Source of the DNA: an uncultured Methanosarcinales archaeon
GTDB lineage: Archaea > Nanobdellota > Nanobdellia > Woesearchaeales > ARS49
Reading direction: 5' to 3'
Length of the DNA stretch: 24,396 bases
Assembly: GCA_964472615.1 (NCBI GenBank)
Contig: CAYYLN010000002.1
Coordinates: 1 to 24,396, forward strand
In this document: in pieces, positions 1-24,396 of the stretch
Numbering within the stretch: position 1 is the first letter of the stretch
Layout of the letters: every line of letters starts with the position of its first letter
The notes under the pieces: generated by a model
The model's database searches: none
The model's input: the letters and a program-made list of their open reading frames with translations, nothing else
Told to the model about the DNA's origin: nothing
Translations under genes and position numbers: made by a program

Positions 1-151
1 GGCAATCCATGCATTGCAGGGCCAGCAGCTAACGAAGGATACTGGCCGAGTTCAAATTCTGCCGGCTCTCCTTTTTTCCAAAACTTGAGTTTGTCTAAAA
101 ATCCCATTGTTCGGTTTGCCGAACCTGTTCGGCAGTATCACGTACGCCCAT

Positions 152-859
152 TCATGCACTTGTTGGCAGGACGATGCTGCCAAATCCTTCCGGTAAGACC
201 TTCAGGATTTTAAACGTAACGGTCTCAGGGTAAATCCTGACGGTTCCTTGTCTCAGACCCTCAAACATCCTGTCAGGATGCATCAATGCTTTTTGCGCAA
301 GCACAGCAAAGATCGTGCTCGCGAATACGTCATCCGTCGGATACAACCGGTCAGCTTCCTTCGTGATCTGGCCAAGCATGTCTGCGCCAAACTGGCCGAG
401 CGCCTTGTCAATAAATACTTGCTTCGGGTTGTCTGAGCGCAATGCAGCACGCAGTTCTCTTGCTGACGCCTCGAAATCCTGAAGAGCGATAGTATCTGCC
501 ACGACTGGCCACGTGAGCACGATCACCTTGTAATGACTGCCTTGCAGTGCCGCAAGATCAGGATATCCCTGACGCAATGGCCTTAGGTCAGCCACCGGCC
601 TCGGAATGCCATCATCATCGAGCGTGAATGCTCCTGCAAGCACGCCATCGATGTCTAGCACGAACAATTTGTCATCCTGATAAAAATGCTGCCGCAGGTC
701 GTTGATATCAGAATAAATCCAGAACCCGCCGCCAAGCAACAGGCCGACCAGCAGCACGGGCACGATCAACCGAAACATGCCAGACGCCCAACGAAGAATC
801 AGCCCGCTCAAGACGATGGCTACTGCGATGAGGACGATGATCCACGTGAGCAACGACAT
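152..859 (-). CDS. Hypothetical membrane-anchored protein (~235 aa; two N-terminal hydrophobic helices, soluble C-terminal domain)
   Basis: ORF 152..868; ATG at 859 preceded by GGGGGGC is the likelier start than TTG 868. N-terminus MSLLTWIIVLIAVAIVLSGLIL and LIVPVLLVGLLLGGGFWIY are TM-like. No family recognised. Confidence 0.75.
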   Translation of the reverse strand: MSLLTWIIVLIAVAIVLSGLILRWASGMFRLIVPVLLVGLLLGGGFWIYSDINDLRQHFYQDDKLFVLDIDGVLAGAFTLDDDGIPRPVADLRPLRQGYPDLAALQGSHYKVIVLTWPVVADTIALQDFEASARELRAALRSDNPKQVFIDKALGQFGADMLGQITKEADRLYPTDDVFASTIFAVLAQKALMHPDRMFEGLRQGTVRIYPETVTFKILKVLPEGFGSIVLPTSA

Positions 860-886
860 GCCCCCCAACGCTTCGTGTCACTGTAT

Positions 887-1664
887 TTAAACTTTTACTT
901 GCTTCCACGCGCAGAACGCACACGTTTCAAGTGCCTTCGGTGGGTCCTTCCTATCCAGCACGAGCTTTGCTTCTTTCAGCAAGGTCATGGCACGCGCAGG
1001 ATTTGTCTTGAGCTCGATAACGGTCGTGTCAAACGGAATGCCTTTATGCAGTTCTCCTGGCTGCGGATAATAATAGACCAGGAACGCGCGCTTGTCTGTC
1101 GGGAAGTTATTCTTCTCAAGCAAGAACTTGTAAATATCCATCTGCACTTTATAGCTCTCATGTGTTTCTTTTGGCGCGCTTGCTCGCGTCTTATGGTCGA
1201 GCGGTGCGAACACGCCTTTCTTCAACTCAAGACAATCATCAAGCAATCCCCTGAGCAGCAATCCAGTCCCCGCATCTTCATATGTCGGAAACCCCTTGCG
1301 CGGAAACCACTGGCTTCAGCCTGTTGGAGGAAGCGCGGGGTTTCCGAACATGCTCAAGAACCACTTGCCATTTGGCAGCACATTGCTTATTATTCACGCC
1401 ACTTGCTTTAGCAAGTGGTTCTTGACACTTGAGCGTCTTTGGCCGAGGAAACGCCAGCTTTCCTGGCACCTTTCCCTTCCACAACGATGGCATCTCCCCT
1501 TTCTCGCGAAACGCATCACAATATTTCTTCAGCACCGAATCAAGCTCAATCGCAATACTCGCCATCGGCCCCGCAGGCCTGCCGATACCTTTCACCATCT
1601 TCATCCAGAAACAGCGAGGGCGTGCACGGGGGAGATGGGGGGTGGAGGGGGTTACGTGGGTCGT
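887..1664 (-). pseudogene. PD-(D/E)XK (RecB/Cas4-like) nuclease, ~210 aa, interrupted by a 145-bp insertion
   Basis: N-half (PRCFWMKMVKGIGRP...PRPKTLK, 1664-1428) and C-half (YEDAGTGLLLRGLLDDCLE...LDHKT...QMDIY...CAFC, 1282-887) join in frame when 1282..1426 is removed. D...DxK, QxxxY and terminal CxxC match this family. The start codon is unclear (ACG at 1664 where ATG is expected). Confidence 0.8.
1282..1426 (+). mobile_element. 145-bp non-autonomous IS200/IS605-type hairpin element (MITE/PATE-like), copy 1
   Basis: 143/145 identical to 8934..9078. Preceded by TTCAT (1277-1281), ends TTGAC, no target duplication. Subterminal hairpins GGC-TTCA-GCC and CCACTTGC-TTTA-GCAAGTGG. The boundary is ambiguous by 1 nt (1283..1427 gives the same empty site). 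Confidence 0.8.
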
Positions 1665-2283
1665 TTTTTCCGTCTGCGGCGATGGGTGCGTGCAGCTCCG
1701 TATAAATGCTCTGATTGTGCGGTATTTGCCGGTGAAATATCTTTTGTAATTCGTGATACCCCATCTTTTCGTCACACATTCCGCGTCGTGCACACAACCG
1801 TCTCGTATACGCATCGACGACAAAAATCGGTTTGCGTCCTGCATATAAGAGCATTGAATCTGCTGTCTCGGGGCCGATGCCTTTCAGCGACAACAATTCC
1901 TCACGCAGCGGTTCAAGTTTTTTCTTGAACATCGTCGAGAAATTGTTGTGCTGTTTCAAAACGTGTTGTGCGAAAAGCTGCAGGCGTTCAGCTTTCTGAC
2001 GAAAATATCCTGATGAACGGATGAGTTGTTCGAGATTTTCTCGACGGAGATTCTCGAGTCTTCGTAATGACATCGTGTCAGCCGCAAACAACGTGTCAAG
2101 CGCTTTCTCGACGTTCTTCCATGACGTATTCTGCGTCAGGATTGCTCCCACACAAATCTCTAATTGATCCGCCTCAGTGAGTTTTCTCGTCTTGTTCGAC
2201 GGATGATACCCCTGGCTTCTCGTCGGCCACCAGCCTTGCGGGCCGTGCTTTGCGAGCAATTCATCGTAGAGCTTCTTGAGCAT
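1546..2283 (-). CDS. Endonuclease III-related HhH-GPD DNA glycosylase (no Fe-S cluster); true 3' end probably near 1660
   Basis: HGPQGWWP, ICVGAILTQNTSWKNVEKA, SSGYFRQKAERL, HhH LLSLKGIGPETADSMLLYA, VVDAY. ATG at 2283 lies ~26 nt from a TATA box. The C-terminal tail after ELHA looks corrupted and runs into the next gene. Confidence 0.88.
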   Translation of the reverse strand: MLKKLYDELLAKHGPQGWWPTRSQGYHPSNKTRKLTEADQLEICVGAILTQNTSWKNVEKALDTLFAADTMSLRRLENLRRENLEQLIRSSGYFRQKAERLQLFAQHVLKQHNNFSTMFKKKLEPLREELLSLKGIGPETADSMLLYAGRKPIFVVDAYTRRLCARRGMCDEKMGYHELQKIFHRQIPHNQSIYTELHAPIAADGKNDPRNPLHPPSPPCTPSLFLDEDGERYRQACGADGEYCD

Positions 2284-2305
2284 GATAGAGAAATATGTCC
2301 GAAGA

Positions 2306-2313
2306 CTTATAAG
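2306..2313. promoter_or_regulatory. Palindromic TATA box CTTATAAG shared by divergent genes
   Basis: Centre (2309.5) is 26.5 nt from both the minus-strand ATG at 2283 and the in-frame plus-strand GTG at 2336. Confidence 0.6.
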
Positions 2314-2335
2314 GATTTGCGTGTTCGGCAGCGTC

Positions 2336-5300
2336 GTGGGGGACGCAATCATCAGCGAAGTTCTGATCAAGAATAACCGGGCACTCATCACGCTCAAGGA
2401 CATCGGCAGCGTGTATTTCAAACATAGCCATCAGTTCCCATCAAAGATCCTCAAGCCGCCGATCAAGAAAGAAATCCTTGACGAATTCTTGAGCTACAAA
2501 CTCGAGCACTTCAACCGCATCCCGCAATTCAACATCATCCAGCTCACTGAGCAGGTTGATTTCCCTGAGCGATTAAAAGAAGATCCCGCCTTGTACAAGA
2601 CATTCAAGAAACGTTTTGTGACCGGGCATTACACGCCGCAATTGCGCTGGCGTTCTGGCGTCCCCTGGCGGCATGCAGACATCAAACAACCGCTCCTTGA
2701 ACTCCTGCGAGAAAAAAAGCAGCGCGAACACATCCTGCAGGAAACGGTCACATATGCGATACAAACCCTGCAGCAGTCTTCGCAGGCAAAGAAACGCAGG
2801 ATCACGCGGCACGAGGAATACATCGCAGAACACTGGAACACGCTCACCATGCTGGATGATCAAGGGCTTATGGAAAAGCAGCAGGCAGTGGAGCACGAAC
2901 GTTTCGCGCTCGAACAACGCGTCAAAGCCCTGCTTGGAGAAGGAACCGTCGAGGTCAATCCTGTCGACAAAAGCTTTGACATCGTGCTCGACAACATCCG
3001 CACCTACATCCACCCCAAACAATCCCTGACCGCAGACGAGATCTTCACCGGCAGACTGTACATCATGGACATCGAGAAGCCGTTGTTCGACACGCCTGAA
3101 GACGAGGTTTCGTGGATTGCGGCAATCCTCGTCGACAAAGGAAAAGTTCTGAAAAAGACCATCAAGACCCTGCGCGACCCAGGCATCGGCATGCTCCGCG
3201 ACTGGACCATCGAGCGCTACGCGACTGAACGCGACCTGGTGAAATCAGTCGAGCATGACATTATCTCCCCTGACCATGGAAGGACCGTCGATGCGGTCAT
3301 CGCGTACAACGCGCCGTATGACCTTGAGAACACTGAGGCAGCGGTCGACAGCGACTGGAAAGTTGGAGAACGGGCAGAAGACCCGAAAGTCGAAGTCGGC
3401 ATTGATTTCTTCAGGAAAATCAGGATTCCCGGCAGATTGGTCCTTGATCCCTTGCGTTGGGCGAGAATACGCTACAAGGACTTGCCCAACAGGAAACTCG
3501 AGCTCATCCTCGCAGAAGCCCATGGCATCGAACACGCCAAGGCATTGAATTACGACCAGCTCGCAGAACTCGAACGCGTCGCCAAGACCTGCGATGTCAA
3601 GCATCTCCATCCCGATGCCGCACAGATCCTCGCATCATGGTCTGGGCATCCCCTTGACGACCTCAGCCGCATCCCGCGCCTTGACCAATTGTGCGCACGG
3701 CTCGAGGCCCAGTATGTGAGCACTGACGTCGATGAACTCTTCCGCATGGTCTTCAGCCAGTGGGCACGGGACCACGTCGAGGATGCAGTCTGGCTGAGCG
3801 ACGCATACGGCGTCGAACTCTCACGGCTCCTGCACTCGGTTAACACGATCAATGACACGCAGGAACGCAACTACTGGACTTTTGTCGGCACGTATCGCGA
3901 CATCATCTACCAGAAGACCACGACGATGAAGCGACTGCAGCAAAAAGCACGTACGCATCTTGCAGAACGCATTAAAGCAAAACTGTTGCCCGAAGGCACG
4001 CGGTACGCAGGCCACCACGGTGATGTCGCAAAAGTCTACCTGCCCATCGGCCTCTGGCTTGCAAATCTCATCACCGGACATAACCCAGAGACCCAACAGA
4101 CGCGCTTCCCTGAAGTGCTCAAACTCAAGGACTATGCCCTCCAGCACCGCGCTGACAAGCGCAGGTTCTTCACGCTCTGCCAATACCTTGACGCGTTCGC
4201 AAGCTACATCCTTGTCGACTTTGGCCTGTACAATCTCGCAGTTACCGACTACCATGACATGCTCGAACGCCACCAGGTCGATCGCAAGGCATTCGAGCGC
4301 TACTCGCACGGCAGGCCCACGCATCCCGAGCTCGTGCAGAAGCTCGCTGAGCACAAGATCCCTGAGCAGGAATTCTGCGAATTCCGGATGCAGTACCGCA
4401 GCCTGCTCCAAGAAGAATCAGAATGGGCAATCAAGCATTTTGACCGCGGCACGTTCACCACCAAAGGCATCGCGAAGCATCCTGATATCGCCGCAGAATT
4501 CTGCGTCCAGCACCAGCTCCCCATCACCACGCTCGAAGAGCTGCTCAGGATTGCGGGCAAGGAATTCAAAGGCGAGCAGGACATCGATCCCTCATTGATG
4601 AAGCTCTCCGAGAACCACTGGCAGCAGCTCGTCGACGTGTACGAGAAAGTCCGCAAGCGCAAGCGCAAGATCTTCGGCCAGTACAATGTCGACGCTGACG
4701 AGATCAAGATGACGCTCAACCAGTGTCTTGCTGACTTCCAGGCATTCTGCAATAGGAATGGCTATTGGATCCTGCACGCGCAAGGGGGATTTGTTTATCT
4801 TGTCCACGGCGACCGCGGCGTGCTCAAGGCGCCTGACACCCCCGTGATCCTCGTGGATGAGATCGACCGAGCATATCTCTGTCCGAACTCCGCAGACACC
4901 AAGAACCATCCTGCATGGCAGCCGAGAGAGCACAAGATCTACTACCGCAAGCACAACTACTACGAAGGCCTCAAGGTCACCAACAGGCCCACGCACAATC
5001 TCGCCCTATTCGAGATGGAATGGTATCAGAAGATCATTGACCGCATTCTCGATCGCGATTATGAGGCAGCACTCTTCCACGCCAACGAATGCCTGGACAT
5101 CCTCAGGGGAATCCTTGATGAGAAACAGGCGGACATCGCGTACTGGGAACGACAAGCATTGCCGCCGCAGGCAGCCATCGACACCACTACCTATGATGCC
5201 CATCTCACGATCCCCAAACGCGACTTCCTCTGGCTCTCGAAGCGCAGGAACATGTATCGCGCGTACGAGCACGGCGAGCTCGTGCATTTCCTGACTGAGG

Positions 5301-5572
5301 AAGCCCATGCCCATGGCGCAAAACTCCAGACTGACGAGCGCACTGGCAGGAAATACTTTGAGGAGCCACTGCGCAAGGACAGCGAAAACGTGCGGCGCGT
5401 CCATATCATGCCTGTTGAGCAATTCCAGCCTGACGTCAGCATGTACTACGATCGCATCAAGGAACGCGTCAAGGACCTCATCGAGCCCTTGTGCGGCGAG
5501 AAAAGCAAGGCATTTGTGCAGCGATCGCAGGATGACGTCACTGCATTCTTGAGAACAGACCCGTTCGTGTGA
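2336..5572 (+). CDS. Highly diverged family B DNA polymerase-like protein (~1078 aa): DEDDy 3'-5' exonuclease motifs intact, polymerase catalytic motifs not recognisable
   Basis: ExoI MDIEK (3065-3079), ExoII YNAPYD (3305-3322), GRLVLDPLRWAR...LPNRKLE, ExoIII YVSTD (3713-3727). GYWILHAQGGFVYL (~4760-4800) sits where YxDTDS is expected. C-terminal PDVSMYYDRIKERVKDLIEPL resembles the PolB thumb end. Start GTG 2336 inferred from TATA spacing; alternative ATG 2282. Confidence 0.6.
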   Translation: MGDAIISEVLIKNNRALITLKDIGSVYFKHSHQFPSKILKPPIKKEILDEFLSYKLEHFNRIPQFNIIQLTEQVDFPERLKEDPALYKTFKKRFVTGHYTPQLRWRSGVPWRHADIKQPLLELLREKKQREHILQETVTYAIQTLQQSSQAKKRRITRHEEYIAEHWNTLTMLDDQGLMEKQQAVEHERFALEQRVKALLGEGTVEVNPVDKSFDIVLDNIRTYIHPKQSLTADEIFTGRLYIMDIEKPLFDTPEDEVSWIAAILVDKGKVLKKTIKTLRDPGIGMLRDWTIERYATERDLVKSVEHDIISPDHGRTVDAVIAYNAPYDLENTEAAVDSDWKVGERAEDPKVEVGIDFFRKIRIPGRLVLDPLRWARIRYKDLPNRKLELILAEAHGIEHAKALNYDQLAELERVAKTCDVKHLHPDAAQILASWSGHPLDDLSRIPRLDQLCARLEAQYVSTDVDELFRMVFSQWARDHVEDAVWLSDAYGVELSRLLHSVNTINDTQERNYWTFVGTYRDIIYQKTTTMKRLQQKARTHLAERIKAKLLPEGTRYAGHHGDVAKVYLPIGLWLANLITGHNPETQQTRFPEVLKLKDYALQHRADKRRFFTLCQYLDAFASYILVDFGLYNLAVTDYHDMLERHQVDRKAFERYSHGRPTHPELVQKLAEHKIPEQEFCEFRMQYRSLLQEESEWAIKHFDRGTFTTKGIAKHPDIAAEFCVQHQLPITTLEELLRIAGKEFKGEQDIDPSLMKLSENHWQQLVDVYEKVRKRKRKIFGQYNVDADEIKMTLNQCLADFQAFCNRNGYWILHAQGGFVYLVHGDRGVLKAPDTPVILVDEIDRAYLCPNSADTKNHPAWQPREHKIYYRKHNYYEGLKVTNRPTHNLALFEMEWYQKIIDRILDRDYEAALFHANECLDILRGILDEKQADIAYWERQALPPQAAIDTTTYDAHLTIPKRDFLWLSKRRNMYRAYEHGELVHFLTEEAHAHGAKLQTDERTGRKYFEEPLRKDSENVRRVHIMPVEQFQPDVSMYYDRIKERVKDLIEPLCGEKSKAFVQRSQDDVTAFLRTDPFV

Positions 5573-5577
5573 TTGGT

Positions 5578-6132
5578 TTATCGAGAATAATATGTGCTGA
5601 TCCCTGCCAGGATTTCTCCGTCAGTCAGTTTCAAGTCGTGGCCGATGGCGATGAGATCGCGACAATTCATGCACGTGCCGTGCGGCTCAGCACCCTGATG
5701 CATGCGTCGATAGCTCTCGATGACCGATGCTTCAGCGATAGGCTGGCGAGGTGCGGTGAGGATGCGTGTGATGATGCCTGTGCTCATGTTCTGCTGGCGG
5801 AGTGCGAACATGCGAATCGCGAGTGTGCTGTTTTCCCGATCTGTTGGGATCCCATAGTGGCGCAAGGCCTGCGCAACACTTGAGACATAATCGTCAGGCA
5901 TGTCGTCTTTGTCGAATGCAATCGTATCGGTAAAAATACGCTTGGCCGCACGTTGGTCAAAATGCTTGGACTGGTACAGCGCATGCAGCTGGTAATTGGT
6001 GCTGCCGTCTGCAAAGCTCCCTGTTTTCTTGCACTCGACGGTGATCGTTGCCTCATCGAGCGTGCCCTTCCAGCAGTCGAGCGCGATCTCTTTCAGAAAA
6101 CCGTCCAATGATTGATGTTTGGTGTTGAGCAT
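5578..6132 (-). CDS. Hypothetical protein (184 aa)
   Basis: ATG start, TTATATATAA (6151-6160) ~24 nt upstream, fills the gap between two genes. HGTCMNC near the C-terminus is a possible metal site. Confidence 0.7.
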   Translation of the reverse strand: MLNTKHQSLDGFLKEIALDCWKGTLDEATITVECKKTGSFADGSTNYQLHALYQSKHFDQRAAKRIFTDTIAFDKDDMPDDYVSSVAQALRHYGIPTDRENSTLAIRMFALRQQNMSTGIITRILTAPRQPIAEASVIESYRRMHQGAEPHGTCMNCRDLIAIGHDLKLTDGEILAGISTYYSR

Positions 6133-6191
6133 GCCTCATGAGTGATTTTCTTATATATAAACCTTTCTCTTTTAGTCACCAATAAGTAGTA

Positions 6192-6575
6192 TCAAACTAG
6201 GATCGCGTTGACGGTGCCATCCTGGCCAGGCCTCGACGTGATCCTTGCCTTTCCTTTTTCGGTCTCGATGATGGCCCCGCGTACCATGATGTTCCGACGG
6301 ACATAATGGCGGTTCGCTGTGCACTCCACGACCGCCTTCACCTTCGCCGGCGAGAATGTCTTGGTCTTCGGGTCAAAGAGGTTCACGTGATCAGCCGTGA
6401 AGACGCGTGCCTTGATGCCGTTGAACTTCGTCGGATTGACGGCAATCCTGGTCTTGGCGTCGATACGCGTGGCTGTCGGGTGATTGCCAACCTCAAAGCG
6501 CCTCTTTCCCCGTCGCTGGATGTGGCGTCCGCCGCTCGGCGTCCGGCCCACGCCCCCTCGATGCACGATAACCAT
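6192..6575 (-). CDS. rps8e: 30S ribosomal protein S8e (127 aa)
   Basis: GRTPSGGR...RGKRRFEVG, ANRHYVRRNIMVRGAIIETEKGKARITSRPGQDGTVNAILV. ATG 6575 with TTTATAAG ~26 nt upstream. Confidence 0.96.
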   Translation of the reverse strand: MVIVHRGGVGRTPSGGRHIQRRGKRRFEVGNHPTATRIDAKTRIAVNPTKFNGIKARVFTADHVNLFDPKTKTFSPAKVKAVVECTANRHYVRRNIMVRGAIIETEKGKARITSRPGQDGTVNAILV

Positions 6576-6657
6576 GGCTCGAGGAGAACGCAGCCCGCTT
6601 ATAAAGCTTTCTTGTACCACGGAAAGAAATAAAAAGGGCGCTGCTCCCCAAATACAC

Positions 6658-7995
6658 ATGCGCACGGCGATGTTCCTCACACTGATCCTGCTCCTCAGCA
6701 CAACTGCGTCTGCCTTCTCGACGACGAGCATCGTGCAGGGCACTGAGCCGGTCGTGTACGGCGACATTGTCGCATTCCTCACGCTTGAGGACTTTATCGA
6801 TCAAGACTTGAACAGCGACGGCGACCAGGCAGACCGCGTCCTCCAGTATTATGACACCCGCACTGAGAAAGTCACGAACACCGGCAAAGAAGCACGGCAG
6901 CCAGCCCTCTTCGGCAAGATTCTTGCCTTTACCGATGACACGCGCATCCTCCGGCTTTACACTATTGACGACAACAAAGTCATCGAGACAAACGTGCGGG
7001 GCGCATCGCCCTCGCTGTATGCGAAAACCGTCGCGCTCACGACTGCTGAAGAGGACATCGGCATCGACCTCACTGGCGATGAAGACACGCGTGACACCGT
7101 GATCCGGCAGTATGACACGGGCAGTGAGGTCGCTACCAACACCAACGCCGTCGGCGAAAACCCGGTCTTACTCGACGATTTCCTCATCTTCACGACACGC
7201 GAGGACGCCCTCGAGGCAGACCTCAACAATGACGGCGACCGTGACGACACCATCATCCGCGCCATGGATATCGACACCAACCAGATCGTGAACACCCGCG
7301 TCACCGGCACGAATCCTGTCGGCTACAAACACGAGACCATCATCATCACCGACGACAAGAAGTTCTGGACCCTCAACATCCCGAACAGCGAGAAACAACC
7401 GACCGGTGTCTCCGGCAATGATCCGTCGCTCTATCAGGACATGCTCGTCTACGAACGCGATGGCACGCTGATGCTCTATCGTCTCAGCACCGGCGTCGAG
7501 AAATCCCTCGGCATCATGGGCAAGTATCCTGCGCTCTTCGACCATCCCCTTGGCTTTGTGGCCCACAACAAGACCATCGCGGTCCCCAAAGGAGAGGATC
7601 CGGACAATGACTATGTTCCTGATTTCGCAGACAACTGCCCAGACCAGGCGAACGAAAACCAAGCAGATGCAGACAAGGACGGCCTTGGCGACGTATGTGA
7701 TGACACGCCTCTTCCTGAAGAAAAGAAGCCCGAACCTGTCGCTCCACAGGCGACTGCACACGTCACCGAGCCGCCCATCGAGCCCGTGTTCACGACGCAA
7801 GCCGAGCCAGAAACACCTCCTGCGCCAGTTGAACGCAAAGCCATCCCTGACACACTCGCCTTGCAGAAAGAAAAGGACGACCGCGAGCCCACGTACTGGT
7901 TCCTCATCGCGGTCGGGCTTATGGTCATCGGCGTCCTGCTGTATTTCTTCATGCCGCGCTGGCTCCACAAACGCAGAAAAAGCTTTGGGTTTTAA
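6658..7995 (+). CDS. Cell-surface protein (445 aa): signal peptide, three DxNxDGD Ca-binding repeats, thrombospondin type-3-like repeat, Pro/Glu/Thr linker, C-terminal TM anchor
   Basis: MRTAMFLTLILLLSTTASA; DLNSDGDQADRVLQYYD / DLTGDEDTRDTVIRQYD / DLNNDGDRDDTIIRAMD; DPDNDYVPDFADNCPDQANENQADADKDGLGDVCD; WFLIAVGLMVIGVLLYFFM followed by HKRRK. Confidence 0.85.
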   Translation: MRTAMFLTLILLLSTTASAFSTTSIVQGTEPVVYGDIVAFLTLEDFIDQDLNSDGDQADRVLQYYDTRTEKVTNTGKEARQPALFGKILAFTDDTRILRLYTIDDNKVIETNVRGASPSLYAKTVALTTAEEDIGIDLTGDEDTRDTVIRQYDTGSEVATNTNAVGENPVLLDDFLIFTTREDALEADLNNDGDRDDTIIRAMDIDTNQIVNTRVTGTNPVGYKHETIIITDDKKFWTLNIPNSEKQPTGVSGNDPSLYQDMLVYERDGTLMLYRLSTGVEKSLGIMGKYPALFDHPLGFVAHNKTIAVPKGEDPDNDYVPDFADNCPDQANENQADADKDGLGDVCDDTPLPEEKKPEPVAPQATAHVTEPPIEPVFTTQAEPETPPAPVERKAIPDTLALQKEKDDREPTYWFLIAVGLMVIGVLLYFFMPRWLHKRRKSFGF

Positions 7996-8933
7996 CGGGC
8001 GCACAAATACGCATGCAGTATTCGGAGACCATCCTCGAGCGATGTGTGCGGCTTCCAGCCCAAGAGCTTCTCTGCCTTGCTCACGTCCGCATACGTCTGT
8101 GAGACATCGCCCTCTCGCCGCGGCTGGGGATTTCTGATAGCATTCTTACCCACGATTTTTTCAAGCGTCTCAATGAATACGTTGAGCTCCACCGGGCTTG
8201 AGTTACCAAGATTGATGATCTCAAACCGCAGATCAGCGTCCGTAGCAGCAAGCACTCCTTCCACGATGTCGTCGATGAACGTGTAATCCCTGCGGCTCGC
8301 GCCATCGCCGTACACCTCAATCGGTTCGCTACGCATAATGCTCCGCATGAATTTGTACGGCGCCATGTCCGGCCGGCCGCGAGGACCATACACGGTGAAG
8401 AACCGCAAGCACGTCGCAGGCAAACCGAATTTTGCATAGGTCCAACACCAGAGTTCTCCCAAGCGCTTTGTCACACCATAGGGGCTGATTTGCGTGTCCG
8501 CAGGGTCAGTCTCGCGGAATGGAACTTCAGCGCGTTCACCATAGACTGAAGAGCTCGAAGCAAAGATGAAATTCTTGACGTTCGACTTCTGGGCAAGATC
8601 AAGCAGAATGGCGGTTCCCGTGACATTCCCATCATAATAGAGCTTGGGATTCTTGAGCGAAGGACGCACTCCTGCGCGCGCAGCAAGATGGATGACTTTG
8701 TCCGGTTGTTCTTTCGTGAAGGTGCATTGCATCCCGGCTTCATGCGTAATATCCGCCTCGCAGAGATCAAACGACCTATGGCCTACTATTCCTGCAATGT
8801 TGTCACGCTTGATGCGAGGATCATAATAGTCATTGAAGTTGTCGACCCCGACAACGCAATCGCCGCGCTTCAGCAACGCCTCACAGACGTGGCTGCCGAT
8901 GAATCCCGCAGCACCAGTCACGAGGTATTTCAT
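7992..8933 (-). CDS. NAD-dependent NDP-sugar epimerase/dehydratase (UDP-glucuronate 4-epimerase/WcaG-like SDR)
   Basis: VTGAAGFIGSH, HLAARAGVRPS, ASSSSVYG, YGVTK, LRFFTVYGPRGRPDMA, RDYTFIDDIVEG. Confidence 0.93.
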   Translation of the reverse strand: MKYLVTGAAGFIGSHVCEALLKRGDCVVGVDNFNDYYDPRIKRDNIAGIVGHRSFDLCEADITHEAGMQCTFTKEQPDKVIHLAARAGVRPSLKNPKLYYDGNVTGTAILLDLAQKSNVKNFIFASSSSVYGERAEVPFRETDPADTQISPYGVTKRLGELWCWTYAKFGLPATCLRFFTVYGPRGRPDMAPYKFMRSIMRSEPIEVYGDGASRRDYTFIDDIVEGVLAATDADLRFEIINLGNSSPVELNVFIETLEKIVGKNAIRNPQPRREGDVSQTYADVSKAEKLLGWKPHTSLEDGLRILHAYLCAR

Positions 8934-9078
8934 GTGTCGGAAACCCCTTGCGCGGAAACCACTGGCTTCAGCCTGTTGGAGGAAGCGCGGGGTTTCCGAA
9001 CATGCTCAAGAACCACTTGCCATTTGGCAGCACATTGCTTATTATTCATGCCACTTGCTTTAGCAAGTGGTTCTTGAC
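8934..9078 (+). mobile_element. 145-bp non-autonomous IS200/IS605-type hairpin element, copy 2
   Basis: Differs from 1282..1426 only at the first base and at 9049 (T vs C). Preceded by TTCAT (8929-8933, includes the epimerase start codon), ends TTGAC. Confidence 0.8.
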
Positions 9079-9100
9079 ACATGCGCAAGAATATCTGATT

Positions 9101-9109
9101 CTTATAAAG
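9101..9109 (-). promoter_or_regulatory. Probable TATA box of the epimerase gene, displaced by the insertion
   Basis: TTTATAAG on the minus strand lies ~27 nt from ATG 8933 once the 145-bp element is removed, the same spacing as other promoters in the window. Confidence 0.55.
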
Positions 9110-9227
9110 ATGCGCCATCGCTACGGAAGCTTTATAAACTTCCTGCGGATTTCGCCGAGTAACTTTTGGGGCAGCGCCAACTGCAGTCGGCTGGTCCCAA
9201 AATGCTTACATTTTGGGGTGATTAACC

Positions 9228-9449
9228 TTGGAATCAAGACCATTAGATGCGCTCAATCGCGCTCGGGATAAGAAAGTCATGGTGGAGCTGAAGAACGGCA
9301 AGCAGTTCATCGGCTTGCTCCGCGCATTCGACATCCACATCAATTGCGTGCTCGATGACACTGAAGAACGCGTGGAAGGCAACGTGACGAGAAAGCTCGG
9401 CACCACATTCCTCCGCGGAGACATGATCGTCCTCATCTCACCGCAGTAA
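9228..9449 (+). CDS. lsm: Sm-like (Lsm/SmAP1) RNA-binding protein (73 aa)
   Basis: RPLDAL...VELKNG...GLLRAFDIHINCVL (Sm1) and TFLRGDMIVLISP (Sm2). TTG start after GGGGTGA. Adjacent to rpL37e as is usual in archaea. Confidence 0.95.
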   Translation: MESRPLDALNRARDKKVMVELKNGKQFIGLLRAFDIHINCVLDDTEERVEGNVTRKLGTTFLRGDMIVLISPQ

Positions 9450-9514
9450 CCTCACGAGTTAACTAATTGACTAGGACCTAGTTAACTAGGAAACGAACAA
9501 ACAAGGTAACGAAA

Positions 9515-9676
9515 TTGAAAGGAACCTATTCGATGGGCAAGAGGAGCCGCGGCAGGTCGCACATCATGTGCAGACGCTGCGGCAGGCATAGTTACAATGC
9601 CGCGAAAAAGGTATGCGCGAGCTGCGGCTTCGGCAAGTCTGCCAAGCTGCGCAGCTACAAGTGGCAGACGTTCTAG
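9515..9676 (+). CDS. rpl37e: 50S ribosomal protein L37e (53 aa; not in the ORF track)
   Basis: Translated by hand: (TTG)[52 protein letters not shown]. CxxC...CxxC zinc finger, AAGGT upstream. Confidence 0.95.
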
Positions 9677-9972
9677 ATGTCGAAAACTGCTCTTGACGTA
9701 CCCTGCGGACTTTAGTCCGCCAGAAAGGACGAGCAGTTTTCGAGCATGACTTGACCAACGCTGCTGCGTTGTCATCTCGACAAGCAAAGCTTGTCGACGT
9801 CTCGCCAATCATTAGATTGGCGATGAACTTGAATAACTTTGTTATTCAAGTAACTTGAGAAACGCGGTTTCTCAAGTTCGTCGGAAATCAGCGGATTTCC
9901 GAGACTCAACAACCACGAGCAAATTTTGATGGCGTGTAGTCACGCCACTCGCTTTAGCGAGTGGTTGTTGAC
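9677..9972 (+). mobile_element. 296-bp composite hairpin element related to the 145-bp element, with an internal array of six hairpins
   Basis: Left module TGTCGAAAAC...GCGGAC-TTTA-GTCCGC...GTTTTCGAGCATG; right module TCAACAACCAC...CCACTCGC-TTTA-GCGAGTGGTTGTTGAC. Ends covary with the 145-bp copies. ATGTC occurs at 9677 and 9973. Confidence 0.6.
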
Positions 9973-10184
9973 ATGTCAAAAAGAATGCCTTGTTGTTCCT
10001 CACAATTGCCATTGCACTGGGCTTGCACATTCTCGCTCACCTCTGGCAGGTGTACGGACCAGAACAAGCACGCCTTTAATGGGGTGTTGGCCATAACGCA
10101 GTGCAAGCTTTGCATGCACTCTTCATCTGGTACGAGGCCAAGTAATTCTGCGCTACCTATATATAATAGCCAATTATCCATCAT
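9954..10184 (-). CDS. Possible small Cys-containing protein; last codons contributed by the 296-bp element
   Basis: 76-codon ORF, start uncertain (10184 or 10115). Removing 9677..9972 gives ...ILFDI* with a TAG overlapping the rpL37e stop. Confidence 0.35.
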   Translation of the reverse strand: MMDNWLLYIGSAELLGLVPDEECMQSLHCVMANTPLKACLFWSVHLPEVSENVQAQCNGNCEEQQGILFDMSTTTR

Positions 10185-10194
10185 TTAACTTTTC

Positions 10195-10278
10195 GCGGCT
10201 GTGCCGGAGTGGCCAAACGGGGCAGGCTTAGGACCTGCTGGCTTAGTGCCTTCCAAGGTTCGAATCCTTGCGGCCGCA
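10195..10278 (+). tRNA. trnL: tRNA-Leu (anticodon TAG), CCA not encoded
   Basis: Acceptor GCGGCTG/CGGCCGC, D-loop AGTGGCCAAA, anticodon arm GCAGG-CTTAGGA-CCTGC, long variable arm, T arm CAAGG-TTCGAAT-CCTTG. TATATATAA at ~10158-10166. Confidence 0.97.
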
Positions 10279-10334
10279 TGAGCTTAGCAAATGCGACGCA
10301 AGGCCAATCAACGAGTGTAGCGAAGTTGACGCTG

Positions 10335-10348
10335 CCTTGCGGCCGCAT
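10335..10348 (+). repeat. 14-bp direct repeat of the tRNA-Leu 3' end (CCTTGCGGCCGCAT)
   Basis: Identical to 10266..10279, 69 bp downstream. Confidence 0.75.
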
Positions 10349-10811
10349 TAATTCTTATGAGATAAAGCGCTATCTGGATTCGATGCCTATGGCGCAGGTG
10401 TTGCCGACAGTGCCTGAACAAGGTACATCAGATACCTTGCATTTTCATCGAGTTATCCTCTATAAAAAGCAAAACAGTATACTGCTATGATCCTGAAATC
10501 TGGACGATTCGTCTAGTGCCATTAGCAAGTGACACTGCCCTGTAATGCCAGAAATCTGGCATTATAGACTGAGTCGGTATTTTCCCGACGACTAAGTGAG
10601 GGTGATTTGCGAAAAATTTATAAAAAAAGTTGGTAAACTCTAGGGCGACAGTCAGTGCCATCGTATGGCTGGCTGGAAATAGGAGAACGTGTATGCTCAG
10701 TCATATATGTTCGTATGTGTAAAAACTTATATAGCCGCGCCAAAGACAGGCGCAGAAATAAGTCTTTACGAACTGTAAAGATTAGCCAAAAAACACGGAG
10801 GTGTTTGATAG

Positions 10812-13364
10812 ATGAAAGCAATACAAGCGATTAAGAAGATGGTTGCTCTTGGCATGGGCGTTACCATGGTGGGTGCAACAATCTTTGGTGCTTCGGCAGT
10901 TCAATTGTCTGACTGGCCTGCGCCATTTGTCGTTGATGGAACGCCTGCTTCTAACCTGGCCGTTGTGGTCGGTGATGCAGCAGACGCTATTGACGTCGTC
11001 GGCATGGGCGACATTGTCGCAGCACTGCAAGGAGCTTCCGTGGTCAAGACGACCACAGGTGGTGGCGGTGGCACAGGCGTCGTTGTTGAAGGCGACGCTG
11101 TGGAAATCGGCAGCACTTCGGACTTGCTCGAGATCAACGAAACAATTGGTAACGTTCGTGAAACCCTCACTGAAGTCGACCTTGACATGCTGAAAGGCGG
11201 TCAGATCGTGACTGATGAGGGTTCGACCGAGTACAACCAGTACTTGAGATTCGTAGGAACATCCGGTGCCACTACGACTGGTGAAGCATACCCACCGAAC
11301 GGAGCAGTCTTGTTTGCAGAGGACGAGCGAGACCGTGTGGGACACTACCTTCGCTGGAACGGCGGAAACCGAACCTTTGAATGGGAGCTTGAGTTCGAAG
11401 AAGGACTTGAGTCTGAAACCCAAGGCGATGACCTGGTCGACCTCGAGGACGAGGACATTATCATGCTGGGCCAGCCCTTTGTGATTGTTGACACAGACCT
11501 CCGAAACGCAACCATGGAATTGACCATCGAGCTGATGGGCGGAGCCATCTCTGCAATCCTTGGCGAAAACGACAAGGAAACGTATGTCGTTGACGGCAAG
11601 GAATACGAAGTCGAGGTTCTCGTGATTTCCGAAACCGCCAAGGACGGAGAAGGAGCCGTAAAGTTCCGCGTCAACGGCGAAATCACTGACGAACTCGAAG
11701 ACGGAGAGACTGACGTGCTCGCAGACGGAACCCAAATCGGTATCCGCGACATCCTTGCCACGGGTAAGGACATCCAAAAGAGCATCGTGCAGTTCTACAT
11801 TGGCGCGTACAAGGTGGAATTCAACGACGATGCTGACGAAACCGCCTTTAGGAGAGGAGGAACAGAAGTGAATGAAGAGACCATCGAGGACTCGCAAGTG
11901 CAGCTTGTTGCTGCATTCACTGATGCGCCGACAAACCGGAAGGTAGAGATCAGCAGCATCATCTACCGGCTGGATGCTGATGCGGTCTTGGGAGATGTTT
12001 ACATCCCGCCAGGAAGCGGCTTGCGTGAACAGCTCGACGAACCAGAAGGCATGTTGACGCCGTTCTGGGACATCCGCTACGAAGGATTGATGGACACCGG
12101 CGTGACCATCGTCCGTGTTGATGCAGCAGGTGATGACGAGTATGACCTTGAATTCACCAACCAGGAAGGCATCTTTTACGACGTGCCGCTGGCAAGCAAC
12201 GAAGGCACCTTCTACAAGTTCGGTGACGACGATGACGACCTGTGGTTCATTGAAAGCGACAGGCACATTATTTCAGATGACGACTTTTTCGTCCTGAGCG
12301 ACTGCCTTGTCGCTGCGAACGACAACACGTGTTTCACCCACGTCCTCAGGTTTGACAGCATTGATGCTGCAAACAGGGGATTGACCTTCACCGACCTTGG
12401 AACAGGCACGCGTGAAGTCACCTATACTGCTGCTGGAGCAGCGAACCTGGTTGTGGGCGGACTCACGTACGCAGTCAACGTAAACACTGCCACAAACACG
12501 TCCATCTCTGTCGACCTGAACGCTGACGGCACCCGAGACAACACCTCGAAAGTCTTCATCGGCATCCAGGGCGAGGGTATCATTGACCTTGCGGTCAATG
12601 GAACGTTTAACGGCAGTCAGTATGGTCTCTTCCACCAGCTGGCAAACGTGACGCCGTTCAACATCACGCGAATTGATGGAGACGTGTTCGTCATGAACTT
12701 GTCGACCATGACCAAGGAATTCGACGCGGCAACAACGCGTGAAAACATTATCTGGGAAATCATAAGGCGAACCAACAATCAGATTGGCATCCAGCTAATC
12801 AGCGGACCGAACGGAGGCCTCTTTGGCCCATTCGACCTCGAAGAGAACGAGGACCTTGAACAGGCATTGTCCGTCTATGGTGTCTTCCTGGAGCTGTTCG
12901 ACCCAACCACCAGCACCGAGGCAGAAGACCTCACGATTGAGTACCCGCTCTCGCAGCGTGGCGCTCGTGTGTTCGTGACCGGTGGCCTTGTCAGCACGAC
13001 GGCAGTCGAAAGCGGCACGAATGAACGTGTCCAAGCATTGCCGGTTGGCGTAAGCAAGCTGGCGAGCGAAGTGGCTGACGTCACGCAGTTCAACGCCATT
13101 GTTGTTGGCGGTCCTTGCGCGAACCCCATTGCAGCACAGCTCATGGGCAACCCTGAGCCCTGCTGGGAATCAATCAGCAAGGCAGTGGTCAAGGTGTACG
13201 AGCACTCCAACGGTAACGTTGCGATGCTCGTGGCCGGCCGAAGTGGTCAAGACACGCGACGTGCAGCCCGTGCGGTTGCGACTGGCCAGATTGCCAGCGT
13301 GAACAGCAAGGAAGCTGAAGTCAGTGGCACGACCATGACTGATATCATGGTGAAGGCGGTTTAA
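10812..13364 (+). CDS. S-layer protein (850 aa; Methanococcales-type N- and C-terminal S-layer domains)
   Basis: MKAIQAIKKMVALGMGVTMVGATIFGASA signal; LSDWPAPFV, VVVGDAADAIDVVG; C-terminal NAIVVGGPCANPIAAQL...LVAGRSGQDTRRAA. Very acidic, several N-x-S/T sequons, SD GGAGGTG at 10797-10803. Confidence 0.88.
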   Translation: MKAIQAIKKMVALGMGVTMVGATIFGASAVQLSDWPAPFVVDGTPASNLAVVVGDAADAIDVVGMGDIVAALQGASVVKTTTGGGGGTGVVVEGDAVEIGSTSDLLEINETIGNVRETLTEVDLDMLKGGQIVTDEGSTEYNQYLRFVGTSGATTTGEAYPPNGAVLFAEDERDRVGHYLRWNGGNRTFEWELEFEEGLESETQGDDLVDLEDEDIIMLGQPFVIVDTDLRNATMELTIELMGGAISAILGENDKETYVVDGKEYEVEVLVISETAKDGEGAVKFRVNGEITDELEDGETDVLADGTQIGIRDILATGKDIQKSIVQFYIGAYKVEFNDDADETAFRRGGTEVNEETIEDSQVQLVAAFTDAPTNRKVEISSIIYRLDADAVLGDVYIPPGSGLREQLDEPEGMLTPFWDIRYEGLMDTGVTIVRVDAAGDDEYDLEFTNQEGIFYDVPLASNEGTFYKFGDDDDDLWFIESDRHIISDDDFFVLSDCLVAANDNTCFTHVLRFDSIDAANRGLTFTDLGTGTREVTYTAAGAANLVVGGLTYAVNVNTATNTSISVDLNADGTRDNTSKVFIGIQGEGIIDLAVNGTFNGSQYGLFHQLANVTPFNITRIDGDVFVMNLSTMTKEFDAATTRENIIWEIIRRTNNQIGIQLISGPNGGLFGPFDLEENEDLEQALSVYGVFLELFDPTTSTEAEDLTIEYPLSQRGARVFVTGGLVSTTAVESGTNERVQALPVGVSKLASEVADVTQFNAIVVGGPCANPIAAQLMGNPEPCWESISKAVVKVYEHSNGNVAMLVAGRSGQDTRRAARAVATGQIASVNSKEAEVSGTTMTDIMVKAV

Positions 13365-13375
13365 GGCCTTCCCAA

Positions 13376-13400
13376 TTTTTTCTTTTTATTCTTTTTTCTT
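13376..13400 (+). terminator. Oligo(T) archaeal terminator
   Basis: TTTTTTCTTTTTATTCTTTTTTCTT 12 nt after the S-layer stop. Confidence 0.75.
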
Positions 13401-13556
13401 CTCCATTGTCTGTTCTTTCCCTACTGGGCAACTTGGACGGTAGGAATACAAGAGAGGCAGCGTCAACACTCGTGAATCGTTCATTCACACGTGTTGACTG
13501 GTCTCTTTTTTATGATGTGTATACCCAAGAGTGAGCATAAAAAGAGGTGAACTTTC

Positions 13557-14234
13557 ATGGCATTTCAGCAGTTTTTGAGCAATATCGGCGCGTCCGTCGT
13601 GGACCCCTTTGTGAGCATCTGGTATTGGCTCGTCAAGGCCGTGCCTGACGTCATCGCGGCCATTGTGATACTCGTCGTTGGATACCTTGTGGCACTGGCA
13701 GTTTCTACAATCCTGGAAAACGTGCTCAACCGCATCAAGTTCGACGAATGGGTCTTCAAAAAGACCAACCTGTCGCACGCGATCGGCACCTTTGACCTCA
13801 CCCGCTTCCTGGGCGTGGTCACCAAGTGGTACGTCATCGTGCTCTTCCTCGGCGCCACAGCCGCACGGATTCAATTGGAGACCCTGGCAACATTCCTGTC
13901 TGCGCTCTCGCTCTGGATACCGCAAGTCATCGTGGCAGTCGTGATGGGCCTGATCGGTATCATGGCAGGCATGTACGTGGAGAAGAAAATCACTGAGACT
14001 CGCGCCAAGGGCGCTAAGGTCGTGGCAATGATTGCCAAGTGGGTCATCTACGTCTTCACCGTGCTTATCGTGCTCAGCCAGATTGGTGTAAAGGTCGTTC
14101 TCGCAGAGAACAGCTTCCTCATCATCCTGTCAGGCGCAGTGTTGATGCTTGCGCTGATGCTCGGCATCAGCTTCGGACTGGGCTTCAGGGAAGAGGCGAA
14201 GAAGATCATCACTGACGTCAAGCGCAAGCTGTAA
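13557..14234 (+). CDS. Multi-pass membrane protein, CmpX / conserved TM-helix (MscS-related) family (225 aa)
   Basis: PDVIAAIVILVVGYLVA...LNRIKFDEW, LWIPQVIVAVV, LALMLGISFGLG. About five hydrophobic helices; SD GAGGTGA. Confidence 0.75.
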   Translation: MAFQQFLSNIGASVVDPFVSIWYWLVKAVPDVIAAIVILVVGYLVALAVSTILENVLNRIKFDEWVFKKTNLSHAIGTFDLTRFLGVVTKWYVIVLFLGATAARIQLETLATFLSALSLWIPQVIVAVVMGLIGIMAGMYVEKKITETRAKGAKVVAMIAKWVIYVFTVLIVLSQIGVKVVLAENSFLIILSGAVLMLALMLGISFGLGFREEAKKIITDVKRKL

Positions 14235-14240
14235 ACGCCA

Positions 14241-14270
14241 TTTTTTCTTCTTTTTTATTTGATTTTTTAT
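14241..14270 (+). terminator. Oligo(T) archaeal terminator
   Basis: TTTTTTCTTCTTTTTTATTTGATTTTTTAT directly after the stop at 14234. Confidence 0.7.
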
Positions 14271-14355
14271 GACCACTCCATTCATGACTCCTCCCGAGTG
14301 AGCAATAAATCTTTTAATACTTCCTGTCAGCGAGTGCATAAAAGAGGTTTGTTTG

Positions 14356-16179
14356 ATGAAGAGCATTATCACCTTGTTTGTCATACTCATTCTTTCCTTG
14401 TCTTTAGTCACTGCAATCGAGATCAGCAAATCAGTCATCAGTCAAATAAAACCAGTCAGCACCAAGATTGTGCCAAAACTCATCCCACTCCAGACTTGTG
14501 CGCGTGACGGACAACGCGCAGAAGATTATGGCGGGCGTTGTTGCGAAGGACTCAGCCAAGTGCGTGGCACGTGCTATCCTGGCCCAGACTGCGCCATCAC
14601 AGGACAACGCGCAGTAGACTTTCCGGAAGGATGCTGCGAAGACCTCGTTGCCAACCCCCAAGGAACCTGTGAATGGCGTTGCGCACGCCAAGGAGAAAGC
14701 TCCTACGGCTCAATCACGTGCTGCCAAGGGCTGTATCGCGACCCCAATCACATCTGCAGATCCTGCGCACCAGAAAACCAACGAGCAGCAGACTACGGAA
14801 ACATTTGCTGTGCTGGACTTACGAATCAAGGAGGCATTTGCACCAGACAACAACGTTGTGCTGGTGCTGGTTTGAATGCGGCAGTGTATGGTGGTGGGCG
14901 ATGTTGTGAGGGCTTAGTGTTGGTGGGTGGTGTGTGTAATGTTCCTCAAGAGCCCCCTGCAGAACGTTGTGCTGGTGCTGGTTTGAATGCGGCAGTGTAT
15001 GGTGGTGGGCGATGTTGTGAGGGCTTAGTGTTGGTGGGTGGTGTGTGTAATGTTCCTCAAGAGCCCCCTGCAGAACGTTGTGCTGGTGCTGGTCTGAGCG
15101 CGGTGGTGTATGGTGACGGACGATGCTGTGAAGGCCTGGTATTAGTTGGCGGCATTTGCAATGTTCCACGTGAAGAAGAACAATGCGTAGCTGAGGGTGA
15201 AGCACGAGGGTTCTGGGACATTATATTTGGACGACAGTGCTGTTCAGGTTTAGAACTCAGAGAAGGGGTTTGTCGTCGACCAGGCGAAGAGCGTTGTGCT
15301 GGTGCTGGTCTGAGCGCGGCAGTGTATGGTGACGGACGATGCTGTGAAGGCCTGGTATTAGTTGGTGGTCTCTGTAATGTTCCTCGTGGTGAAGAGCGCT
15401 GTGCTGGTGCTGGATTACGCGCAGACCTTTCTGGCGGTCGCTGTTGTGAGGGCTTGATTTTGCAAGGCGGTTTGTGTAATGTTCCTCGTGGTGAAGAACG
15501 CTGTGCAGGACCTGGCCTTCGCGCTGATGTGTATGGTGACGGACGATGCTGCGAAGGCCTTGTGCTCGTTGGTGGTCTTTGTAATGTCCCTCGCGGCGAA
15601 ATTCCACCAGCAGAAGAAGTCCCACCTGAAGAAATTCCTCCTGCAGCATGTGATGCCTGTGGTGAAATCGGAGGCCTCAGAACAGAAATAACTGAAATCA
15701 CGAGCACCATTGCAAATCTTCAACGCCAACTCAACATTTTGCTTTCCTTGCGATGCGCAGGCCCTGGCCTCAAGCCAGACCCGTACACTGGCCGCTGCTG
15801 CCAAGGACTCATCCTCATCAAGGGCATCTGCAATGTCCCGCCTGCAAAAGCACCTGATACGCAATGCGCAGGCGAGGGCCTGCGAGCAGACATGTATGAG
15901 GGAACGTGTTGCGAAAACCTCATAGAAGTCGGAGGCATTTGCCGCAAGCCAACCAAGCCAGAATGCGCAGGACCAGGACTCAAAGCAACAGAACGAGGCA
16001 AGCGCTGCTGCCTTGGGCTTGTCCTTCGAGGAGACACGTGCGTGCTCCCGCCTTCACCTGCAGACTACTTGGGCCAATGCGCAACCGAAGGCCTCCGGGC
16101 AGACATGTACGGCGAACGCTGTTGCGGAGACCTTGTTGAAATCCAAGGCATTTGCCGTGCACTACCCCTCTTGGGGTGA
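14356..16179 (+). CDS. Secreted Cys-rich repeat protein (607 aa, 15 C-x12..17-CC-x9..10-C modules plus a CxxC/coiled-coil segment)
   Basis: Signal MKSIITLFVILILSLSLVTA; module consensus CAGxGLxAxxYGxGRCCEGLxLxGGxC. ATG 14356 preferred over TTG 14353; AGAGGT upstream. Confidence 0.85.
   Translation: MKSIITLFVILILSLSLVTAIEISKSVISQIKPVSTKIVPKLIPLQTCARDGQRAEDYGGRCCEGLSQVRGTCYPGPDCAITGQRAVDFPEGCCEDLVANPQGTCEWRCARQGESSYGSITCCQGLYRDPNHICRSCAPENQRAADYGNICCAGLTNQGGICTRQQRCAGAGLNAAVYGGGRCCEGLVLVGGVCNVPQEPPAERCAGAGLNAAVYGGGRCCEGLVLVGGVCNVPQEPPAERCAGAGLSAVVYGDGRCCEGLVLVGGICNVPREEEQCVAEGEARGFWDIIFGRQCCSGLELREGVCRRPGEERCAGAGLSAAVYGDGRCCEGLVLVGGLCNVPRGEERCAGAGLRADLSGGRCCEGLILQGGLCNVPRGEERCAGPGLRADVYGDGRCCEGLVLVGGLCNVPRGEIPPAEEVPPEEIPPAACDACGEIGGLRTEITEITSTIANLQRQLNILLSLRCAGPGLKPDPYTGRCCQGLILIKGICNVPPAKAPDTQCAGEGLRADMYEGTCCENLIEVGGICRKPTKPECAGPGLKATERGKRCCLGLVLRGDTCVLPPSPADYLGQCATEGLRADMYGERCCGDLVEIQGICRALPLLG
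14852..15093 (+). repeat. Perfect intragenic tandem repeat, 111-bp unit (37 aa), ~2.2 copies
   Basis: Unit starts AACGTTGTGCTGGTGCTGGT at 14852, 14963 and 15074; units 1 and 2 are identical by inspection. More diverged copies continue to ~15600. Confidence 0.9.
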
Positions 16180-16234
16180 ACAGCAACATTCTTAAATATC
16201 CTCTTCTTGTGCATCTGAAAGGGAGAGTGATCCT

Positions 16235-16879
16235 ATGCCATTTGAAGCAAAAAACTATGACTCATTGTTGGGATTGCAAGGATTTTCTGACCAATTACTG
16301 AAGAATCACTTTACGCTCTATCAAGGCTATGTGACGAACACAAACAAGCTTGCCGATGCTCTTGCCGCGATGCTCAAAGAAGGCAAGCAGGCAACCCCTG
16401 AATTTGCAGAGCTCAAGCGACGCTTTGGCTGGGAATTCAACGGCATGCGGCTGCACGAGCTCTACTTTGGCAACCTGTCGCCGACCAGCAGGTCGGCGAG
16501 CATGCTCGGAAATCAGCAGATTTCCGACATCGCCAAGGGAGACAAGGCAATGCCTGAATCGCTGAAGAAGCAACTCGCCAAGGACTTTGGCAGCGTCGAA
16601 AACTGGGAAAAGGATATGAAAGCCATCTGCGCCATGCGCGGCATCGGTTGGGCAGTCCTGTATTACGACATCGGTAACAAGCGTCTCATCAATGTCTGGA
16701 TCAATGAGCACGATGTCGGCCACCTGACCACATGCGCGCCCATCCTGGTCATCGACGTCTTCGAACACGCGTTCATGATCGACTACGGCATCAAGCGCGC
16801 GGAGTACATCGAGGCACTGTGGAAAGTCCTCAATTGGGAAGAAGCAGAACGACGGCTGAAGCTCGTCGGGTTCAAGTAA
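16235..16879 (+). CDS. sod: Fe/Mn superoxide dismutase (214 aa)
   Basis: Metal ligands in NHFTLYQGYV, EFNGMRLHELYF and DVFEHAFMIDYG. Confidence 0.93.
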   Translation: MPFEAKNYDSLLGLQGFSDQLLKNHFTLYQGYVTNTNKLADALAAMLKEGKQATPEFAELKRRFGWEFNGMRLHELYFGNLSPTSRSASMLGNQQISDIAKGDKAMPESLKKQLAKDFGSVENWEKDMKAICAMRGIGWAVLYYDIGNKRLINVWINEHDVGHLTTCAPILVIDVFEHAFMIDYGIKRAEYIEALWKVLNWEEAERRLKLVGFK

Positions 16880-16936
16880 TCGCCACTGGGCTCGTAACCG
16901 TAAGCTTTATATACTATTGCTTCTTATATAGTTGCT

Positions 16937-17155
16937 ATGGCGACAACCATTCAAATCAGCGAAGAACTGCGCAAACAACTCCAAGAGCGCAAGCTCTATG
17001 AGAAAGAAAGCTATGAAGAGGTCATTCGCGACCTTATTGAGGATACTCTTGAACTGAACGAGCAAACGAAGAAGGAAATGGCGCAATCTCGTGCAGAGAT
17101 CAAAGCCGGAAAATTCCTCACACTTGAACAAGTCAAAAAGAAATACGGGCTATAA
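16937..17155 (+). CDS. Putative antitoxin (RelB-like, N-terminal ribbon-helix-helix, 72 aa)
   Basis: MATTIQISEELRKQL...ESYEEVIRDLIED...GKFLTLEQVKKKYGL. Abuts a RelE-like toxin. TTTATATA 16906-16913 at leaderless spacing. Confidence 0.8.
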   Translation: MATTIQISEELRKQLQERKLYEKESYEEVIRDLIEDTLELNEQTKKEMAQSRAEIKAGKFLTLEQVKKKYGL

Positions 17156-17404
17156 ATGTACGACGTCGTCTTCTCGGAGCTTGCCGACAAACAATTCGGA
17201 AATCTCGACCGTGTTATGAAAGAACGTATCAAATCTGTGCTTGAACGCATCCGCATCCGTCCCGAATCCTATGTCAAGAAACTCGTTGGAGAGCAAGGGC
17301 ATAGTTTGCGCGTTGGTGACTACCGTCTCATACTCGACATCGATCAGGGAAAACTGAGCATACTCGTCATCAAGATAGGACATCGAAGCACGATTTACGA
17401 TTGA
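17156..17404 (+). CDS. relE: RelE/ParE family toxin (82 aa)
   Basis: MYDVVFS..A.KQF..LD...KERI, LRVGDYRLI, VIKIGHRSTIY. ATG immediately follows the antitoxin stop. Confidence 0.88.
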   Translation: MYDVVFSELADKQFGNLDRVMKERIKSVLERIRIRPESYVKKLVGEQGHSLRVGDYRLILDIDQGKLSILVIKIGHRSTIYD

Positions 17405-17413
17405 GGTGATCGA

Positions 17414-17620
17414 ATGATGAAAACAGTCTACGTCTGCGAAGGCAGCTGCAAGGGCATTGCCACCGAAGAGCAATGGAACGCCGGCGCTAAGAGATGCAGC
17501 GCCAAGAACTGTGACCTCTTCCAGAAATACCTGCAGAAGCGCAGCAAGTGCGAGAAATGTGGCGCGATCTTCATGCCTGCAGAGAAGCACATCTGCGTTG
17601 GCGGGAAAAGTTGTTGCTAA
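17414..17620 (+). CDS. Small Cys-rich, probably Zn-binding protein (68 aa)
   Basis: CEGSC, CSAKNC, CEKC, HIC, terminal CC; SD GAGGTGA overlapping the relE stop. Confidence 0.7.
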   Translation: MMKTVYVCEGSCKGIATEEQWNAGAKRCSAKNCDLFQKYLQKRSKCEKCGAIFMPAEKHICVGGKSCC

Positions 17621-17679
17621 ATAGTAGTAAATCATTATTTATCTTCTCTATTTAAAATAATTCTTTTTCCTTGAAACAT

Positions 17680-17725
17680 CGCCGAAACTCGTTTCGGCGG
17701 GCTTCGGGGAACTGCGTTCCTCGAA
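17680..17725. repeat. Two adjacent palindromes upstream of the RNR promoter
   Basis: CGCCGAAAC-TC-GTTTCGGCG (17680-17699) and TTCGGGGAAC-TGC-GTTCCTCGAA (17703-17725); GAAACAT at 17673 and 17723. Confidence 0.65.
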
Positions 17726-17776
17726 ACATTTAAATAAAAACAATCATTGACTTTTGCATTGGAAAAGGGGTAAAAC

Positions 17777-19853
17777 ATGCCTAAAATCATCCAGATACGG
17801 AAAAAAGAAGGTTCTCTCGTGCCTTTTGAAGCCCCAAAGCTCGAAAAATCGCTCGAAAACGCCCTGATCTCTGCCCGGCACAAGAACCCTAAGATCGCCA
17901 AAAAACTTGCTGGCATGGTCATTAACATCCTTGAAAAACACATTCCCAAAGGCATCGTGTCTACGGTCAAGGATGTTCAGGATGTCATCATCGAGGTCCT
18001 GCAGAAGAACAAGCTCCCCCAGATCGCCAAGGCGTATGTCGAACACCGCAAGATTCACAAGGAAGCAGTCGGCTTCAGGACCGTGTACGGTGTCCGTGAT
18101 GACCTGGGCATGAGCACCAACGCTATCATTGTCCTCGCAAAACGCTACCTGCTCAAAAACGATCAAGGCGTAATCATTGAAACCCCTGCGCGGCTATTCC
18201 GCAGGGTTGCAAAAGCGCTCGCCTCAGTCGAGGCAGTGTACGGCAAGAGCGTCAGAAAGGCCGAAGAAGAATTCTATGATCTCATGGCAAACCTCTCCTT
18301 CCTTCCCAACACACCAACACTCATGAACGCAGGCACGCCTCTTGGGCAGCTCTCTGCCTGTTTTGTACTCCCTGTCGAAGACGATTTGCGACAGATCTTC
18401 CACACGCTCGAGAACCAGATGCTCATCCACCAAAGCGGCGGCGGCACAGGATTTTCCTTTGGTCGCCTAAGGCCCCAAGGCGACCTTGTGCGCTCAACGC
18501 AAGGCGTTGCTTCCGGCCCGGTAAGCTTCATGACCATTTATGACAAGGCAACCGAGGTCATCAAGCAGGGCGGCAAGCGCCGGGGGGCCAACATGGGCAT
18601 CCTGCCTGTCGAGCACCCCGACATCGAGGAATTCATCAACGCCAAGCGCAAGCCAGGAATGCTCGAGAACTTCAACGTCTCAGTCTCGATCTCAGACAAG
18701 TTCATGGACGCAGTTGCCAAGGACAAGGAATTCGAACTCATCAACCCGAGAAACAAACAAGCGGTGAAAAAAGTCAAGGCAAGAGGCCTGTGGAACCAGA
18801 TGATCCAATCCGCATGGGAATGCGGCGATCCAGGAATTGTATTCATCGATGAGATCAATCGCAGACAGCCCACGCCCGAAATCGGCATCATCGAGAGCAC
18901 AAATCCCTGCGGCGAAATCCCGTTGCTCCCCTACGAGCCGTGCAACCTTGGCAGCATCAACCTCGCCAAAATGGTCAAGAACGGCAAGATCAACTGGGAA
19001 AAGCTCAAGCACGTGGCCAGAACCGCAACGCACTTCCTCGACAATGTCATCGACGCAAACCGTTGGCCCCTGCCTGAGATTGAACAGATCGCCAAGGCAA
19101 ACCGCAAGATCGGCCTTGGCGTCATGGGCTGGGCAGAATGCCTTGCCCGCTGCGGTATCCGCTACGACTCAGACAAAGCCATTGAGCTCGCGGAAAAAGT
19201 CGCGAAATTCATCCAGGACGAAAGCCGGAAAAAATCAGCCGAGCTCGGCCAGGAACGTGGCAATTTCCCCAATCTGCCCAGAAGCGTCTACGCCAAAAAA
19301 TACAAGACCCTGCGCAATGCGACATGCACGACAGTCGCCCCAACCGGCACGATCAGCATCATCGCAAACGCGACTTCAGGCATCGAGCCCTTCTTTGCGG
19401 TCGCGTTTGTGAGGGACGTCATGGGCGGTACCAAACTCCTCGAGACCAACCCGTATTTCGAACAGCTTGCCAAGGAGCGGGGCTTTTCCAGCAAACAACT
19501 CATGGTCAAGATTGCAAAACAGGGCGGCATCCAGAAAACCCCTGGCATTCCCGCTGACGTGAAGCGTATCTTTGTGACGAGCTTTGACATCAAGCCCGAA
19601 TGGCATGTCAAACACCAAGCCGCCTGGCGACAACGCGGTCAGCAAGACCGTGAATCTGCCTGTGCATGCCAAGCCGCAGGACATTGACAAGATTTACCAG
19701 CTCGCCCACAAGCTCAAATGCAAAGGCATCACGATATTCCGTTACGGCAGCAAGAGAGAACAAGTCCTGTACGTTGGCAAGCAGGCGGCAGAGCACATCA
19801 CCGTCGAGGAAGAATTCGCAGGCGGCTGCCCATCAGGAGTGTGTCCGTTCTGA
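17777..19853 (+). pseudogene. nrdJ: Class II (AdoCbl-dependent) ribonucleotide reductase with N-terminal ATP cone; frameshifted at 19628/19629 (real lesion or assembly error)
   Basis: ATP cone (IRKKEGSLVPFEAPKL), PNTPTLMNAG, LSACFVLP, GGGTG, GKRRGANM, TNPCGEIPL, CNLGSINL, APTGTISI. The C-terminus DNAVSKTVNLP...KGITIFR...GGCPSGVCPF* is in another frame (ORF 19584..19853). Confidence 0.9.
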
Positions 19854-19854
19854 C

Positions 19855-20379
19855 ATGGCAAAGACAAAAGCACCGGTCTATCTCTGGACTGGCCAAGGCT
19901 GGGGAAAGACAACGTCGTCATTAGGAGTTGCCCTGCGCGCGATGGGTCACGGCTACAAGGTCGTCATCGTGCAATTCATGAAAGGCTGGGGTGATGTCGT
20001 GGGAGAATTCAAGATCCGCACCAAGCTCGCGCCCTTGTACGAGATCCACCAATTCGGCCGCAAGGAATGGATCAACCTCAAGAACCCCGCAAAAGTCGAC
20101 AAAGACCTTGCCAAGAAAGCACTTGCATTCGCCAAGAAAAAGGCAAAAGAGAAGCCGTTCCTGCTTGTCCTCGACGAGGTCAATCTTGCCTGTGCCATCG
20201 GGCTGTTGAAGACTGATGATCTTATCGCGTTCCTTGACACGATCCCGCAAGAAGTTCACATCTACCTGACCGGCCGTTATGCACCACCTGCCCTTCTTTG
20301 GAGAGCAGATTACGTCAATGAAATCGTCATGATCAAAGGACCCAAGAAGATCCGCGGCGAGAAAGGCATTGATTACTGA
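19855..20379 (+). CDS. cobO: Cob(I)alamin adenosyltransferase, CobA/CobO/BtuR type (174 aa)
   Basis: YLWTGQGWGKTTSSLGVALRAMGHG, VVIVQFMKG, LVLDEV, LTGRYAP, ADYVNEI. ATG 1 nt after the nrdJ stop. Confidence 0.92.
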   Translation: MAKTKAPVYLWTGQGWGKTTSSLGVALRAMGHGYKVVIVQFMKGWGDVVGEFKIRTKLAPLYEIHQFGRKEWINLKNPAKVDKDLAKKALAFAKKKAKEKPFLLVLDEVNLACAIGLLKTDDLIAFLDTIPQEVHIYLTGRYAPPALLWRADYVNEIVMIKGPKKIRGEKGIDY

Positions 20380-21146
20380 TGGCATCGTACAGGATTTCTT
20401 CGCTCGATGAACGTCGGGGCTTTTATGCGCACGAATTCAATATTCGCGTTCTCGGAGAATGGTTTGCTGGTTCGCTCAGCAGAGTGCCGCAGTTCTTTGC
20501 TGTCGATTTCGGCACGGAAACAAAGCTCAGCACTGACTCAAACAAGATCGGCAAGATCATCGTGCTCCAACCACATCTCTCACTCGGCCAATTGCGCGAA
20601 AAACTCTTCCTGTACGCTCCTGAAGACGCTTATTATGACACGCGCATTTACAAGAACGTCAACGACTGCTTTACCTGCCCAGAACATCCTGGCTTTTGTG
20701 CTGATTGCCCTGAACTCGCTGGCCAAGAACTCGTCTTTGACCTTGATCCAGAGAACATTGATTGCCCCCACTGCGGCAAGAAACAATTCCCGCACTTCTG
20801 CAATTACTGCCTCGGCCTCAGCCTGCAGGCAGGCGCCAAGCTCAGCGATGCCTTGCGTGACATGGGATATCATGCAATACGCTTGGTCTATTCCGGCCGT
20901 GGCTGCCATGTGCACGTCACTGATCCCCACGCCATGAACCTCAGCACTGAAGAACGCGTTCACCTTGCCCGTGATCTCAGACGATTCCCGATGGATTCCT
21001 GGGTCACCACAACCAAGCGACTCATCCGACTGCCGTATTCCTTGCATGCGTTGATCTCACGGATCGCGATGCCGATCACCGAAAATGATGTCCAACGATT
21101 TGATGCAGAAAATGATGCGCGTGTGCTGCCGCGCTTCTTGGGATAA
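20379..21146 (+). CDS. priS: Archaeo-eukaryotic primase (PriS-like) with two Cys clusters (255 aa)
   Basis: Motif I ELVFDLD, motif II YSGRGCHVHV, motif III DSWVT...RLIRLPYSLH; CFTC...CADC and CPHC...CNYC. TGATG overlap with cobO. Confidence 0.85.
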   Translation: MASYRISSLDERRGFYAHEFNIRVLGEWFAGSLSRVPQFFAVDFGTETKLSTDSNKIGKIIVLQPHLSLGQLREKLFLYAPEDAYYDTRIYKNVNDCFTCPEHPGFCADCPELAGQELVFDLDPENIDCPHCGKKQFPHFCNYCLGLSLQAGAKLSDALRDMGYHAIRLVYSGRGCHVHVTDPHAMNLSTEERVHLARDLRRFPMDSWVTTTKRLIRLPYSLHALISRIAMPITENDVQRFDAENDARVLPRFLG

Positions 21147-21338
21147 TTATTCTTCCTCTTCCTTTTCTTCGTGGTGCTCTTCGTCTTCCTCGTCCTTCTG
21201 TTCAACTTCCTTGATCAGTTCGTCGACTTTTTCAGCGCATTCCTCTGCATGCTTTTCAGTCGTGTGCTCGATCTGCTCGAATTCCTTCTGGAGCTCGGGC
21301 TCAGGATGCTTTTTTTTCTTCTTGATGTCTTCCCCCAT
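21147..21338 (-). CDS. Small highly charged protein (63 aa, basic N-terminus, Glu/Asp/His-rich tail)
   Basis: MGEDIKKKKKHPEPELQKEFEQ...EEDEEHHEEKEEEE; ATG 21338 is ~28 nt from TTTATATA (21363-21370). Confidence 0.6.
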   Translation of the reverse strand: MGEDIKKKKKHPEPELQKEFEQIEHTTEKHAEECAEKVDELIKEVEQKDEEDEEHHEEKEEEE

Positions 21339-21437
21339 CGGGTCGGAAACACCCGTACAGAGTATATAAACATTGGTATTCCCCTCAGTCTGTGGGCATT
21401 GCCAAGTTTTATTAACGACGCAGAATTGGCAACACGC

Positions 21438-23702
21438 ATGGGGGGAGATTACCGCACCATTCAAGCATGGGCTGTGCACAACGTCGCTGACCGCGAACTC
21501 TGTAAGAAAATAAAACAGGACATCCGCGAGGCATGGGGCACCGACAACACCAAAGCCAAGGCAGTGTACGCCTTTCTGTACCGGCTCGGTGAAGCAGAGA
21601 ACCTTCCGAACACCGTAACAAGCATCATTGTGAAAGATCGTGTCAGAACAAGCACGCGCCAATCCTGCAGGGCCTGCGGCACACTGCATGGCGATGGCTA
21701 CCGTTGCTCTCCCGCAAGAGGCAATGATCGCGAAGACCTTGATTTCTTCATCGGATACGTGTGCGCGAAAAAGCGCCTCGCACGCTATGGTCTGAACGTC
21801 GGTGTCCTGGCAGAAGCAGACAAGCGCGGTGCTGAAAAAAAGAAACACAAAATCAGTGAAACCCTCGAGGACTTGGTGCTGCACGAACAAGGCCTTGAAG
21901 TCCTATTGATTACCGGTGCTGCTGGGAGAAATGAAGAATTCATCGGAAACCAACTCAACTGGCTTTTCAAGCATCAAGACAACCTGCCCGAAGACGCCCA
22001 AGTAGCACTTAAACACTTGCGTGATCCCTACCATCGGCCAACACGTCAAGAACTTGCCATTGTCCTCCAAACTGTTGCACATCTGCGCAAATTCCCTGCA
22101 GACGCCTACGAAGGGGTGGCGAAAGACGTAGAGCTCATGGCAAAGGAACAACTTGCTCCTGAGGATCTCGCGCGACATCTCCGCCAGTTCACGTGCCTCA
22201 CTGCACAACAAGCAGACGAATTACTCAGCCAGACTAAAGAAACGTATCGCAGTTTTAGACTGAGGAAAAACACTGCATTCCTGAACGCGTATGAGGACAC
22301 GTCACTCGCATTCATTTTCGACGCGATCATCCCCGCGCTCGAGCACGACCAGCCCTTGTGGCATGATGACCTCGTGAACCAGCGTTATGTGTACAACAAG
22401 GTCTGGGCTCCGCAGGATTATCGACTGGCTATCGGCTGCCTGAATCGTTGGGCCTTTGGGAGCGTCAAGCATCTTGAAGGCGCTGACCGCCTTAGACTAT
22501 GCAACATCGCCACCCGACTTGAATCTGTTCCTGAATTCAAGGAAAAGATCGAAGGATTAGTGGTTCTCAGCAGGAAGCTCGCATACGCGCGCTTTCACAC
22601 ACAAAGTGATGAATACGCGCGGCTGAAACGCGTCAAGGAAGAATTAGCGCAATTATCTGACAAGAAAAAGTACGGAACGTTCACGCAAGCAGCCCGTGCA
22701 ATCGCAGAAGTGCTCAAGGACCCCTGCCGTCTCCTGAAGACCTCATGTATCCCGGTAGAAGCATTTGGCGATACTGCCAAGACCACATTGACGCTTGACC
22801 ACGTGCTTGCAACAATCACCCAAGCATATACGCGGGATGCCCGCATTGTTGACTTTCAAAAGCGCAGCCTTTCCATGATTCTTGAGCATACCGCGTACGG
22901 CATCGTTCGCAAAGCTGATGCCAAAAAACTTGTTCGCATCTACGAGCACGTCAAGAGCTACGCACCTCTCGAACATCTTGCGCAAGAACAGCAGGCAGTG
23001 TGCAGGCTTGTGCGAGAAATTGCACAGAGCGGTCTTGTCAAAAGGATCGCAGGATTCCCTGATTTCCAACGCTTCCGTGAGCCCTTGTCCATTGATCCGC
23101 GAATCTTCAAAGGCGAGCATCAGAACAAGCGCCTTCATGTGCTTCAACGTGTTACTGCATTGATCCATGATGGCTTGGCGCGATTGCCTGGGCAAGGGCC
23201 TGCTGAAAAGAAGATCACGGCAGCCCTTGAGTACCTCAAGATGTGCAGGGCAGAGGGGTATCGCGTACTTGACCTGTATAGCCCAGACACGGATTGGCAT
23301 TCATGGGAAACACCTGAAGACTTCACTGCAACACAACCTTGCCTTGAAACATACGATTCCCCGCAAACCAAAGCCCAGAAGCGCAAGGTGCAAGTCACGT
23401 TCACCGATGTCTCTTGCATCGCGACTCACTACGAGCGCTTCGCGACCGGCGTGCCTGCGCATTCTCCGCAATTCCAATCCCTCTGGAATACCCTCTCCAA
23501 GGCAGCAGCCGATGGCTTGCTGTACGAGCGGAAATGGTCTCGTTCACGAAAAAATTACATCCAGGAATTGCTGCCAGCGAAAGCGCGAGAACCCATTGAT
23601 GCACTGCTGACAGAACCAGTCTCGGTGCAGAATAAGGTATTCATCGCGCGTCCTGTTATGACGCTCTTGCAACAGTATGCTCAGAACGTGCGCAAGCATT
23701 AA
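21438..23702 (+). CDS. Large hypothetical, mostly helical protein (~754 aa) with an N-terminal Cys/His motif
   Basis: Long open frame. ATG 21438 chosen because the upstream in-frame part overlaps the acidic ORF and its TATA box (TTG 21399 is an alternative). CRACGTLH...IGYVC. Confidence 0.75.
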   Translation: MGGDYRTIQAWAVHNVADRELCKKIKQDIREAWGTDNTKAKAVYAFLYRLGEAENLPNTVTSIIVKDRVRTSTRQSCRACGTLHGDGYRCSPARGNDREDLDFFIGYVCAKKRLARYGLNVGVLAEADKRGAEKKKHKISETLEDLVLHEQGLEVLLITGAAGRNEEFIGNQLNWLFKHQDNLPEDAQVALKHLRDPYHRPTRQELAIVLQTVAHLRKFPADAYEGVAKDVELMAKEQLAPEDLARHLRQFTCLTAQQADELLSQTKETYRSFRLRKNTAFLNAYEDTSLAFIFDAIIPALEHDQPLWHDDLVNQRYVYNKVWAPQDYRLAIGCLNRWAFGSVKHLEGADRLRLCNIATRLESVPEFKEKIEGLVVLSRKLAYARFHTQSDEYARLKRVKEELAQLSDKKKYGTFTQAARAIAEVLKDPCRLLKTSCIPVEAFGDTAKTTLTLDHVLATITQAYTRDARIVDFQKRSLSMILEHTAYGIVRKADAKKLVRIYEHVKSYAPLEHLAQEQQAVCRLVREIAQSGLVKRIAGFPDFQRFREPLSIDPRIFKGEHQNKRLHVLQRVTALIHDGLARLPGQGPAEKKITAALEYLKMCRAEGYRVLDLYSPDTDWHSWETPEDFTATQPCLETYDSPQTKAQKRKVQVTFTDVSCIATHYERFATGVPAHSPQFQSLWNTLSKAAADGLLYERKWSRSRKNYIQELLPAKAREPIDALLTEPVSVQNKVFIARPVMTLLQQYAQNVRKH

Positions 23703-24259
23703 AAGAGCGCTTTGACCAGGATGGTAAGCACCAACATTGACCCAAGGTCTGCAAGACTTGTCGCCAACGGGATCAGGTAATTGTCTGGGTCATGCTTCTT
23801 CTTGTACACGTAGAACCCGCCTACAACGCACACCACGAATAAGATCAGCACGAGCAACCAGGTCGTGAACAACGCGATGAGCAGGATACGCTGGAAGATG
23901 TCCCAATGCATGTCAAAACCATTGAAGTGTGCAATGACGCTCGCGAGGACGGTGATATAGACCGCAGACAACGTTCCAATAATCAGCACTTCGCCCAACA
24001 AACGATGCAGCAGGTGCGAGCGCCACCACTGCTTTTCCTTGATGTGCTTCAGGTAAAGCATGGTTGTGAAACGCGACGCGATGATGCTCCCATAATCGCC
24101 CGTCATATCGTTCAAGGCAGGCATCAGGATCAGCAAGGGCAGCAGGAAGAACAGGTTCTGCTTGATGCTCTCAAGACCGAAACCGCCGAGCGTACTCAGC
24201 AAGGACGCAATGATGAGCATGCTCACGCTTTCGGTGATGATTCTCCAGAATAATCTCAT
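23699..24259 (-). CDS. mgtE: MgtE/SLC41-type divalent cation transporter membrane domain (186 aa)
   Basis: LLILMPALNDMTGDYGSIIASRFTT and DPDNYLIPLATSLADL helix-break motifs; five TM segments; SD GGTGA. Confidence 0.85.
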   Translation of the reverse strand: MRLFWRIITESVSMLIIASLLSTLGGFGLESIKQNLFFLLPLLILMPALNDMTGDYGSIIASRFTTMLYLKHIKEKQWWRSHLLHRLLGEVLIIGTLSAVYITVLASVIAHFNGFDMHWDIFQRILLIALFTTWLLVLILFVVCVVGGFYVYKKKHDPDNYLIPLATSLADLGSMLVLTILVKALF

Positions 24260-24361
24260 GTTTCACCGCTGACTCGCTCGGCTCCTCTGCGGATGCCATT
24301 CGCTCCGCTCATGGTTGAGCCACCTTGGTACGTGGCGAAACCCTGAGGAAACCGCGTTTCC

Positions 24362-24396
24362 TCATGGAATCACCAGGATCGCGATGATGAGCGAGA
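24362..24396 (-). CDS. 3' end of a membrane-protein gene running off the window (...SLIIAILVIP*)
   Basis: Hydrophobic frame ending in TGA at 24364-24362; only 11 codons visible. Confidence 0.4.
   Translation of the reverse strand, partial: SLIIAILVIP

Follow-up and report, generated by a model that had tools for sequence, protein, structure and literature searches.

A 145-nt sequence found twice in the window (the whole 24,396-nt stretch of DNA analysed here) is probably a non-autonomous element of the IS200/IS605 family, a palindrome-associated transposable element (PATE), judging from its sequence. It has subterminal hairpins, lies directly 3′ of TTCAT, shows no target duplication of more than 1 nt and can be removed in silico without a scar, which is the IS200/IS605 anatomy that the original prediction ascribed to it. 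In addition, four bases next to the left hairpin vary from copy to copy together with the flanking motif, and this covariation of guide and flank supports a non-autonomous element that would be mobilised in trans by a Y1 TnpA. One of the two copies (copy A) splits a gene for a PD-(D/E)XK nuclease and the other (copy B) stands ahead of a gene for an epimerase (Table 1).

The pathway we propose is as follows. A Y1 HUH transposase (TnpA), encoded elsewhere, would bind the pair of inner hairpins presented by the top (+) strand. DNA guides would be supplied by the tetranucleotides on the 5′ side of the hairpin feet, GAAA for the flanking TTCAT on the left and CACG for the element's own TTGAC on the right. 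The top strand would then be cut after TTCAT and after TTGAC to give a single-stranded circle, the donor being resealed scar-free, and the circle would insert 3′ of another TTCAT in single-stranded DNA without duplicating the target. Copy A would have landed on a TTCAT provided by the nuclease codons TAT GAA, breaking the gene, and copy B on one that arises from the ATG AAA with which the epimerase gene begins. We infer the transposase, the single-stranded intermediate and any present-day activity. Of the earlier proposal of an active element mobilised in trans, the in-trans part is supported by the guide code, and recent mobility is plausible.

Table 1. Positions in the window of the element, its parts and relatives, and the adjoining genes
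Feature	Position	Strand	Remark
3′ part of nuclease gene, YEDAGTG...CAFCAWKQVKV	887-1281	-	D...DHK...QxxxY motifs and C-terminal CxxC
5′ part of nuclease gene	1427-1664	-	homology to orthologues from near 1660 (PSTPHLPRARPRCFW); first ATG 1604-1602
TTCAT, transposon-adjacent target motif (TAM)	1277-1281	+	5′ of left end of copy A
Copy A	1282-1426	+	equivalent boundaries 1283-1427
Left domain	1282-1351	+	outer stem 1282-1301 with 1333-1351, around internal loop and inner left hairpin
Left guide (putative), GAAA	1303-1306	+	4 nt directly 5′ of foot of inner left hairpin
Inner left hairpin, CCACTGGC-TTCA-GCCTGTTGG	1307-1326	+	25 nt from left end
Right domain	1354-1425	+	outer stem TCAAGAACC (1354-1362) with GGTTCTTGA (1417-1425); encloses variable region and right hairpin
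Right guide (putative), CACG	1395-1398	+	4 nt 5′ of foot of right hairpin
Right subterminal hairpin, CCACTTGC-TTTA-GCAAGTGG	1399-1418	+	ends 8 nt from right end
TTGAC, transposon-encoded terminal motif (TEM)	1422-1426	+	differs from TAM at positions 3 and 5
NAD-dependent epimerase/dehydratase gene	7992-8933	-	intact, 313 aa; Pfam match from residue 4
TTCAT flank of copy B	8929-8933	+	its CAT is the minus-strand ATG start codon of the epimerase
Copy B	8934-9078	+	between epimerase start codon and epimerase TATA-like box
TATA-like sequence, CTTTATAAG	9101-9109	-	-30/-29 from epimerase ATG after in-silico removal of copy B
Composite relative, 296 nt	9677-9972	+	left end ATGTCGAAAAC...; starts directly after L37e stop codon
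Two 22-nt hairpins in superoxide dismutase gene	16478-16534	+	read in frame; ~19 extra residues in loop

The boundaries of the element follow from comparison of the two copies, which are identical at 143 of 145 positions. A probe made of the first 68 nt of copy A finds copy B with one mismatch (no match is expected from shuffles), and a repeat finder reports the pair as 97% identical across 158 nt. In the alignment of the two, only two differences fall within the 145 nt and the sequences outside are unrelated except for a shared TTCAT to the left and AC to the right. Both copies lie 3′ of TTCAT and terminate in TTGAC, as originally described. On the minus strand the TAM of copy A is ATGAA, within the nuclease codons T|AT GAA. 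Since bases 1282 and 1427 are both A, the boundary of copy A is ambiguous by one base and a target duplication there can be 1 nt at most. A 1-nt duplication, with A on either side, would suit most copies, and also the copy in L004, where G stands on either side; copy B (G/A) does not fit it. The left end of copy A reads TTCAT|ATGTCGGAAA...GAAA-CCACTGGC and the right end CACG-CCACTYGCTTTAGCRAGTGGTTSTTGAC|. Removal of the element predicts the empty-site junctions CCAAAGACGCTCAAGT^ATGAAGATGCGGGG and GCGCATGT^ATGAAATACCTC, and joining of its ends the circle junction GGTTCTTGAC^ATGTCGGAAACC.

The nuclease gene provides the clearest view of an insertion. Removal of copy A in silico joins CTC AAG T to AT GAA GAT on the minus strand and gives ...PRPKTLK|YEDAGTGLLLRGLLDD..., part of one open frame (...PRPKTLKYEDAGTGLLLRGLLDD...). 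In the restored protein, residues 56-188 match PF12705 (PDDEXK_1) above the curated cut-off (E=4.5e-7), and the junction lies among them. Residues D74, D88-H89-K90 and Q106...Y110 of the protein are invariant in the alignment of orthologues. Among the 32 homologues found the closest, P0001, is 85% identical, and 14 orthologues align over the junction without a gap (KTLKWEDSST in P0001). The contig that carries P0001 (L001) is syntenic, has the same HhH-GPD gene upstream and is without the 145 nt at the DNA level. The seamless insertion that had been predicted is thereby confirmed, and so is the existence of uninterrupted orthologues. The claim that the element breaks the gene through an in-frame stop holds as to the break; the stop is a TGA that spans the junction (GAC ATA TGA) and does not lie inside the element. 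An archaeal bulge-helix-bulge intron was considered for the interruption and rejected by eye: the intron start is unpaired with the 3′ exon, and the sequence is also intergenic.

The element belongs to a family. Searches with a degenerate pattern for the right end yielded three copies from MAGs that carry the label "uncultured Methanosarcinales archaeon" and 11 from metagenome contigs; together with the two in the window there are 16 copies with both ends, each at a different site. Their lengths range from 109 to 296 nt, seven being 145 nt long. At the left end they read (A/G)TGTCGGAAA or, in a second type, ATGTCGAAAAC; at the right end they read GCRAGTGGTTSTTGAC, with A as the base following TTGAC in 15 of the 16. 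Tabulation of the flanks, as had been advised, gave TTCAT on the left in nine of the 16. The other left flanks (TGCAT, GTTAT, TTTGT, TTGAC, TTAAC and TTTAC, with ATCAG and TCTAG as outliers) are mostly T-T-N-A-Y-like. The copies of the window share 95-97% identity with those of L008 and L010, which lie at unrelated loci; for orthologous genes of L001 the figure is only 73-80%. Recent mobility is plausible in view of such nearly identical copies at sites that are unrelated. In viral contigs, scans with right-end, left-end and linker patterns were negative or gave chance matches that found no confirmation in a profile search.

The copies share an elaborate secondary structure. In the consensus fold of 11 copies there are two domains, each with a long outer stem around an inner hairpin that has a TTCA or TTTA loop. 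Pairing holds in 98% of the cells, nine pairs show compensatory changes, and no column shuffle was as good. Copy A folded as single-stranded DNA has a free energy of -40.4 kcal/mol (z=-8.1). Five of the compensatory pairs are in the outer stem of the left domain; the outer stem of the right domain changes from G:C to C:G in four copies, and the right subterminal hairpin from T:A to C:G in five. On direct reading, the inner left hairpin resembles the right one. The count of wobble pairs is 13 against 2 in the + strand fold and 7 against 5 when the strands are folded separately, which is a weak test of strand. As the hairpins are palindromic, covariation cannot tell which strand, or which nucleic acid, matters.

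It is the code linking guide and cleavage site that bears most on the mechanism. IS608 recognises its cleavage motifs not through the protein but by pairing them with the four bases 5′ of the hairpin feet: CL (TTAC) with GL (AAAG), and CR (TCAA) with GR (GAAT), motif positions 1, 2 and 4 pairing with guide positions 2, 1 and 4, respectively (PMC3201880, PMC5934647). The reported pairs are C-3:G-35, T-4:A-34 and T-4:A+17, and the third base of the motif is unpaired (PMC3201880, PMC5934647). For the 5-nt motif of our element the IS608 register was shifted by one base, a choice made by analogy after the data had been seen. On the left, GAAA is then predicted to pair with TTCAT through C3:G, T2:A and T5:A, and on the right CACG with TTGAC through G3:C, T2:A and C5:G. 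Over 12 scored copies the predicted pairs are Watson-Crick in 34 of 36 cases on the left and 35 of 36 on the right. Variant left guides occur in three of these copies, each with a matching flank: AAAA with GTTAT and with TTTGT (L006 and L009), and CAAG with TTGAC (L016). Permutation of the flanks among copies reached the observed score in 0.16% of trials (p=0.0016). By eye, a copy with the second type of left end that is outside the scored set (L011) also fits the code, TACG facing TTAAC; older-looking relatives fit poorly (two of three pairs in L003, and one of three in the composite at 9677 of the window). Complementarity between guide and cleavage site is a feature that the original prediction did not contain. 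The IS200/IS605 code, previously worked out on few bacterial elements, would extend to an uncultured archaeal lineage, here from sequence alone, and the family offers a clean set of natural variants of guide and target that can be tested directly.

The likeness to IS608 and ISDra2 is considerable: there is no target duplication, insertion is 3′ of a short motif, the distance of the top-strand subterminal hairpins from the end is greater on the left, and a 4-nt guide precedes the hairpin foot in the same register, leaving an unpaired A at the penultimate motif position. The distances of the inner hairpins from the ends are also similar, 25 nt on the left and 8 nt on the right as against 19 and 10 in IS608. 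The element differs in being 145 nt long with no internal tnpA or tnpB, in its host, an uncultured archaeon, in having motifs of 5 nt (TTCAT/TTGAC as against TTAC/TCAA) and, unlike IS608, in that its inner hairpins are wrapped in long outer stems starting 1-3 nt from the end, the left one at just 3 nt. The motifs themselves have a precedent in Geobacillus stearothermophilus, where ISGst5 has the TAM TTCAT, and TTTAT/TTCAC of ISGst2 differ at positions 3 and 5, as do TAM and TEM here (PMC10055086). The PATE-like derivatives of ISGst2 and ISGst5 are likewise protein-free mini elements; their ends are those of full-length copies, and guide and TAM covary (Meers et al. 2023, PMC10055086). For the Geobacillus elements, however, cognate tnpA, tnpB/iscB and guide RNAs have been identified; for our element none was found, nor was a match to a guide-RNA family. 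In the latter respect the suggestion that the ends of the element resemble IscB-type ends was not borne out: a permissive Rfam search of 1200-1500 returned generic hairpin noise (the best at 23.8 bits against a threshold of 51.5 bits), with no HEARO or other guide-RNA family, and a search at gathering thresholds returned tRNA only. Archaeal counterparts are the PATEs of Haloquadratum walsbyi and other haloarchaea, which are also non-coding, with near-terminal palindromes and no duplication (PMC3119063). They have no real inverted terminal repeats and include collapsed, "terminal-only" versions that arose by internal deletion (PMC3119063). Our element is from another lineage and of another sequence, is shorter than most of them and is found more uniformly at gene starts.

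The transposase itself would be encoded elsewhere. A crude motif screen for HUH-type or TnpB-like proteins, which covered 319 reading frames in ~134 kb, found no tnpA, tnpB, iscB or full-length element with these ends in the window, in agreement with what had been noted for the window, or in ~110 kb of related loci. The lack of an IS-type partner in the DNA screened is one reason to consider that the repeats are REP/REPIN-like and depend on a domesticated, single-copy Y1 transposase (RAYT) instead of an IS TnpA. The long left domain is indeed built like two inverted repeat units, and short perfect hairpins of the form TCG-N6-loop-N6′-CGA, flanked by CATG, are clustered in intergenic DNA at 9777-9902 of the window and in L011 (1943-2049 and 2455-2520), arrays that would be the counterpart of BIMEs. 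The guide code is compatible with this possibility too, RAYTs being related to TnpA. What defines REPs, however, is a conserved GTAG/GGAG on the 5′ side of the palindrome, and a fixed flanking target is usually missing. Here GTAG is absent, the conserved context is (G)CATG(C), and the element has, like true IS200/IS605 elements, a clear 5-nt motif in the flank and one to match it at the terminus. With no RAYT gene known for the lineage from these data, we consider service by a RAYT unlikely. The window array is part of the composite relative, in which six short perfect hairpins are combined with the same right hairpin and a TTGAC end. The mini-hairpins of the array, which are without guides and without inner hairpins, are not explained by the IS200/IS605 mechanism, and the same is true of those in the superoxide dismutase gene (below).

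Mobilisation by a transposase of another kind is less likely still. The termini, TGTC...GACA, could be viewed as TG...CA ends of a small mobile repeat or MITE that is cut inside CATG, like the SMRs of Haloquadratum, and on direct reading a circle closed at the 1283-1427 boundaries would have at its junction, once again, the CATG that links the two domains. How SMRs, with their inverted ends and lack of duplication, are mobilised has found no explanation (PMC3119063). In the present element the inverted similarity is weak, 9 of 13 bases (TGTCGGAAACC / GGTTCTTGACA; TGTCGGAAACCCC against TGTCAAGAACCAC), and may be a mere reflection of the two hairpins being similar. MITEs are recognised by terminal inverted repeats together with a duplication of fixed length, and what we find is a duplication of at most 1 nt at copy A and the promoter-spaced sites. 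DDE-type elements nearly always duplicate their target, which is not seen here beyond 1 nt. Nor would such mobilisation predict the covariation of flank and guide. We regard it as quite improbable, and the IS200/IS605 reading is retained in what follows.

The sites chosen by the element are not spread evenly with respect to genes. Of the nine copies with TTCAT or TGCAT on the left, eight have this CAT as a start codon on the opposite strand, with frames of 87-313 aa; altogether a start codon is adjoined in eight of the 16 copies. The frames that begin at the flank include those of the intact epimerase (copy B), a ferredoxin and a thioredoxin-like protein. The best named matches of the epimerase are mostly from Nanoarchaeota and Woesearchaeota at 52-59% identity, at odds with the Methanosarcinales of the MAG titles, so that the lineage is uncertain; an empty site for copy B was sought and not found, the best homologue being 61% identical. 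TATA-like hexamers cluster at -31 to -28 from the ATG in 127 predicted genes of these genomes, which appear to use leaderless transcripts. Removal of (A/G)TGTC...TTGAC places a TATA-like hexamer at -32 to -27 in copy B and in L004, L005, L013 and L014, and in L008 an ATTTAT comes to -31 (by eye). The restoration of promoter-to-ATG spacing on removal is independent support for the element boundaries.

The preference can be traced to the target. The target, TTCAT with an A after it, is the reverse complement of (T)ATGAA, which is a leaderless initiator together with the start, and most copies consequently lie exactly between a leaderless promoter and its ATG. In the same sequences, 20 of 32 (62%) of the TATGAA sites in non-genic cases are gene starts, and the probability of start-codon placement in eight of eight would be about 0.02, assuming that intragenic insertions have been purged. 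A special mechanism directed at start codons, by way of the single-stranded DNA of open promoter complexes, was considered; it is unneeded given a 6-nt target and selection against intragenic hits. The 5-nt target that mirrors ATGAA thus funnels insertions to the junction of leaderless promoter and start codon, where an insertion is likeliest to alter expression yet spare the protein. Transcripts from the displaced promoters should begin at the element's right end, each with a folded leader of 145 nt.

Such leaders raise the question of whether the sequence is instead a structured RNA, a regulatory 5′ leader or a small RNA gene, placed for its function and spread by recombination. The adjoining of start codons in eight of 16 copies and a fold that is very stable and conserved are what one would expect of it, yet the position at start codons follows from the target motif, as the frequency of gene starts among TATGAA sites indicates. 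Moreover, what little strand bias the wobble pairs show favours the + strand, the antisense strand of the adjacent genes, no Rfam family matches, and one copy is inside a coding sequence that it destroys; we find this explanation very improbable. An assembly artefact in one of the window copies, conceivable in a contig from a metagenome assembly with 145-nt repeats near read length, is extremely improbable, as the copies differ at two positions, have unrelated flanks that are each biologically sensible, and are joined by 14 others from independent assemblies with the same boundaries.

Whether an IS200/IS605-type element in these positions has become a control device is a separate matter. One could imagine the family as a genome-wide, reversible modulator, with systematic insertion at +1 of leaderless genes, a strongly folded 145-nt leader on each gene affected, scar-free removal by TnpA and in-frame hairpin remnants, like those in the superoxide dismutase, as footprints; we hold this to be rather unlikely. 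For the nuclease in particular, a reversible off/on switch had been proposed. Precise excision is the normal first step of the pathway, and reversion of copy A is therefore possible in principle. However, the gene has suffered more than the insertion. In L001 the nuclease gene has a TATA-like box 30 nt ahead of the ATG and an N-terminus reading MPKPLSPSTLNLLRDCPRCFW, whereas in the window the box at -30 and the orthologous ATG are gone, ~50 nt being missing. The window gene reads STPHLPRARPRCFW where every full-length orthologue keeps CxxC; the first cysteine is lost and the N-terminal CxxC is reduced to RPRC. Upstream, the HhH-GPD gene has lost its stop codon and its frame extends by ~50 codons. 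With promoter, start codon and a conserved cysteine lost, excision would not restore a normal gene, and the switch proposal finds no support. Over the rest of its length the nuclease retains 85% identity to P0001 and has no further stop, and the decay thus looks recent. The gene is most likely a recent pseudogene, not a switched-off gene. We take the element for one of several hits that a dying gene has received, possibly the first. In annotation, the gene should be flagged as a probable pseudogene.

Finally, hairpins have also entered a protein. In the superoxide dismutase gene, TCGCCGACC.agca.GGTCGGCGA is followed by GCATGC, then TCGGAAATC.agca.GATTTCCGA and then CAT. The insertion of ~19 residues is absent from 11 homologues and from the best-matching solved structures. 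Rickettsia palindromic elements are short palindromic repeats that add in-frame residues in a surface loop. The likeness concerns the superoxide dismutase insertion only, the sequence and the host being unrelated. For annotation, the hairpin family is to be reckoned with as a source of split genes and of odd in-frame insertions in these genomes.

Comparison of window positions 1546-1700 (minus strand) with positions 1100-1200 of L001, the syntenic nuclease locus without the 145-nt element, reveals that about 50 nt of L001 are absent from the window between the HhH-GPD gene and the PD-(D/E)XK nuclease gene. The missing stretch includes the stop codon of the HhH-GPD gene, whose frame consequently continues for about 50 codons to window position 1546, as well as the TATA-like box and the start codon of the nuclease gene.

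Among 127 predicted genes in the window and in L001-L016 (related loci from public MAGs and metagenome contigs), TATA-like hexamers pile up sharply at -31 to -28 relative to the ATG. It therefore seems that leaderless transcription is usual, apparently the rule, in this lineage. A diverged relative in L007 (830-944, minus strand), placed between a gene start and a TATA-like box, retains both outer stems but not the inner right hairpin, and its orientation is opposite to that of the remaining start-adjacent copies. In L016, the flank directly to the left of the element (TTCACGC-TTGAC, about 5369-5390, minus strand) resembles another element's right end from which the hairpin has been lost. The L016 copy may have landed behind an older copy's terminal motif.

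Short perfect hairpins also occur in arrays and as coding sequence. The array hairpins take the form TCG-N6-loop-N6'-CGA with (G)CATG(C) on the flanks; the stem sequence varies from one hairpin to another, and one module, TCGCCAATC...GATTGGCGATGAACTTGA, is common to the window and L011. Two perfect hairpins, each of 22 nt and belonging to the element family, lie in frame within the superoxide dismutase gene at window 16478-16534, with GCATGC between them. The pair encodes about 19 additional residues (SPTSRSASMLGNQQISDIA) in a loop of the protein, an insertion absent from 11 homologues and from the best-matching solved structures.

Hairpin arrays and reading frames
Feature	Location	Strand	Remark
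Short-hairpin arrays	window 9677-9972; L011 1943-2049 and 2455-2520; L002 16978-16998		perfect hairpins
1098-aa reading frame	window 2276-5572	+	
608-aa reading frame	window 14353-16179	+	made up of repeats of 102-111 nt, tandem and dispersed
Superoxide dismutase gene	window 16235-16879	+	

A Pfam search with the 1098-aa frame gave no match at E<=0.01. In the 608-aa frame Cys-rich units recur, two of them 100% identical, and the sole domain match is a weak one to DUF7259.

The element-bearing MAGs L003-L005 carry the label Methanosarcinales. The proteins nearest to the window epimerase (7992-8933) are mostly named Nanoarchaeota or Woesearchaeota, at 52-59% identity, and the lineage's taxonomic label is doubtful.

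Follow-up and report, generated by a model that had tools for sequence, protein, structure and literature searches.

A Woesearchaeota Protein Family with a Family-B DNA Polymerase Architecture, a Conserved Exonuclease Site, and a Degenerate Polymerase Site

Introduction

Family-B DNA polymerases (PolBs) are the best-studied replicases. To our knowledge, their degenerate relatives (PolB2, the C-terminal half of Pol epsilon, UL8, and the exonuclease domains of Pol alpha and Pol zeta) have lost either the exonuclease first or both sites. A gene in a 24,396-nucleotide stretch of DNA from an uncultured woesearchaeal archaeon (contig CAYYLN010000002.1, hereafter the window) raises the question of whether the reverse can happen, as its product had been described from the sequence alone as a PolB-like protein with an apparently active proofreading exonuclease and no polymerase active site. 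A large, deeply diverged family of this kind would demonstrate that selection can act on the PolB chassis solely for its use as a nuclease that handles DNA ends. Such a family would also supply a missing piece of replication and repair models for the DPANN archaea, in whose genomes unannotated core genes abound, and it would offer a natural PolB in "permanent editing mode" for structural and biotechnological study.

Results

The reading frame is open over positions 2276–5572 of the plus strand, as seen in the list of open reading frames and their translations, and the gene occupies 2336–5572, with a GTG start, a stop codon at 5570–5572, and a product of 1078 amino acids (all features described below are on the plus strand unless stated otherwise). 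The GTG at 2336 is the best-supported start codon. It gives the N-terminal sequence MGDAIISEVL, in line with the MGE(P/T)xISEVL of the homologs, and a second line of support is its distance of 26.5 nt from a conserved TATA-like box; the homolog N termini and the conserved spacing thus bear out the start proposed in the sequence-only reading.

An exhaustive profile search returned 179 cluster representatives of the family, and all of the named representatives are labeled "hypothetical protein" and come from Candidatus Woesearchaeota, so that about 180 sequence clusters that are now hypothetical are flagged for annotation. The window protein had no match in Pfam, NCBIfam, PHROG, or PADLOC, and a Pfam search at E ≤ 1 returned neither DNA_pol_B (PF00136) nor DNA_pol_B_exo1 (PF03104). 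Among 47 distant members, 8 matched PF03104 weakly (best E value 2.8e-5), and none reached PF00136. These results fit the earlier suggestion of an undescribed DPANN family, and we consider that the gene probably belongs to an unannotated, Woesearchaeota-specific offshoot of the family-B DNA polymerases. The column statistics given below were calculated from 102 full-length members that share 17%–70% identity.

The relationship to PolB was detected with both profiles and predicted structures. When the HMM of the 102 members was compared with the PDB, 45 of the 46 matches were family-B polymerases, the best being D.Tok PolB (5.3e-12). A Foldseek search of the PDB with the full-length AlphaFold model returned only PolBs among the top 50 matches, over about 1000–1300 aligned columns (best match E. 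coli Pol II, 3k59, 4.6e-7), and a search of BFVD agreed with this result. The C-terminal 587 residues, modeled alone (pLDDT 82.7), also retrieved PolBs as their top 34 matches, with E values of 4.5e-3 and weaker, and HSV helicase-primase chains were among the matches as well. The profile of the polymerase half aligned collinearly with the polymerase half of KOD PolB, with a low hhalign probability (15.7%) and a score of 32.6, compared with 19.7 or less in 60 shuffles. The models and alignments indicate that the complete PolB architecture is kept, with the N-terminal domain, DEDDy exonuclease, palm, fingers, and thumb in order.

The sequence-only reading had named as its alternative a DnaQ-like exonuclease fusion, in which the C-terminal two-thirds of the protein would have no PolB fold. 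The retrieval of PolBs by the isolated C-terminal model and the comparison with shuffled profiles argue for that fold, and the fusion is excluded because a full PolB chassis surrounds the exonuclease domain. A stand-alone DEDD exonuclease of the DnaQ/RNase D type, whether single-domain or HRDC-type, was rejected because polymerase-type domains are present.

AF2 secondary structure and hhalign assign residues 1–240 (2336–3055) to the N-terminal domain. In the hhalign alignments, the Exo I neighborhood begins at residues ~230–238, opposite KOD residue 128 and Pol II residue 149, and canonical PolBs have about 140–155 residues ahead of Exo I. The previously reported N-terminal extension of ~240 residues was therefore overstated: the true excess is about 90–100 residues, most of which forms a helical hairpin insertion in the AF2 model (residues ~118–200, nt 2687–2935).

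The adjoining domain (residues ~241–491, 3056–3808) was identified by hhalign, the family HMM, and Pfam as a DEDDy 3'-5' exonuclease of the PolB type. It was aligned to KOD PolB with a probability of 95% (E = 3.6e-8) and to E. coli Pol II with a probability of 95.4% (E = 1.7e-8), and hhalign placed its DEDDy residues on Exo I, II, and III of both enzymes. Exo I is DIE (residues 245–247, 3068–3076; D245 and E247), opposite FDIET in KOD and IDIET in Pol II; Exo II is YNAPYD (residues 324–329, 3305–3322; N325 and D329), opposite YNGDNFD and WNVVQFD; and Exo III is YVSTD (residues 460–464, 3713–3727; Y460 and D464), opposite YSMED and YNLKD. Between Exo II and Exo III lies a segment typical of PolB exonuclease domains (3431–3502), which consists of GRLVLD (residues 366–371, from nt 3431) and LPNRKLE (residues 383–389, from nt 3482) and is aligned to GRIHFDL...LPTYTLE in KOD; its D371 is found in 100 of the 102 members and its K387 in 88.

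The only invariant columns of the family are D245, E247, Y460, and D464 (102/102 each), and in Exo II, D329 is present in 98 members and N325 in 91. The invariant set plus D329 is exactly the set of residues that defines a DEDDy exonuclease. A chance origin of these short motifs is disfavored because they provide the sole invariant columns in a family that extends down to 17% identity. The confidence of the AF2 model was lowest at Exo I and Exo II (pLDDT <50 at residues 251–253 and 330–367 of P0001). All of the motifs named in the sequence-only reading were found, and their family-wide conservation predicts an intact exonuclease site.

The polymerase half presents the opposite picture. SLYP, NSxYG, and DTD were sought in the 1078-residue protein and were not found. 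Collinear alignment of the C-terminal half to KOD identified a strand equivalent to motif A, GHHGDVAKVYLPIGLWL (4010–4060), with the family consensus GLYENVxKVYIPxG (compare GLWENIVYLDFRSLYPS in KOD). The position of its catalytic aspartate is occupied by P570 in the hhalign alignment or by Y568 in an ungapped one, and in the corresponding columns the family has Y/F, I/L/V, and P and no conserved acid, while G559 is retained in 99 of 102 members. About 210 residues that are helical in the model separate this element from the motif C-like element, and the AF2 secondary structure assigns residues ~594–807 (4115–4756) to an enlarged fingers region; the long helical insertions noted earlier are thus real. 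A degenerate motif B, KRKRKIFGQYN, ends the insertion, with K774 opposite K487 of KILANSYYG in KOD, so that the basic residue of KxxxNSxYG survives without the N, S, and G; the residue-level assignments in motifs A and B are uncertain by 1–2 residues.

Motif C corresponds to a β-hairpin, YWILHAQGGFVYLVH (4763–4807), that was located by hhalign to KOD and, independently, to Pol II. Its sequence ILHAQGGFVY is aligned to VIYSDTDGFF in KOD and VIYGDTDSTF in Pol II, which places Q816 and G818 of HAQGGF (residues 814–819, from nt 4775) at the positions of the two YxDTDS aspartates. The most frequent residues in these columns are E (28 members), Q (23), D (12), and K (11) at Q816 and N (17), D (17), P (16), and S (10) at G818. 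As judged from the profile alignments to KOD and Pol II and from the nonacidic family columns, the metal-binding aspartates of motifs A (P570 or Y568) and C (Q816 and G818) are replaced, in agreement with the earlier claim that the polymerase carboxylates are missing.

Downstream of motif C, a segment of the form KIYY...EGLKVTNRP...FEM (4931–5020) contains the conserved residues K867, Y870, and E893, as determined from the column statistics. Its GLKVTNRP is aligned by hhalign to GLEIVRRD, and its KIYY may be the counterpart of the PolB KxY primer-binding motif. The remainder of the protein (5021–5569) is a thumb-like domain, as indicated by the Foldseek matches of the C-terminal model and by a high-confidence hhalign stretch and a subthreshold HMMER stretch that map onto the thumb helices of KOD and D.Tok (residues 618–672). 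Conservation in the palm (0.37–0.38) is about as high as in the exonuclease domain (0.42), which suggests that the palm retains a structural or DNA-binding role.

Near its end, the protein carries QDDVTAFL (residues 1065–1072 of 1078, 5528–5551), six residues short of the C terminus. This sequence matches the PIP-type pattern Qxx[LIVM]xx[FYW][FYWL], with V at the hydrophobic position, and hhalign aligns it to the C-terminal QVGLSAWL of KOD. A clamp-binding-like motif (QxxLF, QLxLxL, or PIP) was found within the last 20 residues of 42 of the 102 members, compared with 1.6 expected; the other 60 have no recognizable clamp motif in that interval. A PCNA gene is the divergent neighbor of a distant family member, P0116. 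The tail motif may therefore be a putative PCNA-binding site that tethers the protein to the clamp.

We considered whether the protein could still be a DNA polymerase, with a noncanonical site built from other palm or thumb carboxylates (for example E893, D841, or the E or D found in motif C in some subgroups). The palm is well conserved, the E893 column is acidic in 84 of the 102 members, acids occur at single motif C positions (E in 28 and D in 12 at one, D in 17 at the other), and the gene is a core chromosomal one whose product has a clamp-binding-like tail. Primer-independent PolBs in which one motif C aspartate is missing offer a precedent. Another is PolB2, which was first predicted to be inactive and was later found to be active (PMC7544198, PMC12926913). 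However, acidic conservation at the motif A and motif C positions was sought across subgroups of the 102 members and was not found, and no subgroup is acidic at both motif C positions plus one position in motif A. The best acidic columns of the polymerase half reach only 64–84 of 102 members, so that this half has no invariant acid, whereas the exonuclease carboxylates are invariant or, for D329, nearly so. With Q816, G818, and P570/Y568 in the window protein itself and with the dNTP-binding residues of motif B (N, S, and Y-G) lost, we regard polymerase activity as unlikely.

It is similarly improbable that the protein is a noncatalytic replisome scaffold that keeps its exonuclease residues only to bind DNA ends or to stabilize the fold. 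The HSV helicase-primase chains among the Foldseek matches of the C-terminal model would be compatible with such a role, and partners could dock on the large helical insertions. The C-terminal half of Pol epsilon and herpesvirus UL8 likewise have a PolB fold that lacks the polymerase catalytic residues, but both have lost the exonuclease site that this family keeps. UL8 was reportedly recognized as a PolB module without an exonuclease site in a 2014 analysis by Kazlauskas and Venclovas. Inactivated PolB modules do serve as scaffolds (PMC7544198), but those known, such as the C-terminal half of Pol epsilon, have all lost the exonuclease carboxylates as well. In this family, by contrast, no positions are more conserved than the five DEDDy residues of the catalytic site, and their conservation down to 17% identity is a signature of catalysis rather than of fold maintenance.

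The chromosomal synteny of the gene is conserved and includes neighbors involved in DNA metabolism, namely HhH-GPD, DnaG-like Toprim, topoisomerase VI, and NucS (Endo_dU) proteins and, by weak matches, SprT-like and GIY-YIG proteins. In the window, the gene is divergent from one on the minus strand (1546–2283) that encodes an HhH-GPD DNA glycosylase resembling MagIII and endonuclease III (Pfam HhH-GPD, 3.2e-19; its match to the NCBIfam 3-methyladenine glycosylase model, 1.4e-30, falls under the cutoff) and whose ATG start at 2283 was set by 72% identity to the neighbor at L001. The 52 bp spacer (2284–2335) contains the palindromic TATA-like box, CTTATAAG (2306–2313), whose center is 26.5 nt from each of the two start codons, and this symmetrical layout recurs at L009 (27.5/27.5 nt) and L007 (24.5/25.5 nt). 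The spacing of archaeal TATA boxes from start sites is known, and because the box-to-start distance fits it, the box is predicted to act in transcription; the arrangement suggests a shared bidirectional promoter from which both genes would be expressed as leaderless mRNAs. Adjacency to HhH-GPD is shared by the window, L001, L007, and L009 and is missing in several lineages, including the closest homolog, L003; the glycosylase is a conserved neighbor and a candidate partner at most.

Other recurrent neighbors lie either downstream (in the window and at L001, L003, L007, L011, and L014), where they encode ribosomal protein S8e and an LSm protein, or upstream (at L006, L012, and L015), where they encode a RIO1 kinase and a KRR1/Pno1-type KH protein. 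These genes would suit an RNA 3'-5' exonuclease that uses DEDDy chemistry in the manner of RNase D or Rrp6 for ribosome biogenesis or RNA processing. However, most neighbors in these very compact genomes are informational genes in any case, the exonuclease domain belongs specifically to the PolB type, the whole duplex-DNA-binding chassis is retained, and both the clamp-binding-like tail and the adjacency to PCNA suggest DNA as the substrate; we therefore regard an RNA exonuclease as unlikely and give it somewhat less weight than the polymerase or the scaffold reading. Repurposed polymerase-like proteins occur in defense systems, and the sequence-only reading had raised the option of a defense factor, but an antivirus nuclease or mobile-element gene is very hard to reconcile with one gene copy per locus in housekeeping synteny among members ranging from 70% to about 19% identity, with the lack of a match between the window protein and the PADLOC defense models, and with the lack of relatives among IMG/VR viral contigs.

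Discussion

The best reading of these results, which we favor with some confidence, is that the protein is a PCNA-tethered, polymerase-dead 3'-5' exonuclease built on a PolB chassis. The QDDVTAFL tail would tether it to PCNA, and the thumb and palm would grip the primer-template duplex in the manner of a PolB that is editing. We propose that because extension would be impossible, the 3' end would be delivered to the exonuclease site alone and trimmed there. Such a stand-alone, clamp-recruited exonuclease could act in trans as the proofreader of a polymerase or primase without editing of its own, or its task during repair could be to clean 3' ends that are mismatched, damaged, or blocked. Base-excision repair is one setting suggested by the promoter that may be shared with the HhH-GPD glycosylase.

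The PolBs of the Thermococcales (KOD, Tgo, Pfu, and D.Tok) are the best sequence-profile matches (5e-12), and they share with the family the fold and domain order, the aligned Exo I–III, GRxxxD, and LPxxxLE motifs, a collinear motif A remnant (GLYENV in the family and GLWENI in KOD), the motif C hairpin, the GLEIVRRD element, the thumb helices, and a PIP-like tail corresponding to QVGLSAWL. Unlike them, the window protein lacks the motif A and C aspartates and the N, S, and G of motif B, and it is ~300 residues larger owing to its N-terminal helical hairpin and enlarged helical fingers.

Archaeal PolB2 (Dpo2) and the bacterial G2 group resemble the family in being divergent cellular PolB paralogs with degenerate polymerase motifs. 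In PolB2/G2, however, Exo I lacks conservation, Exo III is absent, and a single motif C aspartate remains (PMC7544198; PMC12926913). The family shows the reverse pattern, with conserved exonuclease motifs and neither motif C aspartate, which led us to reject membership in PolB2/G2 and which upholds the contrast with PolB2 drawn in the sequence-only reading. An evolutionary parallel is offered by prokaryotic PolX proteins in which the polymerase site is dead and the PHP 3'-5' exonuclease is active, and for which processing of repair intermediates has been proposed (PMC12926913). There too, a polymerase chassis carries a nuclease that is more strongly conserved than the polymerase, but the proteins belong to family X rather than B, use a PHP rather than a DEDDy/DnaQ-like nuclease, and are found in bacteria rather than in DPANN archaea.

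A bolder and more tentative proposal, which we consider possible but somewhat less than even, is that Woesearchaeota assign DNA synthesis and proofreading to different clamp-bound proteins, and that the family is a dedicated PCNA-tethered enzyme for proofreading or 3'-end cleaning, which arose from a PolB through inactivation of the polymerase site and works in trans with a replicase or primase-polymerase lacking editing. The family would then play in archaea the part that the epsilon subunit plays in bacteria. It would also be the first B-family member with an exonuclease alone and, for these reduced genomes, a lineage-defining replication or repair factor that is essential. By analogy, DnaQ (epsilon) is a DEDD-type 3'-5' exonuclease that acts in trans at a clamp-bound primer end, as proposed here, but it is a small, single-domain DEDDh protein that is bound to Pol III alpha, whereas the window protein is a 1078-residue DEDDy PolB derivative with DNA-binding domains of its own.

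E. coli Pol II was the top Foldseek match, and a Pol II-like group, B7, has been reported in Woesearchaeota and Pacearchaeota (PMC7544198). The polymerase motifs of Pol II and B7 are intact, unlike those of the family, and the family profile matches Pol II less well (5e-6) than it matches the Thermococcales PolBs. Many members of the family end in QLxLF or QxxLF, which recalls the GQLGLF terminus of Pol II.

Exonuclease Motifs Are Invariant across the Family

The PolB-like gene lies in an open frame at 2276–5572 (plus strand) in both the ORF list and the translation of the window. As the sequence-only reading had proposed, GTG 2336 is the best-supported start: the product begins MGDAIISEVL, which resembles the MGEPIISEVL and MGETVISEVL of homologues, and a CTTATAAG box is found at a fixed distance 5' of this codon and is kept in orthologous loci. 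Residues are numbered from GTG 2336 (the protein entry P0001 begins five codons upstream). A motif scan located DIE (Exo I, residues 245–247), YNAPYD (Exo II, 324–329), GRLVLD (366–371), LPNRKLE (383–389), YVSTD (Exo III, 460–464), and HAQGGF (814–819), and found no SLYP, NSxYG, or DTD across the entire protein, in agreement with the motifs reported as present and absent from inspection of the sequence.

Searched as a single sequence, the window protein matched nothing in Pfam, PHROGs, NCBIfam, PADLOC, or the PDB sequences (phmmer), and a 10-sequence profile also found no match in the PDB. A word-indexed homologue search returned just ten proteins (32–100% identity), to which its profile version added none. 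When 1.84 billion cluster representatives were searched exhaustively with a profile, 179 matched at E ≤ 1e-3, 97 of them at E ≤ 1e-30. Homology to PolB surfaced only when a 102-sequence profile and hhalign were used. Pfam, NCBIfam, and PHROGs hold no model for the family. All members with a named source are hypothetical proteins of Candidatus Woesearchaeota, apart from one labelled merely "archaeon." A related-locus search from a narrow alignment found only two GTDB loci, both from Woesearchaeota; the broad family alignment has no conserved stretch usable for such a search.

In an alignment of 102 full-length members, whose identity to the window protein is 17–70%, no columns are invariant except D245, E247, Y460, and D464; D371 is present in 100 members, D329 in 98, and N325 in 91. 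The conserved set comprises exactly the DEDDy catalytic residues and the GRxxxD aspartate that PolB exonuclease domains typically carry, which bears out the proposal that the exonuclease is intact. When the family was compared by hhalign with the replicative PolB of Thermococcales (KOD; query checked against PDB 1wns, same length, 1757 bits), residues 230–501 aligned with KOD 128–347 (95% probability, E = 3.6e-8) and were in register at Exo I, II, and III. Comparison with E. coli Pol II (translated from NC_000913) gave 95.4% and E = 1.7e-8. A 102-sequence HMM matched 46 PDB sequences, 45 of which are family-B polymerases (D.Tok, 5.3e-12; Pol delta, 3.8e-7; Pol II, 5e-6). Among 47 distant members, Pfam DNA_pol_B_exo1 was weakly matched by 8 and DNA_pol_B by none.

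The C-Terminal Two-Thirds Has a PolB Fold

The window protein belongs to the PolB superfamily by fold and by profile. An AF2 model of the whole protein (pLDDT 77.4, pTM 0.69) is poorly confident precisely at Exo I and Exo II. In a structure search with this model, the top 50 PDB matches were all family-B polymerases, including Pol II, ASFV, Tgo, Pab, KOD, and Pol alpha (best E = 4.6e-7, approximately 1000–1300 aligned columns), and family-B polymerases were again retrieved from a viral structure library. It had been recognized earlier that the C-terminal two-thirds might have no PolB fold at all. Residues 492–1078 modelled alone (pLDDT 82.7, pTM 0.70) still retrieved family-B polymerases as the top 34 PDB matches, with weak E-values (4.5e-3 and worse); herpesvirus helicase-primase chains ranked next.

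A C-terminal family profile is collinear with KOD 347–772 (score 32.6, P = 0.0017), whereas the highest of 60 scores from shuffled KOD sequences was 19.7 (mean 14.3). In this alignment, GxxxNV-KVY-P of the family is matched with GLWENIVYLDF of KOD at motif A. The window protein's KRKRKIFGQYN is matched with KILANSYYGYYG at motif B, ILHAQGGFVY with VIYSDTDGFF at motif C, and GLKVTNRP with GLEIVRRD; thumb helices follow, and then QDDVTAFL opposite KOD QVGLSAWL. VIYGDTDSTF of Pol II lands independently on the same motif C hairpin. Because of the structural matches, the collinear KOD alignment, and the Pol II match at the hairpin, we reject an unrelated fusion and assign the C-terminal two-thirds to a PolB polymerase domain.

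The Polymerase Carboxylates Are Not Conserved

The positions of the two motif C aspartates are occupied by Q816 and G818, and that of the motif A aspartate by P570 in a gapped alignment or Y568 in an ungapped one. Across the 102 members, the first motif C column contains E (28), Q (23), D (12), K (11), and N (9), the second contains N (17), D (17), P (16), S (10), and G (7), and the motif A neighbourhood consists of Y/F, I/L/V, and P. No subgroup of the alignment combines acidic residues at the motif A and C sites, and the best-conserved acidic columns of the polymerase half reach just 64–84 of 102. These substitutions, and the lack of acidic conservation in the columns concerned, uphold the earlier view that the polymerase site is missing. 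As judged from the alignments, the proofreading site is absolutely conserved and the conserved polymerase carboxylates are absent. PolB2 is a precedent for a PolB that was judged "dead" and later proved active (PMC7544198, PMC12926913).

Conservation of the palm is close to that of the exonuclease domain (mean top-residue frequency 0.37–0.38 versus 0.42), and the polymerase half keeps a KIYY...GLKV segment that may correspond to the primer-binding KxY motif, which it resembles. It therefore seems that selection maintains the polymerase chassis for a function other than catalysis, DNA binding being the simplest candidate.

A Clamp-Binding-Like Motif Is Enriched at the C Terminus

A clamp-binding-like motif is found within the last 20 residues of 42 of the 102 members, whereas 1.6 were predicted from internal windows. 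The motifs fall into the classes QxxLF (27), QLxLxL/F (12), and canonical PIP box (4); a strict PIP regex by itself matched 6 of 102, and the enrichment is significant after the regex was widened to QxxLF and QLxLxL, with internal windows as the control. Examples of such tails are ...EQLSLF, ...QGKLF, ...QLVLGF, and QTDILDFF, and the window protein carries QDDVTAFL six residues before its C terminus. At one locus (L016), a PCNA gene (5106–5843, minus strand) lies immediately upstream of, and divergent from, the gene for the distant member P0116, which ends in ...ATQGKLF. The tail-motif enrichment, QDDVTAFL, and this PCNA gene suggest that the window protein is recruited by PCNA, a link to the clamp that goes beyond the sequence-only reading.

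Many members (e.g., P0038, P0040, P0082, and P0105) end in QLSLF, QLELF, or QLVLGF. The QLSLF-type tails have the bacterial beta-clamp-binding form rather than that of the classical archaeal PIP box, yet the archaea that encode them use PCNA; the tails resemble the GQLGLF terminus of E. coli Pol II.

Genomic Context

The PolB-like gene is preceded, on the minus strand, by an HhH-GPD glycosylase gene (Pfam, 3.2e-19; closest NCBIfam model, 3-methyladenine glycosylase). Comparison with a 72%-identical orthologue set the start of the glycosylase gene at ATG 2283, which leaves a 52-bp spacer (2284–2335). A palindromic TTATAA (2307–2312) lies exactly midway, 26.5 nt from each divergent start codon, and the symmetric layout is repeated at loci L009 (27.5/27.5 nt) and L007 (24.5/25.5 nt). 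As the spacing fits archaeal TATA-to-start distances, it suggests that a shared bidirectional promoter may give leaderless mRNAs for both genes. At L009 (~7968–8001), the member P0008 is apparently annotated too short; extending it to an in-frame GTG farther upstream (GTGGGGGAACG...) gives it the family N terminus MGE...LSE and the conserved TATA spacing.

The glycosylase gene adjoins the PolB-like gene in the window and at L001, L007, and L009, and lies within 2 kb of it at L014; adjacency is absent at L003, L011, L006, L012, and L015. L003, whose member P0002 is the closest homologue (70% identity), has in place of the glycosylase gene a divergent 274-aa GIY-YIG-like gene (9074–9898, minus strand; weak match, E = 5e-4), and the PolB-like gene there retains an unaltered TATA box. 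At L011 the glycosylase gene is replaced by a weak SprT-like gene, and RIO1 and a Pno1-type KH protein are encoded at L006, L012, and L015. L015 also has a NucS/Endo_dU mismatch-endonuclease gene (10151–10723, plus strand) 1.2 kb downstream of the member P0035.

Downstream of the PolB-like gene, ribosomal protein S8e and LSm genes are frequently found, which could point to an RNA exonuclease, although we give that role a low probability. In the window, S8e (6192–6782, minus strand) is separated from the PolB-like gene by a convergent gene (5578–6132, minus strand) for a 184-aa hypothetical protein with no family match, which is weakly kept at the same place in L001 (22% identity, E = 9e-13).

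Every family locus has chromosomal housekeeping surroundings, on contigs of up to 548 kb. A defence factor, one of the uses first considered, was not borne out, and we reject a defence or mobile-element reading because PADLOC gave no match and the IMG/VR viral contigs contained no relatives.

Proposed Role and Relationship to Other Polymerases

We infer that the window protein acts as a 3'-5' exonuclease tethered to PCNA. Its binding of primer-template junctions would be like that of a PolB locked in editing mode, and it would trim 3' ends. Such an activity might provide extrinsic proofreading where a polymerase or primase is editing-deficient; it might also serve repair by cleaning 3' ends, perhaps in conjunction with the divergent HhH-GPD glycosylase. 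A tblastn search of the homologous loci (~250 kb in total) with KOD and Pol II queries found no canonical PolB.

The QLxLF tails and the top Foldseek match prompted us to consider closer kinship to Pol II (a B7 origin), which was not upheld: hhalign does not separate a Pol II from a KOD-type origin (1.7e-8 versus 3.2e-8), and HMMER favours Thermococcales-type PolB over Pol II.

The family keeps the exonuclease and loses the polymerase carboxylates, in contrast to herpesvirus UL8, in which the exonuclease site has reportedly been lost as well. PolB2/G2, the Pol epsilon C-terminal module, and the Pol alpha/zeta exonuclease domains also differ from the family in having lost the exonuclease, either by itself or together with the polymerase (PMC7544198, PMC12926913). 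The anticipated distinction from PolB2 thus holds, as Exo I is not conserved and Exo III is missing in PolB2/G2 (PMC7544198), whereas both are invariant in the family. The nearest parallel in logic is a subset of PolX in which the polymerase is dead and the PHP exonuclease active (PMC12926913). In the literature searched, we came across no account of a PolB group with an intact exonuclease and a degenerate polymerase.

Other Genes of the Window

Consecutive genes at 17777–21146 (plus strand) encode a ribonucleotide reductase with an ATP-cone, an ATP:corrinoid adenosyltransferase, which fits a B12-dependent (class II) ribonucleotide reductase, and a short PriS-like primase small subunit (20379–21146). 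Directly after the primase gene is an 843-aa ORF (21171–23702, plus strand), the true start of which is probably downstream of the listed GTG. It had no match in Pfam, NCBIfam, PADLOC, or the PDB, and is possibly another unannotated replication-associated protein. A tRNA-Leu gene (10195–10278, plus strand) precedes a gene for an 850-aa S-layer-like protein (10812–13364, plus strand; Pfam S_layer_C), and the presence of the same S-layer gene at L001, L011, and L014 indicates extended synteny.

Follow-up and report, generated by a model that had tools for sequence, protein, structure and literature searches.

Insertion sequences of the IS200/IS605 group insert 3' of a motif of 4-6 nt and leave the target unduplicated; PATEs are derived from them and lack a transposase (PMC3119063). 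The motif TTCAT is the TAM of ISGst5 (PMC10055086). In the window, by which is meant the whole 24,396-nt stretch of DNA analysed, the same motif precedes two copies of a 145-nt element, one of them lying in front of a gene for a UDP-sugar 4-epimerase. Like the PATEs of Haloquadratum walsbyi (PMC3119063), this element is too short to code, has no terminal inverted repeats and leaves no target duplication; it also shares with them near-terminal palindromes, of which the 5' one is the more distant from its terminus, a targeting sequence of 4-5 nt confined to the 5' side, 'homogeneous' sub-families whose members exceed 90% identity, and other small repeats nested inside. In the haloarchaea, however, PATEs have the same ends as IS605/IS1341 transposons resident in those genomes, whereas no matching transposon was found here. 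The present family is also far more modular than PATEs, with hairpin units gained, lost and swapped, inhabits DPANN genomes of 0.8-1.6 Mb, and is systematically placed on start codons, which is not reported for PATEs.

The element further resembles the scarlessly excising IS608, ISDra2 and ISGst elements in its insertion directly 3' of a short motif (TTAC, TTGAT; TTCAT for ISGst5) and in its similar left and right hairpins, the right one about 10 nt from the end. These elements differ in being autonomous, with tnpA and tnpB/iscB, whereas in the present element guide-to-motif pairing is not recognised and only 2 nt (TG) at the left end precede an extra long outer hairpin. As Barabas in 2008 and Guynet in 2009 reportedly described, the Y1 transposase TnpA of the IS200/IS605 group transposes by 'peel-and-paste', choosing its target by guide-to-motif pairing. 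REP/BIME repeats (REPINs) likewise consist of short palindromic units in mosaics, many of them between genes, and are thought to be moved as folded single strands by a Y1 HUH enzyme; REPs, however, cluster at gene 3' ends, carry a conserved head of the GTAG type and lie on either side of a RAYT gene present in single copy, whereas the element is without RAYT, has two distinct ends and places its copies at gene 5' ends. Neisseria (Correia elements) and pneumococci (BOX and RUP repeats) have small non-autonomous repeats, often located in 5' untranslated regions, where they are co-transcribed with the downstream gene and alter its expression or mRNA processing. These bacterial repeats are of TIR/TSD type (with a TA duplication in Correia elements) or of unknown mechanism and, unlike the present element, are not positioned to the exact base at the start codons of leaderless genes. 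No published description of the element family was found in the literature. We consider it probable that positions 8935-9079 are a transposase-less, PATE-like element of Woesearchaeota-type DPANN archaea, which lands at TTCAT and survives at leaderless gene starts.

The element and its insertion at the epimerase gene

The coordinates of the features are collected in Table 1. Copy 2, in front of the epimerase gene, and copy 1 are identical at 144 of 145 positions, the single difference being T at 9049 and C at 1397. The element is non-coding, starts with TGTCGGAAAC and finishes with GTGGTTCTTGACA, and its inverted termini comprise only 4 nt (TGTC/GACA). An extension of the repeat out to 9086 was rejected as a chance 4/6 match, the true end being 9079.

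Table 1. Coordinates of the element copies, their parts and the neighbouring host features in the window.
Feature	Position	Strand	Remarks
Element copy 1	1283..1427	+	splits a minus-strand PD-(D/E)XK (Cas4-like) nuclease gene; TTCAT at 1277-1281
UDP-sugar (glucuronate/glucose) 4-epimerase-type SDR gene	7992..8933	-	ORF, 313 aa; ATG at 8933->8931
TTCAT landing motif / TAM, 5' of element left end	8929..8933	+	reverse complement of ATGAA
Variable junction base	8934..8934		G in copy 2, A in most copies; A/G/T/C across copies
Non-autonomous element copy 2, 145 nt	8935..9079	+	ends TGTC...GACA; top strand antisense to epimerase
Left module	8937..8999	+	long hairpin TCGGAAACCCC...GGGGTTTCCGA around inner hairpin CCACTGGCTTCAGCCTGTTGG (8959-8979); predicted folds
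Shine-Dalgarno-like GGGGU	8943..8947	-	9 nt upstream of AUG, inside hairpin stem; read from sequence
Right module	9005..9077	+	long stem CTCAAGAACCACTTGC / GCAAGTGGTTCTTGA; alternative local hairpin CCACTTGC-TTTA-GCAAGTGG (9051-9070); predicted folds
Host spacer, 21 nt, TATA box to element	9080..9100	-	putative former TATA-to-TSS spacer
TATA box TTTATAAG of epimerase gene	9101..9108	-	reads 9108->9101
Type II modular relative, 299 nt	9677..9975	+	begins right after L37e stop codon; left flank TTCTAG

On either strand the element folds far more stably than shuffled sequences do (z = -7.3 and -7.7). Stem positions 9-11 of the left module covary over 29 distinct copies (C:G/T:A/G:C; 25-29 of 29 paired), and these compensatory changes argue that the hairpins are under constraint. 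The left inner hairpin (CCACTGGCTTCAGCC..) begins 24 nt in from the left terminus and the right-end hairpin (CCACTTGCTTTAGCAAGTGG) stops 9 nt short of the right one, with 12 of their 14 first bases identical; these sub-terminal hairpins would be the enzyme-binding hairpins. Wobble asymmetry, used as a clue to the folding strand, distinguished no strand (G:T vs A:C, 37 vs 34, a tally of per-hairpin counts). An archaeal bulge-helix-bulge intron, removed at the RNA level, was considered and rejected: the predicted fold consists of two independent hairpins, the ends pair over only about 3-4 bp mutually or with AUGA, and inspection revealed no BHB. Rfam returned no match for the element at the gathering threshold and only sub-threshold noise at E<=1.

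The host assembly (852 kb, 94 contigs, 92% complete, 89% coding) contains six near-identical type-I copies, all six preceded by TTCAT. Two of them are off gene starts, namely copy 1, inside a gene, and the C84 copy, which is inserted in a host palindrome between genes and has CAT after its right end. Joining the flanks of copy 1 yields a protein of 176 aa that has homologues over its full length (85% identity, 177 aa). In the joined gene the TTC of TTCAT corresponds to a conserved Glu codon, and the joined flanks read LK[Y/C]ED, the homologues LKWED. The frame is restored only by removals of 1 mod 3 length (145 nt), and the empty site of copy 1 is present in L041. The near-complete identity of copies in unrelated contexts, the gene interrupted by copy 1 and the L041 empty site together indicate that the element is mobile. 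No repeated flanks were found at about 17 copies, and the right flanks are unrelated to one another. Among species of one genus the copy number is patchy, ranging from 0 to 14.

The family as a whole is modular, in that a left hairpin, optional middle hairpins and a right hairpin recombine, and hairpin units also occur alone. The right module recurs in the 299-nt type II relative, which has an identical second copy at C1:33165-33461. Sister sub-families with the left flanks TTGAT, TTAAT, GTGAT, TTNAC and TTCTAG have none of their copies placed on start codons.

The epimerase protein begins MKYLVTGAAGFIGS and matches the TIGR01179 GalE model in a profile search (E=1.4e-55), with the alignment running from residue 3. 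Its homologues, some of them named UDP-glucuronate 4-epimerase by JGI, are 310-321 aa long and span 97-100% of the protein. As NCBIfam GalE-type models start aligning at residue 1-3 and the homologues give full coverage, the ATG in Table 1 is the native start. Read on the gene strand, TTCAT is this Met codon (the CAT at 8931-8933) plus the first two bases of the following Lys codon, and a single base separates the ATG from the element. This junction base is probably host base -1 of the epimerase gene; counted as host, it yields the modal 22-nt TATA spacing here and a frame-restoring excision of 145 nt in copy 1.

The epimerase TATA box now lies 167 nt from the ATG. With the 145 nt virtually removed, the TATA 8-mer stands 22 nt from the ATG (21 nt plus the junction base), or about 26.5 nt when measured from the centre of the box. 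Genome-wide, TATA-like 8-mers before ATGs show a modal spacing of 22-23 nt, where 64 of 198 matches fall. The initial annotation had placed the element between a leaderless-type promoter and the epimerase ATG and had estimated that removal restores a spacing of about 27 nt; both points hold, the restored 22 nt being the genome mode. An empty epimerase site was sought through orthologues and not found, the nearest homologue being 61% identical and the genus relatives being without the gene. Logan contigs (about 5x depth) supported both junctions of both window copies and contained no joint skipping the element at either copy. A look for the locus among RNA runs yielded none that contained it. 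The population is present in groundwater, in samples S1 and S2, the sources of runs X1 and X2. The predicted gene-strand junction of an empty epimerase site reads ...ATATTCTTGCGCATG followed directly by CATGAAATACCTC, without duplication.

Association with start codons across the family

Left ends of 35 copies were collected by internal sequence alone from the host genome, from five relatives and from ten contigs of metagenomes, the latter being sampled by a strict pattern scan for internal sequence that gave 10 clean loci. Twenty-five of the 35 copies abut true start codons (4/6 in the host genome, 11/19 in the relatives and 10/10 in the metagenome contigs), and 21 of 35 are flanked by TTCAT. 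The target genes are unrelated and mixed, encoding ribosomal protein S3Ae, Tyr/Trp-tRNA synthetase, NrdR, Lrp, NUDIX, kinase, PIN and glycosyltransferase proteins, and for several target proteins the Pfam alignments begin at residue 1-4. Landing at start codons follows from TTCAT mirroring ATG-AA; an ATGAA start is found in 16 of 22 targeted genes, compared with 15.7% of all ATG genes (P = 4e-9). Some metagenome copies are flanked by CTCAT, TCCAT or GTCAT, in which the start codon alone is kept. After virtual excision, 14 start-adjacent copies have a TATA-like 8-mer at 21-24 nt, and TATA-spaced genes are mildly enriched among the targets (55% vs 30% background).

The background comprised 2345 TTCAT sites, which crude ORF calls divide into 117 start codons (5%), 279 intergenic sites and 1949 coding sites; start codons make up 30-38% of the non-coding sites. 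Among distinct TTCAT-flanked copies 16 of 18 are at starts (binomial P = 2.6e-7 vs 0.295, 1e-5 vs 0.376). A model of motif plus coding avoidance is incomplete, because it predicts 30-38% at starts and 70-89% are observed; the excess points to a need for something more, either stronger selection or a site preference. These results bear out the initial annotation in its expectations that an ATGAA-type target is biased toward Met-Lys and Met-Asn starts, that the family repeatedly converts gene starts, and that enrichment there goes beyond motif frequency, whether all TTCAT sites or only the non-coding ones serve as reference. Its suggested link to surface-glycan synthesis is not supported, as the target genes are functionally mixed and show no glycan theme.

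For a PATE-like element with a TTCAT landing motif, every Met-Lys or Met-Asn gene start would present a perfect landing site, TTCAT(N) being the reverse complement of (N)ATGAA, and insertion at such a site would sever neither promoter nor coding sequence. In a compact genome with many leaderless genes, whose TATA box lies 22-23 nt before the ATG, copies would survive at starts and might also land there preferentially. The epimerase gene would originally have been leaderless. After insertion, its TATA box is predicted to start transcription on the element's first bases, at about 9079-9078, giving an mRNA with a leader of about 146 nt and two long hairpins, of which the second would stop 4 nt before the AUG and mask GGGGU. 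The element may affect translation of the gene. Transposition would proceed as single-strand 'peel-and-paste', with a Y1 transposase supplied in trans.

A less probable reading, though the strongest of the alternatives, takes the element for a mobile 5' cassette adapted to or retained at start codons, either through start-coupled integration or through retention for its SD, hairpin or leader frame. The start-codon excess over motif plus coding avoidance fits this reading, as do the higher share of TATA-spaced targets, the uniform placement of the metagenome copies at starts, some without TTCAT flanks, and the tolerance of copies before the essential S3Ae and Tyr/Trp-tRNA synthetase genes. However, two of six near-identical copies lie at non-start TTCAT, as a purely sequence-directed process predicts, and one of the start-adjacent copies occupies an ATGA stop/start overlap within an operon, not a promoter. 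All sub-families carry an SD-like motif at -14 (GGGGU, or GGAGU or GGAGGU in the elements of relatives), within the genome's SD window; SD-like motifs peak genome-wide at 11-13 nt from motif start to ATG, and the epimerase GGGGU is at 14. In 17 of 30 copies no stop interrupts the gene-sense +1 frame, which terminates at the UGA of AUGA; shuffles give an expectation of 3.5, and the other sense frames are open in only 1-2 of 30. Yet motif and open frame are equally present in non-start copies, and the SD lies inside a 15-bp stem. The distal part, moreover, is read in different frames across copies, which leaves no conserved leader peptide.

The same PIN and Lrp-type genes are occupied in different species or genera, which again suits a cassette, but by chance alone a pair of genomes should have about one occupied gene in common. 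Each genome's copies bear that genome's sub-family signature; these signatures point to re-insertion and make ancient retention of the PIN and Lrp insertions inseparable from it. How such a leader cassette might act can be sketched only tentatively: through the masked SD, through processing to a near-leaderless mRNA, or through a re-initiating leader frame. If the cassette reading were true, the scarless excision of such elements would let every copy switch a gene reversibly between leaderless and leadered expression.

Candidate enzyme and other readings of the element

A search for a Y1 transposase (PF01797) gave no match in the host assembly, whose 92% completeness over 94 contigs leaves absence unproven, and a TnpB-type gene (PF07282) had no match in the host genome or in eight relatives. 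Y1 genes are present in 3 of 8 element-bearing relatives, within a mobile IS200-like unit of about 800 bp. The ends of this unit showed no similarity to those of the element; in G001/G017 (L038:1195-1991, with the Y1 protein encoded at L038:1501-1968) the unit terminates ...TTATTTCAT, its ends being otherwise unrelated to the element. By inspection, the only possible IS608-type guide-to-motif pairing is GAA/TTC, with nothing convincing at the right end, and the element matched no omega-RNA-type Rfam family.

It is unlikely that the element is instead a REP/BIME-like repeat, or that its mover is another enzyme (a domesticated single-copy Y1 'RAYT'-type protein or other HUH enzyme) and not an IS200/IS605 TnpA. 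Such a reading draws on the modular mosaic with solitary hairpin units, similar to BIME and BOX, on the hairpin foot TCGGAAAC/GTTTCCGA common to many otherwise unlike hairpins, and on the lack of a matching IS among the genomes searched. It is opposed by the finding of no Y1 gene in the host genome or in G004 and G005, despite 12-14 element copies in each of the latter two, and by the location of the relatives' Y1 genes in a mobile unit, not in a fixed REP-flanked locus. An IS200/IS605 origin fits better than REP doublets because the left and right ends are distinct and the flank motif is one-sided.

That a DDE transposase moves the element as a classical MITE, bounded by TGTC/GACA inverted ends and duplicating 4 bp of target (CATG), is very improbable. 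CATG does stand on both sides of copy 2 (8931-8934, 9080-9083), the terminal 4 nt are complementary, and CAT also follows the C84 right end; however, no duplication is present at copy 1 or at some 15 further copies whose right ends are defined, a 149-nt removal fails to restore the copy 1 frame where a 145-nt removal does, a CATG duplication would put the TATA box 18 nt from the ATG, away from the mode of 22-23 nt, and inverted ends of 4 bp are too short (10 bp or more expected). The doubt about this duplication voiced when the locus was first annotated was thus well placed. Hardly any probability attaches to an immobile conserved cis-regulatory leader RNA (riboswitch or operator-like) of a regulon, which would suit the position directly 5' of many genes, the strong structure and the covarying stems, but is contradicted by 99% identity between copies before unrelated genes, by copy 1 within coding sequence and the C84 copy in an intergenic host palindrome, by targets with no functional theme, by the patchy occurrence (0 to 14 copies) and by the lack of an Rfam family.

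Implications for DPANN genomes

In many archaea mRNAs are leaderless by default, and the family of PATE-like elements bears on how a gene passes from leaderless to leadered, SD-dependent initiation or back. It provides dozens of natural, base-exact conversions in which promoter and start codon remain the same and about 90-200 nt of hairpins lie between them, and these include essential genes, such as those for ribosomal protein S3Ae and a tRNA synthetase. For annotation, the family accounts for long 'intergenic' hairpin arrays before genes and for broken contigs in these MAGs. It also adds a widespread repeat to DPANN genomes, which are usually thought poor in mobile DNA. The landing motif of a transposon can set the sites at which it survives in a streamlined genome, and the mirror relation of TTCAT to ATG-AA makes start codons safe harbours.

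Element copy at the epimerase start codon

The window (C2:1-24396 of an 852-kb host assembly comprising 94 contigs, 92% complete) encodes an SDR epimerase to which GalE-type models align from residue 1-3 in a profile search. Homologues of 310-321 aa, several named UDP-glucuronate 4-epimerase by JGI, span 97-100% of the protein, and these two alignments together identify the ATG at 8933->8931 as the native start. The source names attached to the best of these homologues agree with a Woesearchaeota-type DPANN host. On the plus strand this ATG reads CAT and lies within a TTCAT motif. The initial annotation described a second copy of a 145-nt repeat wedged between this start codon and the TATA box; the arrangement is real, with the element one base off the ATG, and its structural reading is supported. 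The two window copies differ at one base. An alternative repeat boundary at 9086/1434, proposed by automatic repeat extension, was rejected as a chance match (4/6 bases).

Coordinates of the features discussed (window positions unless a host contig, C, is named)
Feature	Position	Strand or detail
SDR epimerase ORF, 313 aa, begins MKYLVTGAAGFIGS	7992..8933	minus
TTCAT containing the epimerase CAT	8929-8933	plus
Variable junction base	8934	between TTCAT and element
145-nt repeat, copy 2, ends TGTC...GACA	8935-9079	
Host spacer, 21 nt	beyond 9079	between element and TATA box
Epimerase TATA box TTTATAAG	9108->9101	gene strand
145-nt repeat, copy 1	1283-1427	
Sites with middle hairpin units of the 299-nt relative	C14:14129-14234, C71:19-131, C72:1609-1766, C87:2059-2165, C5:11058-11113	

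Copy 1 lies within a minus-strand PD-(D/E)XK nuclease gene, whose C-terminal half survives as ORF 887..1261. Joining its flanks yields a 176-aa protein with full-length homologues (best, 85% identity over 177 aa), which read ...PKTLKWED... across the junction, and the DNA of the closest homologue (L041) carries the site without interruption. The nuclease frame is restored only by removals of length 1 mod 3, with excision of 145 nt giving LK(Y/C)ED. The TTC of TTCAT here is host sequence because it is a conserved Glu codon of the nuclease, and the right flanks of ~17 copies have nothing in common. The element is an insertion without target duplication. Reading the CATG around copy 2 as a 4-bp duplication fails, since the corresponding 149-nt removal leaves the frame broken at copy 1, bearing out the earlier remark that copy 1 has no such duplication, and since it would place the epimerase TATA 18 nt from the ATG, against a genome mode of 22-23 nt.

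Hairpin anatomy and likeness to IS200/IS605 elements

Each strand of the element folds as a pair of long hairpins (z about -7.5), and the stem beside an invariant 8-bp foot, TCGGAAAC/GTTTCCGA, shows covariation across 29 distinct copies. Terminal complementarity is confined to 4 nt, the flank motif is one-sided, and two of the hairpins look alike: the inner one on the left (CCACTGGCTTCAGCC...), set 24 nt in from that end, and the right one (CCACTTGCTTTAGCAAGTGG), set 9 nt in from its own. One-sided motif, absence of duplication, 4-nt terminal complementarity and look-alike sub-terminal hairpins together also characterise IS200/IS605 elements and PATEs, their transposase-free derivatives (PMC3119063), and ISGst5 has TTCAT as its TAM (PMC10055086). 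By this analogy the element probably works like the IS200/IS605 type and is filed as PATE-like, with a putative enzyme.

Neither a Y1 transposase nor TnpB was found in the host assembly (92% complete, 94 contigs), and no guide pairing was recognised in the element. Y1 genes in three relatives lie inside an ~800-bp IS200-like unit whose ends are unrelated to the element, although its last bases read ...TTTCAT. This unit, at L038:1195-1991 (genome G001) and L039:1208-1992 (genome G017), encodes a 155-aa Y1 transposase and shares 82% identity between these two genera with unrelated flanks; it starts GCCAAGAGTTCGTCAGG... and ends in a hairpin plus ...CCCCTTATTTCAT, with TTCAT at the 3' end on the tnpA strand. 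A full-text literature search retrieved papers on PATEs and IS200/IS605; it returned no account of such repeats from Woesearchaeota, nor any paper joining Woesearchaeota and leaderless genes.

Hairpin modules are combined across the family as in a mosaic. The first base of a 299-nt relative lies directly after the TAG stop of ribosomal protein L37e (..TTCTAG, then ATGTCGAAAAC; window 9674-9677), and an identical copy is found at C1:33165-33461. Its middle units (window 9749-9904) occur alone or in other combinations, and a minimal two-hairpin version of ~70 nt is located at C73:1617.

Targets and start-codon bias

BLAST of the host assembly returned six near-identical (type-I) copies, on C2 (two), C84, C7 (two) and C13, all six preceded by TTCAT. 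Three adjoin the ATG of clear genes, encoding the epimerase, a diphthamide-synthase-type PP-loop protein and a PIN protein, the latter two with Pfam alignments from residue 1-4. The long-form copy C7:7346-7542 sits where the stop and start codons of two operon genes overlap as ATGA; the last 6 codons of the upstream ORF are now supplied by the element (..KQVVSRTTR-stop), and the ATG of the downstream 56-aa membrane ORF is kept. The C84:1527-1675 copy lies at an ATGAA in an intergenic host palindrome (GCAAATTGCATGAA ... TTCATGCAATTCGC) with no gene start there, and the remaining copy splits the nuclease gene.

The family is patchy among relatives, with 0 to 20 matches per genome. Left ends sampled by internal sequence only adjoin start codons of 130-500-aa ORFs in 11 of 19 cases from five relatives (G001, G004, G005, G014, G017) and start codons in 10/10 cases from ten metagenome contigs. 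All samples together give 25/35 copies at start codons, or 22/31 with orthologous sites merged. Targets include ribosomal protein S3Ae, a class-I Tyr/Trp-tRNA synthetase, NrdR, two Lrp/AsnC regulators, a PfkB kinase, a NUDIX protein and a GT4 glycosyltransferase. The element is tolerated by essential genes. The suggested link to surface-glycan synthesis found no support: the targets have no functional theme, and no special tie between the family and glycan genes was seen.

Background frequencies were derived from our own ORF-based gene calls. The host genome contains 2345 TTCAT sites, comprising 117 start codons (5.0%), 1949 sites inside genes and 279 intergenic sites, 194 of them free once promoter cores and contig edges are left out. 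If landing on TTCAT were random and insertions survived only outside coding sequence, starts would be expected to account for 30-38% of copies; the observed figure for distinct TTCAT-flanked copies is 16/18 (P = 2.6e-7 and 1e-5), the enrichment beyond motif frequency that the initial annotation had proposed as a check. An ATGAA start occurs in 16/22 targeted genes, compared with a 15.7% share among ATG genes overall (P = 4e-9), two of the near-identical copies occupy non-start TTCAT sites, and sister sub-families with left flanks TTGAT, TTAAT, GTGAT, TTNAC or TTCTAG are not on start codons; landing is therefore sequence-directed. To explain the excess at start codons, either selection must be stronger than in the model or start regions must be additionally preferred. 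The former is plausible, since nearly every other intergenic position in so dense a genome may hit a promoter or terminator.

One Lrp-type gene is occupied at its start codon in L025 (G014), L047 (G005) and L176 (metagenome), and one PIN gene in the host (C13) and L011 (G005), with homologous promoters in each set; the carriers belong to different species or genera. The stem signature of these copies follows their own genome (CCCC/GGGG, CTCC/GGAG or CCTCC/GGAGG), so that either a hot spot received new insertions or the copies evolved in concert. Additionally, the left half of the element (window 8928-9016) reaches a summed contig depth of ~250-300 in an unrelated metagenome (runs X3, X4), so the family is abundant in other environments.

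Promoter spacing and proposed effect on the epimerase mRNA

TATA-like 8-mers, defined as ≤1 mismatch from TTTATAAA with spacing counted between 8-mer and ATG, peak sharply 22-23 nt before ATG in the host genome (64/198 matches), the signature of leaderless transcription. Virtual removal of copy 2 leaves the epimerase with 21 nt plus the junction base, 22 nt in all, which is the genome mode; the ~27 nt given previously is correct as TATA centre to ATG. Across host genome, relatives and metagenome contigs, 14 start-adjacent copies have a TATA-like 8-mer 21-24 nt away once virtually excised. This corresponds to 55% of distinct cases, compared with 30% for ATG genes as a whole under the identical loose criterion. 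At position -1, 49% of TATA-spaced host genes carry C and 24% carry T, and a subset of starts is preceded by SD-like motifs, most frequent at 11-13 nt. The divergent Lsm gene, with a TATA of its own (TTTATAAA), ~65-85 nt of leader, the SD GGGGTGAT and a TTG start (window 9131-9138, 9214-9230), is a leadered neighbour of the formerly leaderless epimerase.

A gene-sense frame through the element, ending on the UGA of AUGA, is stop-free in 17/30 copies against 3.5 expected from shuffles. Off-start copies are just as open in this frame and no conservation of a leader peptide was found across copies; the open frame is a curiosity and no evidence. In copy 2 it runs without a stop to a TGA overlapping the epimerase ATG (window 8930-9118, minus strand), and the sole difference between the window copies (9049 T, 1397 C) changes GTG to ATG within it.

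With copy 2 in place, the epimerase promoter should now start transcription on the first bases of the element, and the mRNA would carry a leader of ~146 nt. Its 15-bp 3' hairpin would end 4 nt before the AUG and would hold a GGGGU 9 nt upstream of it, a position at the edge of the host genome's SD window and taken in relatives by GGAGU or GGAGGU.

What the first reader, a model, noticed from the sequence alone, without database searches (positions are those of the whole stretch)
9677..9972. 296-bp relative of the element carrying an array of six back-to-back, sequence-distinct hairpins
Seen: ends mirror the 145-bp element with three compensatory pairs: TGTCG(G/A)AAAC..GTTT(C/T)CGA, CCACT(T/C)GC-TTTA-GC(A/G)AGTGG and TCAA(G/C)AACCAC..GTGGTT(C/G)TTGA. 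Between them, separated by only 1-4 nt: 9746-9775 (imperfect), TCGACAAGC-AAA-GCTTGTCGA (9777-9797), TCGCCAATC-ATTA-GATTGGCGA (9802-9823), CTTGAATAAC-TTT-GTTATTCAAG (9828-9850), AACTTGAGAAAC-GCG-GTTTCTCAAGTT (9852-9878), TCGGAAATC-AGCG-GATTTCCGA (9881-9902). Units are 21-30 nt with shared termini (TCG..CGA or CTTGA..TCAAG) and unrelated cores. Inference: an array built by sequential addition of palindromic units (REP/BIME-like, plausibly by an HUH enzyme), a structured ncRNA, or a protein-binding/decoy platform. I recognise no named element with this layout.
Basis: partly seen in the sequence, partly recalled or inferred. Interest (0 to 1): 0.8.

Follow-up and report, generated by a model that had tools for sequence, protein, structure and literature searches.

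The report
Hairpin-packed miniature transposon in DPANN archaeon
The 297-bp hairpin array is one copy of a small, transposase-less mobile element with IS200/IS605-type hairpin ends, and three ~54-nt two-hairpin palindromic units have piled up inside it; this is selfish DNA of a known general kind, in a new and unusually modular archaeal form.

Summary
Window 9677-9973 is a 297-nt run of adjacent hairpins (fold z = -12 on both strands), related at both ends to two 146-bp copies at 1282-1427 and 8934-9079.

It matches no Rfam family. It belongs to a multi-copy family: 14 copies in the window, a genome MAG and three metagenomes. The family layout is a left module, a GCATGC linker and a right module.

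Several features match IS200/IS605 transposon ends:
- Both ends carry 8-bp hairpins with TTTA (TTYA at the left end) loops.
- The right hairpin differs from a Helicobacter IS605-like end by one compensated pair.
- The right hairpin sits 9 nt from the element end.
- There are no target duplications.
- The 4 nt left of each copy covary with the 4 nt before the left hairpin, following the IS608 guide/cleavage rule (10 of 11; permutation P = 0.006).

The array is three ~54-nt two-hairpin units in alternating orientation, inserted in the linker. Relatives carry none or one such ~54-nt insert (two extra hairpins). A similar 54-nt unit sits in frame inside the window's superoxide dismutase gene and is patchily present among orthologues.

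No matching transposase was found.

Best reading: a non-autonomous IS200/IS605-type (PATE-like) element carrying nested REP/BIME-like units. It is a new variant of a known kind.

The parts
9677..9973 (+). Whole non-autonomous element (copy 3, 297 nt): ATG + left module + hairpin array + right module + CA
   Evidence: LE and RE profile matches (E 2e-13 and 9e-17)
9673..9676 (+). Left flank tetranucleotide CTAG, the presumed target / left cleavage site; overlaps the TAG stop of the L37e gene (9533-9676)
   Evidence: across the family the last flank base pairs with the last base before the left hairpin (UA7 GC2 CG1 other1)
9680..9743 (+). Left module: 13-bp outer stem TCGAAAACTGCTC / GAGCAGTTTTCGA enclosing the subterminal hairpin
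   Evidence: I2, 100% complementary; helix 2 is 100% paired with 3 covarying pairs
9699..9702 (+). TACC, the 4 nt 5' of the left hairpin foot (candidate guide sequence G_L)
   Evidence: rule taken from IS608 (PMC3201880)
9703..9723 (+). Left subterminal imperfect palindrome CTGCGGAC-TTTA-GTCCG(C)CAG (IP_L-like, one bulged C)
   Evidence: helix 3; pair 34-47 is CG6/UG5, so the wobble exists on the + strand only
9746..9797 (+). Array unit U1 (degenerate B-A unit): imperfect hairpin 9746-9775 plus TCGACAAGC-AAA-GCTTGTCGA 9777-9797
9799..9851 (-). Array unit U2 (same unit type, opposite orientation): GTC, TCGCCAATC-ATTA-GATTGGCGA (9802-9823), TG, (A)ACTTGAATAAC-TTT-GTTATTCAAGT (9827-9851)
   Evidence: (68% identical to the reverse complement of U3; score 44 against 12.6 +/- 5.7 for shuffles); shares the TCGCCAATC hairpin + TGAACTTGA with L123 1973-2000
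9852..9905 (+). Array unit U3: AACTTGAGAAAC-GCG-GTTTCTCAAGTT (9852-9878), CG, TCGGAAATC-AGCG-GATTTCCGA (9881-9902), GAC
   Evidence: same framework as L133 3268-3320
9906..9973 (+). Right module: outer stem TCAACAACCAC (9906-9916) / GTGGTTGTTGA (9961-9971), perfect hairpin CCACTCGC-TTTA-GCGAGTGG (9945-9964, IP_R-like), then 9 nt TTGTTGACA to the element end
   Evidence: compare the H. pylori IS605-like right end CCCCTTGC-TTTA-GCAAGGGG + 9 nt
1282..1427 (+). Copy 1 of the basic 146-bp element, inserted inside a PDDEXK_1 gene that is now a pseudogene
8934..9079 (+). Copy 2 of the basic 146-bp element (97% identical to copy 1); abuts the ATG of the divergent epimerase gene 7992-8933
16476..16529 (.). 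54-nt two-hairpin mini-element (TG, TCGCCGACC-AGCA-GGTCGGCGA, GCATGC, TCGGAAATC-AGCA-GATTTCCGA, CA), in frame within the Fe/Mn superoxide dismutase gene

Best explanation
Window 9677-9973 is a non-autonomous transposable element of the IS200/IS605 type. It is a 'palindrome-associated' element with no transposase gene, in a DPANN (Woesearchaeota-like) archaeon.

Basic form and proposed movement:
- The basic form is 146 bp: a left module, a GCATGC linker and a right module.
- Each module is a long stem enclosing (left) or overlapping (right) an 8-bp subterminal hairpin with a TTTA/TTYA loop.
- Inferred: it moves as single-stranded DNA, processed by a Y1 (HUH) transposase supplied in trans.
- Under this model the top strand is cut 3' of a flank tetranucleotide (mostly TCAT). 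That site is read by base pairing with the 4 nt in front of the left hairpin.
- The second cut falls about 9 nt 3' of the right hairpin.
- The element would then be re-inserted without target duplication.

The hairpin array:
- It is cargo acquired later.
- It consists of three ~54-nt two-hairpin palindromic units, each a TCG..CGA hairpin plus a CTTGA..TCAAG hairpin.
- The units sit in alternating orientation in what was the GCATGC linker.
- They are most likely there through repeated insertion or inverted duplication of a small secondary mobile unit that targets these elements. This would parallel REPs clustering into BIMEs, or SMR-A repeats invading PATEs in Haloquadratum.

Shown versus inferred:
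- Shown: the family, its modular anatomy, hairpin covariation, flank/guide covariation, absence of target duplications, insertion into genes, and patchy presence.
- Inferred: the enzyme, the single-strand mechanism, and the way the array grew.
For: 1. Multi-copy family.
- There are 3 copies in the window.
- There are 11 more in one genome MAG and three metagenomes, each with different flanks.
- Copies 1 and 2 are 97% identical.

2. Ends match bona fide IS200/IS605 ends.
- The archaeal right end is CCACTTGC-TTTA-GCAAGTGG plus 9 nt.
- The H. pylori IS605-like right end (an element with tnpA and tnpB) is CCCCTTGC-TTTA-GCAAGGGG plus 9 nt. The two hairpins differ by one compensated pair.
- The left hairpins also have 8-bp stems and TTTA loops.
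- IS608 geometry from PMC3201880: the left cleavage site lies 19 nt 5' of the left hairpin, and the right site lies 10 nt 3' of the right hairpin.

3. Guide/target covariation. Pairs are written as guide / left flank:
- GAAA/TCAT in four copies (a further two TCAT copies have GACA)
- AAAA/TTAT
- GAAC/TCAG
- TACC/CTAG
- TACG/TAAC
- Position 4 is Watson-Crick in 10 of 11 copies, using three pair types. Permutation P = 0.006.
- The same position-by-position rule fits IS608, the H. pylori element and an unrelated Y1 IS with six insertion sites.

4. No target-site duplication at any copy. The left flank is conserved and the right flank is random.

5. Strand specificity. The left hairpin has a T.G pair on the + strand in 5 of 11 copies.

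6. Link to Y1 enzymes.
- The same hairpin (CCACTnGC-TTTA-GCn'AGTGG) flanks Pfam Y1_Tnp genes in Acidobacteriota.
- A Y1_Tnp gene exists in a close relative of the window organism.

7. Mobility.
- Copy 1 interrupts a PDDEXK_1 gene. Removing 1282-1427 rejoins the reading frame.
- The syntenic relative L133 has no element after L37e.
- The 54-nt unit in SOD is present in 3 orthologues and absent from closer ones. It is 90-93% identical between hosts, while the host genes are 72-79% identical.

4. Array is built of units.
- The linker region is 6 nt in 10 copies and 60 and 61 nt in two others (L125 carries exactly a 54-nt insert). It is 162 nt in this copy.
- 9799-9905 is an inverted pair of units.
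- Five homologous units are 92% paired, with 7 doubly changed pairs. None of 500 shuffles reached that.
Against: - No Y1 transposase gene flanked by these TTTA-loop ends was found in about 165 kb of related archaeal sequence.
- The one Y1 gene found in the lineage (L144) has a different end hairpin.
- The right-end guide/cleavage pairing does not fit the IS608 rule cleanly, and the right boundary is uncertain by 1 nt (TTGAC|A or TTGACA|).
- One of 11 copies (L127) breaks the left-end rule, and the sample is small.
- The element has a 10-nt imperfect terminal inverted repeat (TGTCGRAAAC / GTTSTTGACA), which classical IS200/IS605 elements lack.
- The 54-nt mini-units lack TTTA-loop hairpins. Their mobilisation by the same enzyme is unproven.
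- No nucleotide-exact empty site was obtained for copy 3 itself.
Confidence: 0.7

Rival explanations
1. A functional structured RNA. The array would be transcribed as the 3' UTR of the LSm-L37e operon, or as an sRNA. It would act as an exonuclease barrier that stabilises the mRNA, or as a platform for an RNA-binding protein.
For: - The element starts directly after the L37e stop codon, with no obvious oligo-T terminator before it, so it is probably transcribed.
- The predicted fold is extremely stable.
- The stems covary.
- The left hairpin has U.G pairs on the + strand only.
- REP elements are known to stabilise upstream mRNA (established knowledge; abstract of PMC3733652).
Against: - No Rfam match even at E <= 10.
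- The array stems are perfectly Watson-Crick, and the reverse strand folds equally well.
- Copies lie in unrelated contexts and orientations relative to genes, and inside coding sequences.
- The syntenic relative lacks it.
- Any RNA effect would be a by-product of insertion, not the reason the sequence exists.
Confidence: 0.1
2. A conventional MITE moved by a DDE transposase that recognises the terminal inverted repeats TGTCGRAAAC ... GTTSTTGACA (TG...CA ends). On this view the internal hairpins are irrelevant to movement.
For: - The termini read TG...CA.
- They form an 8-of-10 imperfect inverted repeat.
- The mini-units also carry TGTCG...CGACA ends.
Against: - No target-site duplication in 14 copies or at the SOD and PDDEXK insertions.
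- The flanks are asymmetric: the left is conserved and the right is random.
- The left flank covaries with an internal tetranucleotide, which a DDE mechanism does not predict.
- The hairpins closely match IS605 ends.
Confidence: 0.08
3. A relic or free-standing guide-RNA (omega-RNA-like) gene of a TnpB/IscB nuclease. The right module would be the scaffold, and the flanking DNA to its right would be the guide.
For: - Omega RNAs derive from IS200/IS605 right ends (abstract of PMC8612924; PMC4615843).
- The right end pairs with an upstream segment over 11-15 bp.
Against: - No TnpB-like ORF in the window or related loci.
- The only Rfam hit to HEARO is noise (13.6 bits against a gathering score of 83).
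- The right module is only about 70 nt.
- This reading would not explain the array.
Confidence: 0.07
4. A double-stranded DNA platform of palindromic operator sites for a dimeric DNA-binding protein, for example one centred on CGAGCATGCTCG.
For: Each unit is a perfect palindrome in duplex DNA, and the linker CGAGCATGCTCG is a conserved 12-bp palindrome.
Against: - The cores differ between units.
- Spacing is variable.
- Units occur inside coding sequences and at unrelated loci.
- No regulator gene is linked to them.
Confidence: 0.03

Closest known systems
PATEs (palindrome-associated transposable elements) and terminal-only IS605-type remnants of Haloquadratum walsbyi (PMC3119063)
   Same: - Too short to encode a transposase.
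- Near-terminal palindromes related to IS605-type ends.
- No target duplications.
- Multi-copy, with strain-specific insertions.
- A 52-bp terminal-only version appears to be mobile.
- Frequently invaded by other small repeats.
   Different: - The host lineage differs (DPANN rather than haloarchaea), and there is no sequence relationship.
- Each end hairpin here is wrapped in, or overlaps, a second long stem, giving TG...CA inverted termini.
- The internal cargo here is an ordered array of two-hairpin units.
IS605/IS608 (IS200/IS605 family) ends and Y1 TnpA peel-and-paste transposition
   Same: - Subterminal 8-bp hairpins with TTTA loops; the right hairpin is 18 of 20 nt identical to an H. pylori IS605-like right end.
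- The right hairpin lies 9-10 nt from the element end.
- The target tetranucleotide on the left pairs with the 4 nt before the left hairpin.
- No duplications.
   Different: - No tnpA or tnpB in the element, and no cognate transposase was found.
- The left hairpin lies 26 nt from the end, against 19 in IS608.
- Outer stems and terminal inverted repeats are present.
- The right-end guide rule was not reproduced.
REP/BIME (REPIN) sequences and their RAYT (TnpA-REP) Y1 enzymes in bacteria
   Same: - Short palindromic units clustered in alternating orientation with short linkers.
- The same hairpin sequence type (CCACTnGC-TTTA-GCn'AGTGG) flanks Y1_Tnp genes in Acidobacteriota loci L069 and L049.
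   Different: - REPs are extragenic, identical within a genome, and tagged by GTAG or CGTC (PMC3733652). These units have divergent cores and TCG/CGA or CTTGA/TCAAG feet, and they occur in genes.
- No RAYT gene is known for this lineage.
SMR-A small mobile repeats of Haloquadratum (PMC3119063)
   Same: - Very small repeats with inverted termini.
- No target duplication.
- An unknown mobiliser.
- A strong preference for inserting into PATEs and IS605-type elements.
   Different: SMR-A are about 110 bp and highly conserved. The units here are about 54 nt, consist of two hairpins, and have diverged cores.
Rickettsia palindromic elements (RPE) and pneumococcal BOX elements (from my own knowledge, not checked here)
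   Same: - RPEs insert in frame into protein-coding genes and are translated, like the 54-nt unit in SOD.
- BOX elements have an A-B(n)-C layout with a variable number of internal modules.
   Different: Both are bacterial, unrelated in sequence, and have no IS200/IS605-type end hairpins.

Membership tests
IS200/IS605-derived non-autonomous element (PATE) | Subterminal (imperfect) palindromes at both ends rather than simple terminal repeats | tested here: met
   - Left: CTGCGGAC-TTTA-GTCCG(C)CAG, 26 nt from the left end.
- Right: CCACTCGC-TTTA-GCGAGTGG, 9 nt from the right end.
- Both covary across 11-12 copies.
IS200/IS605-derived non-autonomous element (PATE) | No target-site duplication; insertion 3' of a short specific sequence on one side only | tested here: met
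   - No flanking direct repeats in 14 copies.
- Left flank is T-C/T-A-N, with TCAT in 7 of 13 copies.
- Right flank is random.
IS200/IS605-derived non-autonomous element (PATE) | Left cleavage/target tetranucleotide recognised by pairing with the 4 nt 5' of the left hairpin foot | tested here: met
   Position 4 is Watson-Crick in 10 of 11 copies (UA7, GC2, CG1). Permutation P = 0.006. The pattern is the same as in IS608 and two other Y1 elements.
IS200/IS605-derived non-autonomous element (PATE) | Right cleavage site paired with the 4 nt 5' of the right hairpin foot | tested here: inconclusive
   The guide candidate is CACG. Terminal TGAC fits positions 3-4 only, and GACA does not fit. The right boundary is ambiguous by 1 nt.
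IS200/IS605-derived non-autonomous element (PATE) | Sequence similarity of the end hairpins to a transposase-bearing family member | tested here: met
   18 of 20 nt identical (one compensated pair) to the right-end hairpin of an H. pylori element with tnpA and tnpB. The 9-nt spacing is the same.
IS200/IS605-derived non-autonomous element (PATE) | A cognate Y1 (HUH) TnpA in the same genome able to act in trans | tested here: not met
   - None in the window or in about 165 kb of related loci with these ends.
- A Y1_Tnp fragment exists in relative L144, but with a different hairpin.
- The whole genome could not be searched.
REP/BIME with RAYT | Conserved GTAG (or CGTC) tag at the hairpin foot; near-identical extragenic units; RAYT gene flanked by REPs | tested here: not met
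   - No GTAG tag.
- CGTC occurs once, as a linker (9798-9801).
- The units have divergent cores and occur inside genes.
- No RAYT gene was found in the archaeal loci. Bacterial loci with the same hairpin do show the RAYT arrangement.
REP/BIME with RAYT | Clusters of palindromic units in alternating orientation separated by short linkers | tested here: met
   Units U1, U2 and U3 run forward, reverse, forward. 9799-9905 is a 107-nt imperfect palindrome.
DDE-type MITE | Terminal inverted repeats plus target-site duplication of fixed length | tested here: not met
   An imperfect 10-nt inverted repeat is present, but there is no duplication at any of 14 copies or at the two in-gene insertions.
Known RNA families (Rfam 15), including IS605/TnpB- and IscB-associated RNAs | Covariance-model match at or near the gathering score | tested here: not met
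   Only the neighbouring tRNA-Leu passes. The best hits on the elements score 13-24 bits against gathering scores of 51-90. The bacterial loci are also negative.

The most novel reading that the evidence does not exclude
The ~54-nt two-hairpin units may be a self-sufficient class of ultra-small mobile DNA in DPANN archaea.

On this reading, an HUH-type (or unknown) enzyme recognises only the hairpin feet and can insert and precisely excise the units. This would include in-frame insertion and excision within essential-type genes such as SOD.

The units would preferentially target the linker of the larger elements and so build BIME-like arrays. That would amount to an archaeal REP/REPIN-type system, with units smaller than any characterised transposon substrate.
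Probability: 0.3. Interest if true: 0.7.

Novelty: new variant of a known kind. Interest (0 to 1): 0.45.

Why it matters
- It places an IS200/IS605-type, hairpin-guided mobile element family in a Woesearchaeota-like DPANN archaeon, a group with tiny genomes in which mobile DNA is little described.
- The family gives a clean natural data set for the guide/target base-pairing code of single-strand transposition.
- It shows how small palindromic units can pile up into ordered arrays inside another element.
- It shows that a 54-nt unit can live in frame inside a conserved enzyme gene.
- For annotation, it warns that such hairpin arrays should be masked as repeats, not called as ncRNA genes or as short ORFs.

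Tried and rejected
- Rfam at gathering and E-value thresholds on the window and on 16 bacterial loci found only tRNAs.
- All-against-all clustering of ORFs in the 118 bacterial loci that share the hairpin gave no recurrent transposase cluster. Direct tblastn with H. pylori TnpA was needed to find the Y1 genes.
Look-ups for LSm, L37e and the window SOD found nothing on record, so no strain-level empty site for copy 3 was obtained.
- A viral-contig scan with the linker pattern gave one suggestive hit (L142); the rest look like chance.
- A literature search for the hairpin sequence string found nothing.
- I chased the Y1_Tnp fragment at the end of L144 to full-length relatives. They form a different IS, with GAGCC...GCGA-loop hairpins, and are not the partner of this family.
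- Reading the 146-bp copy as a 48-codon ORF (ATG...TGA) was rejected, because copy 3 has an early stop.
- An archaeal BHB intron reading of the SOD insert was rejected: there is no bulge-helix-bulge, and the 51-nt and 54-nt variants both keep the reading frame.
- I could not derive a consistent nested-insertion history for every linker in the array.
Full report
**Observation**

The region is as described.
- Perfect inverted repeats lie at 9777-9797, 9802-9823, 9827-9851, 9852-9878 and 9881-9902.
- An imperfect one lies at 9746-9775.
- A 13-bp stem lies at 9680-9692/9731-9743.
- The hairpin CCACTCGC-TTTA-GCGAGTGG lies at 9945-9964.
- The 297-nt stretch 9677-9973 folds at -142.7 kcal/mol, against -81 +/- 5 for shuffles (z = -12.4). 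The reverse strand folds equally well at -142.2.
- Two 146-bp relatives, 97% identical to each other, lie at 1282-1427 and 8934-9079.
- Rfam finds only the neighbouring tRNA-Leu.

**Context and organism**

- The element begins directly after the stop codon of ribosomal protein L37e (9533-9676). L37e follows an LSm gene (9228-9449).
- tRNA-Leu (10195-10278) and an S-layer gene follow.
- The closest named homologues of neighbouring proteins are from Candidatus Woesearchaeota: 71-75% identity for the HhH-GPD glycosylase and 61% for SOD. The host is therefore a DPANN-type archaeon.
- The one genome-collection hit (L044) is labelled Methanosarcinales in its record.

**A multi-copy, modular family**

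- An exact-pattern scan of metagenomes for the right end returned 10 loci. The genome scan returned one archaeal locus, L044.
- With the window, that makes 14 copies, all with different flanks.
- All start (A/G)TGTCGRAAA and end GGTTNTTGACA.
- They split into three parts:
  - a left module, in which the outer stem TCGGAAAC../..GTTTCCGA encloses an 8-bp hairpin with a TTYA loop;
  - a middle;
  - a right module, in which the outer stem TCAASAACCAC../..GTGGTTSTTGA overlaps the perfect hairpin CCACTnGC-TTTA-GCn'AGTGG, followed by 9 nt.
- The middle is the 6-nt linker GCATGC (or ACATGC) in ten copies. It is 60 nt in L125, 61 nt in L127 and 162 nt in window copy 3.
- L128 has a left module collapsed to a bare 9-bp hairpin.
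- Covariation supports the stems:
  - Left module: 94% of cells paired, 7 pairs with changes on both sides, none of 500 shuffles as high.
  - Right outer stem: 94% paired, with the S position GC in 8, CG in 3 and unpaired in 1.

**Why the ends are IS200/IS605-type**

- I recalled that IS608 has a CCCCTAGC-TTTA-GCTATGGGG hairpin. I tested this against plasmids, and it hits Helicobacter at 94-100% identity.
- In plasmid NC_017373, three copies of an element with tnpA (IS200/IS605 family) and tnpB define their own ends:
  - left: about 19 nt, then CTCCGTCC-TTTA-GGACGGAG;
  - right: CCCCTTGC-TTTA-GCAAGGGG, then 9 nt (TGGTTTCAC), then the end.
- The archaeal right end is CCACTTGC-TTTA-GCAAGTGG, then 9 nt (TTCTTGACA), then the end. 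The hairpin differs by a single compensated base pair.
- PMC3201880 gives the IS608 rule:
  - Cleavage occurs 3' of TTAC, 19 nt 5' of the left hairpin.
  - Cleavage occurs at TCAA, 10 nt 3' of the right hairpin.
  - Each cleavage site is read by the 4 nt 5' of the hairpin foot.
- I applied this position by position to the archaeal left ends. Pairs are written as guide / left flank:
  - GAAA/TCAT (copies 1 and 2, L121, L122)
  - GACA/TCAT (L120, L126)
  - AAAA/TTAT (L119)
  - GAAC/TCAG (L125)
  - TACC/CTAG (copy 3)
  - TACG/TAAC (L123)
  - The single exception is L127 (GAAC/TCAT).
- Position 4 is Watson-Crick in 10 of 11 copies, with three pair types. Permutation P = 0.006.
- The same pattern (T-G or T-A, C-A or T-A, A-A or A-C, then a Watson-Crick pair) holds for:
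  - IS608 (GAAT/TCAA, AAAG/TTAC);
  - the H. pylori element (AAAA/TTAT, GAAG/TCAC);
  - an unrelated Y1 insertion sequence seen at six sites (AACC/TTAG, GACG/TCAC).
- There is no target duplication at any copy. The left flank is conserved and the right flank is random.
- The left hairpin has a T.G pair on the + strand in 5 of 11 copies, which would be a mismatch on the other strand. This fits top-strand-specific processing.

**Link to HUH enzymes**

- The loose hairpin pattern hit more than 118 loci in bacterial genomes. These are mostly repeat families in Pyrinomonadaceae/Acidobacteriota, Armatimonadota and Bacteroidota.
- In two of these loci (L069, L049) the hairpins flank a 145-162-aa Pfam Y1_Tnp gene (E about 1e-25). 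This is the REP/RAYT arrangement.
- At the variable stem position all four Watson-Crick pairs occur across lineages: A-T, G-C, T-A and C-G.
- A Y1_Tnp fragment lies at the contig end of L144, a close relative of the window organism. Its end hairpin is different, and so are those of its full-length relatives.
- The cognate transposase of this family was therefore not found. This is the main gap.

**Evidence of mobility**

- Copy 1 lies inside a PDDEXK_1 gene.
  - The orthologue in L144 matches window 1655-1488 (N-terminal part) and 1201-887 (C-terminal part).
  - Removing exactly 1282-1427 joins ...GCC AAA GAC GCT CAA G|AT GAA GAT GCG... in a frame that continues the homology.
  - The gene carries a further frameshift and is a pseudogene.
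- The syntenic relative L133 (GCA_975468935.1) has the same S8e...LSm-L37e...tRNA-Leu-S-layer...SOD-RNR order. It has a plain 64-nt spacer and a small membrane ORF after L37e, and no element.
- Profile searches find no diverged copies in that genome's 37 kb, or elsewhere in 165 kb of related loci. The family is therefore lineage-restricted and recently active.
- Six of 13 full copies abut the ATG of a divergent gene. This follows from the TCAT target (the complement of ATGA) combined with selection against intragenic insertions in a compact genome.

**The hairpin array**

- The 162-nt middle of copy 3 resolves into three units of about 52-54 nt.
- Positions 9799-9905 form a 107-nt imperfect palindrome:
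  - U2 (9799-9851): GTC, A hairpin TCGCCAATC, TG, B hairpin AACTTGAATAAC.
  - U3 (9852-9905): the same unit type in the opposite orientation: B hairpin AACTTGAGAAAC, CG, A hairpin TCGGAAATC, GAC.
  - U2 is 68% identical to the reverse complement of U3 (score 44, against 12.6 +/- 5.7 for shuffles). The differences are confined to the hairpin cores and loops.
- U1 (9746-9797) is a third, partly degenerate B-A unit.
- Homologous units occur at L133 3268-3320, downstream of tRNA-Leu. They also occur in a three-hairpin element at L123 1939-2030.
- Across the five units, 92% of cells pair and 7 pairs changed on both sides. None of 500 shuffles reached that.
- The cores are therefore not unrelated. 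There are two hairpin classes that diverge quickly while each hairpin stays perfectly complementary.
- A sister type of unit (TG, hairpin, GCATGC, hairpin, CA; 54 nt) occurs in three settings:
  - It accounts exactly for the extra 54 nt in the linker of L125.
  - It stands alone upstream of a tRNA in L123.
  - It lies in frame inside the window's Fe/Mn SOD gene at 16476-16529.
- The SOD insert (18 codons) has a patchy distribution:
  - It is present in the window, in P0002 (51 nt, with a compensatory A>G/T>C change in one hairpin) and in the distant P0011.
  - It is absent from closer orthologues (empty sites GGCAATCTT|GCCAAGGGC and GGCAATCTC|ATCAAGGGT).
  - It is 90-93% identical between hosts whose SOD genes are 72-79% identical.
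  - This pattern needs repeated site-specific gain, or precise loss.

**Mechanism**

- Shown: the anatomy, the covariation, the flank code, the lack of duplications, insertion into genes, and variable unit number.
- Inferred: single-strand peel-and-paste transposition by a Y1 HUH enzyme acting in trans on the top strand.
- Inferred: growth of the array by repeated insertion, or inverted duplication, of ~54-nt units into the linker.
- Perfect complementarity of each hairpin despite core divergence could reflect selection for hairpin formation, or intrastrand templated correction. I cannot tell which.
- The element is probably transcribed with L37e, so a REP-like effect on mRNA stability is possible as a side effect.

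**Comparison and novelty**

- The closest described things are the PATEs, terminal-only IS605 remnants and SMR-A repeats of Haloquadratum walsbyi (PMC3119063). That paper reports:
  - a 52-bp mobile remnant;
  - small repeats without target duplications, and with an unknown mobiliser, that preferentially invade PATEs.
- REP/BIME clusters share the alternating-orientation layout and, in bacteria, the very same hairpin type next to Y1 genes. The GTAG/CGTC tag, the extragenic restriction and a RAYT gene are not met here.
- I therefore file this as a new variant of a known kind: a DPANN family of IS200/IS605-type non-autonomous elements with double-stem modules, and a nested array of two-hairpin units.

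**Limits**

- The sample is small: 11-14 copies.
- The right-end guide rule was not reproduced, and the right boundary is uncertain by 1 nt.
- No nucleotide-exact empty site was obtained for copy 3.
- No cognate transposase was found.
- The mobiliser of the 54-nt units is unknown.

Noticed in passing
window 16476-16529 (inside ORF 16235-16879): A 54-nt two-hairpin mini-element is inserted in frame (peptide SPTSRSASMLGNQQISDI) between the N and C domains of the Fe/Mn superoxide dismutase. It is present in 3 orthologues and absent from closer ones. The insert is 90-93% identical between hosts, while the host genes are 72-79% identical.
   Followed up: yes
window 887-1655 (minus strand) and 1546-2298: Copy 1 of the element splits a PDDEXK_1 nuclease gene, which is now a pseudogene with a further frameshift. 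The adjacent HhH-GPD glycosylase has lost its normal stop and runs about 35 residues longer than its homologues.
   Followed up: partly
window 8931-8936; L120 3729-3734, L121, L122, L126, L127 left junctions: Six of 13 full elements sit exactly against the ATG of a divergently oriented intact gene (TTCAT|ATGTCG). This leaves no native 5' leader, and how those genes are expressed is unexplained. A TATA-like AATAATAAG lies on the opposite strand inside the right module.
   Followed up: partly
L001-L118 (bacterial genome loci), e.g. L069 2650-3330, L049 197-700: The same hairpin, CCACTnGC-TTTA-GCn'AGTGG, is a high-copy REP-like repeat in Pyrinomonadaceae/Acidobacteriota, Armatimonadota (Fervidibacter) and Bacteroidota. 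All four Watson-Crick pairs occur at position n across lineages. In L069 and L049 the hairpins flank a Y1_Tnp (RAYT-like) gene.
   Followed up: partly
window 9974-9986 versus L069 2691-2703: The 13 nt right of copy 3 (TGTCAAAAAGAAT) are identical to the sequence a few nt after the REP hairpin in the Pyrinomonadaceae locus L069. They also resemble the element's own left start, ATGTCGAAAAC. This could be chance in an A-rich stretch or a preferred site.
   Followed up: no
L144 7786-8099; L148-L153: An IS200-like Y1 transposase gene is cut by the contig end in a close relative of the window organism. Related full copies at six sites insert after TTAG and end ...GGTAGTTCAC, with GAGCC..GCGA-loop hairpins. 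Their guide/cleavage tetranucleotides follow the IS608 rule.
   Followed up: yes
window 10266-10348; L133 3105-3210: The last 13 nt of tRNA-Leu (CCTTGCGGCCGCA) are repeated about 70 nt downstream, with an inverted partial copy in between. This is conserved in the syntenic relative, whose tRNA-Leu also appears to carry an intron. It could be an old integration site, a processing structure, or part of a split-tRNA arrangement.
   Followed up: no
window 14353-16179 (+): A 608-aa ORF is built of 102-111-nt tandem and dispersed repeats (two copies are 100% identical) with recurring Cys-Cys-encoding motifs. It has only a weak DUF7259 hit.
   Followed up: no
window 9160-9225: A perfect hairpin CCCAAAATG-CTTA-CATTTTGGG and a repeated TTTTGGGG lie just upstream of the TTG start of the LSm gene. 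This may be a leader or regulatory structure.
   Followed up: no
L142 5190-5245 (IMG/VR contig UViG_3300002145_000153): A viral contig carries TCGGAAATT-CGG-AATTTCCGA GCATGC TCGGAAATT... inside an open frame (repeated peptide ARKFGI). It resembles the mini-element architecture.
   Followed up: no
window 9974-10150: The small membrane-protein gene that follows L37e in the relative L133 (85 aa) is represented here only by a frame with an internal stop and no clear start. Its putative ATG overlaps the last base of the element (GAC ATG TCA).
   Followed up: partly

Follow-up and report, generated by a model that had tools for sequence, protein, structure and literature searches.

The 24,396-nucleotide stretch of DNA analyzed here (the window) encodes a 607-residue protein in which a four-cysteine module is repeated 15 times; the module, judged by sequence, is a discrete, rare, and previously undescribed domain family. 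The protein is best read as an exported component of the cell envelope that lacks an enzymatic domain. As to its function, we see about an even chance that it is a multivalent surface binding protein, in which modules stabilized by putative disulfides would be strung like beads along chains that oligomerize and would together engage a repetitive ligand.

Gene and architecture of the cysteine-module protein

The coding sequence for this cysteine-module repeat protein runs from an ATG at position 14356 to a stop codon at 16179 of the forward strand, and a TTG one codon upstream of the ATG accounts for its listing as a 608-residue ORF. The original prediction had given the protein 62 cysteines in 607 residues and 15 modules divided 11 to 4 by a spacer, and both residue counts and a regular-expression search return these figures (62 Cys, 10.2% of the residues, alongside 93 Gly). 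Taken together, the ORF itself, these counts, the purifying selection among its modules, and its homologs indicate that the sequence is that of a real gene under selection. A TATA-box-like element, TTTTAATA (14313–14320, forward strand), identified only by its resemblance to the consensus, lies ≈36 to 43 nt upstream of the ATG, and a Shine–Dalgarno-like GAGG (14343–14346, same strand) precedes it by ≈9 nt. The preceding gene has a T-run terminator at ≈14240–14270.

Secretion, as originally proposed, is borne out by residues 1 to 21 (MKSIITLFVILILSLSLVTA/IE; 14356–14418, forward strand), which form the sole hydrophobic segment of the protein (KD up to 3.06) and end in a likely cleavage site, VTA/IE, with the V-x-A pattern at −3/−1. 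This putative Sec-type signal peptide was called from KD hydrophobicity and the V-x-A pattern. The predicted lack of a catalytic domain and of a C-terminal anchor was likewise upheld, the former by a Pfam search and the latter by the hydrophobicity scan with its single segment; the absence of a membrane or S-layer anchor counts against the surface-binder reading. An Ile/Lys/Pro/Ser-rich linker (residues 22–47; 14419–14496, forward strand) follows the signal peptide, and comparable linkers occupy this position in the homologs P0005, P0006, P0011, and P0035.

The modules conform to the pattern C-x12-17-CC-x9-10-C, with 11 located N-terminal and four C-terminal to the spacer, and every one of the 62 cysteines sits either in a four-Cys module or in a single CxxC motif. 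In 5000 shuffles of the same protein, modules averaged 0.06 per shuffle and never numbered more than 2. All 15 modules score between 34.9 and 60.8 bits against the profile of the module family (C-A-x2-G-x2-A-x2-[YF]-G-x2-3-CC-x-G-L-x4-6-G-x-C), whose hallmarks are four invariant cysteines with CC-x-G-L and G-x-C, and are thereby members; exactly four cysteines at the above spacing are invariant in each of them and across a 90-module family alignment. Modules 1 to 4 (14497–14841, forward strand), joined by linkers of 2 to 5 residues, form a divergent class that is most closely related to modules of P0011, P0014, P0005, P0006, P0016, and P0021. Modules 5 to 11 (14857–15582, forward strand) represent the canonical class, CAGxGLxAxxYGxGRCCEGLxLxGGxCNVP, interrupted by the aberrant module 8 (residues 277–306; 15184–15273, forward strand), where the aromatic insert RGFWDIIFG described in the original prediction is present. 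The array is punctuated by the stereotyped linkers NVPRGEER and NVPQEPPAER, and in most modules the residue just before C1 is Arg or Gln.

The canonical modules proper (5–7 and 9–11) share 74 to 81% identity with modules that occur singly in Woesearchaeota pilin-like proteins and in proteins of a CPR-type architecture. Compared with one another, these modules give dN/dS values of 0.04 to 0.13 at a dS of 0.3 to 2.2, that is, with near-saturated synonymous sites; these ratios indicate that the whole module surface is constrained, beyond the cysteines. The sequence also contains two tandem 111-nt copies, 14852–14962 and 14963–15073 on the forward strand, that correspond to modules 5 and 6 and are 100% identical. 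The unit may have been duplicated very recently, or the second copy may be an artifact of assembly, and in the latter case the actual module count could be 14.

The Pro/Glu-rich spacer, NVPRGEIPPAEEVPPEEIPPAA (residues 410–431; 15583–15648, forward strand; pLDDT 57–69), the CDAC motif (residues 432–435; 15649–15660, forward strand), and a heptad-like segment are all found where they had been predicted. The CDAC marks the N-terminal end of the helix and reads CDACG with the next residue. Behind it, an amphipathic helix (residues 436–466; 15661–15753, forward strand) could form a four-heptad coiled coil, and AlphaFold places a helix over residues 429 to 464 with a pLDDT of ≈86 in its core and 57 to 69 at the CDAC end. 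Modules 12 to 15 (15754–16155, forward strand) complete a conserved unit of CxxC, helix, and four modules that is collinear with residues 124 to 293 of P0005 (42% identity, E 2e-30); the CDAC aligns with a CQAC of that protein. P0035 likewise carries a Cys-flanked helix at its C terminus.

The coiled coil of COMP (PDB 1VDF/1FBM, ...ECDACG) ends in exactly the same CDACG pentapeptide; COMP is also secreted and combines a short heptad coiled coil beside its CDACG with arrays of small disulfide-rich repeats. In 1996, Malashkevich et al. reportedly described how the two COMP cysteines link the chains of the pentamer in a ring of disulfides. A heptad pattern of the COMP type is present in the module protein as well, since eight consecutive a/d positions between residues 438 and 462 are Leu or Ile (I438, L441, I445, I448, I452, L455, L459, and L462) in a helix predicted at a pLDDT of ≈86. 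The CDACG of COMP follows its coil, however, whereas that of the module protein precedes the helix, and the repeats here, which flank the helix on both sides, are not EGF-like. Neither PDB nor Pfam searches matched the module protein to the COMP, EGF, or TSP families, and the pentapeptide is the sole identity. The heptads, the unit shared with P0005, and the COMP-like CDACG suggest that the chains probably oligomerize via this helix, which was modeled as a monomer. The helix is short and has three glycines at its N-terminal end (G436, G439, and G440), features that count against an oligomer, as do the lower pLDDT of the CDAC region and the reversed order of motif and coil relative to COMP.

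The genes surrounding this ORF place it in an archaeal context, with S8e, L37e, LSm, and the small subunit of primase among them. An S-layer protein gene (10812–13364; PF05124 S_layer_C, E 4.9e-17), at the two-gene distance noted originally, lies upstream on the same strand, and the gene between encodes a small membrane protein whose TM helix is of the mechanosensitive-channel type (13557–14234, forward strand; PF05552, E 7.5e-12). The next downstream gene encodes an Fe/Mn superoxide dismutase (SOD) (16235–16879, forward strand; PF02777, E 2e-27), which implies exposure to oxygen. Many DPANN archaea are anaerobes, which counts against the main reading with its putative disulfides. The assembly has at least one apparent frameshift, in the ribonucleotide reductase (RNR) gene near 19630. 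Exact-sequence look-ups with the module protein and with the neighboring SOD matched no record, and the archaeon is taken as DPANN-like on the basis of the relatives. Among the homologs, no conserved gene neighborhood was found around P0005, P0011, or P0014, and the P0035 locus has only an RNR and cobalamin adenosyltransferase pair in common with the window (RNRs 51% identical), a link that is weak or coincidental. The neighborhoods compared reveal no pathway, which counts against the binding reading.

Distribution of the module family

A profile search of the module, one of the checks proposed with the original prediction, was run exhaustively against 1.84 billion proteins at a cut-off of E ≤ 1e-3 and recovered a rare family of only 39 representatives, a few of them spurious or doubtful. 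All of the named members are annotated "hypothetical protein," and the named or titled prokaryotic members belong mostly to DPANN archaea and CPR bacteria. P0036 and P0038, whose repetitive translations match only RCCEGL/RCCPGL, were dropped as members, and the fungal protein P0040 probably does not belong to the family. The suggestion that the family is uncharacterized stands, as searches of Pfam, NCBIfam, PHROG, and PDB sequences gave no above-threshold match to the cysteine-module protein and the established Pfam domain of known function that might have overturned it was not among them. Literature on DUF7259, on DPANN cysteine-rich proteins, and on the Cys68/Cys71 ring of COMP offered nothing directly usable.

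Faster searches added little to this picture. A word-index homology search with the full protein returned three matches, each with a single module, whereas the same approach with the 90-module profile or with the C-terminal unit returned none. These queries were short or repetitive, which explains their poor yield, and the exhaustive HMM search was informative instead. A metagenome scan with an alignment of close modules gave 11 loci, three of them convincing, and one with the C-terminal unit gave none; a genome scan with module alignment A3 gave six loci, alignment A2 being too diverse. The viral structure search and PHROGs gave no significant matches for the module protein and thus no sign of a viral origin.

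The architectures of the relatives place the module at the cell surface. A single module forms the extreme C-terminal tip of proteins with archaeal pilin-like N termini, one or two modules lie between CARDB/TIG domains in proteins of CPR-type architecture, and in one architecture 11 modules stand behind a bacterial type IV pilin N terminus. The Pfam domains that co-occur with it (CARDB, TIG, PEGA, fn3, SdrD_B, Kelch, TSP3_bac, Kazal, BNR, and PG_binding_1) are all of extracellular or adhesion types. Signal peptides, pilin-like N termini, or surface-type domains are found among the relatives, as expected of a module that occurs on surfaces.

Predicted fold and comparison with known disulfide mini-folds

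Structure prediction, also proposed as a check, yielded a confident mini-fold for a single module (pLDDT 81, ≈90 in the core) that comprises a loop or helical turn and a β-hairpin. In a 189-residue AlphaFold model, this mini-fold recurs four times with a pTM of 0.29, a value that points to flexible linkage of the modules. The best Foldseek matches to the module model are inhibitor cystine knot (ICK) peptides (TM 0.5–0.65, rmsd 1.7–2.5 Å, E ≥ 0.8), with an rmsd of 1.7 Å over 33 columns. The tandem model weakly matches a double-knot toxin, EGF arrays, and other tandem Cys-rich eukaryotic domains, matches of little weight because of the low pTM. All matches from the module, viral, and 189-residue searches are nonsignificant (E ≥ 0.07) and count against the binding reading.

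The knottin/ICK resemblance proposed in the original prediction, with its caveat of four rather than six cysteines, is thus the closest found. Like the module, ICK peptides such as asteropsin G (2N3P) and the tarantula toxins span ≈30 residues around a central CC and bear their last Cys on a Gly-turn β-hairpin, and the tandem modules resemble the double-knot toxin DkTx in the fold search. ICK peptides use six cysteines in the pattern CX3-7CX3-8CX0-7CX1-4CX4-13C, bonded C1–C4, C2–C5, and C3–C6 with one bond threading a ring (PMC4942781). The module has four cysteines and does not fit this consensus, and a knot is therefore impossible. ICK toxins are, moreover, free peptides, whereas the module is a domain of large or tandem prokaryotic proteins, and their sequences show no significant similarity to it, Toxin_7 (PF05980) remaining sub-threshold. 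This model scored 13.3 bits on modules 1 to 4 against a gathering threshold of 27 bits and matched seven of 22 four-module segments sub-threshold (best E 5.8e-4). The only other Pfam model with any signal is DUF7259 (PF23920), at 22.9 bits over residues 160 to 183 (profile 29–52 of 77) and also below its 27-bit gathering threshold; its match spans a module junction, and sub-threshold matches recur in six of 22 family segments. Most modules and relatives match neither model.

In the disulfide-directed β-hairpin (DDH), two mandatory disulfides stabilize a β-hairpin mini-fold (PMC4942781), with which the four cysteines and predicted hairpin of the module are compatible. The module nevertheless bears no sequence similarity to the DDH, and taxa and context differ. 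By consensus, the second and third cysteines of the DDH are separated by about five residues with a Gly or Pro among them; in all modules these two cysteines are adjacent (CC). Another analogy is provided by hevein/CBM18, small Cys-rich lectin domains with a CC-x-G motif, an exposed aromatic residue near glycines, and tandem arrays. The CC-x-G, Y-G-G, and arrays of the module protein recall these domains and serve as a working analogy for glycan binding. Hevein has eight cysteines and a CC-x5-C spacing, however, and so differs from the module in both number and spacing; Chitin_bind_1 did not match the cysteine-module protein at E values up to 10, and no hevein-type structural match was found. 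The C-CC-C pattern of hydrophobins is a formal analogy only, unsupported by spacing or by any search.

A candidate multivalent binding protein and its rivals

Removal of the signal peptide would leave 15 autonomous mini-domains of ≈26 to 30 residues each, connected by short Pro/Glu/Arg linkers. Each would be held by two intramodule disulfides, most likely C1–C3 and C2–C4 by analogy with the knottin bonds C1–C4 and C3–C6. The four-heptad helix and the CDAC before it probably zip two or more chains together, and the CxxC cysteines may lock the oligomer by interchain disulfides, as the CDACG does in COMP. The resulting bouquet would display at least 30 copies of the module and could bind a repetitive cell-surface ligand by avidity; candidates are glycans, S-layers, and cell-wall polymers, borne by either the cell itself or a host. 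Multivalent binding appears the likeliest function because the module is confined to surface, adhesion, and pilin-like proteins.

The modules might instead act as a structural stalk or spacer, a disulfide-stiffened and protease-resistant rod near the S-layer, comparable to an EGF array and without a ligand of its own. The same-strand S-layer gene, the connector-like position of the module between CARDB/Ig-like domains in large proteins of CPR-type architecture, the 2-to-5-residue linkers of modules 1 to 4, and the weak likeness of the tandem model to EGF arrays such as those of Pfs25/28 all fit such a rod. The strong purifying selection on non-Cys surface loop residues, such as the Y-G-G, and the 74 to 81% identity of canonical modules to those of pilin-like and CPR-type proteins would be unexpected for a mere spacer. 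The low pTM also suggests a flexible rather than a rigid linkage, the module protein has no anchor, and archaeal pilin-like proteins carry the module as their extreme C-terminal tip rather than as a connector. We consider a stalk rather unlikely.

Somewhat less probable still is an extracellular metal binder, with Zn, Fe, Cu, or Cd held by each Cys4 module, or a sacrificial antioxidant of 62 thiols that would suit the SOD encoded directly downstream. A protein that is 10% cysteine, with four invariant cysteines per module, invites this explanation, as do weak matches of the tandem model to zinc-binding LIM domains. Small archaeal Cys-rich "dark" domains are, furthermore, often taken as metal binders (PMC13607799). 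Within the window, no thiol oxidase of the Dsb/VKOR type is encoded, which agrees with metal or redox use and counts against disulfides. The C-x13-CC-x9-C arrangement nonetheless contains no CxxC knuckle pairs inside the modules and favors disulfides over metal. Zinc ribbons and treble clefs have paired CxxC knuckles, and two vicinal cysteines are atypical as zinc ligands and make a poor tetrahedral pair. The best structural neighbors are also disulfide-stabilized peptides, the protein is exported, and adjacency to an SOD gene is not conserved among relatives; the strongly selected Gly, Leu, and Tyr positions, in contrast to metallothioneins, indicate a defined fold and a functional surface. 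The four cysteines of the S-layer neighbor form two close pairs, and wherever else the window encodes a predicted exported protein, its cysteines occur solely as close pairs; these pairs and the adjoining SOD gene also back the disulfide reading.

The original prediction had also allowed for a precursor of small peptides, a polyprotein whose linkers would be cleaved to free disulfide-rich peptides of ≈30 residues with antimicrobial, toxin-like, or signaling roles. Multidomain knottin and cyclotide precursors are cleaved into many peptides in this way, and the proximity of the fold to ICK toxins, the seven segments with weak, sub-threshold Toxin_7 matches, and the stereotyped linkers with their Arg or Gln before C1 all agree with processing. 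The module is, however, an integral single domain of large surface or pilin-like proteins, the short linkers of modules 1 to 4 leave little room for cleavage, and the conserved coiled-coil unit would have no obvious role in a precursor. No protease, transporter, immunity, or maturation gene recurs beside family members. We judge a precursor improbable. Finally, an artifact, in which a noncoding or misassembled repeat gives rise to a long ORF, might be suspected from the doubled 111-nt unit, the RNR frameshift elsewhere in the assembly, and the long antisense ORFs that overlie the region, but it is effectively refuted by synonymous divergence among modules that keep their protein sequence, the collinearity of the independent archaeal protein P0005, the 39 representatives in public data, and the signal peptide and promoter/RBS-like motifs.

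Tandem disulfide-rich mini-domains typify the extracellular proteins and toxins of eukaryotes and are uncommon in prokaryotes, and DPANN archaea and CPR bacteria are ultrasmall lineages generally regarded as episymbionts. Multivalent binding by the module protein can be extended, speculatively and by analogy, to the doubtful proposal that the two groups share a two-disulfide, knottin-like adhesion module that would serve host recognition on pilus tips and surface proteins; the window protein would then be its extreme form, a disulfide-locked coiled-coil bouquet of dozens of modules for high-avidity attachment, analogous to COMP and thrombospondin of eukaryotes. The molecules by which DPANN and CPR organisms attach to their hosts are largely unknown (context in PMC12206443 and PMC6142677). 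The family described here is a rare, unannotated one of mostly exported DPANN and CPR proteins, pilin-like ones included. At ≈27 residues, the module could also interest protein engineering as a compact scaffold. If it merely spaces other domains or binds metal, it would be a modest addition to the catalog of domains of unknown function. If it serves in adhesion or as a lectin, it would be a concrete and easily expressed candidate for host recognition, and should the host-attachment reading prove true, the protein would be the prokaryotic equivalent of a matricellular protein and a starting point for understanding how these symbionts locate their hosts and stay attached to them.

Anatomy of the module array

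The ORF is intact on the forward strand (ATG at 14356, stop at 16177-16179) and encodes a 607-residue protein with 62 cysteines (10.2%) and 93 glycines. Searched as a regular expression, the module pattern C-x12-17-CC-x9-10-C occurs exactly 15 times without overlap, against a mean of 0.06 and a maximum of two in shuffled versions of the protein (n = 5000). Eleven of the modules (residues 48-73, 79-105, 109-134, 137-162, 168-194, 205-231, 242-268, 277-306, 314-340, 349-374, and 383-409) precede a Pro/Glu spacer (410-431) and four follow it (467-492, 504-529, 537-562, and 575-600). Between the two sets also lie CDAC (432-435), which holds the only two cysteines outside the modules, and a heptad segment in which eight consecutive a/d positions are Leu or Ile (I438, L441, I445, I448, I452, L455, L459, and L462). 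The aromatic insert RGFWDIIFG sits in module 8. Residues 1-21 form the sole hydrophobic stretch, with V-x-A before the likely cleavage site; the protein sequence contains neither a C-terminal anchor nor an N-glycosylation sequon. Upstream of the ATG are T-runs at the end of the preceding gene, a TTTTAATA box (14313-14320), and GAGG (14343-14346). Counting downstream from the S-layer protein gene (PF05124, 10812-13364), this gene is the second, after one for a small membrane protein bearing an MscS-type helix. Because every element it described was found here, the original prediction was correct throughout as a description; its interpretation is partly supported.

Selection and internal organization

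The gene is real and under selection. Among central modules 5, 7, 9, and 11, protein identity (81-93%) exceeds DNA identity (69-91%), and dN/dS is 0.04-0.13 at dS of 0.3-2.2. These are thus old duplicates whose proteins have been kept nearly identical by selection, acting strongly on the whole module, rather than by recent homogenization. That the protein is an artefact is most improbable. Modules 5 and 6 are encoded by exact tandem copies of a 111-nt unit (14852-14962 and 14963-15073, 100% DNA identity; other module pairs, 44-91%), which points either to an assembly artefact or to copy-number variation through a very recent tandem duplication.

The array falls into three blocks. Modules 1-4 are divergent and closely spaced, just 2-5 residues apart. 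Modules 5-11 belong to a canonical class, CAGxGLxAxxYGxGRCCEGLxLxGGxCNVP, in which module 8 is aberrant; the others share 74-81% identity with the modules found singly in Woesearchaeota pilin-like proteins and in proteins of CPR-type architecture. CDAC, the helix, and modules 12-15 are collinear with residues 124-293 of P0005, another family member (42% identity, E 2e-30), with the CxxC, the helix, and each module in matching order. The C-terminal unit, CxxC and heptad helix included, is therefore conserved as an architecture, and the eleven N-terminal modules expand on it.

The same assembly carries one apparent frameshift elsewhere, near 19630 in the class II ribonucleotide reductase (RNR) gene (17777-19870). 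Alignment with a related Aenigmarchaeota RNR runs in frame 2 as far as 19633 and goes on in frame 3 from 19629 to ~19847, so the true start of the 'CobA' ORF (19666-20379) is probably further downstream, near 19866 (MAKTKAPVYLW). A sequencing indel, a pseudogene, or recoding could account for the frameshift.

Predicted fold and distribution of the module family

The module falls into no established family, as originally proposed. The one Pfam match on the protein is to DUF7259, partial and below threshold (22.9 bits versus 27); Toxin_7 and DUF7259 weakly match a minority of 22 four-module segments, and NCBIfam, PHROGs, and PDB sequences contain nothing matching the module. An exhaustive profile search of 1.84 billion representative proteins returned 39 at E <= 1e-3 and eight at E <= 1e-10, in clusters that are singletons or pairs. 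Two of the 39 were rejected as spurious repeats, and a fungal protein is a doubtful member. All named prokaryotic members are 'hypothetical proteins' of Woesearchaeota or Aenigmarchaeota; genome scans add Woesearchaeota, Falkowbacteria (CPR), and one MAG labelled gammaproteobacterial. The protein encoded in the latter (P0025; L004, 4648-6903) has the recurrent CARDB, module, and coiled-coil architecture of surface proteins in Falkowbacteria loci, and its contig may be misbinned.

AlphaFold2 models one module, with a 90-module alignment, at pLDDT 81 (~90 in the core), as a loop in which C1 is followed by a single helical turn, and a beta-hairpin (GLVLV-GG-LCN) entered from the CC and carrying C4. 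Foldseek ranks the inhibitor cystine knot (ICK) peptides asteropsin G, DkTx, and tarantula toxins highest in the PDB (TM 0.5-0.65, rmsd 1.7 A over 33 columns), all short of significance (E >= 0.8); a viral structure library yielded no match to the module model. The anticipated knottin likeness shows in this ranking, below significance and with its own caveat: having four cysteines rather than six, the module is not an ICK member. As a small hairpin probably clamped by disulfides, it resembles in its workings a knottin or a disulfide-directed beta-hairpin mini-domain; it also fails the spacing of the latter. By analogy with ICK C1-C4 and C3-C6, we infer C1-C3 and C2-C4 disulfides. The 189-residue C-terminal unit is modeled as one long helix (residues 429-464; core pLDDT ~86, CDAC end 57-69) followed by four copies of the mini-fold, with weak matches to double-knot toxin and to EGF or furin-like domains arrayed in tandem; its pTM of 0.29 points to beads on a string. 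The module is best described as a new, unannotated domain family, and the protein as one of the small disulfide-rich tandem-repeat extracellular proteins.

Surface contexts and proposed function

The family is used in surface contexts only. Small exported proteins carry 3-7 modules (P0004, P0006, P0011, P0014, P0019, P0022, and P0035); P0005 runs from a signal peptide through a Pro-rich region, CQAC, and a helix to four modules; and large surface proteins of a recurring architecture, which the Falkowbacteria loci share, have a module or two set among CARDB, TIG, or Ig-like domains. Pilin-like proteins whose N-terminus reads, by motif, as archaeal class-III-signal type end in a single module; another pilin-like protein, whose N-terminus is of bacterial type IV pilin type, has 11. 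The 15 modules described here are the largest array found. The Pfam domains that accompany the module are all extracellular or adhesion types (CARDB, TIG, PEGA, CarboxypepD_reg, Kelch, fn3, SdrD_B, DUF11, TSP3_bac, Kazal, BNR, and PG_binding_1). Upstream of the terminal module, Woesearchaeota pilin-like proteins (P0001, P0003, P0012, P0024, and L005 4321-6099) also have repeated CxDSDGGxNY motifs and late-nodulin-like Cys repeats (PF07127, sub-threshold), and so are mosaics of several small Cys-rich units.

The window is archaeal, with genes for ribosomal proteins S8e and L37e, an LSm protein, primase small subunit, class II RNR, and tRNA-Leu. The RNR and a cobalamin adenosyltransferase gene form a pair near the array gene; P0035 lies within 2 kb of such a pair in Aenigmarchaeota GCA_016198725.1 (L020, 1626-6687), and the two RNRs are 51% identical, possibly remnant synteny or coincidence. 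Downstream of the array gene come an Fe/Mn superoxide dismutase and then, at 16937-17620 (+), a VapB-like antitoxin/ParE toxin pair with a 68-residue ORF directly behind it, which has nine cysteines (13%) and no family match. Forward-strand ORFs at 2276-5572 (1098 residues) and 21171-23702 (843 residues) have protein-like composition and no Pfam or PHROG match. An exported protein (6658-7995, +; signal peptide, C-terminal TM anchor, no Pfam match) has a thrombospondin-type-3-like Asp-rich stretch with Cys at either side (DNCPDQANENQADADKDGLGDVCDD). None of the window ORFs scanned encodes DsbA, DsbB, VKOR, or a thioredoxin-like protein. Cysteines in the two other predicted exported proteins occur as close pairs only (S-layer protein C498/C507 and C769/C784; surface protein C327/C347), which fits local disulfide loops in this organism's exported proteins.

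The protein is a non-enzymatic array of 15 autonomous four-Cys mini-domains, predicted from its sequence to be exported. We infer a function in binding: each module would be held by two disulfides, the helix would form a parallel coiled coil, the CxxC would cross-link chains, and the resulting bouquet would rely on avidity to bind a repetitive ligand on a surface. The clearest candidate for the binding surface is the variable loop from C1 to the CC, which has a conserved Tyr or Phe beside glycines; the module 8 insert falls within it. In COMP, both CDACG cysteines form an interchain ring. Read with its next residue, the CxxC here is identical to that pentapeptide, which ends the pentameric coiled coil of COMP (PDB 1VDF/1FBM), although there it follows the helix, whereas here it precedes it. 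The overall architecture works like that of COMP/thrombospondin-type matricellular proteins, without any homology. A passive structural stalk, with the modules as mere spacers, is the strongest alternative, though an unlikely one. A metal-binding or redox-buffer protein is less probable still. A peptide polyprotein precursor is slightly more doubtful again. As a candidate multivalent binder, the protein presents a clean, rare, and undescribed domain in an unusual, eukaryote-like architecture, and it comes from lineages whose surface recognition molecules are being looked for.

Follow-up and report, generated by a model that had tools for sequence, protein, structure and literature searches.

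A minimal, stand-alone PriS paralogue encoded with a class II ribonucleotide reductase and a cobalamin adenosyltransferase in a DPANN archaeon

The 255-aa AEP described here, which we call mini-PriS, belongs to a distinct family of PriS paralogues present alongside the replicative primase in Archaea. In the window, the whole stretch of 24,396 nucleotides that was analysed, its gene (20379..21146, + strand) is the last of three co-directional + strand genes at 17777-21146, after nrdJ1 and cobO. We consider it rather probable that these genes form a functional unit joining a NrdJ ribonucleotide reductase (RNR), the activation of its cofactor and a stand-alone, dNTP-using mini-PriS that is co-expressed with dNTP synthesis. 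The source genome (G000), that of a Woesearchaeota-type DPANN archaeon, is a MAG of 94 contigs and 852 kb, 92% complete.

No intergenic space separates the three genes. The nrdJ1 stop codon (TGA, 19851-19853) is followed by a single spacer nucleotide and the cobO start codon (ATG, 19855) in the sequence TGA-c-ATG at 19851-19857, while the cobO stop codon (TGA, 20377-20379) shares one nucleotide with the mini-PriS start codon (ATG, 20379-20381) in a TGATG at 20377-20381, exactly the gene order and junctions that the initial annotation had described. The same order is repeated in G010, L013 and L121, and the linkage is thus not unique to this genome. Strand, spacing and conserved order point to an operon, with no room for internal promoters between its genes. 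A predicted BRE/TATA-type promoter core (CGAAACATTTAAATAAAAAC, 17722..17741, + strand) lies ∼40 nt before the nrdJ1 ATG, with the TATA box TTTAAATA at 17729-17736, and is kept in 6/6 close relatives aligned; going by the archaeal BRE/TATA consensus, it probably drives transcription of the three genes. The nrdJ1 promoter region also carries a 50-nt insertion, and a toxin-antitoxin pair is located 400 nt upstream. No cobalamin riboswitch was found before nrdJ1, a tRNA being the only Rfam match in the window, and no regulatory motif was found to be common to the two RNR loci, since the palindrome and the direct repeat that precede nrdJ1 occur nowhere else in the genome.

Two small genes flank this arrangement. 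On the 5' side, a 68-aa Cys-rich protein (17414..17620, + strand) is conserved in close relatives, where its gene immediately precedes nrdJ1, with 72-74% identity in L114, L120, L121, L122 and L147; it matches no Pfam family and possibly belongs to the nrdJ1 module. A minus-strand 161-aa ORF (17150-17635) was considered as a divergent gene and rejected, as it runs antisense to three real + strand genes. On the 3' side, a convergent gene for a 63-aa acidic microprotein (21147..21338, - strand) abuts the mini-PriS stop codon. Homologous acidic ORFs directly follow cobO in relatives that have no mini-PriS (L108, L123, L124 and L147), and this gene is a marker of the operon 3' end.

Mini-PriS matches Pfam DNA_primase_S (PF01896) with 34.5 bits (cut-off, 26.8) and the Pyrococcus PriS sequence in the PDB with an E value of 6e-12. 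Its AF2 model (pLDDT 95.5) returned only PriS/Pri1 structures as top Foldseek matches, and shares the fold of Pyrococcus PriS (p41; PDB 9f26, 1g71, and 1v33) with a TMq of 0.75 and an E value of 1.7e-14. Collinearity of the two proteins begins at the N-terminal ERxxFY helix and extends to the C-terminal end, motifs I to III are common to both, and the model predicts for mini-PriS the same PriS-type fold, in which a zinc knuckle separates motif I from motif II. Motif I, D121-x-D123 (FDLDPEN; 20739..20747, + strand, as for all the features of this protein), is invariant in 120 members and aligns with FDIDAKD of Pyrococcus PriS. The canonical zinc knuckle C129/C132/C141/C144 (20763..20810) aligns with the Pyrococcus PriS zinc motif, with C129 and C141 at least 90% conserved in the 120 family members. 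Motif II, S172-G-R-G-x-H177-x-H179 (20892..20915), has G173, R174, G175 and H177 invariant, and the invariant D206 of motif III (20994..20996) again aligns with its Pyrococcus counterpart, so that all four catalytic residues (D121, D123, H177 and D206) are unchanged in the 120 sequences. Unlike Pyrococcus PriS, the DPANN proteins have an additional Cys4 cluster ahead of motif I (C97/C100/C107/C110; 20667..20708), which brings the number of such clusters to the two that had been noted in this AEP. This cluster is lineage-variable, being missing in most Bathyarchaeia members, and the model pLDDT falls to 69-88 over it; its cysteines may bind a metal.

Mini-PriS is ∼100 aa shorter than Pyrococcus PriS because it lacks a helical insert of that length between motifs II and III, where query 196->205 stands opposite chain 171->280, and unlike archaeal replicative PriS it has no PriS-CTD. 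The protein ends ∼50 residues past motif III and carries no additional domain, unlike a PrimPol. A C-terminal LPxFL was considered as a PCNA-binding motif and rejected, since this is a structured stretch (pLDDT 95) that corresponds to an element conserved in PriS. Against the NCBIfam PriS equivalogs mini-PriS stays far below the cut-offs, with 65.6 versus 143.5 bits for TIGR00335 and 45 versus 577 for NF001639.

The replicative primase of the source genome is a different protein, a fused PriS-PriL of ∼455 aa on contig C10 (C10:24-1403). No separate PriL was found in this genome, where the sole PF04104 match (profile positions 87-190) falls inside the fused protein, and the window contains none either, as previously observed. 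Both the fused primase (NEQ395 type) and mini-PriS thus have an AEP core in a DPANN genome with no separate PriL, but the fused protein carries the PriL Fe-S domain whereas mini-PriS has no PriL-like domain. With a fused PriS-PriL present and no separate PriL, the 255-aa AEP is a second, stand-alone enzyme, as had been proposed. The initial annotation had named two findings that would speak against it, a single priS with a priL elsewhere and a linkage confined to this genome; neither is the case, which favours its reading.

We found 1233 mini-PriS homologues, and members of the family occur in at least 399 species of Archaea, belonging to DPANN, Bathyarchaeia, Asgard, Archaeoglobi and Thermoproteota. 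Canonical PriS and PriL were also present, and located elsewhere, in 5/5 mini-PriS genomes tested (five lineages); mini-PriS does not fit the description of an only PriS with its PriL partner. In the tree, mini-PriS separates from canonical and fused PriS (SH-aLRT 98) and follows archaeal taxonomy, the fused PriS-PriL forming a very long separate branch. No description of the family was found in the literature, and a mention may exist in the founding AEP classification, reportedly that of Iyer et al. in 2005, or in arCOG annotation. Surveys of archaeal replication treat PriS as essentially single-copy (PMC3914693).

The second gene of the operon, cobO (19855..20379, + strand), encodes a 174-aa ATP:cob(I)alamin adenosyltransferase of the CobO/CobA type, which matches PF02572 (CobA_CobO_BtuR) with an E value of 5.5e-43 over profile positions 5-172 of 172 and has the P-loop GQGWGKTT. 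It scores 110 bits against NCBIfam cobA, below the equivalog cut-off of 168, and is therefore a family member with no equivalog-level name. The gene has a dN/dS of 0.06 and lies after nrdJ1 in the majority of the family and in 22/32 metagenome loci. NrdJ requires AdoCbl. Searches of the 92%-complete source genome found no CobS, CbiB or FecCD/BtuC and no other corrinoid-assembly gene besides the adenosyltransferases, and for this reason cobO looks like a dedicated cofactor-activation step that would convert imported cobalamin into AdoCbl for NrdJ. With no detectable cobalamin pathway, the organism relies on externally supplied cobalamin.

A second module, nrdR-nrdJ2-pduO, is located on contig C4 together with a third RNR, giving three RNRs in all. 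The PduO-type enzyme, non-homologous to CobO, follows NrdJ2 in G000 and G012; with a CobA type beside nrdJ1 (contig C2) and a PduO type beside nrdJ2, each of these NrdJ paralogues has its own adenosyltransferase. A B12-dependent enzyme encoded beside the maker of its cofactor is what other nrdJ/adenosyltransferase pairs show, and the same logic of adjacency is seen in pdu/eut and mutase operons. What differs from the usual pairs is that two NrdJ paralogues and two unrelated adenosyltransferase families are found in an 852-kb genome, an unusually heavy modular outlay on B12-dependent dNTP synthesis for a genome of this size with no detectable cobalamin pathway. The earlier proposal of corrinoid salvage dedicated to RNR fits the missing CobS, CbiB and FecCD/BtuC, the conserved nrdJ-cobO pair and the nrdJ2-pduO pair, but the nrdJ of this very operon is frameshifted in the assembly.

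The initial annotation had overlooked that nrdJ1 is split over two reading frames. The 5' part (17777..19624, + strand, frame 2, 616 codons) encodes the ATP-cone, the all-alpha domain and the larger part of the RNR barrel (PF03477/PF00317/PF02867, E value 9e-126), including the NPCGE thiyl-Cys loop, and frame 2 would end at a stop at 19687. An 11-nt deletion at 19625 (+ strand) shifts the gene from frame 2 to frame 3, and the conserved C-terminal part (GDNAVSKTVNLP...CPSGVCPF) is encoded in frame 3 from 19626 (19626..19853, + strand, 75 codons and TGA), with the last barrel strand SKTVNLP and the redox Cys pair CPSGVC. This 3' part corresponds to Pfam barrel profile positions 487-522 and is 53-91% identical to the C-termini of relatives. 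At the break the Pfam barrel match skips from profile position 481 to 487, the DNA alignment with the intact G010 gene has an 11-nt gap, and where relatives read QAAFQKFVDNAVSKT the window has QAA, one base (t), and then GDNAVSKT. In 14/14 genome relatives, and in all metagenome relatives covering the region, one reading frame runs through both parts, with 15 nt between them compared to 4 nt here. The last 75 codons, with the final barrel strand and the Cys pair, are thus out of frame with the rest, so that no uninterrupted ORF covers the whole of NrdJ, and the deposited record carries a truncated product of 636 aa. The family assignment of the 5' part is clear, with 638 bits against TIGR02504 NrdJ_Z (cut-off, 400) and 63% identity to the intact G010 NrdJ, and the gene would encode an AdoCbl-dependent class II RNR with a fused ATP-cone. 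Programmed frameshifting or a split NrdJ starting at a frame-3 ATG (19605) is very unlikely, since there is no slippery site and the arrangement occurs in no relative.

The 11-nt deletion is either a very recent lesion or an assembly/consensus error. That it is an artefact and that the operon is fully functional, which would be compatible with the three-gene unit that we favour, has in our estimate slightly less than an even chance. Both halves of nrdJ1 are under strong purifying selection (dN/dS 0.075) with no other lesion, every relative examined has an intact gene, and the source genome is a 94-contig MAG; on the other hand, 11 nt is an unusual deletion for an assembler error, and the two further RNRs and the second adenosyltransferase could cover a genuine loss, which would be tolerable because nrdR-nrdJ2-pduO and the third RNR are present on C4. 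One assembly of the species is on record, with no second at ≥90% identity for NrdJ or mini-PriS, and a metagenome scan for the species returned other species only, lending independent support to neither view. Taken together, the observation in the initial annotation is partly confirmed and its interpretation partly supported.

A survey of synteny, which had been suggested as a check, gave a divided result. Mini-PriS is linked to an RNR in 12/25 DPANN loci, whereas an independent sample of the order of the source genome gave no adjacent RNR in any of its 8 mini-PriS loci; the linkage is clade-restricted. In other Woesearchaeota the RNR precedes mini-PriS with other NrdJ paralogues, and the RNRs that directly precede it in DPANN fall into four clades (NrdJ1, NrdJ2, an RNR3-type and a fourth), three of which coexist in G000. 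In L157 an NrdR-like gene lies directly upstream, with NrdR alone adjacent. In other lineages mini-PriS adjoins genes for glutaredoxin, disulfide reductase, SOD, rubrerythrin and endonuclease III, and in an unrelated Nanoarchaeote a Grx gene and a TrxR-like gene lie directly downstream, echoing the Bathyarchaeia context. The Asgard and Archaeoglobaceae contexts are unrelated. Since a large share of the DPANN synteny block (DHS, TrmB, ligase) is conserved too, some of the RNR adjacency may reflect inheritance and not selection. In DPANN loci the ligase, encoded a few kb from mini-PriS, is of the Lig1-type replicative kind, and no Ku or LigD context was seen around mini-PriS.

These data bear on a reading in which the linkage has no functional meaning, mini-PriS being a drifting accessory paralogue unconnected with dNTP supply that inherited synteny has left by chance as the last gene of an RNR operon. 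The family is indeed patchy: it occurs in 13/301 genomes of the order (4%), being absent from 288/301, in 26/151 Bathyarchaeia genomes (17%) and in 0/7 same-genus species, and its presence varies between close relatives, L147 having an otherwise identical context with no mini-PriS. Mini-PriS is therefore a dispensable, often-missing accessory, and it evolves faster than its neighbours (72% versus 85-91% identity), which together with the 0/8 count and the likewise syntenic DPANN neighbours is what drift would predict. We nevertheless regard this reading as unlikely, given that the catalytic residues are invariant and the gene is under purifying selection (dN/dS 0.12 against L121). Drift would also have to account for a gene that adjoins four distinct NrdJ clades, NrdR alone in L157, and a Grx and TrxR-like pair in an unrelated Nanoarchaeote that recalls the Bathyarchaeia context, and that is coupled to cobO by a 1-nt overlap.

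It is improbable, too, that mini-PriS stands in for the catalytic subunit of the replicative primase, making primers in certain conditions together with PriL or, in DPANN, with the PriL-like part of the fused protein, instead of being a stand-alone repair enzyme. End-to-end collinearity with PriS, the replicative PriS structures as closest matches and a free PriL in every non-DPANN genome tested would suit such a role; however, G000 has no separate PriL, most relatives lack the gene, its neighbours are RNR/redox rather than replication genes, and canonical priS-priL pairs are located elsewhere in mini-PriS genomes. RNRs and AEP primases are often carried by viruses, but an origin as the remnant of an integrated viral or plasmid replication module can be set aside as most improbable, because the viral clusters returned by a protein-atlas feature search (low scores of 0.90-0.92), the toxin-antitoxin pair and the promoter insertion are outweighed by the lack of a PHROG match, a tree that follows archaeal taxonomy, flanking housekeeping genes conserved in many species, even GC content over the region, and borders with neither integrase nor tRNA.

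Having weighed these alternatives, we return to the three-gene unit and to what mini-PriS could do in it. Among known AEPs, the NHEJ polymerase domains (LigD-Pol and Methanocella Pol; 2iry and 5dmu) are stand-alone or modular repair polymerases of similar size, and match mini-PriS less well than PriS does (E value of about 1e-6, TMq 0.5). Eukaryotic PrimPol offers a conceptual analogy, being likewise a second AEP beside a replicative primase, with dNTP-dependent repriming and bypass as the shared concept. PrimPol is a member of the NCLDV-herpesvirus AEP clade with a UL52-type zinc finger at its C-terminus, whereas mini-PriS lacks this finger and falls into the PriS clade, PriS and not PrimPol being nearest to it in sequence and structure. 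For several archaeal PriS enzymes dNTPs are the preferred substrate, and these enzymes bypass 8-oxo-dG, CPDs and uracil (PMC4538821). The NEQ395 fused primase of nanosized archaea uses rNTPs and not dNTPs in vitro (PMC10250227).

From the gene contexts and by analogy with these enzymes, we infer that mini-PriS may be a dNTP-using primase-polymerase of repair or damage tolerance. Consisting of the AEP catalytic core and zinc knuckle, with no helical insert and, in the source genome, no PriL to bind, it would act alone in repriming, gap filling or lesion bypass, would be expressed together with dNTP synthesis, and would complement a fused replicative primase of the type shown to use only rNTPs. 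A role as substitute for a missing Y-family polymerase is unsupported: such a polymerase was found in G000 and in a Bathyarchaeia genome, and none in G010, a Freyarchaeota genome or an Archaeoglobaceae genome. Mini-PriS is thus not the sole candidate bypass enzyme of G000. More tentatively, the whole family could be the archaeal functional counterpart of PrimPol, a stand-alone, dNTP-using primase-polymerase of the PriS clade in a regulon for dNTP supply and oxidative stress (class II RNR, NrdR, Grx/TrxR, SOD, rubrerythrin and EndoIII) that reprimes or fills gaps after oxidative DNA damage.

What is new here is a minimal PriS paralogue that exists beside the replicative primase in many archaeal phyla and is repeatedly encoded with RNRs or with thiol-redox and oxidative-damage genes. 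If mini-PriS is a dNTP-dependent enzyme of repair or repriming, it would explain a DNA-synthesising AEP activity in DPANN despite a fused primase of the rNTP-only type, and Archaea would gain an analogue of eukaryotic PrimPol. Should the family as a whole prove to be its counterpart, it would represent a previously unrecognised DNA-damage-tolerance enzyme of Archaea.

Reading frames and Pfam and NCBIfam profiles place three co-directional genes, nrdJ1, cobO and a gene for a 255-aa protein, at 17777-21146 (+), with the order and junctions that the initial annotation had described: the nrdJ1 TGA (19851-19853) is followed by a single base and the cobO ATG at 19855, and the A of the cobO TGA (20377-20379) doubles as the first base of the 255-aa gene's ATG in a TGATG overlap. 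The products are a class II (adenosylcobalamin) ribonucleotide reductase (RNR) with an N-terminal ATP-cone (TIGR02504, 638 bits versus a 400-bit cutoff), a CobA/CobO/BtuR adenosyltransferase (PF02572, E 5.5e-43), and a protein bearing the DNA_primase_S domain, which we call mini-PriS, along with its family. A BRE/TATA core, CGAAACATTTAAATAAAAAC, lies upstream of nrdJ1 at 17722-17741, and alignment with six close relatives shows it conserved in every one; a search for a riboswitch found none. The observation holds, except for a frameshift in nrdJ1 that had been overlooked.

The nrdJ1 frame opened at 17777 terminates at 19687 behind a nonsense tail, and the conserved NrdJ C-terminus (GDNAVSKTVNLP...CPSGVCPF) lies in a different frame, from 19626. 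The Pfam barrel match skips from profile position 481 to 487, and alignment with the intact 686-aa orthologue of another genome, G010, shows that 11 nt are absent. In 14 of 14 genome relatives and in every metagenomic relative covering the site, 15 nt, rather than the 4 nt of the window, separate the two parts, which share one frame. In the public record the product is cut short at 636 aa, and the species has just this one assembly on record. Since the dN/dS of nrdJ against the nearest relative is 0.075, the lesion would be either a very recent event or an artefact. Genuine loss would be tolerable, given that contig C4 of the same genome (G000) carries RNR3, an NrdR-like gene, NrdJ2 and a PduO-type adenosyltransferase, in that order and all intact. 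This second RNR supercluster (C4:11725-18244, -; frames of 1078 aa for RNR3 and 737 aa for NrdJ2) brings the 852-kb genome to three genes for RNR large subunits, along with two adenosyltransferases that are unrelated to each other.

The proposal of corrinoid salvage dedicated to RNR is favoured by both gene pairs. Most of the GTDB family keeps nrdJ1 next to cobO, as do 22 of 32 metagenome loci (the comparison included L106, from the unpublished genome G015, on which no claim rests), and the PduO-type enzyme, unrelated to CobO, follows NrdJ2 in both G000 and a further genome, G012. That each NrdJ paralogue is paired with an adenosyltransferase of a different protein family strongly supports adenosylation dedicated to RNR. 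The cobalamin uptake and biosynthesis genes sought in the 92%-complete genome, CobS, CbiB and a FecCD/BtuC-type permease, were not found, and only one other protein with a B12-binding domain was.

Mini-PriS is not the only PriS of this organism, as its earlier description as a second primase required. Contig C10 encodes a fused PriS-PriL of ∼455 aa that has all three archaeo-eukaryotic primase (AEP) motifs and whose C-terminus is Cys-rich and PriL-like, a fusion known as the primase of nanosized archaea (PMC3914693). An ordinary heterodimer of a sole PriS with a separately encoded PriL does not fit, because G000 has no PriL match besides the fusion. Mini-PriS is collinear with Pyrococcus PriS, but has ∼100 fewer residues between motifs II and III. 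An AlphaFold2 model built from 120 homologues is very confident (pLDDT 95.5, pTM 0.92), and its nearest structures are PriS of P. abyssi, P. furiosus and P. horikoshii (TMq 0.75, E ∼1e-14), followed by eukaryotic Pri1, whereas polymerase domains of NHEJ match far more weakly than PriS. Asp121, Asp123, Gly173-Arg174-Gly175, His177 and Asp206 are invariant in 120 sequences. Both reported CxxC..CxxC clusters are present; Cys129/Cys132/Cys141/Cys144 form the canonical PriS zinc knuckle, while Cys97/Cys100/Cys107/Cys110 are an additional cluster missing from many family members. The protein scores far under the NCBIfam PriS equivalog cutoffs. It is a catalytically intact PriS-fold enzyme without PriL in G000 and not the replicative primase, and we have little doubt that it represents a second, stand-alone AEP paralogue.

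The family comprises 1233 related protein clusters (E ≤ 1e-3), mostly of 245-280 aa, and 399 GTDB species representatives encode a member. Carriers include Woese-, Nano-, Pace- and Micrarchaeota among DPANN, and also Bathyarchaeia, Frey- and Jordarchaeia, Archaeoglobaceae, Methanomethyliaceae and Nitrososphaerota. Canonical PriS (369-421 aa, or fused, 457 aa) and PriL accompany it in five of five genomes from five lineages. Mini-PriS separates from canonical and fused PriS in the tree (SH-aLRT 98), and its internal branching follows taxonomy, suggesting that the paralogue is old and has been passed on mainly by vertical descent. As an accessory family, it is present in none of 7 same-genus species, 4 of 40 relatives, 13 of 301 genomes of the order (12 of 300 without the unpublished G238) and, as full-length matches, 26 of 151 sampled Bathyarchaeia. 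The related locus L121 has the order SOD, toxin-antitoxin pair, Cys68 (a 68-aa Cys-rich protein), nrdJ1, cobO, mini-PriS, and L147, on a contig from the same sample, has this context minus mini-PriS. Where present, the gene is under purifying selection (dN/dS 0.12), ∼2-fold more relaxed than its neighbours. One in-frame TAA or TAG occurs in mini-PriS genes at G090:C31:6850-7596 and G092:C10:3922-4656 and in G394 and G469; these may be pseudogenes, as would suit an accessory gene that is frequently being lost.

The linkage to RNR is not unique to this genome. In unbiased clustering of neighbouring genes over 80 mini-PriS loci, RNR was the commonest DPANN neighbour, found in 12 of 25 loci and in most cases lying immediately upstream of mini-PriS in the same orientation. 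Five loci (L017, L020, L031, L056 and L075) share an NrdR-like gene (Zn ribbon plus ATP-cone), a barrel-plus-TSCPD RNR and, after 30-40 nt, mini-PriS; L157 lacks an RNR between its NrdR-like gene and the mini-PriS that follows. The upstream RNRs span at least four clades in the RNR tree, NrdJ1 (window, G010, L013), NrdJ2 (G012), RNR3-type (L019, L020, L056) and another (L031, L075), three of which co-occur as paralogues in G000, so the linkage would either have formed repeatedly or been kept through paralogue replacement. Part of this adjacency may reflect no more than inheritance, since deoxyhypusine synthase, TrmB and DNA ligase are also syntenic with mini-PriS in DPANN. RNR adjoined mini-PriS in none of eight loci in an independent sample of the order. 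Deoxyhypusine synthase adjoins mini-PriS downstream on the opposite strand in DPANN (L016-L022, L031, L038, L075) and upstream on the same strand in Methanomethyliaceae and Nitrososphaerota (L073, L081), an adjacency recurring in distant lineages.

Redox genes are further neighbours. A glutaredoxin and a thioredoxin-reductase-like flavoprotein follow mini-PriS in L048 (Nanoarchaeota), and Bathyarchaeia loci (27-32), closely related and counting as about one observation, contribute flavodiiron protein, Trx-like protein, rubrerythrin, SOD, ferredoxin, disulfide oxidoreductase, Grx, FTR-beta/rubredoxin protein, endonuclease III and peroxiredoxin. SOD also lies 0.9 kb upstream of nrdJ1 in the window (16235-16879), as in L121 and L147. 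In Asgard and Archaeoglobaceae the neighbourhoods bear no relation to these (P-type ATPase, FeoAB/DtxR, luciferase-like oxidoreductase).

Between SOD and the nrdJ1 region lies a type II toxin-antitoxin pair (16937-17404, +), a 72-aa RHH/VapB-type antitoxin (PF02697, DUF7557) and an 82-aa ParE/RelE toxin (PF05016) with zero bases between their genes; it occurs in L121 and L122, partly in L120, and is absent from L147 and L114. Cys68 (17414-17620, +; 10 Cys, no Pfam family) is 72-74% conserved in five close relatives, where its gene immediately precedes nrdJ1, and could serve the RNR module as a small partner with a metal- or redox-related role. A 161-aa ORF at 17150-17635 (-) is spurious, appearing conserved because the toxin and Cys-rich genes opposite it are. 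Just upstream of the nrdJ1 TATA box, a ∼50-nt insertion (∼17672-17721), unique in G000, is bordered by duplicated copies of TTCCTYGAAACAT and holds a perfect 9-bp palindrome, CGCCGAAAC-TC-GTTTCGGCG (17680-17699). Among the close relatives it is confined to the pair that also has mini-PriS, the window and L121; either a regulator site or a very small inserted element that left a target-site-like duplication could account for it.

Downstream, an acidic 63-aa microprotein (KKKKKH...EEHHEEKEEEE; 21147-21338, -; no Pfam family) is convergent with mini-PriS and abuts its stop at 21146, and similar acidic ORFs occupy this place in relatives. An overlapping 843-aa ORF (21171-23702, +; no Pfam family) probably starts downstream of ∼21420, as its homology to large ORFs of relatives begins only around residues 84-127. 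The window also encodes an NAD-dependent sugar epimerase/dehydratase (7992-8933, -), tRNA-Leu (10195-10278), an S-layer-like protein (10812-13364, +; PF05124) and an MgtE-type cation transporter fragment (23699-24259, -).

As for function, G000 has a Y-family polymerase, so mini-PriS does not simply stand in for one, and a search for a viral origin gave no sign of it. NEQ395, a fused primase of the DPANN type, accepts rNTPs but not dNTPs (PMC10250227). Several archaeal PriS enzymes favour dNTPs, have DNA polymerase activity and can bypass uracil, CPDs and 8-oxo-dG (PMC4538821). Mini-PriS is joined to cobO by a 1-nt overlap, and its family is repeatedly encoded with dNTP-synthesis or thiol-redox genes. 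We tentatively infer, with some doubt, that it may be a stand-alone dNTP-using primase-polymerase that would act in repriming, gap filling or lesion bypass, its expression going together with dNTP production. The initial interpretation survives, neither a separate PriL nor a linkage confined to this genome having been found, with its functional part still conjectural. We found no description of the family in the literature covered, which did not extend to the founding AEP classification. The novelty rests less on the single operon than on the mini-PriS family revealed through it.
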